The notes beneath the pieces are model-generated. The model saw nothing but the letters and a program-made list of their open reading frames with translations, did no database searches and had not been told where the DNA came from. A stretch of 64,000 nt of DNA from Candidatus Latescibacterota bacterium (GTDB lineage: Bacteria; Latescibacterota; UBA2968; UBA8231). Position 1 is the stretch's first letter. The number at the start of each line of letters is the position of its first letter. The stretch lies in assembly GCA_965242865.1 (NCBI GenBank), contig CBDETK010000013.1:2912001-2976000 (forward strand). The letters are read 5' to 3'. The position numbers and the translations under genes were made by a program. Below are positions 1 through 64,000 of this stretch, in pieces.

Positions 1-505
1 CGTCGGGGCCGAGGTTCGGGAAGCGGGTGTGGTAGGACTGCGCCCAGCGGCCTTGGGCCAAGGTGCGCTCTTCTTCGTCCTCAATGTCGGCACTGCCGAA
101 GCGCATCTGCTCGCCGCCGTGGTCGCCATCAACGTGCATTTCCCAGCTATCGTCGCCGCCAGCCACGCCGCCCATGGCGTCGCGATCGTAGAAGTCGTCA
201 AAGCGCTCCATCATAAAGTAGAGGCTGTTGTTCGACTCGCTCCAGCCGACGATGATGCGGAAGTTCAAGTCGCCGAAATCGGCCGGCTTTTCGCCGTTGA
301 ACGCGGTGTGCTCGGCAAAGGAAATTGAGTATTCCTCGGGCACGATCGCCCATTCGGACAAGTCGCCATCCAGCGTTGGCTCGAGGCCGGCCGGCCACTG
401 GAAGGCCGTGCGCACAGCCCCCTCGGGCACGTGCGCCGTAGCCGTGGCGACGACGCCCATGCACAGGGCCAGTGCGAGCAAAACAGTGATTCTCTGCAAA
501 ATCAT
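1..505 (-). CDS. Secreted hypothetical protein, CBM9/DOMON-like (runs off window start)
   Basis: Not in the ORF track. Hand translation: MILQRITVLLALALCMGVVATATAHVPEG...PTLDGDLSEW...FRIIVGWS..NSLYF...DDSWEMHVDGDH. Signal peptide, LDGDLSEW motif, AAGGAGG directly upstream. Confidence 0.7.
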   Translation of the reverse strand, partial: MILQRITVLLALALCMGVVATATAHVPEGAVRTAFQWPAGLEPTLDGDLSEWAIVPEEYSISFAEHTAFNGEKPADFGDLNFRIIVGWSESNNSLYFMMERFDDFYDRDAMGGVAGGDDSWEMHVDGDHGGEQMRFGSADIEDEEERTLAQGRWAQSYHTRFPNLGPD

Positions 506-612
506 CCTCCTTGGTTAAGGGTCCTATCTTCTGAGTTAAAACAAATGCTTCTGTTGCGCGACCTGATGGCCGCTACTGCCCTCGGGCAACGACCTCCTTT
601 CTTGGTTGTAAT

Positions 613-2145
613 CTACGGGAGTGTTTGCAAGTGCGCGATGCGGCTCTGCGCCGCGGCCAGCGCCTTGTCGTCGCCGCGCCAGTGCCGGACAAAGGCCCCG
701 TAGGCCAGGTGCGCGGCCGCGACCGCGCCTTGTTGCTCGTAGGCTTGGCCCAGCGCGTAGTGGGAGCGCGCATGCGTGGAATCGCGCCGCACGACCTCCT
801 CAAACTGGGCGATGGCCTCGGCCAAGGACTCGCGCCGGGCCAAGGCCATGCCCAACCCATAGTACGCGTCGCCCAGCTCGGCGTTGCAAGCAAGGGCAGC
901 TCGATAGGCGTCAATGGCTTTTGCCAAATCGCCCCGCAGGGCATGGACATTGCCCAAGGCATTGTGCGCCTTGGCGTAGCAGGCGTCGAGGGCGAGGGCG
1001 CGAGCAAACGCTGCCTCGGCCTCGGCCCAACGCTGCTTTTGGGCGTGGGCAAAGCCCATGGTAAAATGCGCTTCGGGCGCATGCCGGCCCCGCGGTTCGT
1101 GCGCCGCGATGGTGCCAGCCAAGTGCGCGGCGCGCTCCACATCACCCTGCCGCAGGTGGAGCTGGACCACCGCGGCCAGCGCGTCAACGTGCTCGGGCGC
1201 GCGGCTGAGAACCTCCTGATACGTGTTCAGCGCGTCCGCGTAGTGCCCCAAGCGCGTCTGCGCCCGGCCCAGCTCCAACCGCGCTTCCACATTGCCGGGA
1301 TCGCGCACCAACGCCTTTTCTAAGGCCTCCTCTCGATCCGCCAAGCCGAGCAAACCCTCTAGACGCACGAGCATGGCTTCGGCTTCGTCGTAGCGGCCTT
1401 GGGCCGAATACAAATTCGCCAAGTCGTGGTACGCCGCGCCGTAGTGGGCGTCGAGGGCCACGGCCCGGTTGAGCACCTGCGCGGCTGCTTCGTACCGCTT
1501 TTCGTTTAAGTAGAGCCGACCCAAGTCCCGCCAGATTTCTTTGCGCTCCGGCGCCAACTCGGCCGCTTCCACCAACACCTCTTCCGCACGCACACTGCGG
1601 CCCTGTTGGCTGTAGAGCAAGGCTAGGGCCTGCCTCGCCTCCACATCTTGGGGGGCGATGTACAGTGCCTTCAGCAGGGCCTCTTCGGCGCGCTCGTATT
1701 GCCCTTGCTCCTTTGCCAGAAAGGCCAACAGGCGATAGGAGCTAGGCGATTGGGGATCGAAACGCAACGCGGCTTCTACGGCCGCTACGGCCTGCGGGTA
1801 GCGGCCGGCTTCGAGGTGGGCAATGGCCAAGTTGTGATAGGAGGGGATATACGTCGAATCCAGCGCAATGGCCCGGGCAAAGTGCGGGGCCGCGGCCGCG
1901 CTCTTGCGCTGCAAATGCGCCAAGCCGAGGTAAAAGTGCGCGTCGCGGGACAGGGAATCGCGGCGGATGGCCTCTTGATATACGGCCGCGGCTTGGTCGT
2001 AGCGGCCCTGATCCAAATACGTCCTCCCCACCGCGAGCAAAGGCTCGCCTGCTGGCGGCTCTTGCCGCGCTTGGCCGCATCCCCCCAGCGAGAGAAAGGC
2101 GAGGAGGGCGAGGAGGGCGAGGCGATCCACGGGCGAAAAGGACAT
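613..2145 (-). CDS. Tetratricopeptide-repeat lipoprotein
   Basis: Lipobox-like LGGC after a hydrophobic stretch; many TPR units (AHFYLG, AYHDLA, AHNALG, AYYGLG). Confidence 0.9.
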   Translation of the reverse strand: MSFSPVDRLALLALLAFLSLGGCGQARQEPPAGEPLLAVGRTYLDQGRYDQAAAVYQEAIRRDSLSRDAHFYLGLAHLQRKSAAAAPHFARAIALDSTYIPSYHNLAIAHLEAGRYPQAVAAVEAALRFDPQSPSSYRLLAFLAKEQGQYERAEEALLKALYIAPQDVEARQALALLYSQQGRSVRAEEVLVEAAELAPERKEIWRDLGRLYLNEKRYEAAAQVLNRAVALDAHYGAAYHDLANLYSAQGRYDEAEAMLVRLEGLLGLADREEALEKALVRDPGNVEARLELGRAQTRLGHYADALNTYQEVLSRAPEHVDALAAVVQLHLRQGDVERAAHLAGTIAAHEPRGRHAPEAHFTMGFAHAQKQRWAEAEAAFARALALDACYAKAHNALGNVHALRGDLAKAIDAYRAALACNAELGDAYYGLGMALARRESLAEAIAQFEEVVRRDSTHARSHYALGQAYEQQGAVAAAHLAYGAFVRHWRGDDKALAAAQSRIAHLQTLP

Positions 2146-2216
2146 GTCGTAGATTCTTTTTAGAGTGGCGAGTGCTTGTCGGTATTATATAGTATGTACC
2201 TACCAACTAAGTCAAG

Positions 2217-2334
2217 AAAGAAAGTGCCTCGCAATTTGGCGTTTTTCGGCCGGGCGGCGGTCCGTTTCCTCGCGCTCTTTTTTCCGTTCGCAAGCTGCGA
2301 GCCCCCGCTCCCGCAACCCCAAGCGGACGCCGCG
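2217..2334 (+). repeat. Left copy of 118-bp direct repeat bounding the island; encodes a 38-aa stub of the beta-helix gene (GTG 2224 to TAG 2340)
   Basis: Identical to 12223-12340 except one G/A difference (tttttcggcc vs tttttcagcc). Confidence 0.95.
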
Positions 2335-2434
2335 ACATAGGGCGTCAGCGGCACTGCGGGCGACGATCCCATCGAGGTCGCCGTGCTAGTTTGGCGTCCG
2401 CCTTCCGGGTGCTCAGAGGCGCGGAGGTCTGCGA

Positions 2435-3535
2435 CTATCGTTCCCGCTTTCTATAGAGCTCTTCCATGGCGTCTTGCAACAAGCGGTTGAAGTTGATTCG
2501 GCGATTGTAGCACCGGCGATAGGCATCCACTCGGCTCAACGTCTCTTGGTAATAGCTCGGCACCGCGTACAGCCGCACGATTTCAGTGGCCATCTCTTCT
2601 GTGTTGCCGACTAGCCGTATGGAGCGCATCCGGTCGAATTCGGCTAGTTCCCGGATGCCAATCGAATCGAAGGATACTACCGGCTTGCCGCAATGGATTG
2701 CTTCCAAGGCAAAAATGCCAAACGCTTCCACGTCGGCTGTCGAGACGACGCAAAGACACGCCGCGAACTGTTTTCTCACCTCGGCGTCAGACAGGGATGT
2801 TCGGTTGAAGTGAATTGGCCGTCCAGCCCGTTCATTAGCTTGTACGAGTTCCCTAGTGTATGCGGGATACAGTGAGTCGTCCAGGCCTCCAGAGACGCGG
2901 ACCCCGATGCCATAGCCGTGCAAGCGGCGGGCTAACTGTATAACCGCGTCGAGGTTTTTGCGCGGTGCTATTCTCGTCGGGCAAAAGGCGAAGGGACGCG
3001 CTGTGGCTCCAGCCGCCGACTTCCATATTCCATGGCGGATTTCGTCGTCGGCCTTGGTGGGCAGGTTGTAGCGCACCCAGATCGAATCCAATCCAAAGTG
3101 GCGTCGCAAGAATTGCTGGAAAAACCGGGCAAAGACCACGACGCCTAGTAGGTTGACCTCGTGTAGTAGGCGCAGGCAGCGGGCCTTTGTTTCCGATGGT
3201 AGTTCCACGACCGTCTCGAATGGAACCAGCACCGTATCGGCGGCTACCTGTTCCTTGGCGACCAGTTGCAACGCGGCGAACCCACAGGCAAATACGATGT
3301 CGGCGGCTTGGAGGTCTCGACGTAGCTCTACCGGCAGTTCGCATTCTTGTGGACTGAATCGGTAGTCGAGCTTGCCGCGAATCAGGTCCGCATTGGTTAT
3401 ACAGCGCACCGCTTGGTGCCGCTTTCGCACATAGTCGTCTATCGACCGAATGACTTTCTCCGCACCCCCTTCCAGTTCGTACAGATAGGGGGCGATCAGT
3501 ACCGCTTTGTCTTTATCGGGTGCGATCGATTCCAT
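2435..3535 (-). CDS. Glycosyltransferase, GT4 (GT-B) family
   Basis: GGAEKV near the N-terminus, RIAPRKN, and the GT4 signature EAFGIFALEAIHCGKPVV. Confidence 0.88.
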   Translation of the reverse strand: MESIAPDKDKAVLIAPYLYELEGGAEKVIRSIDDYVRKRHQAVRCITNADLIRGKLDYRFSPQECELPVELRRDLQAADIVFACGFAALQLVAKEQVAADTVLVPFETVVELPSETKARCLRLLHEVNLLGVVVFARFFQQFLRRHFGLDSIWVRYNLPTKADDEIRHGIWKSAAGATARPFAFCPTRIAPRKNLDAVIQLARRLHGYGIGVRVSGGLDDSLYPAYTRELVQANERAGRPIHFNRTSLSDAEVRKQFAACLCVVSTADVEAFGIFALEAIHCGKPVVSFDSIGIRELAEFDRMRSIRLVGNTEEMATEIVRLYAVPSYYQETLSRVDAYRRCYNRRINFNRLLQDAMEELYRKRER

Positions 3536-3539
3536 CGGA

Positions 3540-4193
3540 CTAAGGCTCCAAGTTAGAATCGGTTAGTGCGTCCAAATGGGCGCGATAGGCCCAGCCTTTA
3601 AGCACACCGCGCAATCCACCGGCTTCGTCATGTAGTTCGATTTGGCTGACGGCCCCGTTGGGAAAGTCAGCGGCCAACAGGGCTGCCAGATCGGCTTGCG
3701 GGCACAAGTCTTTGATCGTGGTGTTGAATAGCCCGCCGTGGCCGACAATCACGATGTGTTCGCCCCAGCGGTTGGCTACCGCCTGCCGCAGTCCCGCCTG
3801 CATCCGGCCCCACAGCGCGTGGTAATTTTCGCCATTGGGGAAGGCGGCGGCGTGGTCGCCGGCATACCACGCTGCGAAGATGCGGTCGTGGAGCGTCCAA
3901 GCGGCTTGGGTGGGCGGCTCTCGTTCCAAGCGGCCGACATCGACTTCGCGGAAGGCTTCGACGATATGGACCGGGAATTGGTGTGGACCGGCAATGCACA
4001 CGGCGGTTTGCTGCGCCCGCTGCAAGGGCGAGGCATAGACCGCCGCGATGGGGAACGACGCGAGGTACGCGGCCGTGCAGTGCGCCTGTCGCCAGCCTAA
4101 CGGCGTGAGCGGATAGTCCACGATGCGATGGGAAAACTCGCCGGTCTGATTAGCGCGGTTCTCTCCGTGACGCACCAGCCACACCGTGTTCAC
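3540..4193 (-). CDS. Histidine phosphatase (phosphoglycerate mutase-like) family protein
   Basis: LVRHGEN, ASPLQRAQQTA, FPNGE and VGHGG motifs. Confidence 0.9.
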   Translation of the reverse strand: MNTVWLVRHGENRANQTGEFSHRIVDYPLTPLGWRQAHCTAAYLASFPIAAVYASPLQRAQQTAVCIAGPHQFPVHIVEAFREVDVGRLEREPPTQAAWTLHDRIFAAWYAGDHAAAFPNGENYHALWGRMQAGLRQAVANRWGEHIVIVGHGGLFNTTIKDLCPQADLAALLAADFPNGAVSQIELHDEAGGLRGVLKGWAYRAHLDALTDSNLEP

Positions 4194-5254
4194 CGACTCA
4201 GTGCCTTCAAGACGCGCCCGAGCAGCGGCTGCTCCTCGGCGGCCAGCGCGGCGAGCGTCCCGCTAGCCCGCGTGAGAGTGTCGGGCCGCTGATGCGTTTT
4301 CCAACGCAACAGCACTAGACGCAGCCTGCGTACCTTTCGCTCGATTGCACCAAAGCGCATCCCAAGCTGCTCCTCTGGATCGAGATAGCCCTGCGCTTCC
4401 ATGTACTGCAACCGCGCCTGCATACACGTTTTGTGTTCCCATAGGATGCGCCACGAGATGTCGCGGTAGGCGGCCGGATTTTTCAGTTCGCGCTGGAGAA
4501 ACCGATAGATGGCCGTGCCCCAAAAGCCGCCCTCTCGCGGCACGGCTAATAGCCGGTAGCGCTGCGACGTGTCGGACGCAGACAGATAGTCGGTCAACTG
4601 TTCGGCCACCGCACAGGGGTCAAAGGGATATGGCGAGTCGGGCAAATACTTGTAGAGGAACACTCGGGGCCGGTCTTCCATCGCTTGAAGAAACCACGGC
4701 GGCAGCGACCGGCCGGCTTGCAACGCCTGCTGAATGTGGCCTTCGCGGGTGAACGAACTCGCTTGTTCCACCACGTCAAACGGCATGTGAGAGATTGCGT
4801 AGCCGCCCTGTTCGTCGAAGCCGGACAGCACCAACGTGCGCTCCTCGGTGTCATAGCCAGACACGAGTACTTCGTGGATGAAGTGGTGCCGCTGATAGTG
4901 CGGTCGGTTGGGCAGATAGAAGAAGTCGACATCCGTCTGGACGTAGTAGCCCCGGTCAATACACGAGACGATCCACGGGACGAAATCAGCGGTGCCCAGC
5001 CCTAACACTTGGCGGTCGATGGTCTGGACGTCGAGGAAGGGGCAGGTGGAAAAATACACATGGCGCACCTCATGGCGCGTGCTAAAGGGTTGGGTGTAGA
5101 ACTTCAATTCTTCGCCGGGGAAATTGAACAGTTGAATGTGAGTGCTGTATAGCCACGGCAGGTAGGCATCGGCTTGGGCGAGGATGGACAGCGGATACGT
5201 ATTGAACAAATAGGAACAGATTGGCGGCGAGTGCTGTGGTAGGGTGCGTTGCAT
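4190..5254 (-). CDS. BtrH-like (papain/NlpC-fold) protein, putative ACP-dependent acyltransferase
   Basis: GYYVQTDVDFFYLP...Y..HHFIHEVLVSGYD matches the BtrH_N pattern (D.yyLp...H..H..l.GYD); lies directly downstream of the ACP gene. Confidence 0.6.
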   Translation of the reverse strand: MQRTLPQHSPPICSYLFNTYPLSILAQADAYLPWLYSTHIQLFNFPGEELKFYTQPFSTRHEVRHVYFSTCPFLDVQTIDRQVLGLGTADFVPWIVSCIDRGYYVQTDVDFFYLPNRPHYQRHHFIHEVLVSGYDTEERTLVLSGFDEQGGYAISHMPFDVVEQASSFTREGHIQQALQAGRSLPPWFLQAMEDRPRVFLYKYLPDSPYPFDPCAVAEQLTDYLSASDTSQRYRLLAVPREGGFWGTAIYRFLQRELKNPAAYRDISWRILWEHKTCMQARLQYMEAQGYLDPEEQLGMRFGAIERKVRRLRLVLLRWKTHQRPDTLTRASGTLAALAAEEQPLLGRVLKALSR

Positions 5255-5262
5255 GATGGAAC

Positions 5263-5520
5263 TTACACCCTCTGCTTGCCGACGACGTATTCAGCCAGCG
5301 TCTCTACCGAATCAAACAATTCGGCGGTCAGTTCGTCGTCTTCGACCGTGATGCCAAATGCCTCCTCTATGACGGAGACGATCTCTAAAGTGGCCATTGA
5401 ATCGAGGTCCATGCCTCCACCGAACAGCGTCTCGTCGTCGGGAATTTCCGCTGGATCCACGTCCAATCCAAGCGCGGCGACGATCAGGCACTTGATCTGC
5501 GCTTTCAGGCACCCGGACAC
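5263..5520 (-). CDS. Acyl carrier protein
   Basis: 85 aa, acidic; LFGGGMDLDSM phosphopantetheine serine motif and IEEAFGI; GAGGAG 8 nt upstream of GTG. Confidence 0.92.
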   Translation of the reverse strand: MSGCLKAQIKCLIVAALGLDVDPAEIPDDETLFGGGMDLDSMATLEIVSVIEEAFGITVEDDELTAELFDSVETLAEYVVGKQRV

Positions 5521-7397
5521 GATGCGGGCTCCTCGGCAAAGTGGTTGACCACCGTATCCACCATCCGCTGCTGGCCTTTCTCCGACAGAATCGACACTGC
5601 TGGTAGGCCAAAGCGATCTTCGAGCCGACCCAAGGTACGTTTGATGTGCTCCGCAGTCATCGGACGTGGCTTGATGAATGTGCGCCCGTAAGCGGCGCGG
5701 ATGTGCTTTTCTTGGTCGCTCATGGCCAATAGCAGCGTCGGTGCTTTGGCGAGGGCGCGCAGAGCGTCAATGGTATCTTGGATATACTCGTCGGCGTCAA
5801 CGCTGTTGACCACGAGGATACACGCATCCGGCTTCGTGCCTAGCAGAAAGGCTGTCGAAGTCAGCGAATGGGTGCGGTGTTCATGCACATCGTAGGGAAT
5901 GGTGCCCGACTGCGAGCCGACCAAGATGAGATCGGGTTTCTGCTGCTGGCTAAGCTGCCGCAGTTTGTAATCCAGATAGGGCACGTAGTATTGCAAGGGC
6001 ATTTCCACATTGGAGGCATAGCCCATAGGAAAAGCGAGGTCCATGCCAAACAGCACCGCATGGTGCTCGGTGCCGATTTGACCGACTCGATAGCCGAGGC
6101 GCAAAAGGCGGCGACGCAGGATCAGTTGCAGGGTGAATTTGCCCTGTTGGGAACTAGTGCCAAACACGCCGAGCACCGGCACATCAACCGGACTGTAAGC
6201 CGGCTCAGTTTGGAGGGCTTGCCGTACGTCATCGGACGAGACCGAGGGATACGTCAAGTGCAGTCCCTTCTTGTCGGCGAGTTCGTACAAATCGCCATAC
6301 TTGTCTTGGGGCACGGCGAGGAAACTGAAAACGTGGCAGTCGCGCTTTAGTGCGGTCTCAATGGCCGTGCGTAGCATGTCTTTCTTGTCAATCCGCCCTA
6401 ACTGATCGACATAGCCGAGGATGAGCGTATCCGCCTTCTTGAGGGCCGCAGCAAGCCGGGGCCGGATGCGTACCCCGATGGAAGGTAAGCCAAGCACCTT
6501 GCCCGCGTCCTTGGCCACGAGCCCCTTGCCCACCGGATCGGCGATACCCGCGATCTCGAAAGCGAGTAAATCCCGCGCTCGGACCAAGGAGTGCATCTCT
6601 TTGTTGAACGGGTAGAGTGCCGCCTTCTGAATCCAGGAAAAACTTGAAGGGTTAGCAGGAGACTCCGGCGTGACCGCTGGGCGCGTACTTTGGAGCAGTT
6701 CCGGCGTCCCTTTCAACGCATTGGTCTGCAGTACCTCGCGCACCTGTTCCAATGATGCCCCCGGATGCGCTTGGCGAATCAAGGCAACCATGCCGGTGAC
6801 GTGCGGCGCGGCAAAGCTGGTGCCCGACACCATCAGATACGACGGATCGGTCCAGCAGACCCGCTGCATATCACCCCGGGCGACGCATTCAATCGCGTGG
6901 CCCGGACGATAGTAATACCCATAGCGTCCGCGGACCTTGCCTCCTGCAACGCCGATAACGTCGGACAAGACCGCAGGATAGCTTTCTCGCCCGTCGTTGT
7001 GCTCGGCAGCGACGAGAATAACCCCGGCTCCACGAGCTCGGCAACAGACCTCGGCGAGCCGGTCGCGGAAGGCAACGTCCGTCGTGCCTAAGCTGAGATT
7101 GACCACATCCATCCGCTGCTCAATCGCCCAGCGGATCGCCGCTAGCAGAGCCGAACCATCGGCGGTCAGGGATTCGTCGAAAATGCGGACATCGTACAGA
7201 GTCGCGGTCGGCGCGATTTGGCGGATGATGCCCGCGCAAGCCGTGCCGTGCCCCGCACCAATAGCTGCAGGCGGAGACTCCGAGTCCAAGAGGACCTCGT
7301 GAACTGCGCCGATCTTTTCGTGCGTCGGGTCAACACCCGAGTCAATAACGGCGACACGGACGGGATGAACTGCTTTGGCTAGGTTCGTCAGGAGCAT
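5505..7397 (-). CDS. Subtilisin-like S8 peptidase fused to a DUF1611/TIGR04066-like P-loop domain
   Basis: Catalytic triad motifs VAVIDSG, GHGTACAG, SGTSFAAPHV; no signal peptide. C-terminal VPVLGVFGTSSQQGKF...GYRVGQIGTE...PDLILVGSQSG. Confidence 0.85.
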   Translation of the reverse strand: MLLTNLAKAVHPVRVAVIDSGVDPTHEKIGAVHEVLLDSESPPAAIGAGHGTACAGIIRQIAPTATLYDVRIFDESLTADGSALLAAIRWAIEQRMDVVNLSLGTTDVAFRDRLAEVCCRARGAGVILVAAEHNDGRESYPAVLSDVIGVAGGKVRGRYGYYYRPGHAIECVARGDMQRVCWTDPSYLMVSGTSFAAPHVTGMVALIRQAHPGASLEQVREVLQTNALKGTPELLQSTRPAVTPESPANPSSFSWIQKAALYPFNKEMHSLVRARDLLAFEIAGIADPVGKGLVAKDAGKVLGLPSIGVRIRPRLAAALKKADTLILGYVDQLGRIDKKDMLRTAIETALKRDCHVFSFLAVPQDKYGDLYELADKKGLHLTYPSVSSDDVRQALQTEPAYSPVDVPVLGVFGTSSQQGKFTLQLILRRRLLRLGYRVGQIGTEHHAVLFGMDLAFPMGYASNVEMPLQYYVPYLDYKLRQLSQQQKPDLILVGSQSGTIPYDVHEHRTHSLTSTAFLLGTKPDACILVVNSVDADEYIQDTIDALRALAKAPTLLLAMSDQEKHIRAAYGRTFIKPRPMTAEHIKRTLGRLEDRFGLPAVSILSEKGQQRMVDTVVNHFAEEPASCPGA

Positions 7398-7678
7398 CGT
7401 CTGATTAAGCTTAGGACCGCCGAATCTTCATCTAGTGCGATGTCCAAGGCTTCCGGTCCGAGCAAAAATGTCGAATCGATAAACCATTCAACCGGCTGAC
7501 CATACAGAGCGGCCAACCGGAGCAACTCCAGCGTCGAGACGGCTCGCTCACCCGATTCAATGCGGCTGATCGCCGATTGGTCGCGGCCAATTTCCGCACT
7601 GGCGGTCGCTTGGCTGATATGCTGACTTCTACGGGCCAAACGCAAGCGGCGGGCGAGCTCTTCAGGGGTTATGGGCAT
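7388..7678 (-). CDS. XRE-family helix-turn-helix regulator
   Basis: RLRLARR..ISQ...A.EIG.DQSAISRIESGER; stop overlaps the S8 gene start. Confidence 0.88.
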   Translation of the reverse strand: MPITPEELARRLRLARRSQHISQATASAEIGRDQSAISRIESGERAVSTLELLRLAALYGQPVEWFIDSTFLLGPEALDIALDEDSAVLSLIRRCS

Positions 7679-7744
7679 AATAGATGCGCCGGATAATTGG
7701 GTGGATGTAGCATCATTTTGTTATGCGTAATACGGCAGGTTAGC

Positions 7745-8611
7745 TTACTCTCGATTAAAGTAGAAGGCGAGTTCCGGCTGTTGGCGGGCAGATATGGCAA
7801 TCGTTGAATCCATGCGGATCGCCGTCGCTAAATCCTCGCTGGCCAACGTCATCTCGCCCTGCCGGGCGCGGATGAGTGCTCTGTAATACCACGCAACGCC
7901 GGTTTCGTTGTCGATCGATATAGCTCGATTGAGCGCGGCCAGCCCTTCTTCTAGGCGACCTGTACTTCTAAAGAGAATGCTTCGCTTGATCCACGACGCG
8001 AGGTGCTCAGGATCGTGCTGCAAGGCGATCTCAAGTGCTGCTTCAGCAGCCGCATAGTCTCTTTCTTGGAGATGAAGCGAACCAATAAGTCCCCAGAAAT
8101 ACGTGAAATGCGCGTCGGTAGAGTCGGCGACTAAGCAGGCTTTGTAAACATGTACTGCTTCTTCTACTTGTCGTAAATCGCGCAGAAGATCGCCCGTTCT
8201 CTGGCATAATCCCACGTTTTTGGGATCTAAGCGGAACGCAGCCGAGTAAAACTCAAGGGCTTGTATTGAATCCTCCATGGCTAGACAGGCATCGCCCTTG
8301 CTCTTCCACAGCCAAGGATCGTCGTGGTCGTACTGTATAGCAGTATTTAGGGCATCGAGCGCACGATCATATTCACCCAGCATTATATAACACTTTGCAA
8401 GCACATTCCAAGCGCGGGGCGAATCACCCTCTAAGGCAAGGAATTGTTCATAAGCGCGAAAGGCCATTCGGTGTTCATTGATCGCCATAAGTCGATCGCC
8501 ATGCCGCAAGTAGGTAGCCCCATCCGATAGATCATACCTCACCATTAGATATAACAGTGAAAGGATGGTTATGGAATTGATCAAAACGGCCGAGAGGACC
8601 CATTTTTTCAT
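7745..8611 (-). CDS. Membrane-anchored TPR protein
   Basis: One N-terminal hydrophobic helix, then TPR units (AWNVLA, LWKSKG, AWYYRA); ATGA overlap with the upstream CPBP gene. Confidence 0.85.
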   Translation of the reverse strand: MKKWVLSAVLINSITILSLLYLMVRYDLSDGATYLRHGDRLMAINEHRMAFRAYEQFLALEGDSPRAWNVLAKCYIMLGEYDRALDALNTAIQYDHDDPWLWKSKGDACLAMEDSIQALEFYSAAFRLDPKNVGLCQRTGDLLRDLRQVEEAVHVYKACLVADSTDAHFTYFWGLIGSLHLQERDYAAAEAALEIALQHDPEHLASWIKRSILFRSTGRLEEGLAALNRAISIDNETGVAWYYRALIRARQGEMTLASEDLATAIRMDSTIAISARQQPELAFYFNRE

Positions 8612-9351
8612 AGCATAGACTCCAACATATAAACCCTATATAAGAAGACGAAGGCTGGGACCATATTGGCAACGCCGTGTATCACAATACAGGCTCCAAT
8701 AGAACGCGATCGTTCATAGTAGAGAACAAGCACGAGACCTAATCCCAAATGGGGGAGGAGGTCCAAAAATTTCTCGTCCATATTGTAGTGGCATAATGCA
8801 AACAGTATGACATTTGCCACAACAGCCCACATAAAAGGTAAATGCTTTCTGAGATAGGGATACAGAATACCTCTAAATAGCCACTCCTCCACTAAGGGAA
8901 TGACAACTACACCTTGTAATATCCTTATAACCGATAAATCGGGTAGGTACATTACCGGCGGAATATAAGCAACCGATTTTGATAGATTCGCTAGGACCAT
9001 AATTGACACGACTAAGGAGGCTGCTAGCCAGATCTCCTTCCCGAAACCAACCAAAGATAGCCTTAGCCGATTAGGCACGGTTCCTACAATGAGACGAAAA
9101 CAGACAAGCATTAAAATCATCGCGACCGCATGGGAACCAAAAAAGCGAAGAAGGACGATTTTCATATCCCGAAACAGCAACGACTCTTCGGCCCAGTCGG
9201 CCCAGTTATCGACATAAGCGTTCCTGAGCGCAATAAAAAAGAATAAGATGGCGAACTGTAGGGTGACCAAGATGAAGTTCCATGGACACTCCCATTCTTG
9301 TCTTCGCATGGTGTCCCAAGTATTGAGCACAGTGCTATAGACCGATTTCAT
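8608..9351 (-). CDS. CPBP/Abi (type II CAAX) intramembrane protease
   Basis: PLVEEWLFRG, LFALCH and IVIHGVAN motifs; multi-pass membrane protein. Confidence 0.9.
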   Translation of the reverse strand: MKSVYSTVLNTWDTMRRQEWECPWNFILVTLQFAILFFFIALRNAYVDNWADWAEESLLFRDMKIVLLRFFGSHAVAMILMLVCFRLIVGTVPNRLRLSLVGFGKEIWLAASLVVSIMVLANLSKSVAYIPPVMYLPDLSVIRILQGVVVIPLVEEWLFRGILYPYLRKHLPFMWAVVANVILFALCHYNMDEKFLDLLPHLGLGLVLVLYYERSRSIGACIVIHGVANMVPAFVFLYRVYMLESML

Positions 9352-9548
9352 ATCCGCGTACCAAGCGTAGGCGATACCAAATCCAAGGACATGCTGTGAA
9401 GTAGCCCACTTTTTCGTACATCAGATCAATAGCGGAGTCAACAATGGTAATGTTGACTAGATGTCCAGAAGCATCAAACGGTTCTGATTGGTTGATTCGA
9501 CCTATGGGTTCCCTAGGGATATAAGCATCTATGGATGTACAGCGGTGC

Positions 9549-9605
9549 TACGTGTGATCCGTAAAACTTGTCACTTTATCAAGCGAACTATTCACGGATC
9601 ACGTA
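9549..9605 (-). terminator. Stem-loop just 3' of the precursor-like gene
   Basis: GTGATCCGT (9554-9562) pairs perfectly with ACGGATCAC (9594-9602), extended by tacg/cgta; no clear U-tract. Confidence 0.5.
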
Positions 9606-9606
9606 C

Positions 9607-9987
9607 TTACCTGGGCCTAGTATTGTCTTGCCTCGCCTCTTGCGTTCCAGAACCTTGAGACGCCAGAGAATCCAGTACTGCCTTAGAGCTTGAAACAGAC
9701 AGGTGAGGTCCAAGATTTGGATCATGAGTCACGCTTAGATTGAAACCTCCTCCGAAGCCAGCCGATATGCTACCAGTTGCGGAGCTATCGGAACCTACGG
9801 TTAATTGAGCACCTGCCCCAGGAGTACTCAAACCAACGCCACCAGAGGACGACCAGTGTTGGTGAGTTCTGGAAGGATCATGGCAACTAAGGCAAGCATT
9901 GGAAGGATCGACCTGAAACGTTTCGTCATGGTAGGCTTGAATAGCCTTGCGATCCATCGTCGAGTACGGTTTGATGAGTTTTCTCAT
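9607..9987 (-). CDS. Putative bacteriocin/RiPP precursor peptide
   Basis: AAGGAGG 5 nt before ATG 9987. Leader MRKLIKPYSTMDRKAIQAY, then CLSCH and a Gly/Ser-rich body; flanked by two CPBP genes. Confidence 0.65.
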   Translation of the reverse strand: MRKLIKPYSTMDRKAIQAYHDETFQVDPSNACLSCHDPSRTHQHWSSSGGVGLSTPGAGAQLTVGSDSSATGSISAGFGGGFNLSVTHDPNLGPHLSVSSSKAVLDSLASQGSGTQEARQDNTRPR

Positions 9988-10042
9988 CATTTCCTCCTTG
10001 TGTTGATGAGTTAATTGTGGCAGCGATTCTTATATCCCTAGT

Positions 10043-10810
10043 TCACCCATAGGTCATAGGTCGAAGGATATTTGTCAAAAATCCTATAACGAAGTTACCT
10101 ACTGCATGAATAATTACTAACGGAATTATAGATCGTAATCTTTCTAAAAGGAAACACTGAATGACACCAAACGGGAAAATGGCAATAGCCACTATGTAAT
10201 TATCGTAGTATAACTGTGGATGCCAAATAGTAAATAAAAGAGAAGATACAGTCATACTTGGTATAATTCCGAAGTATCTTCTAAAGATATTGTAGCAAAT
10301 TCCTCTGAAAAACAACTCTTCTGGAATAGGCGGAAGCACCGTAAAAAGAAATATAAATATTAATATCATCTGAAAATGGGGAGACTTCCCTCCTGAAAAA
10401 GTAAGAGCCCCATAAGGTTTTCCTGTTAGTGTAAACATTCCGAAGTAGTAAGCACATCCTAAAGCGCATCCAATAACGATGGCTCCACCGTACCAGTATT
10501 TGGAAAAATTGAAATGCCAAATATAGTTGTAAGTCGGCAATCTATCTGTACGTACAAAGTACAGTAATATCGAGAGAAATAGAATATAGCTTATAATAAA
10601 CTGAGTAAATAGACCAGCAAACAAAGCCCATTCTATACTCCATGAATTGCCGAAATTCGATAGACGGATATTGGTAAAATATTTAGCCTCTATCCATATT
10701 TTAAAGCAATAACTTGCCAAGTGGGGAACTACCATTACCAGAAGAATTCCCCAGCTTATTTTTCCGACAGAAGATATAGTGTGATCTTTAGGTTTATTGA
10801 GTTGATACAT
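10043..10810 (-). CDS. CPBP/Abi (type II CAAX) intramembrane protease
   Basis: PIPEELFFRG, LLFTIWH and IIHAVGN motifs; strongly AT-rich. Confidence 0.9.
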   Translation of the reverse strand: MYQLNKPKDHTISSVGKISWGILLVMVVPHLASYCFKIWIEAKYFTNIRLSNFGNSWSIEWALFAGLFTQFIISYILFLSILLYFVRTDRLPTYNYIWHFNFSKYWYGGAIVIGCALGCAYYFGMFTLTGKPYGALTFSGGKSPHFQMILIFIFLFTVLPPIPEELFFRGICYNIFRRYFGIIPSMTVSSLLFTIWHPQLYYDNYIVAIAIFPFGVIQCFLLERLRSIIPLVIIHAVGNFVIGFLTNILRPMTYG

Positions 10811-10826
10811 TGACTTAAATCCTTTG

Positions 10827-10892
10827 TTAGATACTTGCCATTCTATCGTAGAGTTGAACGTATATACCTCCTCGTATCAATAGTTCCTCATG
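10827..10892 (-). pseudogene. C-terminal remnant of an ABC exporter ATP-binding protein
   Basis: Hand translation HEELLIRGGIYVQLYDRMASI* matches the typical ABC-exporter tail G(T/S)HEELL.. GG.Y..LY. Confidence 0.7.
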
Positions 10893-11844
10893 TACATACA
10901 GCTACATACAGCCGCGCTAGCTGCCCAATCTCGATCTTGGGCAGGTCGGTTTCCTTAACCATAATTCGTGCTTGCCAGCCATCGGTCTGAGCCACTTCGA
11001 GCACCGTTTCCCCCGCTTGGAGACGATCTCCCACCCGTTGCTCTAGTTGCCCGGTCAGCACCGTGCCCGCGGCCGGTGGCCAGAGCGTGTTCTTGGCCAG
11101 CCGGTTTTCTAACCGCTGGTACTCCTGCTCGATCTTCTCGCGCTGTTTCTCCAAGGTGTGGAGTTCGGCGGCTCGTCCTTGTACGGCCTGAAGCCGCTGC
11201 TGGCTCTGCTCCAACTCGGCTTCGGCATCTCTCAGCCAAGCGTTGCCCAGCCGTACCGGCAGAAGCTGCTCCAACGGTTGACGGACAAAGCTGGTCGGCA
11301 ACAAGGCGGCTGTTGAGTAGATGGTTTGTTCGGCCACGACCTGCTCCAATTGGATGCGCCTGCGCTCTACTTCCCGCTGGGCGTGGACGACCTCGGCTTG
11401 GCGAATGTTGCGCTCCTGCGCCATCTGCTGCTGAATGGCTCGCTGCTGGCTCCGGTTGACTCCGAGATCCTTTTCGGCCTGCCGGAGTTGGATGCGCCAG
11501 TCGGTATCGTCGAGTGTAACCAGCGGTTGCCCCTTTTCTACCTGTTGCCCCTGTCGGACGTGCATCTGCTGGATAATCCCCGCAATCTCGGCCTTGACCC
11601 GACGCCGATGGCGCGGCTCAACGACGCCCGTGCCCTCTACAGTCATATCCATGCTGAAATACCAACTCAGGACGCCAGCGAGTGCCAGCAAGCACCCCAC
11701 CAACCCCAGAATCACCAAGAGAAACGAGCGCACGAACCGAAAGCCCGGCCCGTGAAATTCTTCCCCTATACTCAGGGCATTACTACGGCTATCGTGCCGT
11801 TCGTTTTGCCCCAGTACTTGAGATTGAGCGGTTAGAGCCGGCAT
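10888..11844 (-). pseudogene. HlyD-family membrane fusion protein, 3'-truncated
   Basis: TM helix, VEGTGVVEP, lipoyl-like halves (VRQGQQVEKGQPL, VGDRLQAGETV) and coiled coil. Ends abruptly at IGQLARLYVAVCT*, inside the beta-barrel domain. Confidence 0.8.
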
Positions 11845-12222
11845 CTTCTAACTCCATGCGCTAAAAGGAAAGTCCCCGAGCACAAGCGGCTCAAGGTTGA
11901 TTTTGTATGGGGAAGGCCCGCACCGCGCAACCACGCATACCGGCGCACCCATAGCGGCTCCCAAGGCATACGGCACGGCGGCAATAGAGCCGTACAGACC
12001 GCTGCCCACTCGGCACCGAATGGCTCGCCAAGCGACAACAAAAGGCTTGTTAAGAGAAAATTTAGTGCGCCCTGCCGCAAGCCGCGTCCCTCCCATGGCG
12101 ATTGCGGCCTGCGACCCGTTTGCCTAATGTGAATATTCTTTAGCTGAATGACCATGAGTAGGAATGAGACCATACCTCCTAATGGTGCGACAGCACGGGT
12201 GCGCCGCTAGTGAACCACTATC

Positions 12223-12340
12223 AAAGAAAGTGCCTCGCAATTTGGCGTTTTTCAGCCGGGCGGCGGTCCGTTTCCTCGCGCTCTTTTTTCCGTTCGCAAG
12301 CTGCGAGCCCCCGCTCCCGCAACCCCAAGCGGACGCCGCG
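12223..12340 (+). repeat. Right copy of 118-bp direct repeat
   Basis: 117/118 identical to 2217-2334; forms the 5' end of the intact downstream gene. Confidence 0.95.
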
Positions 12341-13402
12341 TACCACGTCTATCCGGGCGACAGCATCCAAGCGGCCCTCGAAGCGGCCGCCCGCGACCCA
12401 ACCCACAAGACCGTCAAGGTTCACGCGGGGACCTATCGGCCACAACGGCCCGGCCAAGCGCTGATCTTCTTCGCGGCCCGCCACGATGGCATCGCGCTCG
12501 AAGCGGTGGGGCGCGTGGTGCTGACGGCCGCCCATGCCGAGCGCGCCGACCCCAAGGCGGCCAGTTACCCGGCCCTCGTCAACCACGTGGTCTTTTTTGG
12601 CGATGGCATCTCCCGGCGCACCGTCCTACGCGGTTTCACCATCACCGGCGCCAACAACTTTGCCAACCGCAACGAAGGCCCTGACCCCATGCAGCCGGAC
12701 TCCTCCAACGGCGTGCGCTGGGAAAAGGGACTGTTCTTTTACGCCGATGGCGGCGGCATCAAGGTATTTGGCCGCTCCTATCCAACCCTCACCGATCTAG
12801 CAATCCACGACAACTACGCCAGCCCCTGCGGCGGCGGCATCTCCATTGAGCATCGGGGGTTCGACGCCGAGGCCGTGCTGATTGAGAACTCGGTCTTCCG
12901 CAACAACAGCTGCCAAATCACCGGCGCGGCCGTCGATGTGCTGCCCGGCAGCGCGGCCGTGCTCGACAACTGCCTCTTCGTCGGCAATGTCGCCAATCTC
13001 GGCCCTGACTACGTGGGCCGCGGCGGCCGCGAATACAACAAGATGCACGGCTCTGGGGCGTTGACGGTCTTTCCCGGGGCGCACGTCGAAGTGCGCGACT
13101 GCACCTTTACGGACAACTGGAACGGCGTGGACGACAAGGGGCGCGGCAGTGCGTACCGCAATACCATTTTCTGGATGAACGTGCGCGCTGGCGGCATGGC
13201 CCTCGGCCGCCGCTACGAGGTCGATCTGCTCGACAGCCGCCGCTTCAGCGGCTGCTTCGTCCGCGGCCAGATTGACGACCTACGCGGCACCTTGGACCCG
13301 GAGCGCAATGTGCTCCAAGCACCCGACCCGCAATTCGACGAGCACTATCGGCCTCAAGCTCCGGCCTACGCCGGGGTAGGCTATCGGCCAGCAGGGGAGT
13401 AG
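12230..13402 (+). CDS. Right-handed parallel beta-helix lipoprotein
   Basis: Lipobox-like FASC; SIQAALEAA..TVKVHAGTY, LRGFTITGA, repeated GGGI / F.NN / GGA turns. Probable GTG start at 12230 (ORF track starts 12164). Confidence 0.8.
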   Translation: MPRNLAFFSRAAVRFLALFFPFASCEPPLPQPQADAAYHVYPGDSIQAALEAAARDPTHKTVKVHAGTYRPQRPGQALIFFAARHDGIALEAVGRVVLTAAHAERADPKAASYPALVNHVVFFGDGISRRTVLRGFTITGANNFANRNEGPDPMQPDSSNGVRWEKGLFFYADGGGIKVFGRSYPTLTDLAIHDNYASPCGGGISIEHRGFDAEAVLIENSVFRNNSCQITGAAVDVLPGSAAVLDNCLFVGNVANLGPDYVGRGGREYNKMHGSGALTVFPGAHVEVRDCTFTDNWNGVDDKGRGSAYRNTIFWMNVRAGGMALGRRYEVDLLDSRRFSGCFVRGQIDDLRGTLDPERNVLQAPDPQFDEHYRPQAPAYAGVGYRPAGE

Positions 13403-13519
13403 CCCCAGGGCCGCTTGGATTGGGGCGACGAGCACCCGCTTTGATAAAAAAACCGCCGTTGCCTATACTGTGTCGGCCTTTCCGCACCATATCCTCATCT
13501 TTCATGATCGTTCCACCTT

Positions 13520-15712
13520 ATGCTGAAACTGCTCTCGACCTTTGCCGTCCTCTCGCTGGCGGCACCGCATCACCCCGGGGCACAGGGCCCTTCGACTATC
13601 CGCCAACAGCGGCTCGAACTGGACCGCACGGTCTGGTCGGATGAGCGTCTCGCCCAGCAGCACGAGGCCGTGTTTGTCGCCTTGTGGGATCGCCTGCGCG
13701 CGGCCGAGCAGGCCCGGCCGGTGCTGGCCGCTTTTCCCTTTGCTCAACTGCGGATCGGCACCCTACAGGACAGCGTCGAGCACGACTGGGGTATCACCGA
13801 AACGCACTACGGCGGCCCGCCGCGGACGCTCGACCCCGGGCAGTGGGCGGCCCTGCTCGAGCAATGGGAAGCAGAGGGCTTTGTTCTCGAACAATCCGAA
13901 TGGCACCACAAGCGGTTCACCCCGGCCGAGGTCGGGCCGGGCCGATCGTTAATAGAACTGAAACTACACGTCAAAAACCGGGCTAGGCGTCTAATCGTCA
14001 GCGGCGACCTGTCCGTCACTTACAACGAGCAGCAAGACGAGGCCGGGCACTATATACCCGCCACCATCGAGGCTGCGAATCTGACCCTGACCGACCGGCG
14101 CGCCGCCCCCGCTTTTGTCGCCTCGGCTGTCTTGGCGGACGACACCGCGCTCTCGCCCCTCATCGCCGCCGACCTCGACCGCGACAGTCTCGACGACTTG
14201 CTCGCGCTGGGCGCCAACCTGCTCTACCGCAACCAAGGTGGACGCTTTGCGCCCGAGCCGCTGTTGGCGCATCCGCCCCGGGGCGGCCGCATTGAAGTGG
14301 CGCTCTTGGCCGATTTTACCGGCGATGACGCTCCCGACCTAGTCGTCGGCGGTCCCGGGCAGCTCTTGGGCCTCTACGAGGGCGGCGAGGGCTTTGACCA
14401 ACCCGGCTTGGCCATTGCGACCCGGCCCCTGCAATACCCCGAAGCCATGAGCGCGGGCGACATCGACTCCGATGGCGACCTCGACCTGTGGGTCGGCCAG
14501 TACCGGCCGCCCTACCGCGAGGGCCAGATGCCTACGCCCTACTACGACGCCAACGACGGCTATCCCGCATACTTGCTGCGCAACGACGGGCGCGGCCGCT
14601 TTACCGACATCACGATCCGGGCGGGCCTCCAAGTCAAGCGCAAGCGGCGCACCTACAGCGGGTCCTTGGCCGACCTCGACGGCGACGGCGACCTCGACCT
14701 GCTCGTCGTCAGCGACTTCGCCGGCATTGACCTGTACCACAACGACGGCACCGGCACCTTTGCCGACATCACCGCTCAGGCCGTCAGCGAGGCATCGACC
14801 TTTGGCATGTCCCACGTCTTTGGCGACTACAACGCCGACGGCCGCCTCGACATGTACGTGGTGGGCATGAGTTCCACCACGGCGCGCCGCCTCGACTACC
14901 TCGGCCTCGGGCGGGAGGAGTACCCCGAGCACCAGCAGCAGCGCCGGGCTATGGGCTTTGGCAACCGGCTTTACCTCGGGCGCGAGGACGCCCGGTTCAG
15001 CATGGCCCCAAGCACGGAGCAAGTGGCGCGCACCGGGTGGTCTTGGGGCGTGGCCTCCGCGGACTTCGACAACGATGGCGACGACGAAATCTACGTGGCC
15101 AACGGCCACCTCAGCGGCGAGACCGCCCAAGACTACTGCACCACTTTCTGGACGCACGACATCTACACCGGCGGCTCGGAACCCAACCCGCAAATAGCCG
15201 AATTTTTCGACGAGACGATTGCGGACTGGAACAGCGCGGGCATCTCGTGGAACGGCTTTGAACACAACAAGCTCTACCTAAGCGGAGGAGGGCACTCCTT
15301 TGTCGAGGTCGGCTATCTGATGGGCGTGGCCTTTGAATTTGATGCGCGCACCGTGCTCGACATGGACGTAGATGGCGACGGGCGCGTGGACCTATTGGTC
15401 AGCGAGTGGGCCGGCACCCCGCGCCGCGAGCGGGTTCACGTCTTGCGCAATGTTTGGCCCGGCGCCAACAACTGGCTCGGCGTGCGCCTGCGAGGGGCCA
15501 TCGGCGCACGCATCACTCTGCACACGCCTCGCGGCAACCAGACCGAGTGGGTGTACACCGGGGAGTCCTTTGACGCGCAACGACCGCCGGTCCGCCATTT
15601 TGGCCTCGGCGGCAACGAGCAGGTTGACGCAATTGAAGTGCGGTGGGCCGACGGGCACGTGACGACCCTCGCCCAGCCGGCAATCAACCGCTATCACGAA
15701 CTGGAACCCTAG
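13520..15712 (+). CDS. CRTAC1-family protein (FG-GAP/VCBS repeats plus ASPIC/UnbV domain)
   Basis: Signal peptide; repeated D.D.DG.LDL motifs; GWSWG; C-terminal HFGLG...IEVRW. Confidence 0.88.
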   Translation: MLKLLSTFAVLSLAAPHHPGAQGPSTIRQQRLELDRTVWSDERLAQQHEAVFVALWDRLRAAEQARPVLAAFPFAQLRIGTLQDSVEHDWGITETHYGGPPRTLDPGQWAALLEQWEAEGFVLEQSEWHHKRFTPAEVGPGRSLIELKLHVKNRARRLIVSGDLSVTYNEQQDEAGHYIPATIEAANLTLTDRRAAPAFVASAVLADDTALSPLIAADLDRDSLDDLLALGANLLYRNQGGRFAPEPLLAHPPRGGRIEVALLADFTGDDAPDLVVGGPGQLLGLYEGGEGFDQPGLAIATRPLQYPEAMSAGDIDSDGDLDLWVGQYRPPYREGQMPTPYYDANDGYPAYLLRNDGRGRFTDITIRAGLQVKRKRRTYSGSLADLDGDGDLDLLVVSDFAGIDLYHNDGTGTFADITAQAVSEASTFGMSHVFGDYNADGRLDMYVVGMSSTTARRLDYLGLGREEYPEHQQQRRAMGFGNRLYLGREDARFSMAPSTEQVARTGWSWGVASADFDNDGDDEIYVANGHLSGETAQDYCTTFWTHDIYTGGSEPNPQIAEFFDETIADWNSAGISWNGFEHNKLYLSGGGHSFVEVGYLMGVAFEFDARTVLDMDVDGDGRVDLLVSEWAGTPRRERVHVLRNVWPGANNWLGVRLRGAIGARITLHTPRGNQTEWVYTGESFDAQRPPVRHFGLGGNEQVDAIEVRWADGHVTTLAQPAINRYHELEP

Positions 15713-15720
15713 TCCGTCCA

Positions 15721-17691
15721 ATGCGCCCATCCATTGGGCAAAACGCCCGCCCTTTCCTCGTTGCTAGCCGCTCCCCGCTACTCACCCTCTTTCTATTCTT
15801 CTTTTGCGCGGCCATGGCCGATGCACAACGAGCACCGTCCATCGTCGGCGTCCCCCCAGAGGTTTTGGACCCGCCTTGGCTGCAAAGCCGTCGCCAGAGC
15901 CAGCTCGCCGCGGCAAAGGGCTACGCGGTTTTTTGCGATTTCAGCTTCACTGACCGCCAGCCCACGAGCGGCATTGCCTTCCGCCACCGCATCGTCGATG
16001 ACTCGGGGCGGCACTACCGGCCCAATCACTACGACCACGGCAATGGGATTGCCTTGGCGGATGTCGATGGCGATGGGCGCACAGACCTCTACTTTGTCAA
16101 CCAAGCGGGCGGCAATGGGCTGTGGCGCAACGCGGGCCGCGGCCAATTCGCCGACATCACTGAGCGGGGCGGTGTGGCCCTCGCCGACCGCGTGGGCGTG
16201 ACCGCTTCCTTCGCCGATCTAGACAACGACGGAGCACCGGACCTGTACGTCACCAACGTGCGCGTGGGCAATGTTCTCTTTCGCAATCGAGGCGACGGGT
16301 GCTTTGCGAACATTTCCCCAGGGTCTGGCCTCGGGCACAAAGGACATTCTTCGGCCGCCCTCTTCTTCGACTACGACCGCGACGGGCAGCTCGACCTCTT
16401 TTTGACCAATGTTGGGCAGTACACCGAGCGCGGCGACCCGGTCGCGGTGATGGGCTTTGCGCCCGAGGAGCAACGGGATCAGTACCGCTATTACGTGGGC
16501 TTTAAGGACGCCTTTGCCGGGCACCTCAAGCCCGAGCGCACCGAGCCGAGCCTGCTCTTCCGCAATGCGGGCGCAAACCGCTTTGTCGATGTGACCGCAG
16601 CAGTGGGCATCAGCGCACGCGGTTGGTCCGGCGACGCAGTGCCGCTCGACGCCAACGAAGACGGCTGGCCAGACCTGTACGTGCTGAACATGCAGGGGCA
16701 CGACCAATACTACGAAAACGACCACGGCCAGCGCTTTATCGACAAGAGCCTAGCCGTCTTTCCGCACACGCCGTGGGGGGCCATGTCGGCCCAAATCCTC
16801 GACTTTGACAACGACGGCCACCAAGACCTCTACATCACCGACATGCACTCGGACATGAGCGAGGACATTGGGCCGGAGCGCGAAAAGAGCAAATCGCGCA
16901 TGCAGTGGAGCGAGAGTTTTCTCCGCTCGGGCGGGCGCAGCATCTACGGCAACGCCTTTTACCGCCGCCAAGCCGACGGCACTTACGCCGAGATCTCCGA
17001 CTCCATCGGCGCGGAAACCTACTGGCCTTGGGGGTTGAGCGCGGGCGACCTCAACGCCGATGGATACGAAGATGTCTTCATCACCGCCAGCATGAATTAC
17101 GCCTTCCGCTACGCCGTCAACGCCCTGTTGCTCAACGACCGCGGCCGGGGCTTTCTCCACGCCGAATTTGCCCTTGGCGCGGAGCCGCGCCGCGAAGGCC
17201 GCACGGCCATGCCTTGGTTTGCCTTAGATTGCGCTGGGGAATATGCCGCCCATCCCGACTGCGAGGGGCGCAGCGGCCCCCATGTCTTCTGGGGGGCGCT
17301 GGGATCGCGCGCAGCGGCCCTCGCGGACTTGGATGACGATGGCGACTTAGACATTGTCACCAATGAATTCAATGCGCCGCCGCTGCTGCTGCTGAGCGAT
17401 CTGAGCGACCAAAAAGCGGACCTCAACTTTCTCAAGGTCCGCCTCATCGGCACCCGCTCCAACCGCCATGGCCTCGGCGCGCTGGTCGAGGTTCACACCC
17501 GCACTCAAACGTACACCCGCCTGCACGACGGCAAGTCCGGCTATCTCTCCCAGAGCCTCTTGCCGCTCTATTTCGGACTTGGGCCGGCCCGCACCGTCGA
17601 GCGCGTCCAAGTGCAATGGCCTTCTGGCGTCGCGCAGATCGTCGCTGGCCCCATAGAGAGCAACCAGCTCCTCGAAATTAGGGAGCCGTAA
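15721..17691 (+). CDS. CRTAC1-family protein (FG-GAP repeats plus ASPIC/UnbV domain)
   Basis: D.DGDG..DLY repeats; GARV-like GALVEV, SGYLSQS..LYFGLG, QWPSG. Start uncertain (15643, 15721 or later). Confidence 0.88.
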   Translation: MRPSIGQNARPFLVASRSPLLTLFLFFFCAAMADAQRAPSIVGVPPEVLDPPWLQSRRQSQLAAAKGYAVFCDFSFTDRQPTSGIAFRHRIVDDSGRHYRPNHYDHGNGIALADVDGDGRTDLYFVNQAGGNGLWRNAGRGQFADITERGGVALADRVGVTASFADLDNDGAPDLYVTNVRVGNVLFRNRGDGCFANISPGSGLGHKGHSSAALFFDYDRDGQLDLFLTNVGQYTERGDPVAVMGFAPEEQRDQYRYYVGFKDAFAGHLKPERTEPSLLFRNAGANRFVDVTAAVGISARGWSGDAVPLDANEDGWPDLYVLNMQGHDQYYENDHGQRFIDKSLAVFPHTPWGAMSAQILDFDNDGHQDLYITDMHSDMSEDIGPEREKSKSRMQWSESFLRSGGRSIYGNAFYRRQADGTYAEISDSIGAETYWPWGLSAGDLNADGYEDVFITASMNYAFRYAVNALLLNDRGRGFLHAEFALGAEPRREGRTAMPWFALDCAGEYAAHPDCEGRSGPHVFWGALGSRAAALADLDDDGDLDIVTNEFNAPPLLLLSDLSDQKADLNFLKVRLIGTRSNRHGLGALVEVHTRTQTYTRLHDGKSGYLSQSLLPLYFGLGPARTVERVQVQWPSGVAQIVAGPIESNQLLEIREP

Positions 17692-17710
17692 GGGAAAGGA
17701 TACAGAGTGG

Positions 17711-18235
17711 TTAGATAGGACTGAGAACTCTTTGCAGAGATTTAGTCGCGAGGTCTTGGATTGCTATGGCAAGATTAACTTCCATGTTTGTTTTTGCAAC
17801 ATCTATTAACGCTTCATCAATTTCGTATTTTCTATTTTCATTCATCCAGACCAAAATCTGAGATAGGTGCCATATTGTCGGTTTGCCAGTGCGTACTGGT
17901 GCAGGAAAGGTTGCACCAGCGCGAATCGTGAGTTGGCGCATGTTCTGTCGAGTGCAACCCAATAGATCGGCAGTCTCTGTCAGCCCGACAAGGTCGGGAG
18001 CGGCTTCTATCAGTCTCGCATTGGGAAGCACTCTGCGAACATCTTCTATGGCACTTGAGATCGCTTCATAAGCAGACGTCGCTTCCCGAGTAAAGCTGAG
18101 CGCAATACGTCCGCGTTGACCAATGCCGATCAAGGCATCGGCGCATCCATTCCTACCCAATAATTCGACGTATTCCTGCGGATCAGCTTGTGCGTTTTGC
18201 AAGCTGAATTTCAAGGTAAACTCGTACTCGGTCAT
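17711..18235 (-). CDS. DNA-binding protein, putative antitoxin
   Basis: MTEYEFTLKF...GCADALIGIG..GRIAL.F.REA...PDLVGLTE.A.LLG.TRQNMR; AT-rich relative to flanks. Confidence 0.75.
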   Translation of the reverse strand: MTEYEFTLKFSLQNAQADPQEYVELLGRNGCADALIGIGQRGRIALSFTREATSAYEAISSAIEDVRRVLPNARLIEAAPDLVGLTETADLLGCTRQNMRQLTIRAGATFPAPVRTGKPTIWHLSQILVWMNENRKYEIDEALIDVAKTNMEVNLAIAIQDLATKSLQRVLSPI

Positions 18236-18237
18236 TT

Positions 18238-18337
18238 TCAGTTCTCGTCGTTTTCGTTCATGGTGCGAGCAGTGCAACGGTTGACGACTCGGCGAATCTG
18301 TTTGGATTTCTCGTTTGGGATGAGCTCTTCTCGACAC
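18238..18337 (-). pseudogene. Internally deleted HicA-like toxin remnant
   Basis: N-terminal VSRRAHPKREI joined out of frame to C-terminal KQIRRVVNRCT...*, which stops 2 nt before the antitoxin ATG. Confidence 0.6.
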
Positions 18338-18425
18338 TGAGATACACTTTTTACAAAAATATGGAAGGAAGTCTGTTGGTTGTCAAATGACAACCTGTGT
18401 TGGCCTAGTTCACAAGCTGTCGCCA

Positions 18426-20924
18426 TCAACGTCCCATTCTCCTAATCCCGCGCAGCGCACCGCGCTCTCCCGGGTCTATTTCTCGCGCCCGCGCAAAGGC
18501 CGCCGCGGCGTGCGCTCCATCTTTTTCGAGTAGGGCAATCGTTCCGAGCACGGTGTGCCGGCGGGCGGCAAAACGCCGCTCGAGCGTTTGGACAACCTCT
18601 GGGGGCGTGGCTGCCGATAGGTAGGGGCGCGGGTTGGTAACTAGGTGCTCAACCAAGCTCTTGAGCACGGGGAGGCCACCGCTGGTGCCGCGGCGGCCGC
18701 GGTCGGTAAAGCTGATGTACGGGCGGTCGTCTGTGTTGATCGGCCCGCTGCCCGCGTAGGCGGCTAGCTCCTTTTCGCCCAAGACGAAGGTACTCAAAAA
18801 AGAGGGCGGATCGCCCAGATCCACCGAGCGCAAATTCACCCGCACCCCTAGCGGCTCTAGCTTGCGTTCGAGCGCAACGTAGTCTAGGTGCAATGCGCCC
18901 GGCGTGCCCAACAGGATCGAGTACTGGTGGGTCAGCCACAGCGAAGCGTGCGGATACACGGCCCGGAAAGTTCGCAGAATCATCTTGTAGTCCTCCACCG
19001 CCAGCCCGTGCAGCGGCAGCCACTGCGCTACCAGTCCGTCCGCGCCGACGCGCCCGCGGCAGAGCCGGTAGAACTCCTCCGTATAGAGCACCCAGCTATC
19101 GGCCGTGCCCGGATGCGTGGCGTCGCAGATGATGACGTCGTATTGCCGCTGCGAGCGGAGTACATGGTTGCGGCCGTCCTCGGCGATCAGTTCGATGGGG
19201 GCTTGGCCGAGGCGGGTCGCGATCTGGCGGTTGTAGCGAGCGAAATAGGGCGCGGCTCGCGGGACGCCCGGCACCAATTCGGCGCAATCGAGTCGCACTA
19301 ACTGGTGCAATTCGGCGGCGGACAGCGTGATACCACCGCCAAAAGCAATGACCAGCACTTCGGCTGGGTCGGGGTGCAAAACGAGCGGCAAGTGCCCCAG
19401 CAAGCGGAAGGTCTGTAGCGAGGCGTAGTCCGTGGGGACCTCGCCGCCCCCGTTGACCTTGAGAATCCGCACCCCGTCCTGCTTCTGGTGGACCGAGACG
19501 GTGGCACCAGCCCCCTCGTCCCAGTAGAGCAAGCGGCTGTTTGGCTCAGACCAGTGGAACAACTCGACGAAGAGGCCAGCCGGCAAGAGCAACGTCAAGG
19601 CCAAGCCCAAAGCCAAGCCACAGGTCGCCCGCCCGGCCTTTTTGCGCGGCCGGGCCGCTGGATCCAGCACCAAAATCACCGCGCCAATGGCGATATTGAT
19701 CCACGCCAACACCTCGATGCTCCGGTAGGTGCCCAGCAGAGGCAGCAGCACAAACCCGGCGACCAGTGCGCCGACAATGGCCCCCAGCGTATTAGCGGCG
19801 TACACCATGCCGACGCCGCGCCCTAGCTGCTCAATCCGCAGAATGCACACCTTGGCCGCAATGGGGAAGAGCAGCCCCATCAGCAGGGTCGCTGGGAGCA
19901 TTACGACGAAGGCCGCGACGAACAGCTTGGACAGATGGCCCTCCCACGAGAGGGCACCCCCCCACGCCTCGACGATATAGGGGATGCTGCCAAAGGCGGC
20001 AATCGAGCTCAAGCCGCACCCCCCGATGAGCAACTCGACCGCGCCAAAGACCGCAAGCGGTGTGCGCCAGCGATCGATCCAGTGCGCTCCGAGCGCGGCT
20101 CCACCCGCCAATCCGAGCAGGAAGGCGACGAGGATTGTGCTCAGGCTTTGGGCAGTGGCACTTTGCAACAGCAGCGCCAAAAGCCGCGTCCACAGCACCT
20201 CGTATCCGAGGGCCACAAACCCCGAAAGCGCGAATCCCCCCAAGACCAGCCGACTCTCTAAGGTGGCTGGTGCGGCATCCCGCTCTACGCCCGGCTGCTC
20301 CTGCGGGCCATCGCGGCTCCAGCCATAGGCGACTAAGGCGATGAGCAGGTTGCTGGCCGCGGCCGCGTAGGTAGTGCCGCGGACTCCGAGGTGTTCGAGC
20401 GCGAAAAAGGCGGCCACCGCGCATCCTGTGGCCGCGCCTAGGGTATTGGCCGCGTATAGGCGTCCCATATCCCCGCCGACGCGCCCTAGACGATGCGCCA
20501 CAGCTTTGCTCAGCGTCGGCAGGGTGGCCCCCATGAGGGTCGTCGGCACCAGCAGCAGTGCGAACGCGAGCAGCAAGCGGACCAGCACAAAGGCTCCGTC
20601 TATACCTTGCAAAGAGCCGTATAGTGCCGTGTACACCTCGTCTAAGCCCGCGAGCAAAAGCGGGAATATCAGCGCGAAGACCCCTATGCCCAGTTCCAAC
20701 AGCGCGTAGAGCCGCAAGCCGTTGCCGCGGCGGTCGGCTATCCGTCCACACCAATAGCTGCCTAGGGCGAGACCGGCCATGAAGGCGGCTAGGACCGTGC
20801 TGACGGCAAAGGTGCTGACGCCGAATACGGGCATCAACATCCGCACCCAGACGACTTGATAGACAAGGGAGTTGGCTCCAGAACAAAAGAACAGGAGCAG
20901 CAGGGCTAGGGGGGGGTTGCTCAC
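18426..20924 (-). CDS. Fused membrane domain / spermidine-synthase-like methyltransferase-fold protein
   Basis: Duplicated SG...L.Y(Q/E)V.W.R and LYAANTLGA membrane repeats; VLVIAFGGG, EDGRN, YDVII.D, QWLP. Confidence 0.88.
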   Translation of the reverse strand: MSNPPLALLLLFFCSGANSLVYQVVWVRMLMPVFGVSTFAVSTVLAAFMAGLALGSYWCGRIADRRGNGLRLYALLELGIGVFALIFPLLLAGLDEVYTALYGSLQGIDGAFVLVRLLLAFALLLVPTTLMGATLPTLSKAVAHRLGRVGGDMGRLYAANTLGAATGCAVAAFFALEHLGVRGTTYAAAASNLLIALVAYGWSRDGPQEQPGVERDAAPATLESRLVLGGFALSGFVALGYEVLWTRLLALLLQSATAQSLSTILVAFLLGLAGGAALGAHWIDRWRTPLAVFGAVELLIGGCGLSSIAAFGSIPYIVEAWGGALSWEGHLSKLFVAAFVVMLPATLLMGLLFPIAAKVCILRIEQLGRGVGMVYAANTLGAIVGALVAGFVLLPLLGTYRSIEVLAWINIAIGAVILVLDPAARPRKKAGRATCGLALGLALTLLLPAGLFVELFHWSEPNSRLLYWDEGAGATVSVHQKQDGVRILKVNGGGEVPTDYASLQTFRLLGHLPLVLHPDPAEVLVIAFGGGITLSAAELHQLVRLDCAELVPGVPRAAPYFARYNRQIATRLGQAPIELIAEDGRNHVLRSQRQYDVIICDATHPGTADSWVLYTEEFYRLCRGRVGADGLVAQWLPLHGLAVEDYKMILRTFRAVYPHASLWLTHQYSILLGTPGALHLDYVALERKLEPLGVRVNLRSVDLGDPPSFLSTFVLGEKELAAYAGSGPINTDDRPYISFTDRGRRGTSGGLPVLKSLVEHLVTNPRPYLSAATPPEVVQTLERRFAARRHTVLGTIALLEKDGAHAAAAFARAREIDPGERGALRGIRRMGR

Positions 20925-20965
20925 GGCCGACTCTTTAGTATGGCAAGGGGCAGATTGCTTTTAAG

Positions 20966-21282
20966 AAGCTGTCTGAAAACTATATTTTGCCTCGATAGCC
21001 GCCAGTGCCCCACAGTTTGCGTAACCGAGGTATGCCGGCACCCGATAGCGGGTCAACCCTTGCTTCAAGCCCGCCCGGTCTTCGACATCGGCGGCGGTGA
21101 CCCCGACCTGTCGAAGCAAGCCCAAGGAGTCGACCAACAATACCCTTGACGATCGGGCGACGATCGCACGGCGACCGATCCGGACCGGTGGGACGCCAAA
21201 TCGGAGCCGGCCGTAACGGTTCGAGCAGCGGCCATTGCGCATCGGTTACATCGGTGGCATATTGACCGCTCGGCGTACTCAT
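20966..21282 (-). mobile_element. IS5-family transposase relic
   Basis: YATDVTDAQWPLLEPL (IS5 N-terminus) and, in another frame, LLVDSLGLL..V.VTAA.VEDR.G then FQTAS*; end sequence TAAGAAGCTGTCTGAAAA. Large internal deletions. Confidence 0.75.
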
Positions 21283-21570
21283 TATTACTCATAATCGCGT
21301 ATGTACTCCAAACGATAAACCTATCAAAGCCCGAGGCACGGCGGGCCTAAATAGCAACCCGGTTCGTTATGGTATTTTCGCATCGCCGGAAACAGAAGCG
21401 GCGTTCATCCCAAAGGATATTCGCGCCGTGGTCTTAGCTCTGCGGAGTGCGTGGTTTTGGGGCGAACCGCGAAATTGATTGAGCGTGTAGCAGGTGCTCT
21501 ACGTGATGCCAGTTATAAAGCATATCTATCCATCTCAGTTCTTGGCCGAGATGGGCATAGGAGGCGACAA

Positions 21571-22614
21571 ATGACGTGTCGGCTTCCGGCCTCCGGTACG
21601 CCCCCTCCCCTCCTCGATGTCCACGACCTGAGCGTCCGCATCGCCCGCGACGAGGGCGTGGTGCGGCCGCTCAACGGCGTCAGTTTCCGCATCAACGCCG
21701 GCCAAGCCGTGGGCATCGTCGGCGAAAGCGGGTGCGGCAAGACCATGACGTCCAACGCCCTGCTGCAAATTTTGCCGCCGGCCGCCGAGATTACCAGCGG
21801 CCACATCCGCTACCGACGCAAGCTGGACGAGCGCGAGCTCGACCTCGCCGCACTCGCCGCGCACAGCGACGAGATGCACCAGATCCGCGGCGGCGACATT
21901 TCCATGATCTTCCAAGAGCCTATGACGGCGTTCTCGCCGGTTCACACGATTGGCAACCAGATCGCCGAGATGATCCAGCTCCACGACGAGCTGTCCTCAG
22001 AAGCAACGCGGCAGCGGGTCGTGGAGTTGTTGCACTTGGTCGGCATCCCCGAGCCGCAGGACCGCGCGGCCGATTATCCCTTCCAGCTTTCGGGCGGGAT
22101 GCGCCAGCGGGCGATGATCGCCATGGCGCTGGCGAGCAACCCGCGGCTGTTGATCGCCGACGAGCCGACTACGGCCCTCGACGTGACCGTGCAGGCGCGA
22201 GTGCTCAAGCTGATCCAGCGGCTCCAGCGCGAGTTGGGGTTGGCGCTCATGCTGATTACCCACGATTTAGGCGTGATCGCGCACACAGTTGAGTACGTCT
22301 ATGTGATGTACCTGGGGCGGATCGTCGAAGAGGGGCCAGTCGCCGCAATTTTTGACCGCCCGGCACACCCTTATACGGCGGCCCTGTTGCAATCCATCCC
22401 CAGCCTGACCGGCAGACGCCGGCGCGTCGAGCCGATTGAGGGCAGCGTTCCCAGCGCGTACGCCCTGCCCGCAGGATGCCCCTTCCACACCCGCTGCGCG
22501 AAAAAGGTCGGTCCTATCTGCGAGCAGCACATGCCGGCGGCGGTCGAAATGGGGCCGCACCACCGCGCCCGTTGTTTCATCCACACCCAAGAAGGGGACG
22601 CGCCCCATGCCTAA
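21571..22614 (+). CDS. Oligopeptide/dipeptide ABC transporter ATP-binding subunit (OppD/DppD-like)
   Basis: [37 protein letters not shown]; start chosen after GGAGG. Confidence 0.92.
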
Positions 22615-23629
22615 AGCAGCCGCAGACGTCCTCCTGCAAGTGCGGGAGTTAAAAAAGTACTTTCCCGTGCGCCGGGGGCTTTTACAGCGGCAGACGGGTT
22701 GGGTAAAGGCCGTGGATGGCGTGAGCTTCGCGCTCGCCGAGGGCAAAATTTTGGGGCTGGTTGGCGAGAGCGGGTGCGGCAAGACCACCACCGGGCGGGT
22801 AATTCTCCGCGCCCTAGACCCAACCGCCGGGGCGGTCCTCTTTCGGCAACAGAGCGGGGAGGTCGTCGATATGGCCCAGCTCGGCCGCCGCCAAGTCGTT
22901 CAAGCTCGCCGGCAGATGCAGATGATTTTCCAAGACCCGTACTCGTCGCTAAACCCGCGAATGCCGGTGCGCGACCTAATCGCCGAACCGCTCCGGGCGT
23001 ATGGCTGGTCCGCGCACGACAGCCACGAGCGCGTGCGCGACCTGATGGAGCGGGTCGGGCTAGACCCCCGATATGCGCGTCGCTATCCGCATGCGTTCTC
23101 GGGCGGCCAGCGGCAGCGCATCGGCATTGCCCGCGCCTTGGCCTTGAGCCCGTCGCTCATCGTCGCCGACGAACCCGTCTCCGCGCTCGACGTCAGCGTG
23201 CAAGCGCAGATTCTCAACTTGCTCCGCCAACTGCGGGCCGACCTCGACCTCACCTTGCTCTTTATTGCCCACGACCTGAGCGTGGTGCGCTATCTCTGCG
23301 ACGAAGTGGCCGTCATGTACCAAGGCCGGATCGTGGAACAAGCCGCCACCGAAACCCTCTTTACCCAACCCCAGCACCCCTATACGGCCGTATTGCTTGA
23401 GGCCGCGCCCGCGCCCGATCCCCACGCCTCGTGGATGGAGGACGACGAAGACGTCAGCGAGGCCGGGGAACCAACGCCGGCCGGCGACCCAGGATGTGCG
23501 TTCGCGCCGCGCTGCCGCTACAAAAGCGAGTTGTGCATCGAGCAAAGGCCGGTGCTGGAGGGCGAATCGCATCGGGCCGCCTGCCACCACAAACGCACGC
23601 TCGAACTAAAGGGAATTGACCCGGCTTAG
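22607..23629 (+). CDS. Oligopeptide/dipeptide ABC transporter ATP-binding subunit (OppF/DppF-like)
   Basis: [39 protein letters not shown]. Confidence 0.92.
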
Positions 23630-23664
23630 AAGGCCGGTTCCCACGGCTCCCGCGAAAATTTCCA

Positions 23665-23762
23665 TTGACAAGAAATTGGCAATAGCATATCCTATACGGG
23701 TGTTTGACATATAAAACAAATGGTTATATTAGATAACATTATTTTTATATAATAATCATCTG
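23665..23762 (+). promoter_or_regulatory. Sigma70-type promoter region with possible iron-regulator box
   Basis: TTGACA (23665)-17 nt-TATCCT; second TTGACA at 23704; AT-rich GATAAC...ATAATAATCAT tract upstream of iron-uptake genes. Confidence 0.55.
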
Positions 23763-23795
23763 TGTTGTCTGTATAACTAAACCCCCCGAGGCCGG

Positions 23796-25046
23796 ATGCG
23801 CTCCATTCCTCCACAGCCGGTTATTGCCGCGGCTGCCCTGCTCCTAATCGCCTGCGCTACGGCGCATTCTGAGGCCGCGCAAAAAAAGCCTCTCCACATA
23901 GAGGGCTACGGCGAGCTCATGTACTCCCACTTCGATTTTGGGCCGGACCAAAAGAGCGGCCCGCACGGTTCCCCACCGGACAGCCGCGCCGTCATCGACG
24001 TCACCCGCCTCGCGCTGGAGTTGGAAGTCGAGCTGCTCAAAGACGTCGAGCTGGAGGCCGAAATAGAGTTTGAGCACGGTGGGGCCGGGGCCGCGCTGGA
24101 ATTGGAATTTGAAGAGTTCGGCGAATTTGAGCAGGAAATAGAAAAAGGAGGCGAAGTCATCGTCGAGGAGCTGGCCGTCACCAAGAAGTTCAGCGACGTC
24201 CTGTCGGTGCGCTTGGGGCATTTCTACGTGGCCGTAGGCTATTTGAGCCACTACTTCCGGCCAACCGACTTCTTTGGCACGCGGCGGTCCGAAGCCGAAA
24301 CGTCCGTCATCCCCAGCCTCTGGCACGAAACCGGCGTGGAGCTGTCCGGGCACTACCGAGGCTGGTCTTACCAGCTCCAGCTAGTCAACGGGTTGGACGC
24401 CACCGGCTTTAGCAGCCAGCACTGGATTGTCGGCGGCCAACAAAAGCGCTTTGAAACCATTCAGGCCACCAACATGGCCGGCGTCGTCCGCTTGGATTAC
24501 CAACTCGCGCCCCAGCTCGTGCTGGGCATTGCTGGCTACCGCGGCGACAGCGCCGACAATCGCCCCAAGCCCGACATGGAGGGGATCGACGCGCATGTCT
24601 CCATTTTCGATGTGCACGGAGCACTGACTTGGGGCCGCTTGCGAGCGCGCGGGCTATACCTGCGTGGGCATTTGCAAAATGCAGCCGTTGTCAGTGCGCG
24701 CAATCGCACGCTTTCCAACAATCTAGAGGTATTGCGCTCGCCCGTGGCCGAAGGGGCCTACGCGGCGTTTGTCGAAGTCGGCTGGGATCTGCTGCCCTCG
24801 CTGGTGGCCCAACCACGCGCCCGGCTAGACGTGTTTTTTCGCTTCGACGCCTACGACACCATGGCCGCGGTCCCGGCGCAGACCTTTGACAACCCGCGCT
24901 TTGAGCGCACCGTCTATACTGTGGGCGCGAACTACAACCTCGAAGATACCGTGGTGCTCAAAGCCGACTACGCCATGCGGCGGCTAGGGGCCGATCACTT
25001 TAACGACGAAAATACCCTGAGCATTGGGCTGGGGTTTCAATTCTGA
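23796..25046 (+). CDS. Outer-membrane beta-barrel (porin) of an iron-uptake operon
   Basis: Signal peptide, GYGE..Y, EIEFEHG, P..W.E.G, C-terminal GFQF. Confidence 0.8.
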   Translation: MRSIPPQPVIAAAALLLIACATAHSEAAQKKPLHIEGYGELMYSHFDFGPDQKSGPHGSPPDSRAVIDVTRLALELEVELLKDVELEAEIEFEHGGAGAALELEFEEFGEFEQEIEKGGEVIVEELAVTKKFSDVLSVRLGHFYVAVGYLSHYFRPTDFFGTRRSEAETSVIPSLWHETGVELSGHYRGWSYQLQLVNGLDATGFSSQHWIVGGQQKRFETIQATNMAGVVRLDYQLAPQLVLGIAGYRGDSADNRPKPDMEGIDAHVSIFDVHGALTWGRLRARGLYLRGHLQNAAVVSARNRTLSNNLEVLRSPVAEGAYAAFVEVGWDLLPSLVAQPRARLDVFFRFDAYDTMAAVPAQTFDNPRFERTVYTVGANYNLEDTVVLKADYAMRRLGADHFNDENTLSIGLGFQF

Positions 25047-25085
25047 AAGCTGGGCTTTCAATTCCACCAAAAGGAGCTGCTCATC

Positions 25086-26150
25086 ATGCGAACCACCTTC
25101 TCTTCCTATCTGGCCGCTTGCAGCGTACTGCTGTTCGCCGGCTGCGGCGATGACGACGAGACCGCTGTCGGCCCGTCGGAATCGTTCAATTTTTCGCCGA
25201 TTCTGAATGACTTCACCGACAAGGTCATCATTGCCACCTACGCGGATCTCGACGAGCAGGCCGGGGAGCTTTTGGCCGCGGTCGAGGCCCTGCAAGCCGA
25301 TCCTACGGCTGCAACCCTCTCCGCCGCTCAAGACGCTTGGGTGGCCACGCGCATCCCTTGGGAAGCCAGCGAGGGGTTCCTCTTTGGCCCGGTGGATTTC
25401 AACGGCTACGATCCATCGCTAGACAGTTGGCCGGTCAATCGCATTGACCTCGATGGGGTGCTGGCCAGCGACAGCGACTTGACCGCGGAGTACGTGGGTG
25501 GGCTGGACGGAACGCTCAAGGGCTTTCACACCATTGAGTACCTGCTTTTTGGCGAAGGGCGCAGTAAGACCGCGGCCGATTTGACGGAGCGCGAGTTCGC
25601 TTACCTGATTGCCACCACTCAACACCTCAAGGCCACGGCTAGGGACCTGCACGCGAGTTGGATTGCCGATGGTGGCAACTTCGGCCAAAAGGTGCGCGAC
25701 GCCGGCCATGGCAGCGATGTCTATCCGTCCGCCCAGTCAGCGGTCCAAGAAATGGTCAACGGCATGATCGGCATCTGCGACGAGGTGGCCAACGGCAAAA
25801 TCGCCGACCCCTTTGTCGAGGAAGACCCCCGCCTCGTGGAATCCCAGTTCAGCTTCAACTCCATCGCCGACTTCCAAAACAACATCCGCAGCGTCCGCAA
25901 CGTCTATACCGGCGACTACGCGGGAACCGGCCGGGGCTTGGACGAATTCATCCGCCAGACTGACGCCGATCTAGATCAGCGGCTCAAGCTGGAAATCGAG
26001 ACCGCCATCGACGAGATTGGCCGCATTGAGCAGCCCTTCCGCGACGCCATTGCCTCCGATCGGGAGCAAATCGAAACGGCGCAGGCGGCCGTGGCCCGCA
26101 TCCAGCAGACCTTAGCGGAGGATATCCTGCCGCTGGTGTTGGGGAGTTAA
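25086..26150 (+). CDS. Imelysin (peptidase M75/IrpA-like) iron-regulated lipoprotein
   Basis: Lipobox FAGC; WE.SE.FLFGP, DSWP, GFHTIEYLLF, EVA..KI, ES.FS.NS..DF.NNI. Confidence 0.9.
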   Translation: MRTTFSSYLAACSVLLFAGCGDDDETAVGPSESFNFSPILNDFTDKVIIATYADLDEQAGELLAAVEALQADPTAATLSAAQDAWVATRIPWEASEGFLFGPVDFNGYDPSLDSWPVNRIDLDGVLASDSDLTAEYVGGLDGTLKGFHTIEYLLFGEGRSKTAADLTEREFAYLIATTQHLKATARDLHASWIADGGNFGQKVRDAGHGSDVYPSAQSAVQEMVNGMIGICDEVANGKIADPFVEEDPRLVESQFSFNSIADFQNNIRSVRNVYTGDYAGTGRGLDEFIRQTDADLDQRLKLEIETAIDEIGRIEQPFRDAIASDREQIETAQAAVARIQQTLAEDILPLVLGS

Positions 26151-26167
26151 ATTCGTCCTAGAGGAAA

Positions 26168-27562
26168 ATGGTCCTAACTCGTAAATCCGCACTCTATCCA
26201 CTTCTTTTTGGCGCCCTAGCCCACTGCGGCGACGACCGCGGTGGGCTGGGGCCGACGCCTGTACAGGACGACCGCCTGCTATCCGGTGGTGCGGCCACGG
26301 TGTTCGACGCCAGCAGCACGGCGTTTGAAAACCCCATCCCGGCACTGGACGGCTTGGAACTGGAACGCTTTTTGGCGGGCGATGCGGCCTTTGAGCAGGT
26401 CTTTGTCACCGCACCGGCCGAGGTGGGACATGGGCTGGGGCCGGTGTTCAATCAGACCTCGTGCGCTGGTTGCCACGCCCGCGACGGTCGCGGCCGAGCT
26501 GGGTTTGGCACCGACGCCCCCTTCATTGGCTCCATGCTCATGCGGATCAGCCTCCCGGGGCTCAATCCCCAAGTGCCCGGTGGGCCTCAGCCCGTGCCGG
26601 GGTTTGGCGAGCAAATCGGGGATCGCGCCGTGTTCGGGGTGGAACCCGAAGCGCGGATTGACCTGACCTACGTTGAGGAAACCCGCTATTTTGCCGATGG
26701 CCAAGTCTATTCGCTGCGCTTCCCCCAGTACGAAATAGTAGATGCCTATCGGCCCTTGCCCGCCGACGCGCTGTTCTCGCCGCGCATGGCGCCGCCGGTA
26801 TTTGGGCGCGGCTTGCTCGCCGCCATTCCCGAAGCGACGATTGTGGCGTACGCCGATCCCGGGGACCGCGATGGGGATGGCCTATCTGGCCGCCCCAACT
26901 GGGTCTATAACTTTCGCACCCAACAGGCCGAATTAGGCCGCTTCGGCCACAAGGCCAACAACCCGGACCTATTGCAGCAAGTCGCCCGGGCCTATCAGCA
27001 GGATATGGGTATTACCACCCCCTATTTTCCCGAGGAATCCGCAGCCGAGCAGCCGCAGGGGGATGGCCGCGAGGACGACCCCGAAATCGGCCAAGAAACG
27101 CTGGAGATCAACACCTTTTACGTGCAGACCTTGGCGGTGCCGGCGCGCCGCAACATCGACGATCCGCAGGTTGTGCGCGGCGAAGCACTTTTTGCTGAAG
27201 CCCAGTGCTCGGGCTGCCACCTTCCCACCTTGCAGACCGGCCGCCACGAGATTGCGGCCTTGGCCAACCAAACCATTCACCCCTATACGGACTTGCTGCT
27301 CCACGACATGGGGGAGGAATTGGCCGATGAGCGGCCCGACTTTGACGCCGATGGCCGCGAGTGGCGCACCCCGCCGCTGTGGGGAATTGGGCTGACGGCC
27401 ACAGTCAATGGCATTCCCGCGTACCTCCACGATGGCCGAGCGAGGACGCTCGTAGAAGCCATTATGTTCCACGGCGGCGAGGCCGAGAACGCGCGAGAAT
27501 TTGTGCGTCAACTCGATGCGGCCGACCGCGACGCGCTCATCGCCTTCTTGCAATCGCTGTAA
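26168..27562 (+). CDS. Di-heme oxidoreductase (DHOR) family protein
   Basis: GLGPVFN..SCAGCH, CSGCH, TDLLLHDMG, WRTPPLWG, YLHDGRART. Confidence 0.9.
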   Translation: MVLTRKSALYPLLFGALAHCGDDRGGLGPTPVQDDRLLSGGAATVFDASSTAFENPIPALDGLELERFLAGDAAFEQVFVTAPAEVGHGLGPVFNQTSCAGCHARDGRGRAGFGTDAPFIGSMLMRISLPGLNPQVPGGPQPVPGFGEQIGDRAVFGVEPEARIDLTYVEETRYFADGQVYSLRFPQYEIVDAYRPLPADALFSPRMAPPVFGRGLLAAIPEATIVAYADPGDRDGDGLSGRPNWVYNFRTQQAELGRFGHKANNPDLLQQVARAYQQDMGITTPYFPEESAAEQPQGDGREDDPEIGQETLEINTFYVQTLAVPARRNIDDPQVVRGEALFAEAQCSGCHLPTLQTGRHEIAALANQTIHPYTDLLLHDMGEELADERPDFDADGREWRTPPLWGIGLTATVNGIPAYLHDGRARTLVEAIMFHGGEAENAREFVRQLDAADRDALIAFLQSL

Positions 27563-27565
27563 TTT

Positions 27566-28480
27566 TCAGGCGTCATCCGCGTAGATCGCCACAATGCGCT
27601 GCAACAGGTCCAAAGCCTGTCCGCGCGCTCGCTGGAAAGCGTTGCGGCCGATAATGGAGCCAAAGCCGCCGCCAGCGCGGATGCCTGCGATTTCCTCGAG
27701 GATTTCCGCTTCGCCCTTGGCCGGGCCGCCCGAAAAGATCACCACGCGCCGCCCGTTGAACGCCGCTTGCACCACGTGGCTGACGCGCTCGGCCAAGGTG
27801 CTGGCCGGCACACCCGAATAGGCCGTGCGGGCTTCGCTCTGCTCGATGTGGGCCGTAGGCGGTTTGACCTTGATGATATGGGCCCCTAGCTGGGCGGCGA
27901 TTTGGGCGGCGTACGCGGTGACGTCAAGCCCGGTCTCCCCGTCCTTGCTCAAGTCCGTGCCGCGCGGATAGGACCAGACCACCACGACCAAACCGCACCG
28001 CTTGGCCTCTTCGGCCAAGACTTGCAGCTTTTCGTACATCTCCTGCCGCCGGGCCGAACCCGGATAGATCGTGTAGCCGATGCCAACGCAGCCCAAGCGC
28101 AGGGCGGCGTTGATGGAGCCGGTGAGCGACTGGGTGGGATCGGCATCGGAGTGCAGGTTTTCGCGGTTGTTGAGCTTGAGGATCAGCGGCAAATCGCCGG
28201 CAAAGTCGCGCCCGCCCGCTTCGAGGAACCCGAGTGGGGCGGCGTAGGCACTAAGGCCGGCGGCGATGGCCAGCTCAAAGTGATAGCGAGGATCGTACGC
28301 GGGCGGATTGGGGGCAAAGCTGCGCCCGGGCCCGTGCTCGACGCCCTGGTCGACGGGCAGGATGACCAGCTTGCCCGTGCCCCCGAGCGCACCGTGGTTG
28401 AGTAGGCGGGCCAAGTTGGTCAAGGTGCCGGGGTTGTCGCTGCCGTACCAGCTTAGAATTTCGCGGACGCGGTCTTGCAT
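27566..28480 (-). CDS. fbaB: Class I fructose-bisphosphate aldolase (DhnA type)
   Basis: ILPVDQG.EHGP, GYTIYPGS, WSYPRG, AAQLGAHIIKVK, SIIGRN.FQR. Confidence 0.92.
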   Translation of the reverse strand: MQDRVREILSWYGSDNPGTLTNLARLLNHGALGGTGKLVILPVDQGVEHGPGRSFAPNPPAYDPRYHFELAIAAGLSAYAAPLGFLEAGGRDFAGDLPLILKLNNRENLHSDADPTQSLTGSINAALRLGCVGIGYTIYPGSARRQEMYEKLQVLAEEAKRCGLVVVVWSYPRGTDLSKDGETGLDVTAYAAQIAAQLGAHIIKVKPPTAHIEQSEARTAYSGVPASTLAERVSHVVQAAFNGRRVVIFSGGPAKGEAEILEEIAGIRAGGGFGSIIGRNAFQRARGQALDLLQRIVAIYADDA

Positions 28481-28510
28481 TTTGTACCTTTCTCGCAGGT
28501 GAGGATGGAC

Positions 28511-28554
28511 AAAAGAAAAGCTCCTCTACCGCGCAAAGCGCGCTAGAGGAGCTT
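28511..28554 (-). terminator. Rho-independent terminator after tRNA-Asp
   Basis: Stem AAGCTCCTCTA / TAGAGGAGCTT followed by a T-run on the minus strand. Confidence 0.8.
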
Positions 28555-28561
28555 GATAAAA

Positions 28562-28638
28562 TGGCGGGGACGACGAGACTCGAACTCGCGACCTTCGGCG
28601 TGACAGGCCGACGTTCTAACCAACTGAACTACGCCCCC
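28562..28638 (-). tRNA. tRNA-Asp (GTC)
   Basis: GGGGGCGTAGTTCAGTTGGTTAGAACGTCGGCCT-GTC-ACGCCGAAGGTCGCGAGTTCGAGTCTCGTCGTCCCCGCCA; 77 nt with encoded CCA. Confidence 0.97.
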
Positions 28639-28667
28639 ATTCACTTGCAACTAAGGTAAGAGCCGGA

Positions 28668-29207
28668 CTACATGCTGTCAATGGCCGAGGCTTGGGCCTG
28701 CGCGGCACTCTCCTTTTTTAGCCGCTTGAGTGCCCCGCGCATGAGTTGGCGCTTGAGCGGGCTGAGGTAATCGATGAAGAGCTTGCCGTCGAGGTGGTCG
28801 ATTTCGTGCTGGAGGGCGCGGGCGTAAAAGCCATCGCCCGCGGTTTTGCAGGGCTGGCCATCGAGGCCAATGGCCTCGACTTCGACCCAAGCGCAGCGTT
28901 TGACGTCGCCGTACAGGTCGGGAAAGCTCAGACACCCCTCCTCGCCGACTTGCTCGCCTTCGTGACCCGTGATCCGGGGGTTGATCAAGGCTACGGGCTG
29001 GCAGTTCGGCTGATGGGCGGCTACGTCCACGACGCAGACCCGCTTGAGGACGCCAATCTGCGGAGCGGCCAGCCCGACTCCGGCCGCGGCGTACATGGAG
29101 TCGAAGAGGTCGGCGACGAGGGCGCGGACGGCGTCATCTACCACGGAGACCTCGGCGCAGGGCTGGCGGAGGCACGGCGACCCAAACAGCGCGATTTCGC
29201 GTTTCAT
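28668..29207 (-). CDS. def: Peptide deformylase
   Basis: GVGLAAPQIG, EGCLS, QHEIDHL. Confidence 0.97.
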   Translation of the reverse strand: MKREIALFGSPCLRQPCAEVSVVDDAVRALVADLFDSMYAAAGVGLAAPQIGVLKRVCVVDVAAHQPNCQPVALINPRITGHEGEQVGEEGCLSFPDLYGDVKRCAWVEVEAIGLDGQPCKTAGDGFYARALQHEIDHLDGKLFIDYLSPLKRQLMRGALKRLKKESAAQAQASAIDSM

Positions 29208-30253
29208 CGGTCCAAAGGGTCTAAGTCGAGGGCAATGTAGTGGAGGCCCAAGCCGGCGAGGGCCGCCACCAAGGCCGAGCGCACCGGGGCCGCGGCGAGG
29301 CGGGCGATGGATTGGGCGGGCAAGCGCAAAACGAGCATCCGGTCGCGCTGCTCGTACGCGGCCGGCAGGAGCGAATGGGCTGCGAGCAGCGGATTGACGC
29401 GCACAAAGAGCGGCTCGTCGCCCGCGGAATCAGCGATGGTGAGCAGCACCTCGTTCATGCTGCCGGAGCGGAAACCGCCCAGATCCGCGGTCGTTTGCCG
29501 GTAGCCAATTTCCCGCAAGTGCTCCACCACAGACCGGCACTCCGCTGGGTTGCCCAGCAGGCGCGTCAAGTCCTCAGCCGGCAACTCAATGCGCGACAGG
29601 GTCTCGTGATGGCGGGCGCGGACCTGATCAAAGCCACAGGTCTCGCGCAGATAGCGCTCGGCGCAGTCGATTTGGCGCAGGCCCTCGGCGGTGACCGGGG
29701 TGCCGTAGGGAAAGCGCGACGAGAGGCAAGCCATGGCCGGGCGATCCCACACCGCCAACCCCCAGCGCTTGGCCAAGGTGCGCACATCGTCCTTTGTCAG
29801 GCCCGCTTCCGCTAGGGGCGCGTGGACGCCGCGTTCGCGAGCCGCCGTAGCCCCGGGGCGGAAATCGCCGAGGTCGTCGGCGTTTTGGCCGTAGAGGATG
29901 TAATTGATCTTGAGGGTGTGCGCTAGCTGCTCCATGTGAGTGAAGAGCTCTTGTTTGCAGTAGTAGCAGCGGTTGGGCGCGTTTTTCGCGTAGTCGGGGT
30001 TGGCTAGCTCGCGGGTCTTGACCACCTCGTGGCGGATGCCAAACTCGCGGGTGATCTCGGCGGCTTTCTCCAACTCGCCGGTGGCATAGCTTTCAGAATC
30101 CGCGGTGACGCAGATGGCCCCCTCGCCCAAGACCCGTTGGGCCGCCACCGCTAGCGTGGCACTATCGACCCCGCCGGAATAACCGACCAGCACTTGGCCC
30201 ATGGGGCGCAGAATTTCTTCGAGGTGTGCTAGTTTTTCGTCGAGGGAAAGCAC
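29204..30253 (-). CDS. larE: LarE-family ATP-dependent sulfur transferase with C-terminal extension
   Basis: SGGVDS PP-loop, RCYYCK, D..DFRPG..AA.E, ACLSSRFPYG, FRSGSMN. Start uncertain (GTG 30253). Confidence 0.85.
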   Translation of the reverse strand: MLSLDEKLAHLEEILRPMGQVLVGYSGGVDSATLAVAAQRVLGEGAICVTADSESYATGELEKAAEITREFGIRHEVVKTRELANPDYAKNAPNRCYYCKQELFTHMEQLAHTLKINYILYGQNADDLGDFRPGATAARERGVHAPLAEAGLTKDDVRTLAKRWGLAVWDRPAMACLSSRFPYGTPVTAEGLRQIDCAERYLRETCGFDQVRARHHETLSRIELPAEDLTRLLGNPAECRSVVEHLREIGYRQTTADLGGFRSGSMNEVLLTIADSAGDEPLFVRVNPLLAAHSLLPAAYEQRDRMLVLRLPAQSIARLAAAPVRSALVAALAGLGLHYIALDLDPLDR

Positions 30254-30258
30254 GGTGC

Positions 30259-31707
30259 TTAGAAAGGGGATTTTTCCGCGGACGCCGCACACGGCATGAT
30301 CGCAGCGTCAACCATGCCGTGCAGAATTTTCTTGTCGGCCGGGAAGACGAGGGCTTGGATGCCGCACAGCCGCGGCGCATCGCCGATGACATAGTAATAA
30401 GGACGCAGCATCACTCGGCCCCGCATGGGCACGACCTCGTCGCGGTCAAAGTCGTAGTAGCGCACCCGGCGGCGGGCGGCCTTGTGAAATTCCTGCAAAA
30501 TATAGGGCTGATACGCAAAGCGATCGAGGGCCGCTTGGACGCGCTCGGCCCATTCGGCTTCGGATAGGTCGTGGCCGATGGACACGCCCTTGCTCTCATA
30601 GGCTATGTTGGAAAAACCCGAGGGCTTGAGCACGAGCTCGCGCTGCTTCTTGGTTAGCTGCTTTAGCTGCTGCCAGTCGTTGACGGGTTGGCCGCCAATG
30701 TCGAGGCCGGGAATGATGGCGTGGGGCGGCAGGGGCCGCGCATCCACAATCCAAGAGCGCGGAATCAGGCTGCCCAAAGCGGCAAAAGGCTCCTTGCCCA
30801 AGGCGCGCCGCCAATGCGATTTGAGCGCGGGATGGTGGTAGAGGGCCAGCCAGAGCTTTTCTTCGAGATATGCCTTTGGCGGCGGAGTCAAGCACAGGGC
30901 GTTTTTCTTGGTGAAGTAAGCAAAAAGCTCGGCCTTGGGGATGTTTTTGAGGTCGAACAGCTCGAAGAAGCGATAGGCTGCGTCAATGCGCCAAGGGGCC
31001 GGCTCGTCAGCGCCTTGGAGGAAGAGGCCCTGTTCGTCAAAGCGAGCCTCGCGTGGGTGGGCACTGCGGGCCGGTTTGCCGGCCGCCTGCAAGCACTGGA
31101 CCAGCCACTCCATTTCTCGGCGATAGGCTTCGGACTCGTCCGAGACGAACAGGGCAAAATGCGGCTTGGCTACCTTGGCGGCCGCGGCCATAGCTTCGTA
31201 GAATGGGTCGATCAGGCCGCGGGCCCCGCCGATAATGTCGTAGCCGAGGTCGCCATAGACCTCCGAGATTTGGGCGGTGAACCCCATGCCGCCGGGGATG
31301 GCGTCTAGCTCGACTAGTTTGAAGCCGTCCTCGGTGAGGAGGAGGTCGGGACGGATGACCAAAGGCAACTGGGACTTGATGCGATTCCACAGGCCCATTT
31401 CGCGCACGGCACTCGGTTTGCCCAAGTCCAAGTACTCGTGGATCCAAGGCGGCTCAACGCCCTTGACGCTCTGGTGGTAGAGTTGGTTGCAGGCCCGATA
31501 AAACTGATGTAAGACCCCGCCGAGCTGGTCTAGGTAGCGGTGTTGCGCCGGCGAGAGCCAAAAAGGCTCTGGGGCGATGCGCCAAGGCAGGTTGCTGTCT
31601 GGGTGTAGATGAGTGCGGTCGCCTTCAAAAAGGCCGCCGGCGGGACAATGGGCGTTGATGTGGAGGCAGAGTGCTCTGAGGTCGGATGCAGTGCTGGGCA
31701 GGGACAT
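30259..31707 (-). CDS. Hypothetical protein, glutathionylspermidine-synthase / ATP-grasp-like
   Basis: IRPDLLL...ELDAIPGG.G, YRFFELFD, LEEK, LVLKPSGFS, ILQEF, LRPYY. Confidence 0.6.
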   Translation of the reverse strand: MSLPSTASDLRALCLHINAHCPAGGLFEGDRTHLHPDSNLPWRIAPEPFWLSPAQHRYLDQLGGVLHQFYRACNQLYHQSVKGVEPPWIHEYLDLGKPSAVREMGLWNRIKSQLPLVIRPDLLLTEDGFKLVELDAIPGGMGFTAQISEVYGDLGYDIIGGARGLIDPFYEAMAAAAKVAKPHFALFVSDESEAYRREMEWLVQCLQAAGKPARSAHPREARFDEQGLFLQGADEPAPWRIDAAYRFFELFDLKNIPKAELFAYFTKKNALCLTPPPKAYLEEKLWLALYHHPALKSHWRRALGKEPFAALGSLIPRSWIVDARPLPPHAIIPGLDIGGQPVNDWQQLKQLTKKQRELVLKPSGFSNIAYESKGVSIGHDLSEAEWAERVQAALDRFAYQPYILQEFHKAARRRVRYYDFDRDEVVPMRGRVMLRPYYYVIGDAPRLCGIQALVFPADKKILHGMVDAAIMPCAASAEKSPF

Positions 31708-31916
31708 CGAATAGGCTCGCTAAGCAGCGGTCTGAAACCCCACCTTGGGGCATGTTGAACAAACTGAACAAACCGTAGAGGCCAGCCTCCGTGCCGGCCT
31801 CCTTCTAAAATCACGTCCACCAATTTAGGATAAACGACATACCAGATCAACGACGGGCCGGTTGGCCAAAATTGAGCACCCACCGCATATTTGCTCGCAC
31901 CACAAAGGAGCGCGAT

Positions 31917-32747
31917 ATGGAGCTAATAGGCAGGCGTTGCCTAGTGACCGGCGGCGGACGCGGCATTGGGCGGGCCATTGCCTTGGCCTTGGCGCGAGAA
32001 GGGGCGCACGTAGCGGTTTTGGCCCGCACCGGGTCCGAGCTGGACGAGACGGTCGCGCTTTTGGCCGCCCAAGGCCGACCCGCGTTGAAGCTACGGGCGG
32101 ATGTGGGGCGGCGGGCGGAAGTAGATGCGGCCATCGAGCGAGTGTTCGCGGCTTGGGGCGGCGTCGATGTGCTGGTCAACAACGCGGGCATTCAAGGGCC
32201 TATCGGGCGAGTGGAAGAGGTCGATCCAGACGCTTGGATGCAAGCGGTGCAGGTCAATCTCGGCGGCTGCTTCTACTGCACCCGCAAGGTCTTGCCAGCC
32301 ATGATCGCCCAGCACTACGGCAAGATCATCAATCTCTCGGGCGGCGGTGCGGTGGGGCCGCGCCCCTTCTTTAGCGCGTACAGCGCCGCCAAAGCCGGCG
32401 TCGTGCGCTTTAGCGAAAACTTGGCCGGAGAAGTGGCCGAGTACGGCATTGACGTCAACGCCATGGCCCCCGGAGCGGTCAACACGCGGATGCTCGACCA
32501 ACGGCTAGCGGCCAGCGCGGCCCTGAGCGCGGAGGAACGGGCGCGCGATCAGCACCTGCTGCGCGAGGGCGACGCTACGGGCGAGCGGCCGGCCGCGCTG
32601 GCAGTCTATCTGGCCTCGGCGCGCTCCGATGGGCTGACCGGCCGGTTGCTATCGGCGGTTTGGGACCCCTGGGAAACCCTCGATGTCGAGGCGATCATGG
32701 CCACGGAGGCCTTTGCGGTGCGGCGCGTACCACGGCCGGAGGACTGA
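31917..32747 (+). CDS. Short-chain dehydrogenase/reductase
   Basis: TGGGRGIG, NNAG, YSAAK; AAGGAG before ATG 31917. Confidence 0.93.
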   Translation: MELIGRRCLVTGGGRGIGRAIALALAREGAHVAVLARTGSELDETVALLAAQGRPALKLRADVGRRAEVDAAIERVFAAWGGVDVLVNNAGIQGPIGRVEEVDPDAWMQAVQVNLGGCFYCTRKVLPAMIAQHYGKIINLSGGGAVGPRPFFSAYSAAKAGVVRFSENLAGEVAEYGIDVNAMAPGAVNTRMLDQRLAASAALSAEERARDQHLLREGDATGERPAALAVYLASARSDGLTGRLLSAVWDPWETLDVEAIMATEAFAVRRVPRPED

Positions 32748-32749
32748 GT

Positions 32750-33769
32750 ATGTACAAGGTAGGAATCGTCGGAGCGGGTCGCGTGGGGCAGCGGCGGGCG
32801 GCCACAGCCCACGCCCATCCCGCGTCCACAGTGGCCCTAATCTACGACGAGCGCCCGTCGGCCGCAGCCGAATTGGCCGCCGTATATGATGCCGCCGTGG
32901 CTGCTTCGCGGGAAGAGCTCCTCGCGGCCGATATGGACATCGCGGTGGTTTCGACGACGCACGACGCATTGGCCCCCATCAGCAGGGCCGCCCTCTTGGC
33001 CGGCAAACACGTCTTGTGCGAAAAGCCGCTCGGGCGCAACCCTGACGAAGCTCGGGCGGCCGTTGTCGCGGCCGAGCGGAGCGGGCGCGTCCTCAAGGTC
33101 GGCTACAACCACCGCTATCACCCGGCCATCCAAAAGCTGCACGAAGTTTGCACGGCCGGCGAGATCGGCCCGCTGTTGAGCATCCGGGCGCGCTATGGCC
33201 ACGGCGGCCGGCCCGGCTACGACCGCGAGTGGCGGACCGATCCCGAAAAGGCGGGCGGCGGCGAGCTTTTAGACCAAGGGGCCCATCTAATCGACTTGGC
33301 CAAGTGGCTCTTGGGGGATTTTGCCGAAGTCACGGGCTATGTCGAGACCCATTTTTGGGACTCGCCCGTGGAGGACAACGCCTACGGCCTCTTTCGCACG
33401 GCCACCGGACAGATCGCCTCGCTGCACGCGAGTTGGACCCAGTGGAAAAACCTCTTCAGTTTTGAGGTTTTCGGGCGCGATGGCTATGTGTGTGCCGAGG
33501 GCTTAGGGGGGGCCTACGGGCCGGAACGCGCCATCGTGGGGCGGCGCAATCCGCACGGCGGCGCACCGGACAGCGAGTGCTTTGACTACCCGGGCGCGGA
33601 CCGCTCGTGGGAGCTGGAGTGGGCCGATTTTTTGCGCGGCCTAGCCGGCACTGGCGCCCCTCATTCGCTTGGACGGGAGGCTTTGGAGACGCTCGAGTGG
33701 ATTTACCGGCTCTACCGGGCTGCCACCGAGGGGTGCGCCGTGCGGCGGGAAGAGCCTCTAACCGTATAG
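32750..33769 (+). CDS. Gfo/Idh/MocA-family oxidoreductase
   Basis: GIVGAGRVG, GKHVLCEKP, GGGELLDQGAH. Confidence 0.93.
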   Translation: MYKVGIVGAGRVGQRRAATAHAHPASTVALIYDERPSAAAELAAVYDAAVAASREELLAADMDIAVVSTTHDALAPISRAALLAGKHVLCEKPLGRNPDEARAAVVAAERSGRVLKVGYNHRYHPAIQKLHEVCTAGEIGPLLSIRARYGHGGRPGYDREWRTDPEKAGGGELLDQGAHLIDLAKWLLGDFAEVTGYVETHFWDSPVEDNAYGLFRTATGQIASLHASWTQWKNLFSFEVFGRDGYVCAEGLGGAYGPERAIVGRRNPHGGAPDSECFDYPGADRSWELEWADFLRGLAGTGAPHSLGREALETLEWIYRLYRAATEGCAVRREEPLTV

Positions 33770-33791
33770 AAAAAAAAGAGTTACGAATAGT

Positions 33792-33830
33792 ATAGCCGCC
33801 GTGCCGCTAGGGGCGATGGCTATTTTTTTT
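33792..33830 (+). terminator. Rho-independent terminator
   Basis: ATAGCCGCC...GGCGATGGCTAT stem followed by a T-run. Confidence 0.6.
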
Positions 33831-34007
33831 GCGCGCCTGTTATTTTTTTGAAAATTTTGCGCGAAAATTTCTTACCATATAGATAGTCAGACGGCAAACA
33901 CTACTTTTTTGTCATTAGAAAGGAAGGAAGCCTTTAGACGAAGTGAAGCACCCTAAACTCACTACTTATTACCGCAGTTCAGATACCCCTAACCCGCAGG
34001 AGGTGCT

Positions 34008-34259
34008 ATGAGAACAGATCGGGATAGTGCCCAAGTGGAACGCATTGCGATGGCCTATCGCCGTCTTGCTAATGCTATGATTCTCAGTACGTTACGCGAA
34101 ATATCCAAGATGGATGAGGTCGTGGAAACCCCAGATGACACCCCGGAGATGGCCTTTGTCGAAAGCTCTAGGATCGATCCTTGGTGCGAGTTGGCTGGCC
34201 TCGAACCCGAAGTCGTGCGTAGGGCTGCCAAACGGCTGATTGAGGACCGACCTTTTTAG
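34008..34259 (+). CDS. Small hypothetical protein (83 aa)
   Basis: AGGAGG RBS, AT-rich upstream region, downstream terminator. Confidence 0.7.
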   Translation: MRTDRDSAQVERIAMAYRRLANAMILSTLREISKMDEVVETPDDTPEMAFVESSRIDPWCELAGLEPEVVRRAAKRLIEDRPF

Positions 34260-34280
34260 CACTCCACAGCACAAACCAAC

Positions 34281-34317
34281 AAAAAGCTCCAGAACGAACA
34301 CTTCTGGAGCTTTTTTG
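34281..34317. terminator. Bidirectional Rho-independent terminator
   Basis: AAAAAGCTCCAGAA...TTCTGGAGCTTTTT between convergent genes. Confidence 0.85.
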
Positions 34318-34320
34318 TGT

Positions 34321-36399
34321 TTAGTGGCTGGCGCGGAGCGTGGTACGCGTGGCGTGGTCGAGGAGGCCGCGCACCACTTTTTCGGCATCGCGGTGGCGCA
34401 GATCTTCAAAGCGCAAGGCCCAGACGTGATCCCGGTACGCCATGTTGCGCAGCTCGATGAGGACCTTGACGTCAGCGGGGTTGTTGTGCAAGACCCCTAG
34501 TCCCTGCCCGCGGACGCGAGCACCAGCCCCTAAGGCCGGGAGCAGGGAGCGAGCGAATTGGCGCGAGACGCGATCGATCCGGCCACTCCGGCTGCTCTTG
34601 TAGTACAAAACTAGCGGTGCCTCTGGGCCCTTGGGGTTGACGTCGGCGTGGAAGGAAAGAAAGATGCGCCGGCCCCGCGGCGCCTTGGCAAGAGCCTGAC
34701 GGGCCACGCGCACCCGAGTCGAAAGATTGCTGCCGCGCGGCCAAGCACTGAGCTTATTGGTCTGGTTGTAAGCGGCCAAGTTGTACACTTCGTTCTTTTC
34801 GTTGACAAAGGTCTGGGTCGGCGGCTCGTTTTGGCGGATTAGGTGGTTGGGACTGAGCAGAGTCATGGTGGCTTGGGCGCCGTGCAAGCGCACCAAGACA
34901 TAGACCCGCAGCGCGATGTCAAAGACGTACTCGTCCTCGACGACATAGAGCGTTTTGCCGTTGCCATCGCGGGTGGAAACCACCGCGCCCGGGTCGAGCC
35001 CGCCGTGCCCCGGGTCGAGGACGATGTGCCAGCCTTCCAACCGGGAGCTCAAGCGCCCCATGCGCCCGACCTTGCGCTCGAATTCTCGCCACAAGCGCGT
35101 GGCTTGGCGATAGGTCTGGCGCGGCGAGTTTGGCTGCCCCTCGTAATAGGTCTTGCTCGGCTGGCGCGTATTGCGGGGCCGGGAGAAGTAATAAGGGCCG
35201 TTGCCGAAGGCGATTTTCGGGGTGTCTGAGCGGTGAATCTGTAAGTCGTCCCAATCAATCTCAGACAATTCCACCCAGCGCATAGGGCGCACCTTGAGCC
35301 GGTCGCCCGGATGGATGACGGCGTTGCGCTTCAGGTTGTTGACGCGGGTGATTTCAGCCACGCTCATCTGGTGTAGGCGGGCGATCTGCGCGAGGTAATC
35401 GCCGCGCTGAACCACGTACGTGGCGAGACGCGGCCCGCTCGAGGGCGCGGCACTTGGTTCGAGCTTCCCGTCTGGGTAGAGCTTGAGCTTTTGGCCGGGG
35501 TAGATGCGGTTTGACCGGAGGCCGTTGAGCACCTTGAGGCGATAGACGCTGACGCCGTACGCACGGGCAATTTCCCACAGCGCGTCCCCCCGCTCCACGA
35601 TGTGGACCGTGCTCTCCGCGTCTTTGAGGCGGAGCTTCTGCCCGATGAGAATCCGGTCGCCGACTAGGGCATTGAGGTGCTGCAACTGGCCGACCGAGAC
35701 TCGGTAACGCCGGGCGATCTCCGTGAGGGTTTCGCCCTCTTGCACCACGTGGACGGCTTCCTCCAACCGCGAAGCGCGCAGGCGCAACTTTTGCCCGGGC
35801 CGAATGAGGTCGCTTTTGAGCTGGTTGAGCTGGCGCAGAAAACCCAAGCCCACGTCAAATCGCAGGGCGATTTTCGACAGCGTGTCGCCCGAGCGAACCG
35901 TGTATTCGCGCGGCTCTTCGTCGTGGTCGTCGGCCAAGTCCCTCCGCACGGGCGCGGCCGCTTGCAAGCGCAGCTTTTGGCCGACGCGGATGACGTCCCC
36001 ATTGAGGCGGTTGAGTGCCTTGAGCTGGCGGACCGAGAGGGCGAACTGCCGAGCGATTTTCGACAGCGTATCCCCGCGCCGGACGCGATACCAATCGCCG
36101 CTGAGTGCTGGAGGCCCAACTTGCAGGCGCTGACCAGCGTATATCGTGCTGCTGGAGAGCTTGTTCCAGCGCTTGATTTGCGCCCGCGAGACTCGGTAGC
36201 GCGCGGCAATCTCAGAGAGCGTATCCCCGCGCTTGACCAGATGGACCCTTGGACTTTTGAGCTCGGCGGCGTCAAGTGCAAAAGCACACAAAAGCAGCAC
36301 CACCAGGATATAGACCGGGCGCGACATAGACTGAATATTGGAATTGGACAACAGGGGGAGGGGTTTTGCAAGTATAAGGCTATTAAGGTGATAGCGCAA
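34321..36399 (-). CDS. N-acetylmuramoyl-L-alanine amidase (Amidase_3) with six LysM domains
   Basis: Six V..GDTL..IA-type repeats; IVLDPGHGG.DPGA, E..., LSFHAD, VLIE. True start probably MSRPVYIL. Confidence 0.88.
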   Translation of the reverse strand: MRYHLNSLILAKPLPLLSNSNIQSMSRPVYILVVLLLCAFALDAAELKSPRVHLVKRGDTLSEIAARYRVSRAQIKRWNKLSSSTIYAGQRLQVGPPALSGDWYRVRRGDTLSKIARQFALSVRQLKALNRLNGDVIRVGQKLRLQAAAPVRRDLADDHDEEPREYTVRSGDTLSKIALRFDVGLGFLRQLNQLKSDLIRPGQKLRLRASRLEEAVHVVQEGETLTEIARRYRVSVGQLQHLNALVGDRILIGQKLRLKDAESTVHIVERGDALWEIARAYGVSVYRLKVLNGLRSNRIYPGQKLKLYPDGKLEPSAAPSSGPRLATYVVQRGDYLAQIARLHQMSVAEITRVNNLKRNAVIHPGDRLKVRPMRWVELSEIDWDDLQIHRSDTPKIAFGNGPYYFSRPRNTRQPSKTYYEGQPNSPRQTYRQATRLWREFERKVGRMGRLSSRLEGWHIVLDPGHGGLDPGAVVSTRDGNGKTLYVVEDEYVFDIALRVYVLVRLHGAQATMTLLSPNHLIRQNEPPTQTFVNEKNEVYNLAAYNQTNKLSAWPRGSNLSTRVRVARQALAKAPRGRRIFLSFHADVNPKGPEAPLVLYYKSSRSGRIDRVSRQFARSLLPALGAGARVRGQGLGVLHNNPADVKVLIELRNMAYRDHVWALRFEDLRHRDAEKVVRGLLDHATRTTLRASH

Positions 36400-36443
36400 A
36401 GGCTACTTGCTGGCGGCCGAGGGGCCACCTATACTTCGCCCCC

Positions 36444-37826
36444 ATGAATGAAGCTAGGCTGCCCGCGGTCGATCAGATGCTCAAACAGGTTGCCGACCTT
36501 TTGCGCGAATACGACCGCGCCTATGTCGTCGAGCAGGTGCGCCGCTGCATTGCGGACGTGCGTTGCCAAGTGCAGGAAGGGGTTGTGGCCGAGGAGCGGG
36601 CGGCCTTGGCGTTGCGGGTCGAGCGGGCCGTGCGCCGCTGCATTGAGCAGGAAGCCGCGCCCCGGCTGCATCGCGTCGTCAATGCCACCGGCGTGGTGCT
36701 GCACACCGGCTTGGGCCGTGCGCCGCTGCCGCCAAAGGCCCAAGAGGCCGTCGCCCGGGTGGCCACCGGCTATTGCAACCTCGAATTCGAGCTGGAGTCG
36801 GGCCACCGCGGCGAGCGCGTCGCGCACGTTGAGGCCCTTATATGCTCGGCCACCGCGGCCGAAGCGGCCGCGGTAGTCAACAACAATGCGGCCGCCGTGC
36901 TCCTGCTGCTCGACACTTGGGCGCGGGGCCGGGAAGTGGTGGTTTCGCGGGGGCAACAGGTCGAGATCGGCGGCTCCTTCCGCCTGCCCGACGTCATCGC
37001 GGCCAGCGGCGCCAAGCTGCGCGAGGTCGGCACGACGAACCGCACCCACTTGCGCGATTACGAGCGCGCCGTCGGCCCAGAAACCGGGGCCATTTTAGTG
37101 GTGCATCCGAGTAATTACCGGGTCCAAGGCTTTACCGCCGAGGTCGGCCTAAAGGACTTGGCCGCCCTGAGCCAGCGCGCAGGAGTGCCGCTGGTTCACG
37201 ACTTAGGGAGCGGTGCTTTGGTCGATCTGACGCGGTGGGGGCTGCCGCCCGAGCCGGTCGTCGCCGCCAGTCTCAAGGCCGGGGCGGCCTTGGTTTGCTT
37301 TAGCGGCGACAAGGTGCTGGGCGGGCCGCAAGCCGGTATCATCGCTGGCCAGCGTCCCTACGTAGAGCCCGTGCGCCAAAATCCGCTGATGCGCGCCCTG
37401 CGCTGCGACAAGCTGATCTACGCCGCGCTCGAAGCCGCGTTGTCGCTCTACCGCCTGCCGCCGGACGAGCTAACGCAAGCCCTGCCCGTGCTGGCGATGC
37501 TGCGGGCGACCGTTGAAACCTTGGAGGCGCGTGCTCAAAAGGTCCGGTCCCTCCTGCCCGCCGCGGCCAGCCGCGCGCTCCGCCCCAAAGTGGTCGAATC
37601 GCTGGCCCAAGCTGGAAGCGGCTCGCTGCCCCTAGCCGAGATCCCCAGCCGGGCCGTGGCCCTCCAGCCGGCCGCAGTGCGGGTCGAGCAGCTAGGGCGG
37701 CAACTCCGGCGGCAAGGGGTCGTGGGGCGCATCGCCCGCGACCAGCTCCTGCTCGACATGCGCACCGTACACGACGACGAGGTGGAATGGATCGTCCGCG
37801 CCCTGATCCACGTCGCGGCGCAGTAA
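36444..37826 (+). CDS. selA: L-seryl-tRNA(Sec) selenium transferase
   Basis: VNATGVVLHT.LGRA, VNNNAAA, EIGGSFRLP, EVGTTNRT, DLGSG, FSGDK.LGGPQAG, RALR.DK. Confidence 0.95.
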   Translation: MNEARLPAVDQMLKQVADLLREYDRAYVVEQVRRCIADVRCQVQEGVVAEERAALALRVERAVRRCIEQEAAPRLHRVVNATGVVLHTGLGRAPLPPKAQEAVARVATGYCNLEFELESGHRGERVAHVEALICSATAAEAAAVVNNNAAAVLLLLDTWARGREVVVSRGQQVEIGGSFRLPDVIAASGAKLREVGTTNRTHLRDYERAVGPETGAILVVHPSNYRVQGFTAEVGLKDLAALSQRAGVPLVHDLGSGALVDLTRWGLPPEPVVAASLKAGAALVCFSGDKVLGGPQAGIIAGQRPYVEPVRQNPLMRALRCDKLIYAALEAALSLYRLPPDELTQALPVLAMLRATVETLEARAQKVRSLLPAAASRALRPKVVESLAQAGSGSLPLAEIPSRAVALQPAAVRVEQLGRQLRRQGVVGRIARDQLLLDMRTVHDDEVEWIVRALIHVAAQ

Positions 37827-38245
37827 AAGCCGCGCTAGTGCTCGCCGCTTGGCTGCTCAGCGGCTGCGGCGACAAAGCCCCCACCGCACCGCCGGCGTCG
37901 ATTCCCCCCGAACCTTCCGGTCGAGACGGGACCGTGTCGGTGGCCAACCACACGGCCTACGATCTCGAAGTAGCGTACCTCAACGAGACCGCTGCGGACG
38001 CGCCGCGGATCGTGCGCACCCGCGTACCGGCCGGCCAACGGGCAGAGGTTTCGGACGGGGTGCTGCCAGCCGGTCTAGCCGTGGAATTCGACTTGGTACT
38101 CGTGCCGCGCACGCCAGCCGGGATTCGGGTGCGGCGCAAAATCGAGGTCGCCATTGACGGCGATTGGGTCTTGCATCTGCGCTTGGCGGACGAAGCCGAT
38201 CCTTTCAGCCTAGCGATCACTGGCGCGGCCCCTAAGCGGCCATGA
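37787..38245 (+). CDS. Hypothetical lipoprotein
   Basis: LLSGC lipobox after a hydrophobic segment; start uncertain. Confidence 0.6.
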   Translation: MDRPRPDPRRGAVKAALVLAAWLLSGCGDKAPTAPPASIPPEPSGRDGTVSVANHTAYDLEVAYLNETAADAPRIVRTRVPAGQRAEVSDGVLPAGLAVEFDLVLVPRTPAGIRVRRKIEVAIDGDWVLHLRLADEADPFSLAITGAAPKRP

Positions 38246-38426
38246 GGGGCAATATTTTCGCTTGCTTTATCGCGGGGCGGGTTTTACGTTTGAGAAGCCC
38301 GCGATAAATTTTCAACCCCTTCCCCTTCCTTTTTTCGTCTTTCGCATAGCGCAGGGCAGTTTCTGTTTCTGCTAAATTGGCTAGCTGTGTCAGCCGCGCA
38401 CTTTCGGCACAGCAAGGGAAGCAAAC

Positions 38427-39422
38427 ATGGTTTTGGACATCCGCGACTTGCGAGAAGAAGCGGCGCCGGTCGTCGAAACATCGCTGGACCAATGGCTCCA
38501 AGGCGAGCCAGCTCCACCGCACCGGCTGGTGCTCAGCGCGGACGATTTGGAGCAGCTCTTGACCATCGCCGAGGATTCGAGCGACAGCCGGCGGCTGGCG
38601 GCCATCGACATCTTGAGCCATCACCGCTCTTGGCTGGCTTCGCTCCGCATGCTGCGCCGGATCGTGCGACTGGCGCGCAACGAGTACGCCCCGCGCCCGG
38701 CCGCGGCCTTAGTGCAAGCGTTGCGTCAGTGCGATGAGGTCGCCCAATTCCTGACCAGCAACGAGCGGGCGGTCGTCCGCGAGGCCGCGCAGGGCGTACC
38801 AATCAGCCGCCAAACCCTCGCGCCGATCACCGCAGCCCTAACCGCCGGCCTCCCCGCGGCCGTCGCGGCCGTACTCCTCGACAAAATTCGCCGCATCCAT
38901 CCTTCGATGGTGCCCTATGCAATCGACTGCCTCCTCAAGTGCGGCCCCAGCGAGAGCCTTTTGCGCGCGTTCTTGGCGCACGTGCCGCAGATCCCGCTCT
39001 TTGCCTTTTTCGTCGAGGCTGGGCTGCCCCAAGCCATGGCTTCGGGCACCAGCGTCTGGCAGCAGGCCGCGCGGATCGCCACGGAGGTCCTCCAAGCGGC
39101 GCCATCGGCCAAACTGCTGCGCCACCTGCTGAGCAAGTGCGGCGAGGACGCGGCCTTCGCCCGCACCCACGCCCGCTTCCTGCGCGGGATCGCCCAGCGC
39201 GCCGACACCTCGTTGGACGCCGACTTAATCGGCCACTTTGAGCGACTCAGCACCGGGGCCTCTGAGGACAAGGTCGCCCGTCTAGCGCCGCTCTTAGTTG
39301 GATTCAGTGGGAGACTCGACGGCCAAGCAGGGCAGCAGGCGGCCGCCCTGCTAGAAAATTGGAAATCCCGCTCGGCCTCACTCAAGCTCAAAATTTACCA
39401 TCTAGAGCAAGGCATCCGCTGA
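38427..39422 (+). CDS. Hypothetical alpha-helical protein
   Basis: 331-aa ORF with host-like codon usage; Ala/Leu-rich and helical; no motif recognised. Confidence 0.65.
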   Translation: MVLDIRDLREEAAPVVETSLDQWLQGEPAPPHRLVLSADDLEQLLTIAEDSSDSRRLAAIDILSHHRSWLASLRMLRRIVRLARNEYAPRPAAALVQALRQCDEVAQFLTSNERAVVREAAQGVPISRQTLAPITAALTAGLPAAVAAVLLDKIRRIHPSMVPYAIDCLLKCGPSESLLRAFLAHVPQIPLFAFFVEAGLPQAMASGTSVWQQAARIATEVLQAAPSAKLLRHLLSKCGEDAAFARTHARFLRGIAQRADTSLDADLIGHFERLSTGASEDKVARLAPLLVGFSGRLDGQAGQQAAALLENWKSRSASLKLKIYHLEQGIR

Positions 39423-39448
39423 GCATTTATCCAATCCGAGTCTCCCCA

Positions 39449-39482
39449 AGGGCCGTTCGTCGACGGGCGAACGGCCTTTTTA
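39449..39482. terminator. Hairpin terminator between convergent genes
   Basis: GGCCGTTCG / CGAACGGCC stem followed by a T-run. Confidence 0.65.
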
Positions 39483-40553
39483 TTTGTGGGCGCGCCACAG
39501 CAGGACCAAGGCCAAGGCCGCAAACAACAAGTTGGCTATCCACGCGCCCAACCAAGGCGCGAGCAATTGATTCCAACCGAGCGCTTGGCCGGCCTTGACG
39601 CAACTGTAATAGGCAAAGCAGAACAGGCACCCCAAGCCGAAGCAGTTGGCCAGCCCAGCGCGGCGGGCGTTGGCCCCGAGGGTTGCGCCGAGGACGATGA
39701 TGATAAAACTAGTCAGGGGAAAGGATATTTTTAGGTGCAAATCCACTCGCTGGCGCGTGGCGTCCTCCCCGTTGAGCGTGGCGCGGGCGATGTAGTTGGC
39801 CAGCTCGGCGTAATTCATTTCTTCGGGGTCCTTCTGCTGGCGGGCAAAGTCGCTGGGGAGCAGCGACAAGCTCGGCAGGGACAGGGTATCAAAGGAAGAA
39901 GTCGCCACGGCTTCGCCGGCAGCAAAGCGAAAGGTCCGGCCCTTGAGGAGCACCCAAGTGCCCTCCCGCCATTCCATGCGCTCGGCCACTGCACGCTCGA
40001 GCGGAACGTAGCCGCGCAGCCGCTCCCAAGACACTTCGTCGGCGCGTTGCCGCTCGGCATCGTAGCTGCGGGCGAACACGAACTGGTTGCCCGCGTCTTG
40101 GAGCAGGACTTGGCGGCGGGAGCCATCGCTACGGTGATAGGACTTAATCTCGTTGCTGACTTGGTTGTACCGATAGGTAGCGGCCGGGACCACCCAGTCG
40201 GTAAAGAAAAAGGCCGCGACCGCAACGGCGAGCGCACACCCCCAGACCGGCGCCAGCAGGCGATACAGGCTAATGCCGGTGGCCTTCATGGCGGTGATTT
40301 CGTTTTGGCGCGCCAAGCTGGTCAGGGCAAAGAGCGCGCCGAGCAGCGCGGCGATGGGCAGCGTCAGGATGATCCAGTACGGCACCCGATAGACGTAGTA
40401 GAGCAAAATCTGCTTGGGGCGCGCCTCAAAGTCGATAAACGTGTCAATGTTTTCGATGAGGTTGATGATCACCGCAATGAGCAACAGGCTGATCACCGCG
40501 ATCCCCAGACAGGACAAAAAGCGGCGCGTCAGATAGAGGTCGAGCGTGCGCAT
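39480..40553 (-). CDS. lptG: LPS export permease LptG family
   Basis: MRTLDLY, LARQNEITAMKATGISL.RL..P, KISFP, AWIAN. Confidence 0.85.
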   Translation of the reverse strand: MRTLDLYLTRRFLSCLGIAVISLLLIAVIINLIENIDTFIDFEARPKQILLYYVYRVPYWIILTLPIAALLGALFALTSLARQNEITAMKATGISLYRLLAPVWGCALAVAVAAFFFTDWVVPAATYRYNQVSNEIKSYHRSDGSRRQVLLQDAGNQFVFARSYDAERQRADEVSWERLRGYVPLERAVAERMEWREGTWVLLKGRTFRFAAGEAVATSSFDTLSLPSLSLLPSDFARQQKDPEEMNYAELANYIARATLNGEDATRQRVDLHLKISFPLTSFIIIVLGATLGANARRAGLANCFGLGCLFCFAYYSCVKAGQALGWNQLLAPWLGAWIANLLFAALALVLLWRAHK

Positions 40554-40554
40554 C

Positions 40555-41853
40555 TCAGGTTTTTTTCGTCCCTCGGCGGCCGGTGCGGTCGTGCGCGACC
40601 ACCCGCAACAGCCCCCAGCCGGCCAAGGCGAAGACCAAATTGGGCGCCCACATCGCCAACGGCGGCGCAATGTAGCCGCGGTCGGCGAGCTCCTCGCCGC
40701 CGATGAGGAACATCCAATAGATCCAAAAGAAGAACAGGCTGATGCCGACGGAAACGGCCGCGCCGCGCCGGCGAATGAGCGCGCCCAGCGGAGCGCCGAC
40801 CAGCGCGAAAACCAAGCAGGCGGCCGGGATGGACAGCTTCTTGTGAATTTCGACCCAGTACTCGTTGATCCGCCCGGCGCGGCGGTCTATGTGCCGCCCC
40901 TGTCGGCGCAGCGCCTCGGCCGCCTGTTGCCCGGCGCGCGCGAGCTCGTCGGCCGTGGAGTCCGCAAACTGGCTTTGGTGTAGGGCGAGGTAGTGTGTGG
41001 CAATCGAATCGAGGCGGTCGTAGGCGCGGGCCTGCTCGTCGCGGCGCTCCAACACCAAGCGATGCATGGCCGCGATGTTTAGCTCGCGATCGCTGCGGTA
41101 GGACGAAGGCCGGTGTTCGTAGCGGCGGCGCTCGTCCTTAATGTGCAGCACTTGGCGGGCAAAGGTGCCGTAAAAAAAGTGCTCGGCGAGGCCGGCTTGG
41201 ACGCGCTGGACATGGCCTTCCTCCAGTTCCAAGCGGATGTACGCCCCATCGCCCAACAGCGCGATGCGCCCCCGAGGGGCGTGTAAAATCACCGGCGGCC
41301 CCGGGCGCGAAGCGTCGTAGAGTGCGATGCCGGCCAGTTCGTTGGTCTCTGGGGCGATCTTGCGGATGAGCAGGTGGTAATCGCCCAAATTCGGTATGAA
41401 GACTCCTTCCTTTTCCCGCAGTACTAAGGCCGCCTTGGTTCGCTGCAAGCTCGCCGACAGGACGCGGGCTTGGTGGTTCCAATCCGGGAGGATCTGGTCG
41501 TTAAAAAAGACCATCAGCAGCGCGAGCAGAAAAGCGGCCCCCAGCACCGGCCGCAGCAGCAGCCAAAAGCTCACCCCACAGGCTTTGGCTGCGACGATTT
41601 CCCCGTCGGCCGCGAGCCGGGCAAAGGCCATGAGCACGGCGATGAGCACGGCCATCGGCACGGCCAGCGCCACGATCCAAGCCAAGTTGAAGAGCAAAAG
41701 TTGGAGGGCGGCCGGCAGGGTCAATCCCTTGCTCAGCACTTGGTCCATCGTCTGCAACACGACGTCGATCAGCAGAATGAAGAAGATCAGCGCAAAGCCG
41801 AGCGCAAAGGGCCAGCCATGCTCTTTGAGCACGTAGCGGGACAGGGTCGTCAT
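40555..41853 (-). CDS. lptF: LPS export permease LptF family
   Basis: MTTLSRYVLKE, PMAVL...RLAADGEI.A.KACGVS, EIHKKLSIP.AC, MWAPN. Confidence 0.85.
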   Translation of the reverse strand: MTTLSRYVLKEHGWPFALGFALIFFILLIDVVLQTMDQVLSKGLTLPAALQLLLFNLAWIVALAVPMAVLIAVLMAFARLAADGEIVAAKACGVSFWLLLRPVLGAAFLLALLMVFFNDQILPDWNHQARVLSASLQRTKAALVLREKEGVFIPNLGDYHLLIRKIAPETNELAGIALYDASRPGPPVILHAPRGRIALLGDGAYIRLELEEGHVQRVQAGLAEHFFYGTFARQVLHIKDERRRYEHRPSSYRSDRELNIAAMHRLVLERRDEQARAYDRLDSIATHYLALHQSQFADSTADELARAGQQAAEALRRQGRHIDRRAGRINEYWVEIHKKLSIPAACLVFALVGAPLGALIRRRGAAVSVGISLFFFWIYWMFLIGGEELADRGYIAPPLAMWAPNLVFALAGWGLLRVVAHDRTGRRGTKKT

Positions 41854-42267
41854 GGGTCGAAAGGGATACGGGGTTGTGGCGTGCAGCACTCAGGGGCACT
41901 CGTCGCCAGCGGCGAGCACCCGGGCGAGGCACGGGCCTTAGTGCCCTTAAATATAACGACTTAGAGCATCGCTCCAAAAAGTGCGCCCGGCGCCGCGCAA
42001 CGGGAATGGTTTTTGCAAGGGCTTTCTTGAAATAATCACAGCCGTATGCTATGTTTTCAGGTGGCTGCCCGTTCCGTCTGGGCAGCATCCCCCTGTTTTG
42101 GGTTTGGAGACAGCCTATCGCGTTTAGTTAATGCAGAAGCCGTGCAACGCCTTGCTGGCCGCAGCACAAGTGAAGGCTTCTGAGTCGCTTCCGCTAAACC
42201 TCAACTGAAAGACGGCCGAGCCCCGCGCTCGCTGCTCGACGCCTCCTCCCTCCGGTCTCTCAGGAGC

Positions 42268-45200
42268 GTGGGAACACGTCAAACGATAGACGTCGATAGG
42301 TATGCACTAGAGGTGTTTCTTCGCTTTCCCGTCCAAGCGTTTTCCTCGTGGCTGTGCGTTTTCTCGCTCGCGGCAATGGCCCACGCCGAGCCTGGTCTGC
42401 ACTTTGAGCCGCTGTCCGGCCCGCTGTCCCAGCGCATTGCAGGCCCTCGCCAAGAAGCCGCCTTTAGGGCTGGACAACCGCTCTTGCCAGCCCCCAGCCG
42501 CGCACCGATTTCGTACCGAGCCGCAGTGGACTCCGCGGGCATAGCCCACTACGGCCGCCGCGTCAGCGGATTCCCCGAGGGACCCACTGTCGCCGTCGCT
42601 CTAACCGACTATCTGCACATGGAATACCAAGCCAAGCACCGCCAGCTTTGGCACCAACAAATCCGCCGCGACTTTCGCACCACCGCGTCCGAGCAGCGCC
42701 GGCGCAGGGGCAGCCGCTTTGAGTGGACCGTGCCCTTTTCCACGCCCAAGCCCCTGCGCCGCTTTATCGGCGACCAAGGCCCCAGTCTGGCGCTCAATGG
42801 CTCGCGCACCATCATCATCTCGGGCAAGAGCGAGTGGACCGATGGCGAGGTGCAGACCTCGTTTGGGCGGAGCTCGAGGTTCCCCTCGCTGGGCATCGAA
42901 CAGGAGTCTGATTTTACGGTGGAGGGCAAAGTCGGCGAACTGATCAACATACGCATTGACCAAGACACCCAAAATTTAGGCTCGGCGCTTGGCTCCAATT
43001 TGGGGGATCAGCTGTCCAATCAGATCAAGCTCGACTACGACGGCGAGGAGGACTCCATCTTCCAAGAGGTGCAGGCCGGCAACACCACCTTAGAGCTGCC
43101 CAACACGCGCTTTGTCGGCTTCCGGCAGAAGAACAAGGGCCTGTTCGGCATCCGCGCGAAGGGGCACATCGGGCCGCTGGCCTTTACGACGGTGGCCAGC
43201 CACGAAAAGAGCAAGTCCAATCGCCAGACCTTCAAGGGCGGAGCGGCCATCGATACCCTCCAGCTCAAAGACTACCAATACATCCGCAACACGTACTTCT
43301 TCTTGCACGAGTTCTACCGCGCCCACCTGCTCGACTTCCGCCGGTTGTTGGACGGAGCGCAGTTTGGGGCGGAAAACTTCGTCGATATTAGCCGCCTCGA
43401 AGTCTATATCAACGACTTCAATACCAAAAACGACGCCGAGTTGTTCGCCAAGCCCGGCACAGCTTGGGTCGATCCGTCCGATTCCCTTTCTACCATTGAG
43501 TGCTTTGACGCGGCGGGCCAGCGCTTGCGCAACAGCGGCTGCTTTGAGGAGGGAACTTGGCACCGGCTCGACCCGGACGACGATTATGCGGTCGTGGCTG
43601 AAGCGGGTTACATCATCCTCAACCGACCCGTGCTCAACTCCTACGCCATGGCCGTGTACTTCAAAACCCGGGCACCGGACTTCGACGGCGCGCTCCAACA
43701 CGAGACCACTCGGCTCAAAACCAGCGCCGAAGCCGATTCCTTGCACCTCAAGCTGATCAAAGCCCGCAACGCCCGCCCGGGGTTTCCCACTTGGAACCTA
43801 GAGTGGAAAAACGTGTATCGCATTGCCTCGGGTTTTTCCACTGGCCGCCGCTTTGACCCCAAGACGTTGCAGGTCGATATCGCCAAGGAAGTGCCCGGTC
43901 AAGAGGACCAACTCTCGCAAAAGGGCCGCTCGTACTTGCAGGTCTTGGGCTTGGACGAGCGCGGCAAAGACCCGGGCAGCGCGCCTGACCGCGTCATCGA
44001 CGCCGATTACATCGGGCTGGACGACCTCCGCGGGCACTTGATTTTCCCGGACCAGCGGCCCTTTGATCCGCGCTCCGACCGGTACCGTGGCCAACTCGCT
44101 GAACCCGGCCCGGCCATCTACGACGAGCAGCAGCAGCGCGCCCAGATCGAGGCCAGCCGCTACAAAATCCTCGTCCGCGCGGCCTCCTCCGAGCAGCGCA
44201 TTCGGCTGGGCGGCCTCTTCGGCAGCGTCCGCTCCGAGACCGTGGAAGTCCAGCTAAATGGCCGCCCCCTGACGCGAGACGCGGACTACCGAGTCGATAT
44301 GATGGGCAGCGTGACGTTTGTCGGCTCGATTGCTCAGGAAGTGGCCGACCCCGGCGCCGACTTGGAAATCTCCTTTGAGTCCGCGGACCTGTTCAATATC
44401 GGCAGTCAGCAAAAAACGCTGTTGGGGCTGCGCACCGAGTACGAGTTCTGGGGGGGCGACGGGCGAGTGGGCAGCACCATGATTTACAACAACGAGCGGT
44501 CGAGCGATCGCCGGGTGCGGGTGGGCAACGAGCCTAAGCGCACGGTGATATGGAACTTTGACTTGCGCGCCCGGCGCGAGGTGCCGGCCCTCACCCGCGC
44601 TGTCGATATGCTGCCGCTGATCAAGACAGCGGTCCCCTCCGAAGTGACCTTAGACGCCGAAGTCGCGCAAAGCCGCCCCAATCTCAACACCAAGGGGCGC
44701 GGCTACATAGACGACTTTGAAGACAGCGAGCGGCCCATCTCCCTGTTCCTCAACCGCATGCGCTGGGCCCCGGCCAGCACGCCGGTGGGCGGGCGCTTGG
44801 GCGCGGAAAATCGCGCGTCCTTCCTCTGGTACAATCCCTACGACGGGGCCTTGCGCACCGACATTTGGCCCAACCAAGAAGAGCAGATCGACGCCCAAAA
44901 CCGCCGCACCGACATCCTGTCGCTCGCGCTGACGCCGCGGCTCGAAGCCCCGGAGTCTTGGGGGGGAATCACCCTCGCCTTTTCGGCCGTCAACGACTTT
45001 TCTGAGTCCAAGTTCCTAGAGGTCTGGGTCCGCGGCCGGGAGGGCATCTTGCACGTGAACTTGGGCGACCAAATCAACGAGGATTACATCGCCAACGGCC
45101 GCCTCGATACCGAAGACGAGCCGTTTCCCGGGCAAGCGGCCGGCGATGGGTTGGTGGAGCGGGAAGAGGATGTGGGCATTGACGGCCGCGACGACGAGGC

Positions 45201-48200
45201 CGAGTTGAACTTCTACCTGCGGCTGCAGGACGCCACGTTCGACACCACTCGCTCCCTAGCCGAGCGGAAGCAGGCATTTGCCGCGCTCTATCCAGACGCC
45301 GATCCCCTGCGCCCCAACCGCTCGCCCGACGATCCCGAAGGGGACAACTGGCAATACGACGCCCAGCGCGACAAGCACGATTACAGCCGCATCAACGGAA
45401 CCGAGAACAACAAAAAAGACCCCGAAAGCGGCGACCGCCCGGACACGGAAGACCTCAATGACAACGGCGTGCTCGACCGGCGCAACAGTTACTACCACTA
45501 CGAGCTCGATTTGTCCGCGAGCCACTACGAGGTCGCCGGCACCGAAAACAAGGGCTGGCGTCAGCTCCGAGTGCCCCTGTTCGGCCCCCAGGTCGAGCGC
45601 GTAGGCTCGCCCGACTCCACCCGCATTGAATACGCCCGCCTGATGCTTTCGAGCGCACCGCAGCCGGAGGCCGATCAGCCCGTGCGAGCCGATATCGCCC
45701 TCGTGGAGATCGTGGGCAACAAGTGGCAGGAAGACGAATTGGTGCGGCTCGACGCGCGCTTCCCGGTTGGCGAGCGCGAGACGCTCGACGTCACGGTCAT
45801 TGGCACCGACAAGAGCCAGAGTTACCGGCCCCCGCCCGGCGTGAAGATCCGCCGCAACGTGCAGTCGCGCACCCGCGAACGCGAGCAATCCCTCGTGCTG
45901 GCCTACGAAAACCTAGAGCCGGGCCACCAGATGTCGGCGACTAGGATTTTGACCCGACCGGCCAATTACACCAACTACGAGCGGCTGCGCATGTACGTCT
46001 ATGGCGATTCGAGCGGGACGGTTGAATACGCCCGCGGCGATTCGAGCGACTTGGTGCTCTTCGTGCGCTTTGGCGTGGATTCGACCAATTACTACGAGAC
46101 CATCAGCCCCATCTTCCCGGGTTGGGAAGGCGGGCGCAAGGGCTGGAAGGGCAATCAAGTCGATGTGGACCTGCCGGTCATTTCCCAGCTCAAGGCCCTG
46201 CTGCAATCGGGACAAGCCGATACCACCACGGGCGAGTTCTACTACACCTATCGGGTGCTCGACCCGCACGAGGCCCCGCTAGACGGCAAGACCCTGATCG
46301 CGCAACGCGAGTTGGAAGCGTTGCGTGCGGCCGGCTACGACCCCCACGTCGAGCGCTTTTCCCTAGACCAAGTCTTTGCGCGGTCGGGCCGGCGCAGCGG
46401 CGAGGAAGCCATTTACCGGGTGCGCGGCAACCCGTCGATGCAGTCGATCAAACAACTGAGCATCGGCCTGCGCAACCGGGCTGCAAACCGCGCGTACAGC
46501 GGCCGGGTCTTGCTCGACGAGCTTCGCCTCGACGAGGCGCGCAACGACCCCGGGCTGGCCGCATACACCCATCTCAACGCCAAGCTGGCCGACTTTGCCA
46601 CCGTCGGCGGCAACGTGCTGTGGCGGCAGGAGAATTTCCGCAGCTTTAGCGGCCAAGGCGGCAACAGCACGGACCGCGAAGCCGCGCTCGCGGTCTCGAC
46701 CAACGCGCAAAAGCTCCTGCCGAGCAGCTGGGGGTTTTTGATCCCGCTCAAGGTAAATCTCAGCCGCACGACCAGCTTGCCGCGCTTCGGCCCCGGCTCG
46801 GACGTGGAGCTGACTCCCGAAGAGAAGCTCGAGCAACAGGCCGTGCGCTCCAAGGAGCTCTACGACGTCTCGATCAGCCGGCGGCCGGGCAAAAACGTCC
46901 TCTTGCGCTGGACTCTCGACCAGATGAATCTGCGGCTGTCTCACTCGCGCGAACACAGCTCGGACCCGGTGCGCCCGATCAACGAGCGCGAAGCCCAGAC
47001 GATGAGCTTCAACTACAGCATGCCGCTGCCCAAGCCGGGGCTGCGGATCATGGGCTGGCTCCCGACGTTCATGCCCAAGAGCTGGACGCGGCTGGAGTTT
47101 CGCCCGCTGCCTACGAGCCTGACCTACTCGTTCAACGGCCGCCGGAACATCTCGCGGTTGCTGCGCCGCGGCGACGACGATCCGACCGAGCAAGAGGACT
47201 TTACGCTCGTGGAAACCTACGCCTCTAAGCTCAATCCGCTCTCCGGGCTGTCGGCCAACTACAACCTCAAAATTGACCGCGACTTGCGGAAAAAGTTCGC
47301 CCTCGCCCAGCGGAGCTTTGGGCGCGAGGTCGGGCGGCGGCAAACGGCCGACCTCGGCTTGTCGCTGCGCCTGATCTCGTGGCTGGACCAAAACTACACC
47401 TTCAAGGCCAATTACGAGGAGCAGAACGACCCGGCACAGCGGCGCGGGGTGGCCCCCATTGATTCGATTAGCGGCCGGCCGTTTAAGACTCTCGAAATCC
47501 GCAACCAGAACGACCTGTCCGTCCGCCTCAATCTCAAAATCCCGACCCTGCTCAAAAACTTGGGCAAGGCCAAGCGCCGCGACGACCGGGACCGCGAGCG
47601 GAAGCGAGACGCCGGCGAGTCAAGCGCCAAGGGCGACCCAGCCGAGCAGCAGAAAAGCCAAGTGCCGCAAGGTCCCAACATGTTTCGCCGCCTCGCCGGG
47701 TGGACGGGCCGCCTCGTCGAGCCGGTCAATGCCAGTTGGCGGCGCAACATCAACTCGCGCCACTTCAACTTGCTGCACCGGCCCTCGCTCGCCTACCAAC
47801 TCGGCCTTGCGGACACCCTGCGGGTGCGGCAGGTGACCCAAGGGCTGACCCACCAAGACAATTGGTCGCACACGGCCTCGTTTGAGGCCGGCTCGGGGAT
47901 GCGGTTGCCCTTTGGCATTAGCGTCAAGGTCAACTCCAAGGATCAGACCACCAAGCGCAGCGGGGCTTCGCAGCAACGGCGGCGGTTGCGCAACGAGCGG
48001 ACCTACCCGCGCATAAACCTGAGCTGGGGGCGCGCCGACCGAATTCCCCTGATAAAGCGCGTGATCAACAGCGCGCAGGTAAACGCGAGTTTCGAGACCG
48101 TAGAGGCCAGCGAGGGCGAGGGCCGCCTCGCGCCCGGGCACCTGCTCTCTGAGGAGACCAAGACCGAGTTTAGGGCGTCGTGGAACGGTCGTTGGCGCTG

Positions 48201-48636
48201 GGGCCCGACCACGACCATTGAGCGCGTGATCTCTTTCTCGGAGAGCCGAGATTTTGACGAACCCACGGCCGAGGGCGACGGCACCCAATCCCTGCGCGGC
48301 ACCCGCGACCGGGTGCGCACGACCACCACGTTCAAGATCACGCACACCCTCAAGCCGCGGCGGCTGCCCTTGATCGGCCGGCTCAAAAGCGATGTCACGC
48401 TCACCTTGGAACAAAAATTTGAAAACGAGGTGCGCTCCATTGCCACGGGGGCCGAAGACCGCATTCCCAACGCCAAAAAGAACACTTGGCGCACGCAGTT
48501 GACCACGACCTATAACTTCAGCTCAAACTTCCGCGGCGAGGGGCGAATTCGCATTGAGAACGACAAAGACCACATCCGAGACAAGACGCGGAAGATCCGC
48601 GAGGTGCGGCTTTCGGGCACGTTCTTCCTCCGCTGA
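42268..48636 (+). CDS. sprA: SprA-family giant outer-membrane protein (T9SS translocon homolog)
   Basis: 2122 aa; KLDYDGEEDSIFQEVQAGN, GLFGI, SRPN....GYIDDFE, PDTEDLNDNG.LD, DELRL; beta-strand-rich C-terminus. Start uncertain. Confidence 0.82.
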   Translation: MGTRQTIDVDRYALEVFLRFPVQAFSSWLCVFSLAAMAHAEPGLHFEPLSGPLSQRIAGPRQEAAFRAGQPLLPAPSRAPISYRAAVDSAGIAHYGRRVSGFPEGPTVAVALTDYLHMEYQAKHRQLWHQQIRRDFRTTASEQRRRRGSRFEWTVPFSTPKPLRRFIGDQGPSLALNGSRTIIISGKSEWTDGEVQTSFGRSSRFPSLGIEQESDFTVEGKVGELINIRIDQDTQNLGSALGSNLGDQLSNQIKLDYDGEEDSIFQEVQAGNTTLELPNTRFVGFRQKNKGLFGIRAKGHIGPLAFTTVASHEKSKSNRQTFKGGAAIDTLQLKDYQYIRNTYFFLHEFYRAHLLDFRRLLDGAQFGAENFVDISRLEVYINDFNTKNDAELFAKPGTAWVDPSDSLSTIECFDAAGQRLRNSGCFEEGTWHRLDPDDDYAVVAEAGYIILNRPVLNSYAMAVYFKTRAPDFDGALQHETTRLKTSAEADSLHLKLIKARNARPGFPTWNLEWKNVYRIASGFSTGRRFDPKTLQVDIAKEVPGQEDQLSQKGRSYLQVLGLDERGKDPGSAPDRVIDADYIGLDDLRGHLIFPDQRPFDPRSDRYRGQLAEPGPAIYDEQQQRAQIEASRYKILVRAASSEQRIRLGGLFGSVRSETVEVQLNGRPLTRDADYRVDMMGSVTFVGSIAQEVADPGADLEISFESADLFNIGSQQKTLLGLRTEYEFWGGDGRVGSTMIYNNERSSDRRVRVGNEPKRTVIWNFDLRARREVPALTRAVDMLPLIKTAVPSEVTLDAEVAQSRPNLNTKGRGYIDDFEDSERPISLFLNRMRWAPASTPVGGRLGAENRASFLWYNPYDGALRTDIWPNQEEQIDAQNRRTDILSLALTPRLEAPESWGGITLAFSAVNDFSESKFLEVWVRGREGILHVNLGDQINEDYIANGRLDTEDEPFPGQAAGDGLVEREEDVGIDGRDDEAELNFYLRLQDATFDTTRSLAERKQAFAALYPDADPLRPNRSPDDPEGDNWQYDAQRDKHDYSRINGTENNKKDPESGDRPDTEDLNDNGVLDRRNSYYHYELDLSASHYEVAGTENKGWRQLRVPLFGPQVERVGSPDSTRIEYARLMLSSAPQPEADQPVRADIALVEIVGNKWQEDELVRLDARFPVGERETLDVTVIGTDKSQSYRPPPGVKIRRNVQSRTREREQSLVLAYENLEPGHQMSATRILTRPANYTNYERLRMYVYGDSSGTVEYARGDSSDLVLFVRFGVDSTNYYETISPIFPGWEGGRKGWKGNQVDVDLPVISQLKALLQSGQADTTTGEFYYTYRVLDPHEAPLDGKTLIAQRELEALRAAGYDPHVERFSLDQVFARSGRRSGEEAIYRVRGNPSMQSIKQLSIGLRNRAANRAYSGRVLLDELRLDEARNDPGLAAYTHLNAKLADFATVGGNVLWRQENFRSFSGQGGNSTDREAALAVSTNAQKLLPSSWGFLIPLKVNLSRTTSLPRFGPGSDVELTPEEKLEQQAVRSKELYDVSISRRPGKNVLLRWTLDQMNLRLSHSREHSSDPVRPINEREAQTMSFNYSMPLPKPGLRIMGWLPTFMPKSWTRLEFRPLPTSLTYSFNGRRNISRLLRRGDDDPTEQEDFTLVETYASKLNPLSGLSANYNLKIDRDLRKKFALAQRSFGREVGRRQTADLGLSLRLISWLDQNYTFKANYEEQNDPAQRRGVAPIDSISGRPFKTLEIRNQNDLSVRLNLKIPTLLKNLGKAKRRDDRDRERKRDAGESSAKGDPAEQQKSQVPQGPNMFRRLAGWTGRLVEPVNASWRRNINSRHFNLLHRPSLAYQLGLADTLRVRQVTQGLTHQDNWSHTASFEAGSGMRLPFGISVKVNSKDQTTKRSGASQQRRRLRNERTYPRINLSWGRADRIPLIKRVINSAQVNASFETVEASEGEGRLAPGHLLSEETKTEFRASWNGRWRWGPTTTIERVISFSESRDFDEPTAEGDGTQSLRGTRDRVRTTTTFKITHTLKPRRLPLIGRLKSDVTLTLEQKFENEVRSIATGAEDRIPNAKKNTWRTQLTTTYNFSSNFRGEGRIRIENDKDHIRDKTRKIREVRLSGTFFLR

Positions 48637-48668
48637 GCATTGCTCGGCGCGGCTACGGGAGATATGTT

Positions 48669-49034
48669 TTGTTTAATCAACGCGAGCAACGCGCACTCAT
48701 CGGCCTGACAGCGGCCCTGCTCGTAGGGATGCTCGTGGCCGTAAGCGATTGGTTTTACCCATCGCACTCAGAGGAATTTAGCGTCGTGCCGCGCGCGGTC
48801 GCTCCGCCGCCACCGCTGGCCGTAGTCAAAGCCGAGCAAGGGCCGCTGGCGCTCAATTCGGCTACGGCCGCCGAGCTCGTCGCGTTGCCAGCAATCGGCC
48901 CCAAGATCGCCGAGCGGATCGTCGCCTTCCGCCGCACCCACGGGCCGTTCAAGCGGCTGGAGCAACTGACCCAAGTCCATGGCATCGGCACTAAAACGCT
49001 AGAAAAACTTCGTCCTTTGCTCATCGTGGAGTAA
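48669..49034 (+). CDS. comEA: ComEA-like helix-hairpin-helix DNA-binding protein
   Basis: N-terminal TM helix; LNSATAAEL.ALP.IGP..AERIV.FR..HGPF...EQL..V.GIG.KTLEKL. Confidence 0.88.
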   Translation: MFNQREQRALIGLTAALLVGMLVAVSDWFYPSHSEEFSVVPRAVAPPPPLAVVKAEQGPLALNSATAAELVALPAIGPKIAERIVAFRRTHGPFKRLEQLTQVHGIGTKTLEKLRPLLIVE

Positions 49035-49038
49035 GGGA

Positions 49039-49944
49039 ATGTTTCGCAGGAAGAGGTTGGGATTGTTTGGCAGAACAAAGGCCACCGGGATTCACATCAG
49101 CGGTCAAACCGTGCGCGTCGCCGCCTTAGACGCTGGACGCACCGGCGTCCGGCCGCTGGTCTTGGCAACCGACGAGCTGGAGCGGCCCTTTGACCCGGTA
49201 GCTCTGACCAACGAGCGTCAGCGACGCGGGCTCGCCGCCCAGCTAGCCAAGCTGGCGAAGGATTACGATTTTGATTACAGCAATACCTGTTTTTCGCTGG
49301 ACCGGCGCGTGGGCTTCATTCAGCGGCGGCCCCTCGCGGCGGAATCCGAGCGAGAAAACCGCGACCAGCTCTCCTGGGAGGCCGAGCAGATTTTGGCCGG
49401 AGAAGCAACCGCGTTTAGCTGCGATTTTGCGCTGACCTCGCAGTGGGGGTTTGTGGCCGCAGCGCGCCACCGCGCCCTCAACTGCTACCGCGCCCTAGGC
49501 CGGGCGGCCGGGGTCCAGCGGTTCGATGTGGATTTGGCGCCCTTTTCGCTGTACAACGCCAGCGAACGCGCCAACCTGCTCGCCAAAGATAAGTTTTCGC
49601 TCCTGCTTTATGCCGATCTGGGCGAGGCTTGGCTCCTGCTGACAGAGGAAGGCGAGTTGTCCGCCATGACCAGTTGCGTATGGGAGGGCAACGACGCCGC
49701 GCCCAAAGCCTTAAAGGGCGCGGCGCACGAGCTGCTCGGCGACAAGAGCAGCAGCGTCCGACGCCTGTGGGGGGCCGGTGTTGTGTATTGGAGCAAGGGC
49801 TTGGCCGAGCATTTGCGGGTGCCGCATTCAGTCCTCGATCCGCTCGCCGCGGTCAATCCCAAGTTGCTCGACGATGCCACGTCCGCCCAGCGATCCGCGT
49901 ATGCCATTGCCGTCGGGCTGGCGCAGCGGGGGTTGGCGCGATGA
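49039..49944 (+). CDS. PilM-like actin-fold protein (divergent)
   Basis: TGIHISGQTVRVA N-terminus, WEAEQ, D..PF.L.NA, C-terminal YAIAVGLA.RG. Confidence 0.6.
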   Translation: MFRRKRLGLFGRTKATGIHISGQTVRVAALDAGRTGVRPLVLATDELERPFDPVALTNERQRRGLAAQLAKLAKDYDFDYSNTCFSLDRRVGFIQRRPLAAESERENRDQLSWEAEQILAGEATAFSCDFALTSQWGFVAAARHRALNCYRALGRAAGVQRFDVDLAPFSLYNASERANLLAKDKFSLLLYADLGEAWLLLTEEGELSAMTSCVWEGNDAAPKALKGAAHELLGDKSSSVRRLWGAGVVYWSKGLAEHLRVPHSVLDPLAAVNPKLLDDATSAQRSAYAIAVGLAQRGLAR

Positions 49945-50903
49945 TCCGCGTCGAACTGCTCGGCCGCCAGCGGCGGTGGTGGCCTTGGTCAAAAGCCTTG
50001 CTTTCGGCCTTGGTCGTCTGCGGGGGACTATACGGCCTCTACCATGTTCTCTACTCGGGTTCCGCCCCCAGCCCGGTAGTACCGCAAGCGGCTGCTCCTC
50101 CGAGTTCGATAGTACAGCAAGCGGCCGCTCCTAGCCCGATAGTACAGCAAGCGGCCGCTCCTAGCCCGATAGTACAGCAAGCGACCGCCCCCAGCCCGGT
50201 AGCCCAACGAGAAATCACCCCAGAGTCTGCGGTCCAGCAAGCGACCGCCCCCAGCCCTGCCGCAATGCCGCAAGAAATCGAATCCAGTCCCGCGACCGAG
50301 CAAGAGCCCGCAGGCCAACGAGAAGCCTCGGCCCCAACGCCGGCCCAACGCAGCACGGCCTGCCACCAAGCCATGCGGATCGTCGAACAGGCTCCCGCCG
50401 GGATTCGCTTGGCTTCGCTGAACTGCAATTCGACCGGGGAGTACTGGCTGGAGGGGGCCAGCCCTTCGCACAAAGCCCTGCGCGCCTTCAGGCTGCGCCT
50501 GCAAGCATTGCCATCGCGGGTTTCGTTTTCGACTTGGCGGGAGGAGCGCACGTTGCGCTTTGCCTTCCAAGGCCGCTTTGCCGAGCGAACCCCTCCTCCA
50601 CAGGCCGCCCTTTCCTCGGGCCAAGCCGAGCAGTTCTTGGGCGAGGTGGCCGGCTGGGCCGACGCGAGCGGCCTAGACAGCTTGTCGATCCACGAGCCGA
50701 TCCACGTGCGCCACCAACAGCGGCAAAAATTGCGGGGCATTGGGGCTCCGCAGCAGATCGACGCCTTCTTACAGCAGTTTCAACAGGCCGAGGGGGTTGC
50801 AACCCTCGGGGAGGTCTTGCTCATGCCCGTCAAGAGCGACGAGCACGGCTGGGTCACAGCGCGGCTCTACGCGGCTGTGGACATCGTCGTGGAAGCGCCC
50901 TGA
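49941..50903 (+). CDS. Bitopic protein, PilN/PilO-like, with Pro/Ala/Gln repeat linker
   Basis: MIRVELL resembles the PilN INLL motif; TM helix; ATGA overlap with the pilM-like gene. Confidence 0.5.
   Translation: MIRVELLGRQRRWWPWSKALLSALVVCGGLYGLYHVLYSGSAPSPVVPQAAAPPSSIVQQAAAPSPIVQQAAAPSPIVQQATAPSPVAQREITPESAVQQATAPSPAAMPQEIESSPATEQEPAGQREASAPTPAQRSTACHQAMRIVEQAPAGIRLASLNCNSTGEYWLEGASPSHKALRAFRLRLQALPSRVSFSTWREERTLRFAFQGRFAERTPPPQAALSSGQAEQFLGEVAGWADASGLDSLSIHEPIHVRHQQRQKLRGIGAPQQIDAFLQQFQQAEGVATLGEVLLMPVKSDEHGWVTARLYAAVDIVVEAP
50063..50262 (+). repeat. Coding tandem repeat, ~30-nt unit (APSPIVQQAA)
   Basis: About six degenerate copies; near-identical unit GCTCCTAGCCCGATAGTACAGCAAGCG. Confidence 0.85.
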
Positions 50904-51397
50904 TGAACCGCTTTGCCGACGCCGCCATCTATCCCGGCAGCTTCGACCCCATCACTTTGGGCCACCTAAACATTCTAGAGCGGGCCTTGGACATTTTCTC
51001 CCAAGTCACCCTGCTGGTGGCGATCAATCCCAACAAAAAGCCGCTGTTTTCGCTGGCGGAGAGCCGGGAAATAATCTCCGAGGCCATTCGCCACTGGCCG
51101 CAGGCCAACGTCGATTTCCACGACGGCTTGACCGTTGACTATGCGCGGCAGCACAACATACGCACGGCCGTGCGGGGTCTGCGGGCGGTCACCGACTTTG
51201 AGCACGAGTTCGCCATGGCCTTGACCAATCGCTCGCTGTGGCCGGAGTTCGACACGGTCTTTCTAATGACCAAGGCCGAGTACATGTATCTCAGTTCGTC
51301 GGTCGTGCGCCAAGTGGCGCAAATGGGTGGGCAGTTGAACCAGTTCGTGCCCCCTTGTATTGAGCGACGCCTGCGGGAGAAATTCCAAAATGCCTGA
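50903..51397 (+). CDS. coaD: Pantetheine-phosphate adenylyltransferase
   Basis: AIYPGSFDPITLGH, RGLRAVTDFE.E, SSSVVR. Confidence 0.96.
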   Translation: MNRFADAAIYPGSFDPITLGHLNILERALDIFSQVTLLVAINPNKKPLFSLAESREIISEAIRHWPQANVDFHDGLTVDYARQHNIRTAVRGLRAVTDFEHEFAMALTNRSLWPEFDTVFLMTKAEYMYLSSSVVRQVAQMGGQLNQFVPPCIERRLREKFQNA

Positions 51398-52460
51398 GTC
51401 CCAACGCGAAGTGCAGGCCCTGCTCGCGCTGACCCGAGCCGAGCGGCTCGGGCGCGTGCGGCGCTTGCTCGACCACTTTGGCTCGGCCCAAGCGGCCCTC
51501 GCGGCCCCAGATTGGACGGCGGCCGTGGGTCCCAACGCCCCCGACCAGCGGCCAACGCCGGCCGACTTTGCTTGGGCGGCCGAGCAATGGCACCGGCTCT
51601 GCGCCAGCGGCGGTCGCTGTCTGTCCCCGCAGGACGCGAACTATCCCCAGCTCCTCGGGCAAATCGCCGCGCCGCCCCCCGTGCTGTTTGCGCTGGGGCC
51701 AGACGACTTGGCCCCTCCCACGGTGGCCATCGTCGGCTCGCGCCGGGCAGCGGGCGACGGCAAGCAACTCGCGGCCGAGCTGGCCCGCGAGCTAGTGGCT
51801 CGGGGCGTCTGCATCGTCAGCGGCTTGGCTTTCGGCATTGACGCCGCAGCCCACGAGGCCGCACTCGCGGCTGGCGGACGCACCATCGCCGTGTTGGGCT
51901 GTGGGGCCGATGTGGCCTATCCCAGCGCCCATGCTTCGCTCTACCGCCAAATCCGCGAGCGCGGGGCCATTGTCTCCGAGTTTGCTTGGGGGGCGCAGCC
52001 CGAGCGGGGAGCCTTCCCGCGCCGCAACCGCATCATCAGCGGGCTGAGCTTGGGGGTCGTCATCGTCGCGGCCCCGCAAAAGAGCGGGGCGCTGATTACG
52101 GCCCAACACGCCCTCGAGCAAAACCGCGAGGTCTTCGCCGTGCCCGGGGACGTGCGTTCGGGCCGCAACGCCGGCTGTCACCAGCTCATCAAAGACGGGG
52201 CCAAACTAGTCGAAGATGTGGAGGATGTGCTCGAGGAATTGGCGATATGGACGCACCCGCAAGACGCGCCCGCGCCCGTTCTTCCCCCGGAAGAAGACAG
52301 CGTCTATGCCCTGCTCTCGCGCCAACCCCAGCACATCGACGAACTCGCCCAAACCAGCACCCTGCCGCCGGCGGCCCTGCTCGACGTGCTGCTCAGGTTG
52401 GAACTGGACGGCCTAGTGGAGCAGCTAGCGGGCAAGCGATTTTTGCGGCGCGCGAAGTAA
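51390..52460 (+). CDS. dprA: DNA-processing protein DprA
   Basis: VAIVGSR, VSGLA.GID.AAH, FPRRNRIISGLS, SGALITA..ALEQ.REVFAVPG, C-terminal winged helix. Confidence 0.95.
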   Translation: MPESQREVQALLALTRAERLGRVRRLLDHFGSAQAALAAPDWTAAVGPNAPDQRPTPADFAWAAEQWHRLCASGGRCLSPQDANYPQLLGQIAAPPPVLFALGPDDLAPPTVAIVGSRRAAGDGKQLAAELARELVARGVCIVSGLAFGIDAAAHEAALAAGGRTIAVLGCGADVAYPSAHASLYRQIRERGAIVSEFAWGAQPERGAFPRRNRIISGLSLGVVIVAAPQKSGALITAQHALEQNREVFAVPGDVRSGRNAGCHQLIKDGAKLVEDVEDVLEELAIWTHPQDAPAPVLPPEEDSVYALLSRQPQHIDELAQTSTLPPAALLDVLLRLELDGLVEQLAGKRFLRRAK

Positions 52461-52469
52461 GCGCCGCGG

Positions 52470-52607
52470 CTAGTCGTCGGAGTGCTCTATTTGCAACGGT
52501 TCGTCGCGGTGGGATTTGTCGCGAAAAAAAGGCCGCGCTAAACGCCACAACACGTACGCGGCCGCGAGCGCGGCAACGGCGATGGCCACGGGCGTTTGCC
52601 AATCCAT
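52470..52607 (-). CDS. Small single-pass membrane protein (45 aa)
   Basis: Hand translation MDWQTPVAIAVAALAAAYVLWRLARPFFRDKSHRDEPLQIEHSDD*; below the ORF-track size cutoff. Confidence 0.6.
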   Translation of the reverse strand: MDWQTPVAIAVAALAAAYVLWRLARPFFRDKSHRDEPLQIEHSDD

Positions 52608-52758
52608 ATTGAATTCAGGCATTGCGTCGATCTGATCCGATCGTCAATCAAGGTACGCGTACCCAATCTGCATGGATACTCGTAAAAGTGCCAGAAGAGA
52701 TATTTGATAAACAACCAACCTGTTCACGATTGTCGCGCCCAGTGCGGGCACGCCGGCC

Positions 52759-53058
52759 GTGCGCGATGCGGATTACATCGCCGCGCTGGGCGGCTCGGTC
52801 GTCATTGCCACTGGCGAGCCGGCGACGACGATCCAATACGCCCTGCCGCAAGCGGCCAACGTGCAGTTGACCGTGTATAACGTCGTCGGTCAGCCGGTGC
52901 GGACGCTGGTGGCCGAGCATCAGAGCGCCGGCCGCTACTTAGTGGAGTGGGACGCGACCGACGATAGCGGGCACAGCTTGTCGTCAGGGCTGTATTTCTA
53001 CCGCTTGCAAGCGGGCGGCGCATTCCACGCTGTCCAGAAAATGCTGCTGCTCAAGTAA
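52759..53058 (+). pseudogene. Orphan T9SS type-A / FlgD-Ig-like C-terminal domain fragment
   Basis: TTIQYALP....VQLTVYNV.GQ.VRTLV.....GRY.VEWD..D..G..LSSGLYFYRL.......KMLLLK; no signal peptide, NYPNPFNP start missing. Confidence 0.75.
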
Positions 53059-53072
53059 GAAGCGTTCCTAAG

Positions 53073-53192
53073 TACGCGACACCTAATTCAAGCACGCCTT
53101 TTCTGGTGTTGTGTCCGGGATCGAGGGCGTCTCGCCCTAGACGAGGGCAAGATGCCCTCGATCCTTAGGAAAGCTAGAGTTGGCGTCGTGTA
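53073..53192. repeat. REP/MITE-like element with long central hairpin
   Basis: GGATCGAGGGCGTCTCGCCCT...AGGGCAAGATGCCCTCGATCC hairpin (~53118-53164); imperfect inverted ends tacgcgacacc / ggcgtcgtgta. Confidence 0.6.
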
Positions 53193-53241
53193 GTATAACA
53201 CTCATGTTGCTTTTGGCTCGTCTTGCCTGACGCCTCTAGAG

Positions 53242-53343
53242 GTCATTCCCGTGAAAGCGGGAATCCTGAAAAAGACCAAGCCGCATCAGAAACTGAAACC
53301 CTCCCGTGAAGTCTCCGTCCTTCCAGTGAAAACGGGATCCAGC
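53242..53343. repeat. REP-like ATTCCC-N8-GGGAAT palindromes
   Basis: GTCATTCCCGTGAAAGCGGGAATCC plus degenerate GTCCTTCCAGTGAAAACGGGATCCAG; the same motif occurs inverted near 54095. Confidence 0.65.
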
Positions 53344-53483
53344 CGGGATCGTTTGGACGCAAGGGACGCCCACCAGCGTTTACAGACCGCTTCTAACGAG
53401 ACGCCAACCAGCAACTTGACGCTTTGGGGATGCCTCATACATTCTGTCCACGCCTCGCAGTTCACCCCGACGGAGAACAGAAT

Positions 53484-54053
53484 GTGATTACCATTACCCA
53501 AGCAGCCGAAGAGAAAATTGCCCACCTAGTCGCCGAGAGCGAAAAGCCCGTCAAGGGCCTGCGCATCGGCGCCCGCCTCGATCCCGTCAAGCAGGTTGAC
53601 TACAAGCTGGCCTTCATCTCCGACCAGCAGATAGGCGGCGACGATCAGGTCGTTCACTTCACCGGCTTTGACGTGTACATAGACCCCGAAAGCGCCGATC
53701 TGTTGGCGGAAGCCAAGGTGGATTACGTCGATGGCCTCATGGGGTCGGGGTTCAAAATTGAGCGGCCCCGCAAGATGCCCGCGCACCTGAGCGGCCCGGT
53801 GGCCGAGGCCGTCCACCGCGTCATCGAAACGCAAATCAACCCGGGCGTGGCCGCGCACGGCGGCGTGGTGACCTTAGTGGACATCAAGGGCAACACGGTC
53901 TTTGTGCAGATGGGTGGGGGCTGTCAGGGCTGTGGCCAAGCGGATGTGACGCTCAAACAGGGCATCATTCGCATGATCAAGGAAGCGGTGCCCGAGGTGG
54001 AAGCCGTAGTCGATGCGACGGACCACGCCTCCGGCGAAAACCCTTACTATTAG
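53484..54053 (+). CDS. nfuA: Fe/S biogenesis protein NfuA
   Basis: Degenerate A-type N-domain plus NifU domain INP..A.HGG, GGCQGC, D.TDH.SG.NPYY. Confidence 0.9.
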   Translation: MITITQAAEEKIAHLVAESEKPVKGLRIGARLDPVKQVDYKLAFISDQQIGGDDQVVHFTGFDVYIDPESADLLAEAKVDYVDGLMGSGFKIERPRKMPAHLSGPVAEAVHRVIETQINPGVAAHGGVVTLVDIKGNTVFVQMGGGCQGCGQADVTLKQGIIRMIKEAVPEVEAVVDATDHASGENPYY

Positions 54054-54068
54054 GTCGCGGAGAGGTGC

Positions 54069-54185
54069 TATAGCAATCCTACATCATTCAAGACTGGATT
54101 CCCGCTTTCGCGGGAATGATTCCTCATAGGCAAAAAGACGATGCCGATGAACATTCCATGCTTCAAGTCATTTAGGATGGCTATA
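54069..54185. mobile_element. MITE-like element (117 bp), copy 1
   Basis: Terminal inverted repeats TATAGCAATCCTACATCA / TCATTTAGGATGGCTATA (15/18), TA ends, internal GGATTCCCGCTTTCGCGGGAATGA hairpin. Confidence 0.7.
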
Positions 54186-54988
54186 TGACAACGGCGTTGC
54201 CGCTGGTGGCGCGGCCCAATCTTGAAGGCTATGTGCAGGCGATGAAGGAAGACGGGTACGCCTACTTTCCCGCGGTGCTCAACGAGCGCGAGATCGCCGA
54301 GTTGCGCCGAGCCATGGACGAGCTGACCGCGCTGGAGGAAAGCTACGACCGCCACACCGACCCGGCCGCGCACGGCTTCCTCAACAAGACCATCAACAAC
54401 GCATTCAACCGCGCCCCGATCTTCGCCCAGTACTTGGACCGGCCCGAAATCATCGACTTAGTCGAGGCCGTTCACGGCGACGATTGCCACTGCATCGGCA
54501 TGACGGCTTGGCTGACCGGCCCGGGCCGCCCGGACCAAACCCTGCACGCCGACTGGCAGCCCCTGACCCTGCCCGAAGAAGTCATGGCTCACCCCGCGGT
54601 CGAGATTCCAATTTTCATCACCACCGCCCATTACTATCTCGACGATCTGACCGAGGAGTTGGGACCGACGCGCTTTGTGCCGGGCAGCCACCGCGCGGGT
54701 CGGCGGCCCCGGTCTGGCGAGACCCGCTTCAAGGGCGTAGAGGAGCAGAGCATCTTGTGCAAGGCCGGCGACTGCGTGTTGTTCCGCTGCGAGGTTTGGC
54801 ATCGGGGCACGGCGAATACGAGCAACCAAACGCGCTATTTGCTGCAAGTACACTACGCCCAGCGCATCATCACCCAGAAGTACCCCCCCTATCTGAACAA
54901 GTTTCAATTCGACGCGGCCCTGTTGGCGCAGGCGACGCCACGGCAGCGACGGCTTTTGGGCGACCACGTCCCGAGCAATTACGACTAA
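54185..54988 (+). CDS. Phytanoyl-CoA dioxygenase (PhyH) family protein
   Basis: EDGY, LHAD, YYLDD.T.E.GPT.FVPGSH, AGD.V.F...WH.G..N.S...R. Confidence 0.9.
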   Translation: MTTALPLVARPNLEGYVQAMKEDGYAYFPAVLNEREIAELRRAMDELTALEESYDRHTDPAAHGFLNKTINNAFNRAPIFAQYLDRPEIIDLVEAVHGDDCHCIGMTAWLTGPGRPDQTLHADWQPLTLPEEVMAHPAVEIPIFITTAHYYLDDLTEELGPTRFVPGSHRAGRRPRSGETRFKGVEEQSILCKAGDCVLFRCEVWHRGTANTSNQTRYLLQVHYAQRIITQKYPPYLNKFQFDAALLAQATPRQRRLLGDHVPSNYD

Positions 54989-54998
54989 AAGCCAGCTC

Positions 54999-55376
54999 AT
55001 GCCCTCCACCGATTCCCCCATATCCGTCCTGCTCGTCGAGGACAACCCCATTCACGCCCGCCTGTTGCAGGGCTTGCTAAAACCGGAATTTGCCGTAGAA
55101 GCGGTCGATCACTTAGGGGCCGGCTTGGCGCGGCTAGCGGCCGGCGGCATCGACGCGATCCTCCTCGACCTAGTGCTGCCCGACAGCCAAGAGTTGGCCA
55201 CCTTTGAGCGCGTCAAGGCAACCGTCCCGAATGTGCCCGTCTTGGTCCTGACCGGCCTCGACGACGAAGTGCTCGCCGAAGAGGCCGTAGCGGCCGGGGC
55301 CCGCGATTACCTAATCAAAACGCAGATCAACGGCGAGAGCTTGGCTCGGGCTATTCGGGCGGCCATAGCGGGTTAG
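54999..55376 (+). CDS. Single-domain response regulator
   Basis: [26 protein letters not shown]. Confidence 0.92.
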
Positions 55377-55377
55377 C

Positions 55378-58236
<2,859 letters not shown>

Positions 58237-58252
58237 CGACGCAGGAGTAGAA

Positions 58253-58576
58253 ATGGAACGAGTGTACACTACGCAGGACTTGGCCCTGCTCAGCCACCTC
58301 AAAAACGCGCTGGCCGCGCAGGGCATTGAATGCGTTTTGCGCGGTCAACACCTGCTCGGCGGCGTGGGCGAATTGCCTCCGATTGAGTGTTGGCCGGAGT
58401 TGTGGGTCTTGGACGACCAACAGGCCGCCGCCGCGAAGTCGCACATCGACACTCTGTTTGCCACGGCTGTGGGAGACGAGGAACCGTGGACTTGTGCCGC
58501 GTGTGGGGAGGAGTGCCCGGGGGCGTTTACGGATTGTTGGAACTGCGGGGTGGCGCGTACGGAGTTTGACCATTAG
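58253..58576 (+). CDS. DUF2007-type protein with C-terminal zinc ribbon
   Basis: LKN.L...GI, GELP..E.WPELWV, WTC..CGE....FT.CWNCG; GGAG RBS. Confidence 0.85.
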   Translation: MERVYTTQDLALLSHLKNALAAQGIECVLRGQHLLGGVGELPPIECWPELWVLDDQQAAAAKSHIDTLFATAVGDEEPWTCAACGEECPGAFTDCWNCGVARTEFDH

Positions 58577-58640
58577 ATACGTTTGGCTTGGATGCTACGG
58601 ACTTTTTTTACCCTTGCTAATTCGGGCGAGGAGACCGGCT

Positions 58641-60218
58641 ATGCGTTTTTTTAACACGACAGGGCCAGTGGTAGCGGCCGATCACGACTGCATTCCACCG
58701 TTGGATCGGCTCAATCTCACTGAGGTTCGCCGCCTCATCCGCGACAAGCGCTATTTCGTTCTACACGCGCCGCGTCAGACGGGCAAGACGTCGGCATTGC
58801 TGACATTGCGCGACCTGCTCAACGGCGAGGGGCGCTACCGTTGCGTATATGTCAACGTCGAAGGGGGGCAGACCGGGCGCGAAGATGTGGAGCAGGTGAT
58901 GCGCACCATTTTGGGTGCGCTGGCCTCTTGGGCGAATGCGACGCTCGGCGACGAGTTTCTCGACTCGGTTTGGCCTGACATCTTGGCGAAATACGGTCCG
59001 CACGGGGCCTTGGGTGAGGCACTGGCACGCTGGTCGCAGGCGTCGGCGCAGCCGCTGGTGCTGCTGATTGACGAGATCGACGCGCTGATTGGCGACTCGT
59101 TGCTGGCGGTGTTGCGTCAGTTGCGAGCGGGCTATGTGCGGCGGCCCGAGGGATTTCCGCAGAGCGTGGTATTGTGCGGAGTGCGCGATGTGCGCGACTA
59201 CCGCATCCAATCGACCGCAGAAAACGCGATTATTGCCGGCGGCAGTGCGTTCAACATCAAGGCGAGATCGTTGCGCTTGGGCGACTTTACGCGAGACGAG
59301 GTGGTTGCTCTGCTGGGACAGCACACGGAAGAAACGGGACAGGTGTTTACAGGCGAAGCATTGGAGGTACTCTGGGCGCAGACGCAAGGGCAGCCGTGGC
59401 TGGTCAACGCCTTAGCCGACGAGACGTGCTCATATCGGGAAGCGGCGGCCGACCGTTGCCTGCCGATCACGGCCGAGGCCATCCGCCACGCGCAAGAGCA
59501 ACTCATTTTGCGGCGGGAGACGCACTTGGATCAGTTGGCCGACAAGCTGCAAGAGAAGCGGGTGCAGCGGGTGGTCGAGCCGCTGTTGAGCGGATCGGAC
59601 GAGCGCACATTCTCCACGCACGATCTCGAATACGTCCTCGACTTGGGCCTAGTGGCGCACGATCGTCCGCTGCGGGTGGCCAATCCAATCTACGCCGAGG
59701 TGATCCCCCGCGAGTTGACGTGGGTTGTTCAGGAGGAATTTGAGCAGGAGACGGCTTGGTACGTGGATGCCGAGGGCGGCTTGGATATGGGCAAACTGCT
59801 GACCGCGTTTCAGACGTTCTTCCGCGAGCATTCGGAGCATTGGGTGGAGCGGTTCCAATACCAAGAGGCCGGCCCGCAGTTGCTGTTGCAGGCTTTTTTG
59901 CTGCGGATTGTCAACAGCGGCGGTCGGATTGAGCGGGAGTATGGCTTGGGTCGGGGTCGGACGGACCTGCTGATCGCGTGGCCGCAGGGCGAGCAGACCC
60001 ACAAGGTAGTGCTCGAGTGCAAAGTGCTGCACAAGAGCTTAGAACAGACCCGTGCCGAGGGGCTGGAACAGACCGCGGGCTATATGGATCGGTGTGCCGC
60101 GGCGGCGGGTCATTTGGTAATTTTTGATCGGCGCGTTGGCAGGCGTTGGGAGGACAAAATTTTCCATTGTCGGTGTGCGGCGAGTAGTGGTGTTGCGATC
60201 GATGTTTGGGGGATGTGA
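58641..60218 (+). CDS. AAA-like ATPase with C-terminal PD-(D/E)XK nuclease-like domain
   Basis: MRFFNTTGP, APRQTGKTS, LIDEID, REYGLGRGRTDL, LECK, Q..GYMD. Confidence 0.88.
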   Translation: MRFFNTTGPVVAADHDCIPPLDRLNLTEVRRLIRDKRYFVLHAPRQTGKTSALLTLRDLLNGEGRYRCVYVNVEGGQTGREDVEQVMRTILGALASWANATLGDEFLDSVWPDILAKYGPHGALGEALARWSQASAQPLVLLIDEIDALIGDSLLAVLRQLRAGYVRRPEGFPQSVVLCGVRDVRDYRIQSTAENAIIAGGSAFNIKARSLRLGDFTRDEVVALLGQHTEETGQVFTGEALEVLWAQTQGQPWLVNALADETCSYREAAADRCLPITAEAIRHAQEQLILRRETHLDQLADKLQEKRVQRVVEPLLSGSDERTFSTHDLEYVLDLGLVAHDRPLRVANPIYAEVIPRELTWVVQEEFEQETAWYVDAEGGLDMGKLLTAFQTFFREHSEHWVERFQYQEAGPQLLLQAFLLRIVNSGGRIEREYGLGRGRTDLLIAWPQGEQTHKVVLECKVLHKSLEQTRAEGLEQTAGYMDRCAAAAGHLVIFDRRVGRRWEDKIFHCRCAASSGVAIDVWGM

Positions 60219-60257
60219 AGGCAGATTGCAGCGATTCAATAGGGTTGAGATAAAGAT

Positions 60258-60767
60258 ATGACGAGATTGGCGATTGCGTATTTTCTAAAAGGGAAGGCCG
60301 CGAATACAATTAACGGTTTACGCCAAAAATATGACGTTAAGACTGCCACAGCGATAGCTGGGCATCTGACAATAGCTGGGCCTTGTAACGCGGAAACTCC
60401 TCTTTCTCAAATACAAGACGTAGTGGCCCGTTTTGCTGCTACACTACAACCGATCCCGCTTACGATCAGCAGAGTGGAAACATTTCTGCCGATCTCGGCA
60501 ACGTGTTATCTAGGGATAAACCCCAAAGAACCTCTCAAGACCCTCCATGCTGCTATTGTATCGCAATTGAACTGGACGGAATGCTATCCCTACCACCCTC
60601 ACGTGACGATCACTGAGTATCTTACACCTGCAAGAACGAAAGAAGTCGCAGATCAACTTCAAGGCTTAAACATTCACGAAACCGATACGCTAGATTCTTT
60701 AACATTACTCGAGAAGGATTTTAGAGGTACATGGTGCGAGATTGATAAGGAAGCGAGGCATATATAG
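60258..60767 (+). CDS. 2H phosphoesterase (2'-5' RNA ligase family)
   Basis: Two HxT motifs (GHLTI, PHVTI); AT-rich. Confidence 0.82.
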   Translation: MTRLAIAYFLKGKAANTINGLRQKYDVKTATAIAGHLTIAGPCNAETPLSQIQDVVARFAATLQPIPLTISRVETFLPISATCYLGINPKEPLKTLHAAIVSQLNWTECYPYHPHVTITEYLTPARTKEVADQLQGLNIHETDTLDSLTLLEKDFRGTWCEIDKEARHI

Positions 60768-60856
60768 CAATCCCATATCATTCAAGACTGGATCCCCGCT
60801 GTTGCGGGATGACGCCTCTATGCAAAAAAGACGGTGCCGATCAACATTTTATGCCT
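60763..60856. mobile_element. MITE-like element, copy 2 (right end lost)
   Basis: Aligns to 54069-54165: TATAGCAATCC..ATCATTCAAGACTGGAT.CCCGCT...GCGGGA.TGA...AAAAAGACG.TGCCGAT.AACATT. Confidence 0.7.
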
Positions 60857-60861
60857 TCTGC

Positions 60862-63588
60862 TTAGTGCGCCTCCAGCCAATTTTCGCCGGTGCCCATCTC
60901 GATTTCTATCGGCACCGCCAGCGGCAGGGCCTCGCGCATCTCGCGGGCGACTAGCGGCGGCAGGGCCTCTGCTTCGTCCCGGTGCAGATCGAAGACCAGC
61001 TCGTCGTGGACTTGCAACAGCAGGGCCGAGCGGAATCCCCCCTCGCGCAGCAGCCGGTGGATGCGGCTCATGGCCAGCTTGATCATGTCCGCGGCCGTCC
61101 CCTGAATCCGGGTGTTGATCGCGTTGCGCTCGGCCCCCTTGCGGGTGGTGGCGTTGCGCGAGTTGATGTCGCGCAGGTAGCGCCGCCGCCCGGTCACCGT
61201 CTCGACGTAGCCCTTGTCGCGGGCGAACTCCACGGTCTCGGCGACGTAGCGCTGCACTCCGGGGTACTGGGCAAAGTACTGCTCAATTTGCTCGGTGGCC
61301 TCCCGGCGGGTGATGTCGAGCCGCTCGGCTAAGCCAAAGGGCGAGATGCCGTAGATGATGCCGAAGTTGACCGTCTTGGCTTGGCGGCGCATCGGGTCTG
61401 TCACTTGGTCTTCTGCGACTTGGTATATCTTGACCGCTGTAGCCACGTGGATATCGCCGCCGCGGTTGAAGGTGTCTAGCATCCCCTCGTCGCGGCTGAG
61501 CGCGGCCGCGATCCGCAATTCGATCTGCGAATAATCGGCCGAAAAGAGCAGGTAGGAAGGGCTGCGCGGCACAAAGGCGCGGCGGATTTCCCGCCCCTGC
61601 TCGCTGCGGATGGGGATGTTCTGCAGGTTCGGGCGGTCGGACTTCATCCGGCCGGTGGCGGTCATTAGCTGCTCGTAGTTGGTGTGGACGCGCCCGGTGG
61701 CCGTATAGACCGCGCTGGGCAGCTGATCGACATAGGTTGACTTGAGCTTGGTGTGCAATCGGTAGTTGAGCACCTGCCGGGCGATCTCGTGGCGATGGGC
61801 CAGCCGGCGCAAGACCTGTTCGCCCGTCTGGTACTGGCCGGTCTTTTGCGTCCGCCGCGCATTGGGGTCCAGCTTGAGCTTCTCAAAGAGCACCCCCCCG
61901 AGCTGGTGGCCCGAATTGAGGTTGAAGCGCTCGCCGGCCAGCTCAAAGACGCGCTCACTCGCTCGCTCACTGGCTTCCTCAAACTGCCGCGCAAGCCCGG
62001 CTAGGGCCGCGCTCTCCATGCGGATGCCCTCGTATTCCATATCGACCAGCACCGGCAGGAGCGGGGCTTCGATCTCGTAGAACACTTGGCGTTGCCCCGC
62101 GTCCTCAATTTTGGGCCGCAACGCCGCGGCGAGTTGGAAGGTGATGTCCGCGTCCTCGCAAGCGTACTCAGCCACTTGTTCCACCGGCACCTGCAAGAGC
62201 GTTAGCTGCTCGCCGCCGCGCTTGCCGATCAGCTCGGAGATGGACTTGGGCGCGTAGGCCAGCAGGTTCTTGGCCAGCTCGTCCATGCTGCGCCTTAGTT
62301 CGGGCTCGGCCAAGGTCGCGGCCAGCATCGTGTCGAAGAAAGGCCCTGCCACCCGCAGGCCGTGCCAGCGGAGGACGCCGAGATCGTACTTGAGATTGTG
62401 GCCGATTTTTTCGCTCGCTTCGCTTGCAAAGACCGGGCGGAATTCCTCCAAAACGGCCAGCACCTCGGCCCGCTCTATCGGCAGCGGCACGTAGTGGCCC
62501 GTGCCCGGGGCCCAAGAGAAAGCCAAGCCAATCAAATCGCATTGCCGGACATCGAGGCCGTTGGTCTCCACGTCAAAGCAAAACGCCGGCTGCGCCAATA
62601 GCGCGGCGATCAACGCCCGGCGCTTGTCGGGCGTATCCGCGAGCTGATAGTCGTGCTCCACATCGGCCACCTCTTTGAGTGGGCCGTGGGCCTGCTCCTT
62701 TTCAGCGCGAAACTCGTCGCCGAGGAGCCGCCGACCCAGCGTATTGAATTCGAGCTCGGTGCAGAGGGCGTTTAGCTTAGGGCGGTCCCACTCGGCCTTG
62801 GCCAAATCCGCCAGCCCCACGTTTAGCGGCACATTGCACTCAATGGTGACGAGCTCCTTGGAGAGCAGGGCCTGCTCCCGGTGGTCTTCTACGTTCTGCT
62901 TTTGCTTGCCCTTGAGCTGGTCGGAGTGCGCCAGCAATTCTTCGACGCTGCCGTACTGGGCAATGAGCTTTTGCGCGGTCTTGGGGCCGATCCCAGGGAC
63001 GCCGGGCACATTGTCCGAAGCGTCGCCCATCAGCCCCAGCACATCGATCACTTGGTCAATTCGCTCGACCTGCCATTGCGCGAGGATTTCCGCCACTCCC
63101 AAAACCTCGGCTTCGTCGCCGTGCCGCCCCGGCTTGTACATAAAGCTCCGCTCGGAAACGAGCTGGCCGTAGTCTTTGTCGGGCGTGACCATGTACGTCG
63201 CAAATCCCTCGGCTTCGGCCTGTTTGGCCAAGGTGCCGATTACGTCGTCGGCCTCCCAGCCGGGCTCGCGTAGGACCGGGATGTTAAACGCCTCGCAGAG
63301 CTGGAATACGTACGGCAACGCTTGGCTCAGCTCCTCGGGCATGGCCTCGCGCTGGGCCTTGTACTCTTCGTATTTGTGGTGCCGGTGGGTCGGCTCTGGG
63401 GTGTCGAAGACAGCGGCGATATGCGTGGGCTCGCCTTTCTCGATAATGGAGAGCACGGTGTTGGCAAAGGCAAAAACGGCCGACGTGTTCACGCCCGTTG
63501 AGGTCAGGCGCGGATTGCGAATCATCGCGAAGTGCCCCCGATAGACGAGGGCCATGCCATCGAGCAGGAAGAGAACGTTTTCGCTCAT
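60862..63588 (-). CDS. polA: DNA polymerase I
   Basis: LLDG..L.YR 5' nuclease, EADDVIGTL, GD.SDN.PGVPGIG.KTA, PNLQNIP, DYSQIELR, AK..NFG..YG, QVHDEL. Start MSENV at 63588. Confidence 0.97.
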   Translation of the reverse strand: MSENVLFLLDGMALVYRGHFAMIRNPRLTSTGVNTSAVFAFANTVLSIIEKGEPTHIAAVFDTPEPTHRHHKYEEYKAQREAMPEELSQALPYVFQLCEAFNIPVLREPGWEADDVIGTLAKQAEAEGFATYMVTPDKDYGQLVSERSFMYKPGRHGDEAEVLGVAEILAQWQVERIDQVIDVLGLMGDASDNVPGVPGIGPKTAQKLIAQYGSVEELLAHSDQLKGKQKQNVEDHREQALLSKELVTIECNVPLNVGLADLAKAEWDRPKLNALCTELEFNTLGRRLLGDEFRAEKEQAHGPLKEVADVEHDYQLADTPDKRRALIAALLAQPAFCFDVETNGLDVRQCDLIGLAFSWAPGTGHYVPLPIERAEVLAVLEEFRPVFASEASEKIGHNLKYDLGVLRWHGLRVAGPFFDTMLAATLAEPELRRSMDELAKNLLAYAPKSISELIGKRGGEQLTLLQVPVEQVAEYACEDADITFQLAAALRPKIEDAGQRQVFYEIEAPLLPVLVDMEYEGIRMESAALAGLARQFEEASERASERVFELAGERFNLNSGHQLGGVLFEKLKLDPNARRTQKTGQYQTGEQVLRRLAHRHEIARQVLNYRLHTKLKSTYVDQLPSAVYTATGRVHTNYEQLMTATGRMKSDRPNLQNIPIRSEQGREIRRAFVPRSPSYLLFSADYSQIELRIAAALSRDEGMLDTFNRGGDIHVATAVKIYQVAEDQVTDPMRRQAKTVNFGIIYGISPFGLAERLDITRREATEQIEQYFAQYPGVQRYVAETVEFARDKGYVETVTGRRRYLRDINSRNATTRKGAERNAINTRIQGTAADMIKLAMSRIHRLLREGGFRSALLLQVHDELVFDLHRDEAEALPPLVAREMREALPLAVPIEIEMGTGENWLEAH

Positions 63589-63608
63589 GCCAAATTCTTT
63601 CGTCGGGT

Positions 63609-64000
63609 TCAAACGGCTTGGTTGGCTGGTTCGTAGTACTTGTTGACGCCGGGCACATCGCTCATTCCGTGCCACACGCCCCGGAAGAGGGTGCGGTGCT
63701 TTTCTGGGAACGCGGCGATCACTTCGACCGCTGGGCAGCCCTTGCCCCACTTGGAATTGACGGTGTCGTAGCAGGTGAACAAGCTCAGCCGGTCCCGCTG
63801 TGGGTTGGTCCAGCGCGTACCCGAATGGCACAGGGCCTCGGTGAAGATCACGGCTGAACCGGCCGGACAGGTATAGCTCTCCCACAGCGCACTGTCGCGC
63901 TGGCTCAACGCTTCGGGTCGGGGGAAGGCGGCCTTGTGGCTGCCCGGCAGAAAAAGCGTACCTCCGTCGCCTTCGCCGACTTCGTTGAGCTCCCACACCA
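63609..64000 (-). CDS. Phytanoyl-CoA dioxygenase family protein (5' part outside window)
   Basis: WEL.....GDGGT..LPGSHK, AGS..IFTEAL.H.G..W. Confidence 0.8.
   Translation of the reverse strand, partial: VWELNEVGEGDGGTLFLPGSHKAAFPRPEALSQRDSALWESYTCPAGSAVIFTEALCHSGTRWTNPQRDRLSLFTCYDTVNSKWGKGCPAVEVIAAFPEKHRTLFRGVWHGMSDVPGVNKYYEPANQAV

What the first reader, a model, noticed from the sequence alone, without database searches (positions are those of the whole stretch)
2217..12340. 10-kb island bounded by a 118-bp duplication of a host gene's 5' end, with no recombinase
Seen: 2217-2334 and 12223-12340 match at 117/118 nt. The left copy sits behind the intergenic region shared with the divergent TPR gene but stops after 38 codons. 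The right copy starts the intact beta-helix gene behind island DNA. No integrase, transposase or tRNA is present. Inference: the repeat is far longer than a transposon target duplication, which fits single-crossover integration of a circular intermediate or a relic att site. Near-identity implies a recent event, and the island could loop out again by recombination. It also appears to separate the beta-helix/CRTAC1 genes from their native promoter.
Basis: partly seen in the sequence, partly recalled or inferred. Interest (0 to 1): 0.7.

Follow-up and report, generated by a model that had tools for sequence, protein, structure and literature searches.

The report
Recombinase-free island with 118-bp target duplication
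A 10-kb peptide-processing gene cluster with no mobility gene of its own has been inserted into the start of a host gene, copying 118 bases of that gene to both sides, and relatives carry the same cluster at three other places, so it moves by a route that is still unknown.

Summary
2217-2334 and 12223-12340 match at 117/118, and the genome holds only these two copies. They bound 9,888 bp of inserted DNA. The two closest congeners checked (G046, G045) have the empty site with exactly one 118-nt copy, so this is a precise target duplication made from the recipient's own sequence. It is recent: 1 difference between the copies against 11-12 to G046.

The island is a decaying peptide-maturation/export cluster. 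No integrase, transposase or resolvase family was found in 63 ORFs, and no tRNA lies nearby. Related copies (79-86% nt) sit at three other sites in congeners. All three sites are empty in this genome, and two carry short or diverged junction repeats (16 nt; 31 nt).

The right end of the island still carries the junction of one earlier site, including the 5' end of a NUDIX gene. The DNA therefore moved with its old flanks, without defined ends.

My best reading is recombinase-independent (illegitimate or replicative) insertion of foreign DNA; the repeats could now support loop-out. The closest known case is the E. coli H47 microcin island.

A circular intermediate, excision and the mechanism itself are not shown. 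Only k=31 contigs were available, and they cannot resolve a 118-nt repeat.

The parts
613..2145 (-). TPR-repeat gene (510 aa), the divergent left neighbour of the target gene
   Evidence: Pfam TPR families. It is adjacent to the beta-helix gene in 9 of 11 congener loci.
2146..2216 (+). Native intergenic region of the target gene, with a promoter-like site at 2159-2188 and the upstream ATG at 2194
   Evidence: Consensus scan. It aligns with the congeners' intergenic regions.
2217..2334 (+). Left copy of the 118-bp target duplication. It is a truncated 5' end of the beta-helix lipoprotein gene, and the frame stops at TAG 2335-2337.
2335..2434 (.). 100-nt island left-end spacer of unclear origin. 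Its last ~16 nt resemble the left junction of 'site C'.
   Evidence: Alignment. The shuffle test was not significant against two of three targets.
2435..3535 (-). Group-1 (GT4-like) glycosyltransferase, 366 aa
   Evidence: Pfam Glycos_transf_1, E 1.8e-12.
3540..4193 (-). Histidine phosphatase, 217 aa
   Evidence: Pfam His_Phos_1, E 7e-42.
4190..5254 (-). BtrH_N-like protein, 354 aa. The relatives' orthologue also has DUF4872 and Peptidase_C39_2.
   Evidence: Pfam, E 1.3e-5, below the family cut-off. Relative L033:14977-16086.
5263..5520 (-). Carrier protein, 85 aa (phosphopantetheine attachment site)
   Evidence: Pfam PP-binding, E 1.1e-9.
5505..7397 (-). Subtilase fused to DUF1611 (630 aa), the hallmark peptide-maturation protein of the cluster
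   Evidence: Pfam Peptidase_S8 and DUF1611. NCBIfam QhpE-like and TIGR04066 'peptide maturation system protein', both below their cut-offs.
7388..7678 (-). XRE-type HTH regulator, 96 aa
   Evidence: Pfam HTH_3.
7745..8611 (-). TPR protein, 288 aa
   Evidence: Pfam.
8608..9351 (-). CPBP (Rce1-like) intramembrane protease, 247 aa
   Evidence: Pfam Rce1-like, E 9e-20.
9352..10903 (-). Low-GC (36-49%) segment that stands where relatives have an HTH gene, a CPBP gene, a 571-aa ABC exporter and the 3' part of the HlyD gene. It holds a 127-aa ORF (9607-9990) between 31-nt inverted repeats (9499-9529 / 10025-10055) and a second CPBP gene (10043-10810).
   Evidence: It has no match in the relatives' clusters.
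10888..11844 (-). HlyD-family adaptor, truncated (318 aa against 422-425 aa in relatives)
   Evidence: Pfam HlyD_3. Homology to relatives starts at 10904.
11850..12035 (-). Conserved leader region ahead of the HlyD gene. G000 has lost ~280 nt that relatives and strain X8 carry between here and the promoter-like box.
   Evidence: Alignment. X8 shows '280 letters between' 12034 and 12039. No codon-phase bias.
12039..12208 (+). Carried-over junction of an earlier insertion site ('site C'). It includes a diverged 5' end of a NUDIX gene (ATG 12154 to 12208).
   Evidence: 78% identity over 176 nt to L035 17327-17499, which runs into the host NUDIX gene. 21/22 match to G000's own NUDIX gene. Scores of 93, 53 and 23 against null maxima of 13-14.
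12209..12222 (.). 14-nt filler of unknown origin at the right junction. Together with T12208 it forms a small palindrome (5-bp stem, 3-nt loop).
   Evidence: Read. It is not aligned to any site-C sequence.
12223..12340 (+). Right copy of the 118-bp target duplication, continuous with the intact gene
12230..13402 (+). Beta-helix protein gene (390 aa from the in-frame GTG), with a probable lipoprotein signal peptide inside the repeat. This is the target gene.
   Evidence: Pfam Beta_helix. Orthologues at 86-90% aa identity in 10 congeners and 66% in an eleventh.
13520..17691 (+). Two FG-GAP/UnbV_ASPIC genes downstream of the target gene
   Evidence: Pfam. Syntenic in congeners.

Best explanation
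The 118-bp repeat is a target-site duplication. It was made when about 9.9 kb of DNA from another lineage was inserted into the first 141 nt of a beta-helix lipoprotein gene, without any site-specific recombinase.

The cargo is a peptide-maturation, export and immunity cluster. It encodes a subtilase-DUF1611 fusion, a carrier protein, a BtrH-like protein, a phosphatase, a glycosyltransferase, two CPBP proteases, an HTH regulator and an HlyD adaptor. In this genome it is decaying: the ABC exporter, the HlyD C-terminus and the small-ORF-bearing ~280-nt segment at the operon head are gone.

The same cluster has been placed at four or more sites in the genus. The copy here came from a genome where it sat between an amidohydrolase gene and a NUDIX gene, because it still carries that junction at its right end. 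It therefore moves as an arbitrary DNA segment with old flanks attached, not as an element with defined ends.

Inferred mechanism: a linear or single-stranded copy was joined at two nearby points of the target in 'ends-in' order, or a replication fork switched template and returned 118 nt behind its point of departure. Either way, the stretch between the two joints was copied to both sides. Only such duplicating events leave the target gene whole, so they are the ones that persist.

Shown: the insertion, the exact duplication, the absence of a recombinase gene, the occupancy of several sites, and the carried-over flank.

Inferred: the origin from another lineage and the joining mechanism.

The near-identical repeats can now support deletion (loop-out) by homologous or RecA-independent repeat recombination, which would restore the ancestral locus exactly. 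That step was not observed.
For: 1. Precise duplication of recipient sequence. G046 and G045 have one 118-nt copy, and their left and right flank matches overlap by exactly 118 nt. The G000 copies differ from each other at 1 of 118 positions, but from G046 at 11 and 12 and from G045 at 22 and 23.

2. No recombinase. 11 + 52 ORFs against Pfam and 13 against NCBIfam gave none. 39 ORFs from five relatives' clusters gave none. The genome has only 3 Phage_integrase hits, all more than 1.4 Mb away, no Resolvase and no Ku.

3. Several sites. Collinear copies at 79-86% nt lie at site A (G005, G013, G002), site B (G014) and site C (G014, G045, G046, with a remnant in G019). The flanks of all three sites are adjacent in G000.

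4. Junction repeats elsewhere. A perfect 16-nt repeat lies at both junctions of L034 (score 32 against null maximum 29). A 31-nt repeat, 24/31 identical, lies at both junctions of L032 (27 against 26). Six never-filled C sites hold one copy of it.

5. Carried-over flank. Window 12039-12208 aligns at 78% with the right junction of site C and runs into the NUDIX coding sequence.

6. Another-lineage origin. The island is 79-86% identical to sampled copies, whereas the flanks are 90-95% identical to G046. By my count from the alignment, the NUDIX fragment differs from G000's own NUDIX 5' end at about 5 of 35 positions plus a 3-nt indel.

7. The pattern recurs. A second island in G000 (17.3 kb, perfect 62-nt repeats, no recombinase among its ORFs of 110 aa or more) has a single-copy empty site in 15 of 30 congeners. 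The same hotspot shows 140-nt and 307-nt flank duplications in other species.

8. DNA uptake and recombination genes are present: ComEC 1, RecA 2.
Against: - No read-level evidence of how it integrated is available. Only k=31 contigs could be laid, and these cannot tell empty, filled or circular forms apart across a 118-nt repeat.
- The donor sequence is not sampled, so microhomology at the two joints cannot be checked. The right joint has 14 unexplained nucleotides.
- The carry-over at the left end is not significant (p 0.70, 0.28, 0.018).
- Junction repeats were not detectable at site B, nor in 3 of the 6 other relatives' junction pairs tested.
- Lower identity of the island could reflect faster evolution rather than transfer.
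- Gene conversion could keep old repeats identical, so 'recent' is an inference.
- I know of no described bacterial case of a 10-kb insertion by template switching or ends-in illegitimate joining (from my own knowledge; one search was not aimed at this).
Confidence: 0.55

Rival explanations
1. Campbell-type cycle. A circular copy of the island carrying one 118-nt copy of the host gene's 5' end integrated by a single crossover into an empty site. The crossover could be RecA-dependent, or RecA-independent as in the E. coli H47 island. The island excises again through the repeats. The host fragment would have been picked up by an earlier imprecise excision at this same site in a conspecific cell.
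For: - The structure (repeat, island, repeat, with a seamless right joint) is exactly what a single crossover gives.
- Repeat lengths seen in the genus (62, 118, 140, 169 and 307 nt) fit homology-driven crossovers better than a fixed stagger.
- The H47 island (148/144-bp repeats, no recombinase) excises and integrates in recA-deficient cells (PMC3191183, abstract and Results read).
- G000 has two recA genes.
- Carrying old flanks is what imprecise excision would produce.
Against: - It needs a first, repeat-free illegitimate insertion at the same site anyway, so it adds steps.
- The island DNA and its NUDIX fragment are from another lineage, while both repeat copies are G000-type. The circle would therefore have to form after arrival.
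- No circular or empty form could be looked for.
Confidence: 0.25
2. The 118 nt is the attachment site of a dedicated site-specific recombinase encoded elsewhere in the genome, which mobilises the island in trans.
For: - Long identical att repeats at gene ends are typical of integrase-borne islands.
- The genome has 3 tyrosine-recombinase genes.
- The authors of the H47 study first proposed host-supplied recombinases (PMC3191183).
Against: - The cluster sits at four unrelated sites with unrelated junction repeats.
- Its ends are not constant: site A copies lack the glycosyltransferase and phosphatase genes and the site-C remnant.
- It carries old host flanks.
- Both repeat copies are the recipient's own sequence.
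Confidence: 0.1
3. Two steps. The island first inserted at 2334/2335 and broke the gene. Later a wild-type fragment starting at position 2217 recombined homologously inside the gene and illegitimately with the island end (homology-facilitated illegitimate recombination), rebuilding an intact open reading frame.
For: - The right joint is seamless on the gene side but has a 14-nt filler on the island side. That is the asymmetry this process predicts.
- ComEC and RecA are present.
- Selection for an intact lipoprotein gene is plausible.
Against: - It needs two rare events.
- The rebuilt gene still lacks its native promoter region.
- No strain with the broken intermediate was seen; strain X8 has the same boundaries.
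Confidence: 0.07
4. Assembly artefact of a metagenome-derived genome: two strains or loci joined wrongly at a shared 118-mer.
For: - The records closest to this genome are titled as metagenome-assembled genomes.
- Short-read graphs break at the repeat.
Against: - Depth is equal inside and outside the island in X5 (158.6, 165, 164.7).
- The same boundaries appear in a second, ~1% diverged strain (X8).
- A contig from an independent study (X1) crosses the right junction.
- The 118-mer has only two copies.
Confidence: 0.03

Closest known systems
H47 genomic island of Escherichia coli (microcin H47 system). Read: PMC3191183 abstract, Results part 1 and passages; PMC5426353 abstract.
   Same: - A ~13-kb ribosomal-peptide production, export and immunity cluster.
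- It is bounded by unusually long direct repeats (148 and 144 bp).
- It has no recombinase gene of its own.
- Empty sites with a single hybrid repeat exist in other strains.
- Excision and integration occur without RecA and without any of the 16 K12 site-specific recombinases.
- Its mechanism is still unknown.
   Different: - The H47 repeats are 76% identical and form a fixed attachment sequence found in many strains. Here the repeat is 99% identical, is a piece of the local target gene, and differs at each of four sites.
- This island carries flanks of a former site.
- Mobility was shown by experiment for H47 and is only inferred here.
cag pathogenicity island of Helicobacter pylori. Seen: one passage in PMC3266215. 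The lack of an integrase and the glr gene end as target are recalled, not read.
   Same: A large insertion flanked by direct repeats of host sequence, with no dedicated integrase (recalled), that is lost through its repeats (recalled).
   Different: - 40 kb with 31-bp repeats.
- One site only.
- The cargo is a secretion system.
Integrase-borne genomic islands and prophages at gene or tRNA ends (established knowledge)
   Same: Direct repeats that duplicate the end of the target gene, so the gene stays whole, and reversible insertion.
   Different: Those encode a tyrosine or serine recombinase and have one conserved att core. Here there is no recombinase in 8 copies, no shared core, and the ends vary.
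Transposon target-site duplications (established knowledge)
   Same: A duplication of target sequence made at insertion.
   Different: Transposase staggers are fixed and short (2-15 bp), and the element has defined terminal repeats and a transposase. Here the duplications are 16 to 300+ bp and variable, with no terminal repeats and no transposase.
Illegitimate integration of taken-up DNA at microhomologies. SPDIR: abstract start of bioRxiv 10.1101/2023.11.22.568220, seen in the listing. Homology-facilitated and double illegitimate recombination in Acinetobacter are recalled.
   Same: Recombinase-independent joining of ectopic DNA at the replication fork or at microhomologies, with variable outcomes.
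   Different: The described events are short patches or rare laboratory events. A 10-kb natural insertion with a 118-bp duplication has not, to my knowledge, been described.

Membership tests
Integrase-mediated integrative element (att-flanked island) | Encodes, or lies beside, a tyrosine or serine recombinase | tested here: not met
   No such family in 63 island ORFs, in the NCBIfam scan or in 39 ORFs of five related copies. The genome has 3 Phage_integrase hits, all more than 1.4 Mb away, and 0 Resolvase hits.
Integrase-mediated integrative element (att-flanked island) | The same att core at every insertion | tested here: not met
   Four sites have unrelated junction repeats.
Integrase-mediated integrative element (att-flanked island) | Direct repeats that duplicate the target gene end, with a single copy in empty sites | tested here: met
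DDE or other transposon | Transposase gene, terminal inverted repeats, and a short target duplication of fixed length | tested here: not met
   No transposase. No inverted repeat at the island ends; the only inverted pair is internal, at 9499/10025. The duplication is 118 bp.
H47-type recombinase-less island bounded by long direct repeats | Long (over 100 bp) direct repeats, no recombinase gene, and empty sites in related genomes | tested here: met
H47-type recombinase-less island bounded by long direct repeats | Excision and re-integration through the repeats, RecA-independent | not testable with these tools
   Only k=31 contigs were available, and the organism is known only from metagenome-assembled genomes.
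H47-type recombinase-less island bounded by long direct repeats | A fixed attachment sequence shared between strains | tested here: not met
   The repeat is a piece of the local gene and differs between sites.
TIGR04066-type peptide maturation / RiPP-like export cluster (cargo) | A maturation protein together with a protease, an exporter and immunity-like genes | tested here: inconclusive
   TIGR04066 scores 121.7 bits against a cut-off of 200, and QhpE-like 146.5 against 165. Relatives have a HlyD adaptor and an ABC exporter. In G000 the exporter is missing and no precursor gene was identified.

The most novel reading that the evidence does not exclude
This Latescibacterota genus has a general insertion route that needs no recombinase. 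It places gene clusters and defence-type islands at new sites with long (60-300 bp) duplications of the target, most often at gene ends. The repeat-bounded products then spread and are lost by repeat recombination. That would be a mode of island mobility that needs no element-encoded enzyme.
Probability: 0.2. Interest if true: 0.8.

Novelty: new variant of a known kind. Interest (0 to 1): 0.6.

Why it matters
Genomic islands without any mobility gene are common, and how they reach new sites is largely unexplained. The one experimentally studied case with long repeats, the H47 island of E. coli, still has no mechanism.

This case gives a clean natural record of the event:
- an exact 118-bp duplication of the recipient's own sequence;
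- an empty site in sister species;
- the same cluster at four sites;
- a fossil of the previous site inside the island.

Together these show that the DNA moved as an arbitrary fragment rather than as an element with ends. That narrows the mechanism to illegitimate or replicative joining, or to homology-driven re-insertion.

Long-read metagenomes of this abundant sponge-associated lineage could catch the intermediates. The insertion also shows how a gene can be cut off from its promoter yet kept intact.

Tried and rejected
- Reads. Only Logan contigs (k=31) could be laid. Because the repeat is 118 nt, they cannot show an empty site, a circle or a tandem form. No 2334-to-12341 joint was listed, and that says nothing either way. 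The lower island depth in X8 (216 against 246 and 319) is a whole-contig mean and was not interpreted. X9 gave only low-depth fragments.
- JGI metagenome contigs. Patterns for the empty site and for the filled right junction both gave 0 matches, so that collection does not hold this lineage and the result is uninformative.
- Left-end carry-over from site C. The test was not significant.
- Long repeats around the relatives' copies. None of 40 nt or more in 7 loci. With a sensitive aligner, 4 of 6 relatives' junction pairs (L031, L033, L029, L030) did not exceed shuffles.
- Other repeat-bounded regions of G000:
  - The 121-nt pair at C13:77853/88181 lies in a variable defence hotspot with no simple empty site.
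  - The 217-nt pair at 3262873/3279282 is part of a larger 1.8-kb duplication.
  - The 47-nt pair at 4010049/4019997 lies inside a rearranged hotspot.
  - The 51-nt pair at 2429255/2452069 lies in paralogous fn3 genes.
  - None of these was counted as the same phenomenon.
- In-register flank identity as a filter for paralogues was not discriminating.
- Rfam. No family at E of 1 or less in or beside the island; the one hit, at 14739-14824, is far below threshold.
- The 82-aa and 113-aa ORFs at 11832-12173. No family and no codon-phase bias across 8 copies. The RNA consensus fold shows little covariation.
- NHEJ as the joining route. No Ku was found in a 93.6%-complete genome.
- Earlier notes of this scan. 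Nothing near the finding.
- A closer donor for the island. None above 85% aa identity among species-representative genomes.


Full report
OBSERVATION

The window holds one two-copy direct repeat of 118 nt, at 2217-2334 and 12223-12340, with start-to-start spacing of 10,006. I read both copies. They differ at one position, 2248 G against 12254 A. The alignment scores 231 against a maximum of 27 in 200 shuffles. The window lies on a 5.6-Mb contig of a 6.0-Mb, 13-contig assembly (G000), and that assembly holds only these two copies. Similarity ends abruptly on all four sides.

THE INSERTED DNA

Between the copies lie 9,888 bp whose genes all read on the minus strand. From the right end they are:
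- a truncated HlyD-family adaptor (10888-11844);
- a CPBP protease (10043-10810);
- a 127-aa ORF with no family (9607-9990);
- a second CPBP protease (8608-9351);
- a TPR protein;
- an XRE-type regulator;
- a 630-aa subtilase-DUF1611 fusion (5505-7397);
- an 85-aa carrier protein (5263-5520);
- a BtrH_N-like protein;
- a histidine phosphatase;
- a group-1 glycosyltransferase (2435-3535).

NCBIfam relates the fusion protein to QhpE-type proteases and to the TIGR04066 'peptide maturation system' family, both below their cut-offs.

None of the 11 large ORFs, the 52 further ORFs of 50 aa or more, or the 13 ORFs scanned with NCBIfam matches an integrase, transposase or resolvase family. The only tRNA in the window is 16 kb away. 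GC content is host-like (55-64%) except for 8.5-11 kb, where it falls to 36-49%.

IT IS AN INSERTION, AND THE REPEAT IS AN EXACT TARGET DUPLICATION

The beta-helix protein was found in 11 of 40 other genomes searched, all 11 within the genus (11 of 24 there). In 9 of these 11 loci the TPR gene (84-88% aa) lies directly upstream and divergent. One locus has a distant TPR gene (49%) and one has none. The alignment shows an uninterrupted intergenic region and gene start.

In the closest congener, G046, and in G045, the match to window 600-2334 and the match to window 12223 onwards overlap by exactly 118 nt. These genomes therefore have the empty site with a single copy.

The G046 copy differs from the two G000 copies at 11 and 12 of 118 positions, and the G045 copy at 22 and 23, while the G000 copies differ from each other at 1. 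Both copies are thus the recipient's own version of the sequence. Barring gene conversion, the duplication is much younger than the split from G046.

NOT AN ASSEMBLY ARTEFACT

Nine public runs hold the stretch, and four were laid.
- Run X5: flank contigs (depth 158.6 and 164.7), the island contig 2305-12252 (depth 165) and a 118-nt contig equal to the repeat (depth 254.6) fit a two-copy repeat in one genome.
- Run X8: this holds a ~1% diverged strain with contigs ending at the same repeat boundaries. Its interior differs: 10893-11901 is replaced by 132 nt, and 280 extra nt sit at 12034/12039.
- Run X1: this is a sponge metagenome from another study. Its contig 11028-12284 crosses the right junction. 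No listed X1 contig crosses the left junction.

These are k=31 contigs, so they cannot show empty or circular forms across a 118-nt repeat.

THE SAME CLUSTER AT OTHER SITES

Searching the island against the 31 genomes of the genus gave long collinear matches (79-86% nt) in G005, G014 (two contigs), G045, G002, G013 and G046. Most genomes also gave 64-66% matches to a paralogue of the fusion gene. Mapping the flanks of these copies onto G000 defines three sites:
- Site A: C13:191562/191650, between an LptD-like gene and a D-Tyr-tRNA deacylase gene. Filled in G005, G013 and G002.
- Site B: C13:2747335/2747556, between an aminotransferase gene and a TonB-receptor-like gene. Filled in G014.
- Site C: C13:3131668/3131676, between an amidohydrolase gene and a NUDIX gene. 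Filled in G014 and G045, with the right flank only in G046 and a 1.65-kb remnant in G019.

In G000 the flanks of all three sites are adjacent.

The relatives' copies hold a full-length HlyD adaptor (422-425 aa), a 571-aa ABC exporter, CPBP proteases, an HTH regulator and a BtrH_N/DUF4872 protein. None of the 39 ORFs scanned matches a recombinase family. Their extent differs between sites: site A copies lack the glycosyltransferase and phosphatase genes.

The G000 copy is decayed. It lacks the exporter, the last ~105 codons of the HlyD gene, and ~280 nt at the head of the operon, a stretch in which I read a small ORF in the relatives from the alignment. The 280 nt are present in relatives and in strain X8.

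JUNCTION REPEATS AT THE OTHER SITES

No repeats of 40 nt or more flank the relatives' copies. A sensitive aligner finds two shorter ones:
- A perfect 16-nt repeat lies exactly at both junctions of the site-A copy in L034 (score 32 against null maximum 29).
- A 31-nt repeat, 24/31 identical, lies exactly at both junctions of the site-C copy in L032 (27 against 26).

Six never-filled site-C sequences hold one copy of that 31-mer, which spans the NUDIX start codon. The other four junction pairs did not exceed shuffles.

A FOSSIL OF THE PREVIOUS SITE

Window 12039-12208, just inside the right repeat, aligns at 78% over 176 nt with L035 17327-17499. From 17461 on, that locus is the host NUDIX gene, 95% identical to G000's. 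The best non-self match of this stretch in G000 is its own NUDIX gene, at 21/22. Scores are 93, 53 and 23 against null maxima of 13-14.

The island therefore arrived with the right junction of site C and about 35 nt of NUDIX coding sequence beyond the site-C repeat. A similar carry-over at the left end (2335-2434) is only suggestive (p 0.70, 0.28, 0.018). The site-B copy carries part of the same remnant.

By my count from the alignment, the NUDIX fragment differs from G000's own NUDIX 5' end at about 5 of 35 positions plus a 3-nt indel. The island is 14-21% diverged from all sampled copies, while the flanks are 5-10% diverged from G046. I infer that the DNA came from another, unsampled lineage of the genus. 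No closer donor exists among species representatives.

Site C is contiguous in 15 of 30 congeners, all at 85-88% identity. In the other 15 it is split, or only one half was found. That group includes all ten congeners that match G000's site-C flank at higher identity (88-94%), along with the five most distant at 76-81%. G000's own empty site C has an aberrant NUDIX start, so its lineage may have lost an older copy there. This last point is an inference.

MECHANISM

What can be excluded with fair confidence:
- An element-encoded recombinase.
- A fixed attachment site, because the four sites are unrelated and the ends are not constant.
- A transposase-type stagger.
- Ku-dependent end joining, because no Ku was found in a 93.6%-complete genome.

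The genome has only three tyrosine recombinase genes, all far away, and no resolvase. It has ComEC and two recA genes.

The single-step reading that fits everything is illegitimate insertion of a foreign fragment, with the two joints 118 nt apart in 'ends-in' order. The same product would arise if a replication fork copied the fragment and returned 118 nt behind its point of departure. In both cases the stretch between the joints ends up on both sides, made from the recipient's own sequence. Such events leave the target gene intact, which may explain why duplications rather than deletions are what is seen.

The main rival is a Campbell-type single crossover of a circle that had picked up 118 nt of host DNA by imprecise excision. 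It fits the long and variable repeat lengths in the genus and the behaviour of the E. coli H47 island, but it needs an earlier repeat-free insertion at the same site. A dedicated recombinase acting in trans, a two-step break-and-repair route, and an assembly artefact are less likely.

CONSEQUENCES

The right copy keeps an in-frame GTG (12230) and the lipoprotein-type signal peptide. However, it now lies behind island DNA. The only promoter-like site found is at 2159-2188, ahead of the left copy, and none was found in 11700-12500. These are consensus scans, not evidence of function. Recombination between the copies would delete 10,006 bp and recreate the arrangement seen in G046.

THE PATTERN RECURS

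A self-comparison of G000 lists about 100 nearby direct-repeat pairs, most of which were not examined.

One pair is a clean second case. Perfect 62-nt repeats at C13:2508388 and 2525726 bound 17.3 kb. The interval encodes a sigma-54 activator, a kinase-like protein, a helicase and a DUF2357 protein, and none of the ORFs of 110 aa or more matches a recombinase family. In 15 of 30 congeners the flank matches overlap by 53-63 nt, giving a single-copy empty site.

At the same hotspot:
- G019 has the island with a 307-nt flank duplication.
- G010, G004 and G002 have a 1.2-1.3-kb insert between 140-nt duplications of the 3' end of the neighbouring acetyltransferase gene.

In G007 a 169-nt copy of an oppC-like gene's 3' end lies at the far side of a 13-kb island. 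Three other candidate pairs proved not to be simple cases.

COMPARISON WITH WHAT IS KNOWN

The closest described system is the H47 genomic island of E. coli. It is a 13-kb microcin production, export and immunity cluster between 148- and 144-bp imperfect repeats, with no recombinase. It excises and integrates in recA-deficient cells (PMC3191183: abstract, Results part 1 and passages read). None of the 16 K12 site-specific recombinases is needed (PMC5426353: abstract read). The cag island of H. pylori is flanked by 31-bp repeats (PMC3266215: one passage read).

The present case shares the kind (long repeats, no recombinase, peptide cargo, empty sites). It differs in three ways:
- The repeat is a near-perfect copy of the local target gene.
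- Each site has its own repeat.
- The island carries the flank of its former site.

I therefore class it as a new variant of a known kind.

Two literature searches found no report of long target duplications for recombinase-free islands in this phylum. These were narrow word searches and do not show absence.

The records closest to this genome are titled Candidatus Latescibacterota metagenome-assembled genomes, and several runs holding the stretch are labelled sponge metagenome. Experiments in the native organism are therefore not at hand.

VERDICT

The 'att site or circular intermediate' part is not shown and is not the best fit. The mechanism remains inferred. Interest 0.6.

Noticed in passing
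G000 C13:2508388-2525787 (outside the window; locus L041 1389-18788): A second recombinase-free island of 17.3 kb lies between perfect 62-nt direct repeats. It encodes a sigma-54 activator, a kinase-like protein, an AAA_11/12 helicase and a DUF2357 protein. 15 of 30 congeners have a single-copy empty site. G019 has the same island with a 307-nt flank duplication.
   Followed up: partly
Congener loci L048 (G010), L049 (G022), L051 (G043), at the same hotspot as L041: Small inserts of different content sit between ~140-nt duplications of the 3' end of the neighbouring acetyltransferase gene. The contents are a 337-aa ORF with no family, a DUF6338 gene, and an IS1-like gene with a VRR_NUC gene. 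No integrase was found.
   Followed up: partly
G007:C1:218912-234312: A 169-nt copy (92%) of the 3' end of an oppC-like permease gene lies ~13 kb beyond the gene, at the far side of an SNF2-helicase/methylase island. This is another long gene-end duplication around an island.
   Followed up: no
window 9499-10055: 31-nt inverted repeats (87% complementary) bracket a 127-aa ORF with no family. They lie in a low-GC (36-49%) 1.55-kb segment that replaces the ABC exporter region of the cluster. The segment is single-copy in the genome and was not found in congeners.
   Followed up: partly
window 11850-12035 (minus strand); paralogous stretch at G000 C13:2478054-2478366: A ~190-nt stretch ahead of the HlyD gene is conserved in all cluster copies. 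Most indels are multiples of three, but variable sites show no codon-phase bias (30/58, 29/57, 29/55) and the consensus fold shows little covariation. Whether it is a coding region, a leader or an RNA is unresolved.
   Followed up: partly
relatives' clusters, e.g. L032 ~14450-14480 and L033 ~5560-5580 (the ~280-nt segment missing from the window at 12034/12039): A homopolymer G/C run that varies in length between species (roughly 8 to 17) lies in the ~280-nt segment at the head of the operon, next to a small conserved ORF that I read from the alignment. It could be a slippage-prone tract.
   Followed up: no
G000 C13:3131668-3131676 ('site C') and its counterparts in congeners: In at least five congeners (G046, G007, G005, G043, G004) the amidohydrolase and NUDIX halves of this site lie far apart or on opposite strands. 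The island site therefore coincides with rearrangement breakpoints. G000's NUDIX start is 6 nt shorter than the genus consensus and diverged from it.
   Followed up: partly
window 2326-2346 and 12208-12220: Small inverted repeats sit on both junctions. A 6-bp stem joins the end of the left repeat copy to the first island bases, and a 5-bp stem with a 3-nt loop lies inside the filler at the right junction. These could be chance, or traces of fold-back or template switching.
   Followed up: no
G000 C13:4026574-4027344 and 4284548-4285324: The genome has two full-length recA genes, both scoring about 437-439 bits.
   Followed up: no
window 12154-12210: The imported NUDIX start codon opens an 18-codon frame that stops at TAG 12208-12210. 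A different ATG (12164) is in frame with the beta-helix gene and would add 22 residues ahead of the GTG at 12230. Which start is used is unknown.
   Followed up: no

Follow-up and report, generated by a model that had tools for sequence, protein, structure and literature searches.

A subtilisin-DUF1611 fusion, an acyl carrier protein and a leader-bearing peptide form a candidate ribosomal-peptide maturation cassette on a 10-kb island of a Latescibacterota bacterium

The window analysed here, a stretch of 64,000 nucleotides from a Candidatus Latescibacterota bacterium, carries a precursor-like peptide gene among genes for a protease fusion, an acyl carrier protein (ACP), a transacylase-like protein and a glycosyltransferase, and raises the question of whether these genes act together to mature a ribosomal peptide. 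An earlier sequence-only reading described them as one co-directional cluster. This is borne out, as the minus strand carries all eleven genes at the coordinates listed (Table 1). The close packing that it noted for the last six genes also follows from the coordinates, with overlaps of 10 nt (XRE/fusion), 16 nt (fusion end/ACP start) and 4 nt (BtrH-like/phosphatase) and gaps of 8 nt (ACP to BtrH-like) and 4 nt (phosphatase to GT4).

Table 1 Genes, hairpin and boundary repeats of the cluster, in window coordinates
Feature	Coordinates	Strand	Evidence
Family 4 glycosyltransferase (GT4), 366 aa	2435..3535	-	PF00534 E 1.8e-12; PF13692 E 5e-10
Histidine phosphatase, branch 1 (His_Phos_1), 217 aa	3540..4193	-	PF00300 E 7e-42
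BtrH/CtaG/CcbD-fold papain-like transacylase homologue, 354 aa	4190..5254	-	PF14399 E 1.3e-5 and fold matches
Acyl carrier protein (ACP), 85 aa, D-S attachment motif	5263..5520	-	PF00550 E 1e-9
S8-DUF1611 fusion, bifunctional enzyme, 630 aa	5505..7397	-	PF00082 E 6e-29; PF07755 E 5.5e-12
XRE-family helix-turn-helix regulator, 96 aa	7388..7678	-	PF01381 E 7e-11; homologues in L006, L009
TPR protein, hydrophobic N-terminus, 288 aa; 4-nt overlap with CPBP2 gene	7745..8611	-	
CPBP (Rce1-like) intramembrane protease homologue 2 (CPBP2), 247 aa	8608..9351	-	PF02517 E 9e-20
Stable hairpin just past the precursor stop codon	9554..9602	-	-30.4 kcal/mol
Precursor peptide candidate, 127 aa (126 from second ATG)	9607..9990	-	leader and variable core
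CPBP homologue 1 (CPBP1), 255 aa	10043..10810	-	PF02517 E 6e-18
Truncated HlyD-type adaptor (HlyD'), 318 aa of about 422	10888..11844	-	PF13437 E 4.8e-12
Left 118-nt direct repeat copy	2217..2334	+	repeat comparison, island boundary
Right 118-nt direct repeat copy	12223..12340	+	repeat comparison, island boundary

The cluster forms an island of 10,006 bp, gained or lost among strains as a single unit. Two copies of a 118-nt direct repeat, 99% identical, lie 10,006 nt apart, the left copy duplicating the 5' end of a beta-helix gene that starts at 12164, and one contig shows the empty site by joining 2248 to 12255. Smaller differences also occur, with the HlyD remnant replaced by 132 other letters in one strain and an in-frame 108-nt deletion within the precursor gene of a strain variant. 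Because the gene set is found again in dozens of genomes and the block is gained and lost as one unit, the association of these genes is more than chance.

The fusion enzyme consists of a subtilisin domain (residues 1-234, triad D19/H50/S194) and a second domain of the DUF1611/DgcN fold, with a relation to TIGR04066 (residues 253-620, P-loop G413-K420). The triad and the P-loop are invariant across 33 sequences and are all present in the window copy. Among named NCBIfam families, the S8 domain scores best against the leader protease QhpE (NF049966; E 7e-43, positions 1-213 of 219, 146.5 bits, short of the 165-bit cut-off), which it resembles as a cytoplasmic subtilisin lacking a pro-region. 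QhpE acts on the leader of a ribosomal peptide in quinohemoprotein amine dehydrogenase maturation; unlike that system, the window has no QhpA, QhpC or QhpD genes, and its S8 domain is fused to DUF1611. The proposed relation of the C-terminal domain to TIGR04066 holds along its length (2-360 of 361 positions, E 3.4e-35) but not in score, which at 121.7 bits lies below the family's cut-off of 200. The closest folds are the DUF1611 structures 2g0t (Z 29.8) and 2obn (Z 28.3), together with the two-lobed N-acetyltransferase DgcN (7xrj; Z 24.2, 303 of 331 residues aligned, rmsd 3.9, 20% identity); dethiobiotin synthetase (Z 14.5) and the synthetase domain of CTP synthetase (Z 14.1) follow. DgcN is a stand-alone protein that uses acetyl-CoA to act on a free amino acid, whereas the domain in the window is part of a protease fusion, has an ACP as its partner and, by modelling, is predicted to bind a leader.

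That leader carries the motifs L-x-K-P and A-Y-x-x-E, which are common to 28 otherwise hypervariable peptides, curated by eye, from 22 of 43 homologous loci. All 28 are encoded on the strand of the fusion enzyme, and the eight matches (E < 1) that a later search added likewise all lie on it, with none on the opposite strand. When a leader model built without this genome was run against its 128,207 six-frame segments, the peptide of paralogous locus B ranked first (E 1.1e-5) and the window ORF second, at an E of only 0.061; the locus-C peptides were not significant in that search (E 4.9). Complete loci, defined as having at least 8 kb on both sides, contain curated precursors in only 15 of 24 cases. 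In the window, the conserved leader is followed by a variable core rich in Gly, Ser and Ala, and AGGAGG lies upstream of the start. The hairpin beyond the stop codon folds with a z of -3.07, matched by 2 of 200 shuffles; it is not followed by a T-run and was not called by a terminator scan. These sequence features make the 127-aa ORF a genuine candidate for the precursor. The shared leader supports the view of the locus as a RiPP-type cassette with a leader-bearing peptide, and homologous S8-DUF1611/ACP/BtrH modules do co-occur with such peptides. The TIGR04065 (CLI_3235-type) family gives no match to the precursors.

Structure prediction offers a possible route for recognition. The complex of fusion and leader scores an ipSAE of 0.66 against 0.00 for the best control, and among benchmark pairs the former mark is attained by 58 of 80 complexes of solved structure but by only 2 of 110 that are mismatched; the alignments were self-made, the runs share at least 75% of contacts and the partner pLDDT is 51-54. 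In the model, leader residues 1-7 contact fusion residues 404-408, 434-436, 489-490, 524-525 and 617-622, and leader residues 14-21 and 24-25 contact 19-20, 50, 102-105 and 189-195. The first leader motif here sits against the DUF1611 domain, and the second lies within the cleft of the protease.

The carrier protein is closely tied to this enzyme. An ACP gene follows the fusion gene in 22 of the 24 complete loci and overlaps or abuts it in most loci, and the serine attachment motif is kept in homologous loci. The window ACP has a weak match to AsbD (E 7e-5) and none to TIGR04069 at E <= 0.01, and no gene that could load it was recognised on the island. The adjacent BtrH-like protein was correctly recognised, as its structural matches give it the fold of carrier-protein-dependent transacylases: CcbD (Z 13.5, with a match to the CcbD-PCP complex as well), AziU3/U2 (Z 13.2) and CtaG (Z 11.6). 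PF14399 (BtrH_N) scores 25.9 bits, under its cut-off of 29.7. Proteins of either BtrH-like subfamily occur in 17 of the 24 complete loci, across phyla. The window protein has the conserved residues His127 and Asp135; its subfamily has no conserved nucleophilic Cys, with C13 in the window protein and different residues in the remaining 15 members, and the predicted structure has pLDDT < 50 at residues 14-19. Glycosyltransferases of three unrelated types adjoin BtrH-like genes in eight loci. The pair of GT4 and phosphatase is common only to the window and L006, with a remnant in L007, and by this distribution the two are not part of the family core. The window GT4 is 81% identical to its L006 homologue over the full length, and the nearest NCBIfam family of the phosphatase is alpha-ribazole phosphatase (E 1e-28, below that family's cut-off).

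An ABC gene is present in 19 of the 24 complete loci. The window, by contrast with the ABC remnant and type I secretion ascribed to it, has a broken exporter: when the 571-aa ABC proteins of L009 and L035, the two loci closest to it, were compared by tblastn with positions 1-16000 (E <= 1), none was found, and the next start comes just 77 nt after the HlyD' stop. HlyD' covers residues 1-316 of its L009 homologue, which has 422 aa, and breaks at a tandem 10-nt duplication (10893-10912), and CPBP1 lies at the position that the C-terminus of HlyD and the ABC exporter have in relatives. The genome also has two paralogous loci, both with an ABC gene still in place. Since the window copy has lost its own exporter, export would rely on those genes or fail, and this copy may make no exported product. 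CPBP1 is only 28-32% identical to other CPBPs; CPBP2 is 72% identical to the L009 copy and shows in its translation the motifs EExxxR, FxxxH and HxxxN. The pairing of CPBP with TPR recurs, and the TPR cluster is found in 10 of 43 loci.

The nearest described arrangement is the CcpM/CLI_3235 system of Firmicutes, which combines a TIGR04065 precursor, TIGR04066, the radical SAM enzyme TIGR04068 and the ACP-related TIGR04069, as in the SacP23 cluster of Paenibacillus polymyxa (PMC10731318). That paper does not establish what TIGR04066 and TIGR04069 do, and offers 'immunity' as a guess for the former. Both systems combine a subtilisin and an ABC transporter with a small precursor and with proteins of the TIGR04066 and ACP types (PMC10731318). 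Here, however, a single protein contains both the subtilisin and the TIGR04066-like domain, and the leader family differs. The window was also said to have no radical SAM gene in view, and indeed none lies within 60 kb, the nearest of 21 in the genome being about 67 kb away; in the Firmicute relative L044, the same fusion and ACP adjoin a radical SAM/SPASM RiPP maturase (E 2.6e-49). The second point of comparison is the CtaG/BtrH/AsbE/CcbD fold, described as that of papain-like, carrier-protein-dependent amide ligases (PMC12865890). The window protein shares their bipartite architecture of papain-like N-lobe and helical C-lobe, the conserved His and Asp and the adjoining small carrier protein gene, but is encoded in a cassette for a ribosomal peptide, not in a non-ribosomal pathway. 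Ribosomal peptides do gain acyl- or sugar-linked groups after leader processing, sometimes from a carrier protein, in lipolanthines, goadvionins, selidamides and glycosyl-siderophore microcins, which employ GNAT-type or MceIJ-type transferases with lanthipeptide or other core enzymes. We know of none with a DUF1611 domain or a CtaG-fold ligase.

Gene content, co-occurrence, fold assignments and the structure of the island are the observed part of this account; the mechanism that we propose has three steps. L-x-K-P would dock on the DUF1611 domain and A-Y-x-x-E would enter the protease cleft, as modelled, whereupon the leader would be cut. A thioester-bound group on the ACP would then pass to an amine of the peptide, most plausibly its new N-terminus, catalysed by the DgcN-like domain, the CtaG/BtrH-fold transacylase or both. 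In the window copy, GT4 may add a sugar and the histidine phosphatase trim it. The two CPBPs and the TPR protein could serve in producer protection, as immunity factors, or in peptide processing, and the XRE protein in regulation.

The same genes might instead belong to two unrelated neighbours, with an unmodified, leader-cleaved class II-like bacteriocin protected by CPBP immunity, for which the fusion is only the leader peptidase, beside a small-molecule pathway of ACP, BtrH-like protein, phosphatase and GT4 that yields an acylated amino-sugar or glycolipid. The narrow distribution of GT4 and phosphatase and the uneven G+C of the island (32-40% at CPBP1 but about 60% over the enzyme genes) would fit such a division, as would the known occurrence of CtaG-, BtrH- and CcbD-type enzymes in non-ribosomal pathways acting on small amines or amino sugars (PMC12865890). 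We nevertheless consider it improbable, given the coupling of ACP to fusion, the spread of BtrH-like genes across phyla, the fusion to the protease of a DUF1611 domain predicted to hold the leader, and the behaviour of the whole block as a single insertion/deletion unit. Equally improbable, in our judgement, is that the P-loop domain is an ATP-dependent ligase that activates the peptide carboxylate and loads the peptide onto the ACP, from which a papain-fold ligase or else a thioesterase would join it to an amine in macrocyclisation or conjugation. The nearest folds beyond DUF1611 are those of dethiobiotin synthetase and CTP synthetase, which activate carboxylates or carbonyl groups; the Lys of the Walker-type motif, K420, is invariant, the ACP of Minicystis (L045) is followed by a thioesterase-like gene, and hydrophobic cores about 50 residues long occur (L028, L031). 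Yet the sole functionally named DUF1611 structure is an N-acetyltransferase, the compared cores share no conserved C-terminal residue or follower, and we know of no ribosomal peptide held on a carrier protein, which counts against this reading.

A slightly greater, though still small, probability attaches to the window copy being a decaying relic with no useful product, whatever the family does elsewhere. The truncated HlyD, the missing ABC gene and the variation among strains, of which one lacks the HlyD remnant, one the island and one part of the precursor, are what decay would leave. Against this, all nine other genes are full length and free of stops, with 72-89% identity to their homologues in L006 or L009, every invariant fusion residue is kept, the precursor deletion is in frame, and an ABC gene survives in each paralogous locus.

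Maturation of a ribosomal peptide by the proposed mechanism is the reading that we regard as probable, with the locus as one copy, on a 10-kb island, of an uncharacterised cassette family. The family is large and its chemistry has never been studied; from the loci compared, its core is one or more precursors with a two-motif leader and hypervariable cores, a subtilisin-DUF1611 fusion proposed to be cytoplasmic, a small and usually translationally coupled ACP, and an ABC exporter.

The cluster consists of eleven co-directional genes, all on the minus strand. Pfam and NCBIfam searches bear out the gene names given by the sequence-only reading (HlyD, two CPBP proteins, TPR, XRE, the S8-DUF1611 fusion, ACP, BtrH-like protein, phosphatase and GT4), and the coordinates agree with its account of the last six genes as tightly spaced, with overlaps or gaps of at most 8 nt. 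Both CPBP proteins match PF02517 (65.3 and 71.2 bits; cut-off 22.4), and both translations contain EExxxR, FxxxH, and HxxxN, which we take to be the CPBP (Rce1-like) motifs. Promoter and terminator scans returned counts at the level of shuffled sequence (8 versus 7.3 and 12 versus 9.3). Overall, the observation made in that reading is partly confirmed, and the interpretation attached to it, a type I-secreted peptide modified from an acyl carrier, is partly supported.

Genes, domains and boundary features of the cluster
Feature	Position	Strand	Remark
Gene cluster	2435-11844	minus	
Left direct repeat	2217-2334		118 nt
BtrH-like gene	4190-5254	minus	
ACP gene	5263-5520	minus	
S8-DUF1611 fusion gene	5505-7397	minus	630 aa
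Peptidase_S8 domain	fusion residues 13-228		Pfam
DUF1611 domain	fusion residues 404-610		Pfam
Histidine phosphatase			branch 1; Pfam
Hairpin	9554-9602		12-bp stem
Precursor ORF	9607-9990	minus	127 aa; without family match
In-frame deletion in a related strain	9680-9789		108 nt (36 codons)
C-x-x-C-H	9880-9894		start of precursor core
First CPBP gene	10043-10810	minus	
HlyD gene	10888-11844	minus	incomplete
Tandem duplication	10893-10912		10-nt unit
Segment replaced in one strain	10894-11900		132 other letters; joint at 10893
Right direct repeat	12223-12340		118 nt

The fusion enzyme combines two domains. Its Peptidase S8 domain scores 101.6 bits against a Pfam cut-off of 21.8, retains a D19/H50/S194 triad that is invariant in 33 fusion sequences, and reaches Z 24-26 to subtilases by structure comparison; the best named NCBIfam family is the QhpE leader protease, with a score below the curated cut-off. 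The C-terminal half matches DUF1611 (PF07755; 45.9 bits against 25) and carries a P-loop (G413-K420) that is likewise invariant in the 33 sequences. It also aligns with TIGR04066 over positions 2-360 of 361 (121.7 bits, E 3.4e-35, cut-off 200 bits), so that the kinship to this family suggested earlier stands as an end-to-end alignment and falls short of the curated score. Judged by this profile comparison, the domain is a distant relative of TIGR04066 and not a member by the NCBI threshold.

An AlphaFold model of the fusion (pLDDT 83.6) places the C-terminal domain closest to the DUF1611 structures 2g0t (Z 29.8) and 2obn (Z 28.3), followed by the 'N-acetyltransferase DgcN' 7xrj (Z 24.2, rmsd 3.9, 303 residues aligned), with dethiobiotin synthetase far behind (Z 14.5). 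The modeled domain has in common with DgcN a two-lobed fold with a P-loop, a likeness of fold only. A PDB sequence search with the whole fusion filled its list with subtilisins, and one with the DUF1611 domain alone found only 2g0t (E 0.001). Foldseek with the whole fusion was similarly swamped by subtilisins, and DgcN was seen only by the wide structure search.

Relatives of the fusion are numerous. Among 8,000 candidates scored, 995 reach E ≤ 0.001, and the best 120 all possess both Pfam domains. A scan of species genomes confirmed 521 relatives in 590 candidate stretches, from which 80 loci were kept, about 40 of them with full-length fusions. These loci lie mostly in Latescibacterota; Gemmatimonadota, Minicystis rosea, and an Acetatifactor supply others. 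The fusion is encoded (E ≤ 1e-30) by 88 of 168 Latescibacterota genomes, with up to seven matches per genome, and the genome studied here has three paralogous fusion loci. The C-terminal domain alone retrieves 1,330 representatives clustered at 50% identity (E ≤ 0.001), and 116 of the best 150 are of fused length (at least 560 aa). A regular expression for the serine motif matched only 12 of those 116 proteins and was discarded as a faulty pattern, so that this count is not used as data. Two irregularities were seen among the fusion genes. A divergent subgroup from one genus (38-40% identity; genomes G074, G076, G080, G086, G089, and G090) carries a single in-frame TGA in each gene, which may be a site of recoding or selenocysteine insertion, or a break that the genes have in common. 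In the Latescibacterota locus L021 (10004-12055 and 1096-2174), the fusion gene stops after about 416 residues; behind it come two ORFs (186 and 98 aa), and this pair recurs, inverted, about 9 kb upstream. It looks like an insertion element that cut the fusion gene.

Neighbors of the fusion were clustered from six-frame segments of 43 loci (the window, its two paralogues, and homologous loci L006-L045). Besides the fusion, present in all 43, an ACP gene occurs in 32, ABC in 31, BtrH-like subfamilies a and b in 15 and 9, CPBP in 13, TPR in 10, and HlyD in 9. The 24 complete loci, with 8 kb or more of sequence to either side, contain ACP in 22, ABC in 19, either BtrH-like subfamily in 17, CPBP and HlyD in 7 each, and TPR in 5. 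Rhodanese, MauE/DoxX, redoxin, GNAT, MacB-type and RND pumps, and sigma-54 regulators also recur. Glycosyltransferases of three unrelated types adjoin BtrH-like genes in eight loci: the window's type of GT4 (the window, L006, L007, and L028), another GT4 (L004), and a GT28-like enzyme (L008, L023, and L024). No ACP-loading enzyme was recognized among the annotated recurrent neighbor clusters, which form part of all clusters.

The gene complement varies around this set. In the Acetatifactor locus L044, the fusion lies with a BtrH-like gene, a weakly GNAT-like gene, a radical SAM/SPASM maturase (TIGR04463, E 2.6e-49), an ACP, and three ABC genes; the Minicystis locus L045 holds a peptide, the fusion, an ACP, and a thioesterase-like gene. 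Of the two paralogous loci, locus B (L004, G000:C13:3588001-3608000) has its genes in the order ACP, rhodanese, MauE/DoxX, GT4, BtrH-like, precursor, ABC, and fusion, followed by a sensor kinase and a sigma-54-type regulator; its 47-aa precursor ends in four Cys and Gly. Locus C (L005, G000:C13:3216001-3236000) has a more divergent fusion (36-38% identity), and its 58-aa Cys-containing precursor is present twice, in identical copies separated by about 3.1 kb.

Small ORFs beside the ABC or CPBP genes have no BLAST similarity to one another. They do share an N-terminal pattern, M-x-x-L-x-K-P-x-R followed after 5-9 residues by V-L-A-Y-x-x-E, and the cores behind this leader are unrelated, being Cys-rich, Gly/Ala/Ser-rich, hydrophobic, or long and acidic. 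A first automatic HMM iteration narrowed to 16 hits from 13 loci, in which the divergent leaders were lost; it was replaced by a hand-curated set, and hence one subject to curation bias, of 28 leader-bearing peptides in 22 of the 43 loci. The model built from these 28 retrieved eight further matches at E < 1, all on the strand of the fusion, and the first opposite-strand match appeared at E 1.7. Against the 6-Mb genome that contains the window, the model gave four matches at E ≤ 6e-7, each 2-9 kb from the three fusion genes, and the next match had E 2.4. Because the genome's own peptides were in this first model, it was rebuilt without them; among 128,207 segments, the top match was then the locus B peptide (E 1.1e-5), followed in second place by the window ORF (E 0.061), and the locus C peptides were not significant (E 4.9, ranks 8-9). 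The extreme diversity of the cores (Cys-rich, Gly/Ala-rich, hydrophobic) suggests a promiscuous, engineerable system.

The window ORF is preceded by AGGAGG, and a stable hairpin (z -3.07) directly follows its stop codon; as no T-run lies behind the stem, this may be a transcript-stabilizing or attenuating element. The precursor core begins with C-x-x-C-H, the form of a haem c attachment site, at which there is a faint NCBIfam decahaem-cytochrome match (E 0.07). The motif may be due to chance, since it is absent from the closest homologous peptides (L009 and L035).

A complex predicted for the fusion with leader residues 1-45 from our own alignments scored ipSAE 0.66, against 0.00 for the best control; this value is reached by 58 of 80 solved complexes and by 2 of 110 mismatched pairs. 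At least 75% of contacts are common to the runs, and the pLDDT of the partner is 51-54. Leader residues 1-7 are predicted to contact fusion residues 404-408, 434-436, 489-490, 524-525, and 617-622, which map to the N-terminal edges of the P-loop-domain strands in the model's secondary structure; we infer that docking occurs on the side opposite the P-loop. Leader residues 14-21 and 24-25 are predicted to contact D19-S20, H50, 102-105, and 189-195, that is, the protease cleft. In the model, each leader motif sits on its own domain of the fusion, so that the first would be needed for binding and the second for cutting; docking of this kind would explain both the presence of two spaced motifs in the leader and the fusion of the two domains.

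The window ACP scores 38.8 bits against PF00550 (cut-off 20.8), and the serine of the D/N-S attachment motif is kept in the listed ACP homologs. For the BtrH-like protein, the earlier label holds at the level of fold and fails at the gathering score of BtrH_N (PF14399; E 1.3e-5, 25.9 bits against 29.7), with a match confined to profile positions 79-131; a second BtrH-like subfamily from other loci passes this score (57.4 bits in L041). A PDB sequence search with the protein found no match at E ≤ 10. Its model (pLDDT 77) has full-length fold matches to CcbD (Z 13.5, 273 residues aligned), AziU3/U2 (Z 13.2, 269), and CtaG (Z 11.6, 256), followed by matches of the helical lobe only (Z ≤ 9.2). Foldseek hits (E 2e-9 to 2e-5) include the CcbD-PCP complex. 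The model thus predicts a bipartite, papain-like plus helical fold. CtaG, AsbE, BtrH, and MllDE are described, in the excerpted text of PMC12865890, as papain-like ligases with a Cys-His-Asp triad and carrier-protein-bound donors. His127 and Asp135 are conserved within the window protein's subfamily and occur in at least 90% of the 22-23 sequences compared; the expected Cys column holds C13 in the window protein and a Cys in 0 of 15 other subfamily members, in a segment modeled with low confidence.

The nearest catalogued system is the CcpM/CLI_3235 peptide maturation cassette of Firmicutes, itself uncharacterized. Its clusters include a TIGR04068 radical SAM enzyme, whereas the window cluster has none, as the sequence-only reading had noted: the genome contains 21 Radical_SAM matches, all more than 60 kb from the three loci (the nearest at about 67 kb), and L044 alone among the 43 loci has a radical SAM cluster. 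The precursor and ACP profiles of the cassette that had been proposed as a comparison did not recover the window proteins. With HMMER filters applied, none of ten precursors, the window's included, matches TIGR04065 at E ≤ 10, and the window ACP has no match to TIGR04069 at E ≤ 0.01; a weak match to the latter comes from the L045 ACP (E 2.7e-4, 21.3 bits; cut-off 70). As it falls short on four defining features of the CcpM/CLI_3235 system (the precursor family, the radical SAM enzyme, TIGR04069, and the TIGR04066 cut-off), the locus is related to that system and not a member of it. In the Paenibacillus SacP23 cluster, as far as the excerpted text of PMC10731318 describes it, these parts are encoded by separate genes and are joined by a radical SAM enzyme. 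The searched literature yielded no functional study of TIGR04065, TIGR04066, or TIGR04069, no role for a DUF1611 domain in peptide maturation or RiPPs, and no functional study joining a peptide maturation system to an acyl carrier; on DgcN, it yielded one paper in which the DgcN-DgcA pathway is merely named.

The exporter of the window copy is broken. Its HlyD gene ends at residue 316 of 422 relative to a homolog, and a tblastn search of 1-16000 with ABC proteins taken from the two nearest loci found no similarity at E ≤ 1. The ABC remnant reported earlier is absent, and this copy has no intact type I secretion pair. The nearest loci (L007, L009, and L035) have intact HlyD and ABC genes together with a small ORF, CPBP, and fusion, in the order HlyD, ABC, small ORF, CPBP, fusion in L009 and L035; from these loci, it follows that the window copy lost the HlyD C-terminus and the ABC gene. 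A low-G+C CPBP gene occupies their place, and G+C falls from about 61% to 32-40% exactly at the HlyD break near 10,900, where the tandem duplication also lies. Because membrane and transport genes are low in G+C in several genomes (L009 and L035), low G+C is a trait of the family and is not specific to the window. Separately, the BtrH-like gene of L007 (8904-10010) has 30% G+C within a 57% G+C locus.

Strains also differ within the island. The dominant contig of one run replaces the HlyD remnant, and the contig of another strain runs on past 10904 into unlike sequence; a related-strain contig, single and of low depth (4.9), has the deletion in the precursor core. A public contig joins 2248 directly to 12255, an empty site that skips 10,006 nt, and the 10,006-bp cluster is bounded by direct repeats, 99% identical, that correspond to the 5′ end of a neighboring beta-helix gene (start 12164). 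The skipping contig and the repeats identify the whole cluster as an island for which a related strain carries the empty-site allele. The cluster is one mobile unit; no integrase or transposase was found within the island. Runs X5 and X6, labeled sponge metagenome, contain 66-75% of sampled words of 2000-12400, and their contigs align to this stretch at mostly 95-100% likeness.

We propose that the protease domain of the fusion would remove the leader and that an ACP-bound group would then pass to a peptide amine through the DgcN-like domain, the CtaG-fold protein, or both; the new N-terminus would be a suitable acceptor, as this fits the hypervariable cores. GT4 and the phosphatase may contribute a sugar step specific to the lineage, the CPBP and TPR proteins may serve protection or processing, and ABC and HlyD would export the product in relatives.

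Loss of the exporter could mean that the window copy is decaying, which we consider unlikely, given that all its other genes are intact and that the two paralogous loci keep ABC genes. A plain bacteriocin adjoining an unrelated small-molecule pathway would be at odds with the coupling of the genes and the fusion of the domains, and is improbable. We give a similarly low weight to the P-loop domain being an ATP-dependent ligase, with the peptide itself carried on the ACP. A bolder and rather doubtful reading is that the fused DUF1611 domain and the ACP carry out thiotemplated chemistry with a ribosomal peptide as substrate. The carrier would be loaded with the peptide itself, which the papain-fold ligase would then ligate or cyclize, or else a unit bound to the carrier would be built on the new N-terminus in step with leader cleavage. 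If true, this would define a new RiPP class merging ribosomal and carrier-protein logic, without a radical SAM, YcaO, or lanthipeptide enzyme, and spanning hundreds of protein clusters.

As a system in which leader cleavage would be followed by transfer from an acyl carrier, the family offers a defined leader, a compact protease-plus-recognition enzyme, and a carrier-protein link to papain-fold ligases, which have only recently been described, for non-ribosomal pathways. Its chemistry, once worked out, could add a new class of modified peptides, and could also add a new leader-recognition module and a function for the long-standing DUF1611 domain.

Follow-up and report, generated by a model that had tools for sequence, protein, structure and literature searches.

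A 64,000-nucleotide stretch of the genome of a Candidatus Latescibacterota bacterium, which we call the window, carries a gene whose product joins an S8 protease to a DUF1611-like domain. The original prediction for this gene was that the protease removes the leader of a peptide after AIQAY and that the second domain then acylates the newly exposed N terminus, drawing on an acyl carrier protein (ACP) encoded by the overlapping gene. This raises the question of whether one polypeptide may both cut and cap a RiPP. Alternatively, the second domain could serve the ACP or the protease in some other way, or the neighborhood could have no bearing on peptide maturation. We weighed these possibilities using the features collected in Table 1 and the corresponding loci of other genomes and metagenomes, which are designated by numbers with the prefix L.

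Table 1. Features of the window discussed in the text, in order of position
Feature	Position	Strand	Basis
GT4 glycosyltransferase, last gene of tight operon	2435..3535	minus	Glycos_transf_1 E 2e-12; in L001, fragments in L002 and L003
Histidine-phosphatase-superfamily protein; 4-nt overlap with neighbor	3540..4193	minus	His_Phos_1 E 7e-42; in L001, only fragments in L002 and L006
Divergent BtrH_N/DUF4872-like protein, 354 aa	4190..5254	minus	BtrH_N 25.9 bits, below cut-off 29.7
Acyl-carrier-type protein, 85 aa; attachment Ser41 in DLDSM (codon 5398-5400)	5263..5520	minus	PP-binding match
S8 protease-DUF1611 fusion gene	5505..7397	minus	Single ORF, 630 aa; PF00082 and PF07755; full-length homologues
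DUF1611-fold, TIGR04066-like region, residues 256-621 (Rossmann-like N part, P-loop C part)	5535..6632	minus	TIGR04066, AF2 model, structure comparison
P-loop GTSSQQGK, residues 413-420	6138..6161	minus	Conservation; aligns with DUF1611 P-loops
Pro/Ser-rich flexible linker, residues about 236-252	6642..6692	minus	pLDDT
S8 (QhpE-like) protease domain, residues 13-228	6714..7361	minus	Pfam; triad D19/H50/S194, oxyanion N100
XRE-type HTH regulator	7388..7678	minus	HTH_3 E 7e-11; 76% identical copy adjacent in L001
TPR protein, N-terminal hydrophobic segment	7745..8611	minus	Pfam TPR families; directly upstream of fusion in L002, L006, and L010
Second CPBP (Rce1-like) protein	8608..9351	minus	Pfam E 9e-20; 72% identical copies in L002 and L006
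Candidate precursor, 127 aa; leader residues 1-20 MMRKLIKPYSTMDRKAIQAY (9931-9990); Gly/Ser-rich core, 107 aa	9607..9990	minus	RBS, leader HMM
CPBP (Rce1-like) intramembrane protease, GC about 0.37	10043..10810	minus	Pfam Rce1-like E 6e-18
Truncated HlyD-type adaptor gene, upstream end of cluster	10888..11844	minus	tblastn with L003 HlyD

The fusion protein and its two domains

The N-terminal domain had been described as a complete Asp/His/Ser subtilase with neither signal peptide nor prodomain, and our results agree. Peptidase_S8 (PF00082) matches residues 13 to 228 with 101.6 bits against a gathering score of 21.8 (E 6e-29), all 45 aligned homologues keep D19, H50, and S194, and N100 is at least 90% conserved. 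The catalytic Asp, as read from the sequence, already stands at residue 19, which leaves no space for a signal peptide or prodomain. Across the same alignment of 45 homologues, the gene is intact, with all conserved residues in place. We found that the closest curated family is QhpE (NF049966, an equivalog model), which gives 146.5 bits over residues 14 to 229 and thus falls short of its cut-off of 165. The Pro/Ser linker between the domains also stood up, as residues 238 to 250 form the sole internal segment with a pLDDT below 50 in the full-length model. A second 630-aa ORF, at 58326-60218, was considered as a paralogue of the fusion and ruled out, as it encodes an AAA_22 protein.

Both motifs noted earlier in the C-terminal region of about 370 residues, GTSSQQGKF (residues 413-421) and VGSQSG (residues 493-498), lie inside the part matched by DUF1611 (PF07755, residues 404-610, 45.9 bits against a gathering cut-off of 25). 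The N-domain family PF17396 scores 18.9 bits against 22.6 in the window protein and rises above its cut-off in relatives such as L005, L007, and L048. The best full-length description comes from TIGR04066, which covers model positions 2 to 360 of 361 with 121.7 to 124 bits, below the curated cut-off of 200, and on these sequence scores the C-terminal domain is a sister group of TIGR04066, not an equivalog. A search for longer fusions of the domain gave zero matches among 6567 candidate proteins of 1104 to 3150 aa, which is weak evidence that none exists.

Superposition on DUF1611 structures and DgcN had been set beforehand as the test that could refute the assignment, and we carried it out with an AF2 model of the domain (pLDDT 93.5). 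VIA-align gave a Z of 29.8 to 2g0t (rmsd 2.8 over 309 residues), 28.7 to 2obn, and 24.9 to 7xrj, whose PDB title reads "N-acetyltransferase DgcN" (rmsd 3.9 over 305/331 residues), while the next fold tier, made up of unrelated P-loop proteins, reached only about 14.8. The region is a complete DUF1611 fold. GTSSQQGK lines up with GTDCVVGK in 2g0t and GTDCSVGK in DgcN, and among the 45 aligned homologues G413 is invariant and T414, Q418, G419, and K420 are at least 90% conserved. The DgcN model NF041892, with a curated cut-off of 480 bits, left the window domain unmatched at E<=10 and gave the L048 paralogue 36.7 bits; we conclude that the domain is a relative of DgcN and not its orthologue.

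A leader family and its gene neighborhood

The AIQAY sequence lies outside the fusion gene (5505-7397), in a separate ORF (9607-9990) that is preceded by a strong AAGGAGG ribosome-binding site. The leaders of this precursor family share the consensus MKKxLKKP...(V/I)-x-(A/L)-Y-x-x-E over roughly 20 residues. When a leader HMM seeded with seven genome loci was run on an independent metagenome set with 14,251 ORFs, 11 ORFs matched at E<0.1, all of them on the fusion's strand and 10 of them plausible. Iteration brought the number of leader-bearing ORFs to 30, found in 30 of the 121 loci and without exception on the fusion's strand (30/30). Their leaders span 15 to 25 residues, and their cores, of 11 to 116 residues, are hypervariable and without conservation; in L017, L075, and L080 a homologue of the precursor immediately precedes the fusion gene. 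With a conserved leader, a hypervariable core, and a place on the strand of its presumed maturase, the AIQAY ORF is a candidate RiPP precursor by its sequence, and the leader family to which it belongs is the new element here.

The case for this family rests on the independent metagenome set, because in leave-one-out tests of the seven seeds the window ORF alone was significant (E 1.6e-6), the others giving 0.54, 3.8, 12, and, for L003, L004, and L023, more than 200. Searches across phyla were not significant alone: a leader HMM from Latescibacterota only placed two of the Firmicute peptides 2nd and 4th among 3352 ORFs (E 0.24 and 1.1), and the converse HMM placed the window ORF 2nd of 9055 (E 1.8). 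None of 10 candidate precursors matched TIGR04065, the CLI_3235 bacteriocin family, at E<=10, and NCBIfam assigned the same 10 no meaningful family; weak cytochrome-type matches are due to a CxxCH motif only.

Subtilisins have a known S4/S1 preference, and the leaders are consistent with it. P4 is V, I, or L in 29/29 distinct ORFs and P1 is Tyr in 25 and Cys in 4, although both regularities are partly imposed by the pattern used. Given the QhpE-like S8 domain and a leader family ending in (V/I)-x-(A/L)-Y, we conclude that this domain is very probably a leader peptidase, which would free ORF 9607-9990 and similar precursors of a leader of about 20 residues. The exact site is less secure than the original prediction implied. 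Cleavage directly after the conserved Tyr, and hence after AIQAY, is the probable outcome; a cut after Glu is the other possibility, because the conserved block runs on to an acidic residue three positions past Tyr (E or D in 24/29 ORFs).

The CPBP gene beside the precursor (10043..10810) is likely an immunity-type gene, and CPBP genes also adjoin precursors in L003, L004, L054, L067, L068, and L075. Beyond it lies the remnant of an HlyD adaptor, in which tblastn with the L003 HlyD as query matched residues 1-316 of 423 at 83% identity; the window's cluster contains no ABC exporter. The intact gene order is seen in L002, a close relative in which the genes are arranged unlike the low-GC cassette that the precursor and CPBP genes form in the window.

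It is conceivable, then, that the fusion works outside any peptide-maturation system and that the small ORF, CPBP, and ACP genes beside it are coincidental or decayed. The truncated HlyD and missing exporter, the unusual cassette, and the insignificance of the cross-phylum HMMs taken alone all point in that direction, and the first of these also counts against our own best explanation. Nevertheless, we regard coincidence as extremely unlikely. The fusion gene retains every conserved residue, the independent metagenome set gave significant leader matches, the leader-bearing ORFs fall on the fusion's strand throughout, published Firmicute clusters combine the unfused genes with a bacteriocin precursor, and the 28 loci that we annotated with Pfam repeat this set of genes in different phyla. 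The module conserved in these loci consists of precursor, fusion, ACP, and ABC exporter; some loci also have HlyD and CPBP immunity-like genes. The exporter stands beside the fusion in most of the 28, being absent in L011, L021, L033, and L069.

This module is also widespread. At E<=1e-30 the fusion has 684 cluster representatives across several phyla, and it occurs in Latescibacterota, Gemmatimonadota, Planctomycetota, Ignavibacteriota-type bacteria, and gut Lachnospiraceae. The gut-bacterial clusters have short cores of 11 to 32 residues, and the cultured Rosettibacter primus carries a cluster with a long core (L024). The suggestion of a new RiPP enzyme architecture therefore did not survive, as the fusion belongs to a large existing family and its unfused form is already catalogued as TIGR04066 and TIGR04069 with a subtilase. 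In the literature available to us, we found no biochemical characterization of the fusion, TIGR04066, or TIGR04069.

The carrier protein and the role of the C-terminal domain

The gene sharing 16 nt with the 3' end of the fusion gene does encode an ACP (PP-binding, PF00550, 38.8 bits against a cut-off of 20.8), as had been proposed, and it is a conserved partner across loci. At the other end, the HTH gene (7388-7678) shares 10 nt with the start of the fusion gene and is not an ACP. Of the 121 loci, 78 have an ACP-like ORF in the orientation of the fusion gene at E<1e-5 and 88 at E<0.01; none has such an ORF on the opposite strand only. TIGR04069 is absent from the 14 NCBIfam families that the window ACP matches at E<=0.01. 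Comparing the P-loop Lys with the ACP, we found that only L021 clearly lacks both and that 18 loci, many on short contigs, have an intact Lys with no detected ACP, although the search pattern missed several P-loops. A complex prediction for the C-terminal domain and the ACP scored 0.00 in both runs, which had no controls, and speaks neither for nor against an interaction.

Given a probable leader peptidase fused to a relative of an N-acetyltransferase and paired with an ACP, our best explanation, still a tentative one, is that the fusion is the signature bifunctional enzyme of a RiPP-type maturation and export module, cutting first and then carrying out ACP-dependent N-acylation. The cytoplasmic S8 domain would remove the leader of about 20 residues. 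The DUF1611-fold domain would then take an acyl group from the phosphopantetheine arm on Ser41 of the ACP and place it on the newly freed N-terminal amine of the core, so that the protease would hand its product straight to a tethered acyltransferase. Finally, the product would be exported by the ABC/HlyD system of the cluster; because that system is defective in the window, the window product would have to leave by way of one of the genome's two paralogous loci. The second step, N-terminal acylation from the ACP, is plausible if somewhat doubtful.

Several observations count against acylation. The origin of the acyl donor is unexplained, as genes for AMP-binding, ketosynthase, GNAT, condensation, or PPTase proteins occur in 0 of the 28 annotated loci. 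The family also has GTSSQQGK where DUF1611 proteins have the canonical GTDCxVGK, and GTEHH where they have TGQTG. In L048 and L054 the P-loop is intact, yet the flanking DNA lacks an ACP for at least 7 kb in each direction. Lastly, papain-fold proteins of the acyl-transfer type stand beside the ACP or are fused to it, and these, instead of the fusion, could unload it: BtrH_N/DUF4872 proteins adjoin the ACP in the window, L004, L007, and L068, and a Transglut_core domain is fused to it in L014.

These proteins bring in a second possibility, that the DUF1611-like domain loads the ACP, as an acyl-CoA:ACP transacylase or an ATP-dependent ligase akin to the SIMIBI-class amidoligases, and that another protein (the BtrH- or transglutaminase-like one, where there is one) transfers the acyl group to the peptide or a different acceptor, with the S8 domain remaining a leader peptidase. 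In butirosin synthesis, BtrH takes the acyl group from the ACP BtrI. A BtrH-like gene directly follows the ACP gene in the window, L001, L002, and L006 and lies within the locus in L003, L004, L005, L007, and L068. The second fold tier also contains ATP-dependent SIMIBI enzymes (dethiobiotin synthetase, Z 14.8; cobyrinic acid a,c-diamide synthase, 14.6; CTP synthetase, 13.8), Mur ligases and the succinyl-CoA synthetase alpha subunit are among the Foldseek matches, and other loading enzymes were seen in none of the 28 loci. We nevertheless consider loading unlikely. BtrH-like and transglutaminase-like genes are both missing from many loci with fusion and ACP (for example, L009, L011, L017, L023, and L075), there is no obvious logic in fusing a loader to a leader protease, and the sole characterized enzyme with a DUF1611 fold is, by the title of 7xrj, an N-acyltransferase. 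Moreover, where the BtrH-like protein of the window has its presumed catalytic Cys, the closest relatives have other residues (R in L001, K in L003, I in L005). In this alignment of six sequences, which is gappy at the N terminus, H127 and GYD are invariant, and the relatives in L004 and L007 pass both BtrH_N and DUF4872.

A third possibility is that the domain performs no acyl chemistry and is instead a nucleotide- or CoA-binding module for leader recognition, protease regulation, or handover to the exporter, with the ACP-like protein in a structural or adaptor role. Nucleotide-dependent switches and ATPases or GTPases that bind partners (MinD, Soj/ParA, MeaB, HypB) make up most of the relatives in the second fold tier, and this reading would suit both the lack of an acyl source in the 28 loci and the minimal clusters, in which we saw no RiPP recognition element or other leader-binding candidate. 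Unusual control of a leader protease would have a precedent, because QhpE is reported to be a single-turnover, suicidal protease (PMC7876137). On the other hand, the ACP Ser, the putative phosphopantetheine site, is invariant in 28/28, which speaks for genuine carrier activity; residues that are specific to DUF1611 and lie outside the P-loop, namely YP(F/Y)NKEM, D323/T324, E444, and Q496, are near-invariant across phyla, as expected of a catalytic site; and the closest characterized structure is an enzyme. We therefore think it rather improbable that the domain is such a module.

The ACP could also carry the peptide itself instead of a fatty acid. Once the S8 domain had freed the N terminus, the P-loop domain would activate the core carboxylate with ATP, forming a thioester on the phosphopantetheine, which an amine would resolve by head-to-tail cyclization or ligation. 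We judge this very unlikely; if true, it would place a thiotemplated step inside a ribosomal peptide pathway, performed by a fold not known for such chemistry.

The protease-DUF1611 fusion and its ACP are the hallmark of a very large, uncharacterized family of clusters for peptide maturation, and the leader motif offers a direct route to finding their precursors. If the new N terminus is indeed acylated, no N-acyltransferase from outside the GNAT superfamily would have preceded this domain in the biosynthesis of ribosomal peptides, and a single protein would do both the cutting and the capping. The short-core gut clusters and the Rosettibacter primus cluster make the question testable at the bench.

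Comparison with known maturation systems

The nearest published arrangement is the Firmicute CcpM-type cassette, which combines a TIGR04068 radical SAM protein, TIGR04066, a TIGR04069 ACP-related protein, a subtilase, and an ABC transporter, as in the SacP23 cluster of Paenibacillus polymyxa and a cluster of Roseburia intestinalis; these papers offer no more than guesses at what TIGR04066 and TIGR04069 do (PMC10731318, PMC4573289). Cassette and window family have in common an S8 protease, a TIGR04066-type domain, and a small ACP-type protein, with an ABC exporter and small precursor alongside (in the window family, not in the window itself), and the predicted SacP23 leader of 19 aa compares with 15 to 25 residues here (PMC10731318, PMC4573289). 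Protease and TIGR04066-like domain form one polypeptide here and are separate genes there. Because the separate genes belong to one Firmicute cluster, the fusion joins two steps of one pathway. The core is a short Cys-rich peptide in the cassette, whereas ours is Gly/Ser-rich and has 107 aa. The window adds CPBP, TPR, BtrH-like, phosphatase, and GT4 genes, and its genome holds no TIGR04068-class radical SAM gene above cut-off (generic radical SAM matches only, at 86 bits against 500, with control genomes similar).

QhpE, the cytoplasmic subtilisin-like protease of the qhp operon, removes an N-terminal leader before ABC export (PMC7876137). Like the window S8 domain it is cytoplasmic and prodomain-less, but it stands alone, with no DUF1611 domain or ACP, and it acts on QhpC, a subunit of an enzyme in which a radical SAM enzyme introduces cross-links. 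In butirosin clusters the ACP gene BtrI is followed by BtrH, of the BtrH_N/DUF4872 type, an order matched in the window, although the window's BtrH-like protein stays under the BtrH_N cut-off (25.9 bits against 29.7), its putative Cys is not conserved among close relatives, and many loci of the family lack the gene.

Within the DUF1611 fold, the C-terminal domain shares two subdomains over essentially its full length with DgcN (7xrj), 2g0t, and 2obn, and the P-loop G-T-x4-G-K-x-T sits at the same position, whereas sequence identity is 15 to 21% and the family-specific motifs differ. Unlike DgcN, it is protease-fused, ACP-paired, and outside a D-amino-acid catabolic operon. The donor of DgcN is acetyl-CoA. 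As a D-glutamate N-acetyltransferase, DgcN acylates an alpha-amino group (7xrj PDB title; reference in PMC12363236), the kind of acceptor that our proposal calls for.

The order proposed here, leader removal and then acylation, is that of the N-acylated RiPPs. Lipolanthines, goadvionins, lipoavitides, and aphotorhaptins have dedicated fatty acid or polyketide genes. In these peptides the leader comes off before the N terminus is acylated, and all use acyltransferases of the GNAT superfamily (PMC13647313). The window family, in contrast, has neither a GNAT nor an acyl-building gene, and the part of transferase would fall to a P-loop DUF1611 domain in the same polypeptide as the protease.

Protease and DUF1611 halves of the fusion protein

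The fusion gene is a single minus-strand ORF whose product begins with an S8 protease. The original prediction had described a complete Asp/His/Ser subtilase lacking a signal peptide and a prodomain, a linker, and a C-terminal region carrying the motifs GTSSQQGKF and VGSQSG, and this description was confirmed. In an alignment of 45 homologues, D19, H50, and S194 were invariant and N100 nearly so; with the catalytic Asp already at residue 19, a signal peptide and a prodomain are both excluded. Both motifs were found in the C-terminal region, and a full-length model (pLDDT 89.7, pTM 0.68) showed two well-folded halves of undefined mutual orientation, separated by a disordered linker. The nearest NCBIfam family for the protease half was QhpE (146.5 bits, under the cut-off of 165), and residues 258-621 matched TIGR04066, "peptide maturation system protein" (121.7 bits, under the cut-off of 200), over positions 2-360 of that model's 361.

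An AlphaFold2 model of residues 256-630, computed from 45 sequences, had a mean pLDDT of 93.5 and a pTM of 0.90. Its top seven Foldseek rows were chains of only three entries: 2g0t (E 9e-15) and 2obn, both structural-genomics DUF1611 proteins, and 7xrj (E 7e-13), titled "N-acetyltransferase DgcN." VIA-align superposed the model on 2g0t (Z 29.8, rmsd 2.8, 309 residues), 2obn (Z 28.7), and 7xrj (Z 24.9, rmsd 3.9, 305/331 residues, 21% identity), as the original prediction had anticipated; below these, at Z ~14.8, came MinD, Soj, dethiobiotin synthetase, and cobyrinic acid diamide synthase, all generic P-loop proteins of the SIMIBI class. We conclude that the C-terminal half, as modelled, is a genuine DUF1611 fold. 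Judged by its sequence, it is not a DgcN orthologue. The DgcN model NF041892 gave no match to the domain at E<=10, and where canonical members have GTDCxVGK and TGQTG, this domain has the P-loop GTSSQQGK and, as its second motif, GTEHH.

Positions of the features discussed (window coordinates unless a locus is named; L numbers denote loci carrying fusion homologues in other genomes or metagenomes, except L048 and L049, which lie in the same genome as the window)
Feature	Position	Strand	Description
Fusion gene	5505-7397	minus	630 aa
Peptidase_S8	residues 13-228		Pfam, E 6e-29
Linker	residues 238-250		disordered
DUF1611 N-domain	residues 295-381		Pfam, score slightly under cut-off
DUF1611 P-loop domain	residues 404-610		Pfam, 45.9 bits against a cut-off of 25
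GTSSQQGKF	residues 413-421
VGSQSG	residues 493-498
Precursor ORF	9607-9990	minus	127 aa, strong ribosome-binding site, contains AIQAY; ACLSCHD
ACP (acyl-carrier-type protein)	5263-5520	minus	85 aa, PP-binding, motif DLDSM; 16-nt overlap with fusion gene
BtrH-like gene	4190-5254	minus
Histidine-phosphatase and GT4 genes	2435-4193	minus
HlyD gene	10888-11844	minus	ends at residue 316 of ~423
Low-GC cassette	7745-10810 (area)		GC 0.37-0.48
L048	G000:C13:3584000-3603900		own-genome fusion paralogue locus
L049	G000:C13:3218500-3238400		own-genome fusion paralogue locus
Leader-like ORFs, L049	3673-3852, 546-725		two identical, 58 aa
Precursor homologue, L017	9537-9932		ACAGCHN
Precursor homologue, L075	6777-7208		ACGGCHS
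Fusion homologue, L021	7155-9056		Planctomycetota
ACP-transglutaminase fusion, L014	8264-9616
Transglut_core gene, L132	4662-5483		stand-alone, inside cluster
Unrelated neighbours	42268-48636, 13520-17691, 18426-20924		2122-aa SprA_N protein (type IX secretion), two FG-GAP/ASPIC proteins, 832-aa MFS-spermidine-synthase-like fusion

A leader motif and the predicted cleavage site

In six further genome loci, small ORFs next to the fusion gene resembled the precursor ORF, by eye, at their N-termini, and these six together with the window ORF were the seeds of a leader HMM. Run against 80 metagenome loci that formed an independent set (14,251 six-frame ORFs), this model picked up 11 ORFs at E<0.1 (2.3e-13, 1.6e-5, 1.2e-4, 2e-4, 3.9e-4, 0.008, 0.009, 0.014, 0.036, 0.075, and 0.082), all 11 on the fusion's strand and 10 of them of like appearance. 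After two iterations over the pooled 32,061 ORFs, there were 30 matches in 30 of 121 loci, again without exception on the fusion's strand. The case for a leader rests on the independent metagenome set, because cross-phylum and leave-one-out tests within the seven seeds were mostly nonsignificant, with the exception of the window ORF (leave-one-out E 1.6e-6).

The consensus reads M-K-K-x-L-K-K-P, then 6-12 residues, then (V/I/L)-x-(A/L/V)-Y-x-x-E, with 15-25 residues up to the Tyr. The remaining 11-116 residues showed no similarity between loci: gut loci have short, Cys-rich cores, whereas those of Latescibacterota are long and rich in Gly, Ser, and Ala. L112, L119, and L132 are examples of gut loci with short cores. 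At the level of sequence, this pairing of a conserved leader with a hypervariable core is the RiPP pattern. None of the 10 candidate precursors tested matched a curated family, TIGR04065 included, and a defined leader motif for the precursors of this cassette is the contribution of the present work.

Homologues of the window precursor lie directly upstream of the fusion gene in L017, L075, and L080. The long cores of the window, L017, and L075 keep a CxxCH, the haem c attachment motif, and the window and L017 precursors have a C-terminal QDNTR in common. The 58-aa ORFs of L049 (MKKLTKRNR...GYHVE) look leader-like but reached only E 0.29.

Classical subtilisins prefer an aliphatic P4 and an aromatic P1 residue. 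P4 was V, I, or L in 29 of 29 distinct leaders and the final residue was Y (25) or C (4), counts that are partly imposed by the pattern used to locate the motif. Since such residues suit the subtilisin preference, cleavage would most likely fall directly after AIQAY, where the original prediction had placed it. An acidic residue three positions past the Tyr (E in 20/29, D in 4/29) was not imposed by the search pattern, and the conserved block therefore extends beyond the proposed cut; the conserved Glu may belong to the product and serve there in recognition, or the cut may lie after it.

Carrier protein and gene neighborhoods

The overlapping gene proved, as predicted, to encode a carrier protein. 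At E<1e-5, an ACP HMM detected an ACP-like ORF in 78 of 121 loci, a number that rose to 88 at E<0.01; these ORFs share the strand of the fusion gene, and no locus among the 121 had one on the opposite strand alone. Many of the loci without a detected ACP are short contigs, although L048 and L054 had none despite at least 7 kb of sequence on each side. The attachment Ser was invariant in 28/28 aligned ACPs. In the single case of L021, the P-loop Lys and the ACP are absent together: the P-loop reads GAQGGF rather than QQGKF, and the downstream sequence, which extends for 2.6 kb, contains no ACP.

Across 28 loci annotated with Pfam, the recurrent core consisted of ABC exporter, fusion gene, and ACP, joined by HlyD adaptors in Gram-negative lineages. 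For the exporter, the Pfam domains listed are ABC_membrane and ABC_tran, and a C39 peptidase domain is not among them. Radical SAM enzymes are added in Lachnospiraceae, other gut loci, and Melioribacteraceae, and CPBP/Rce1-like membrane proteases adjoin the precursor in Latescibacterota; other lineage-specific additions are redoxin, MauE, Yip1, and BtrH_N/DUF4872 proteins, as well as a transglutaminase core that in L014 forms one protein with the ACP.

The window's cluster runs, on the minus strand, HlyD, CPBP, precursor, CPBP, TPR, HTH, fusion, ACP, BtrH-like, histidine phosphatase, GT4; from HTH onward, neighboring genes overlap or are at most 8 nt apart. In L002, a close relative, the order is HlyD, ABC, precursor, CPBP, CPBP, TPR, fusion, ACP, BtrH-like. 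No ABC exporter was found in the window's cluster, and its HlyD gene is truncated. A low-GC cassette, whose CPBP and precursor type both differ from those of L002, sits where L002 has the HlyD 3' end, the ABC gene, and the other precursor. It looks as if a swap of the precursor/immunity cassette removed the exporter. The fusion gene is nevertheless intact, and export, if it occurs, would need a transporter from elsewhere. In L048 an ABC exporter adjoins the fusion paralogue and about 8 kb of surrounding sequence contains no ACP, and in L049 the paralogue is accompanied by a protein-kinase-like gene and an ABC exporter, with an ACP 5 kb downstream.

The BtrH-like protein has Cys at the papain-type nucleophile position, where its 87%-identical L001 relative has Arg, L003 Lys, and L005 Ile; the His and a GYD motif are invariant. 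From these residues, the subfamily may be noncatalytic or use another nucleophile. The histidine-phosphatase and GT4 genes are translationally coupled to the ACP/BtrH-like genes in the window and L001, and only fragments of them are left in L002, L003, and L006. Given these genes and a core rich in Ser, Thr, and Gly, glycosylation is a possibility in the window's sub-lineage.

Proposed reactions and relation to catalogued cassettes

In the first proposed step, the S8 domain would strip the leader from the precursor in the cytoplasm. Since the domain resembles QhpE and has no secretion signals, the leader is conserved, and an exporter adjoins the gene, we consider this role as leader peptidase quite probable; QhpE likewise removes a leader ahead of ABC export (PMC7876137). 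In the second step, the DUF1611 domain would acylate the newly freed alpha-amine with an acyl group from the ACP. We prefer this sequence of events because the only characterised relative of the DUF1611 domain acylates an alpha-amine, because fusion implies successive steps on one substrate and cleavage yields a new alpha-amine, because the conserved partner is a carrier protein whose attachment Ser never varies in the alignment, and because the known N-acyl RiPPs are acylated after leader removal, though by GNATs (PMC13647313).

Although cutting followed by acylation from the ACP is the best single reading, we hold it only tentatively, in part because ACP loading has no explanation: genes for AMP-binding, ketosynthase, GNAT, condensation, and PPTase proteins were found in 0 of the 28 annotated loci. 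The DUF1611 domain might itself load the ACP, or might be a nucleotide-dependent recognition or hand-over module. A further reason is that papain-fold proteins adjoin the ACP or are fused to it in some loci. The cases of L014 and L132 hint that a Cys-protease-fold enzyme may act on an ACP-bound group in some lineages. Less probably, the ACP might carry the peptide itself.

The original interpretation of a cut-then-acylate enzyme is partly supported: the superposition on DgcN stands, but the claim to a new RiPP enzyme architecture is not supported. An exhaustive search returned 684 cluster representatives at E<=1e-30, and the best 150 mostly aligned over their whole length. A word-indexed search found 995 relatives among 8000 candidates scored; the best 120 all carry PF00082 and PF07755, are mostly 600-720 aa, and where named are called "S8 family serine peptidase." Loci occur in Latescibacterota (up to 85% identity), Gemmatimonadota, Planctomycetota, Melioribacteraceae, and Lachnospiraceae, and the window's own genome holds two more paralogues (61% and 38% identity). 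L024 is a locus of the cultured Rosettibacter primus.

An unfused cassette is, moreover, already catalogued. In the Firmicute clusters described in PMC10731318 and PMC4573289, TIGR04066 and the ACP-related TIGR04069 are found with a subtilase encoded by its own gene, a TIGR04068 radical SAM enzyme, and an ABC transporter; both papers only guess at what TIGR04066 and TIGR04069 do. The window protein is thus the fused form of that cassette. The known N-acyl RiPPs use GNATs, whereas all 28 annotated fusion loci are without a GNAT gene. The Firmicute cassette has a separate subtilase and a TIGR04068 radical SAM enzyme, whereas the one described here is a fused, radical-SAM-less variant of the same catalogued, biochemically uncharacterised peptide-maturation cassette.
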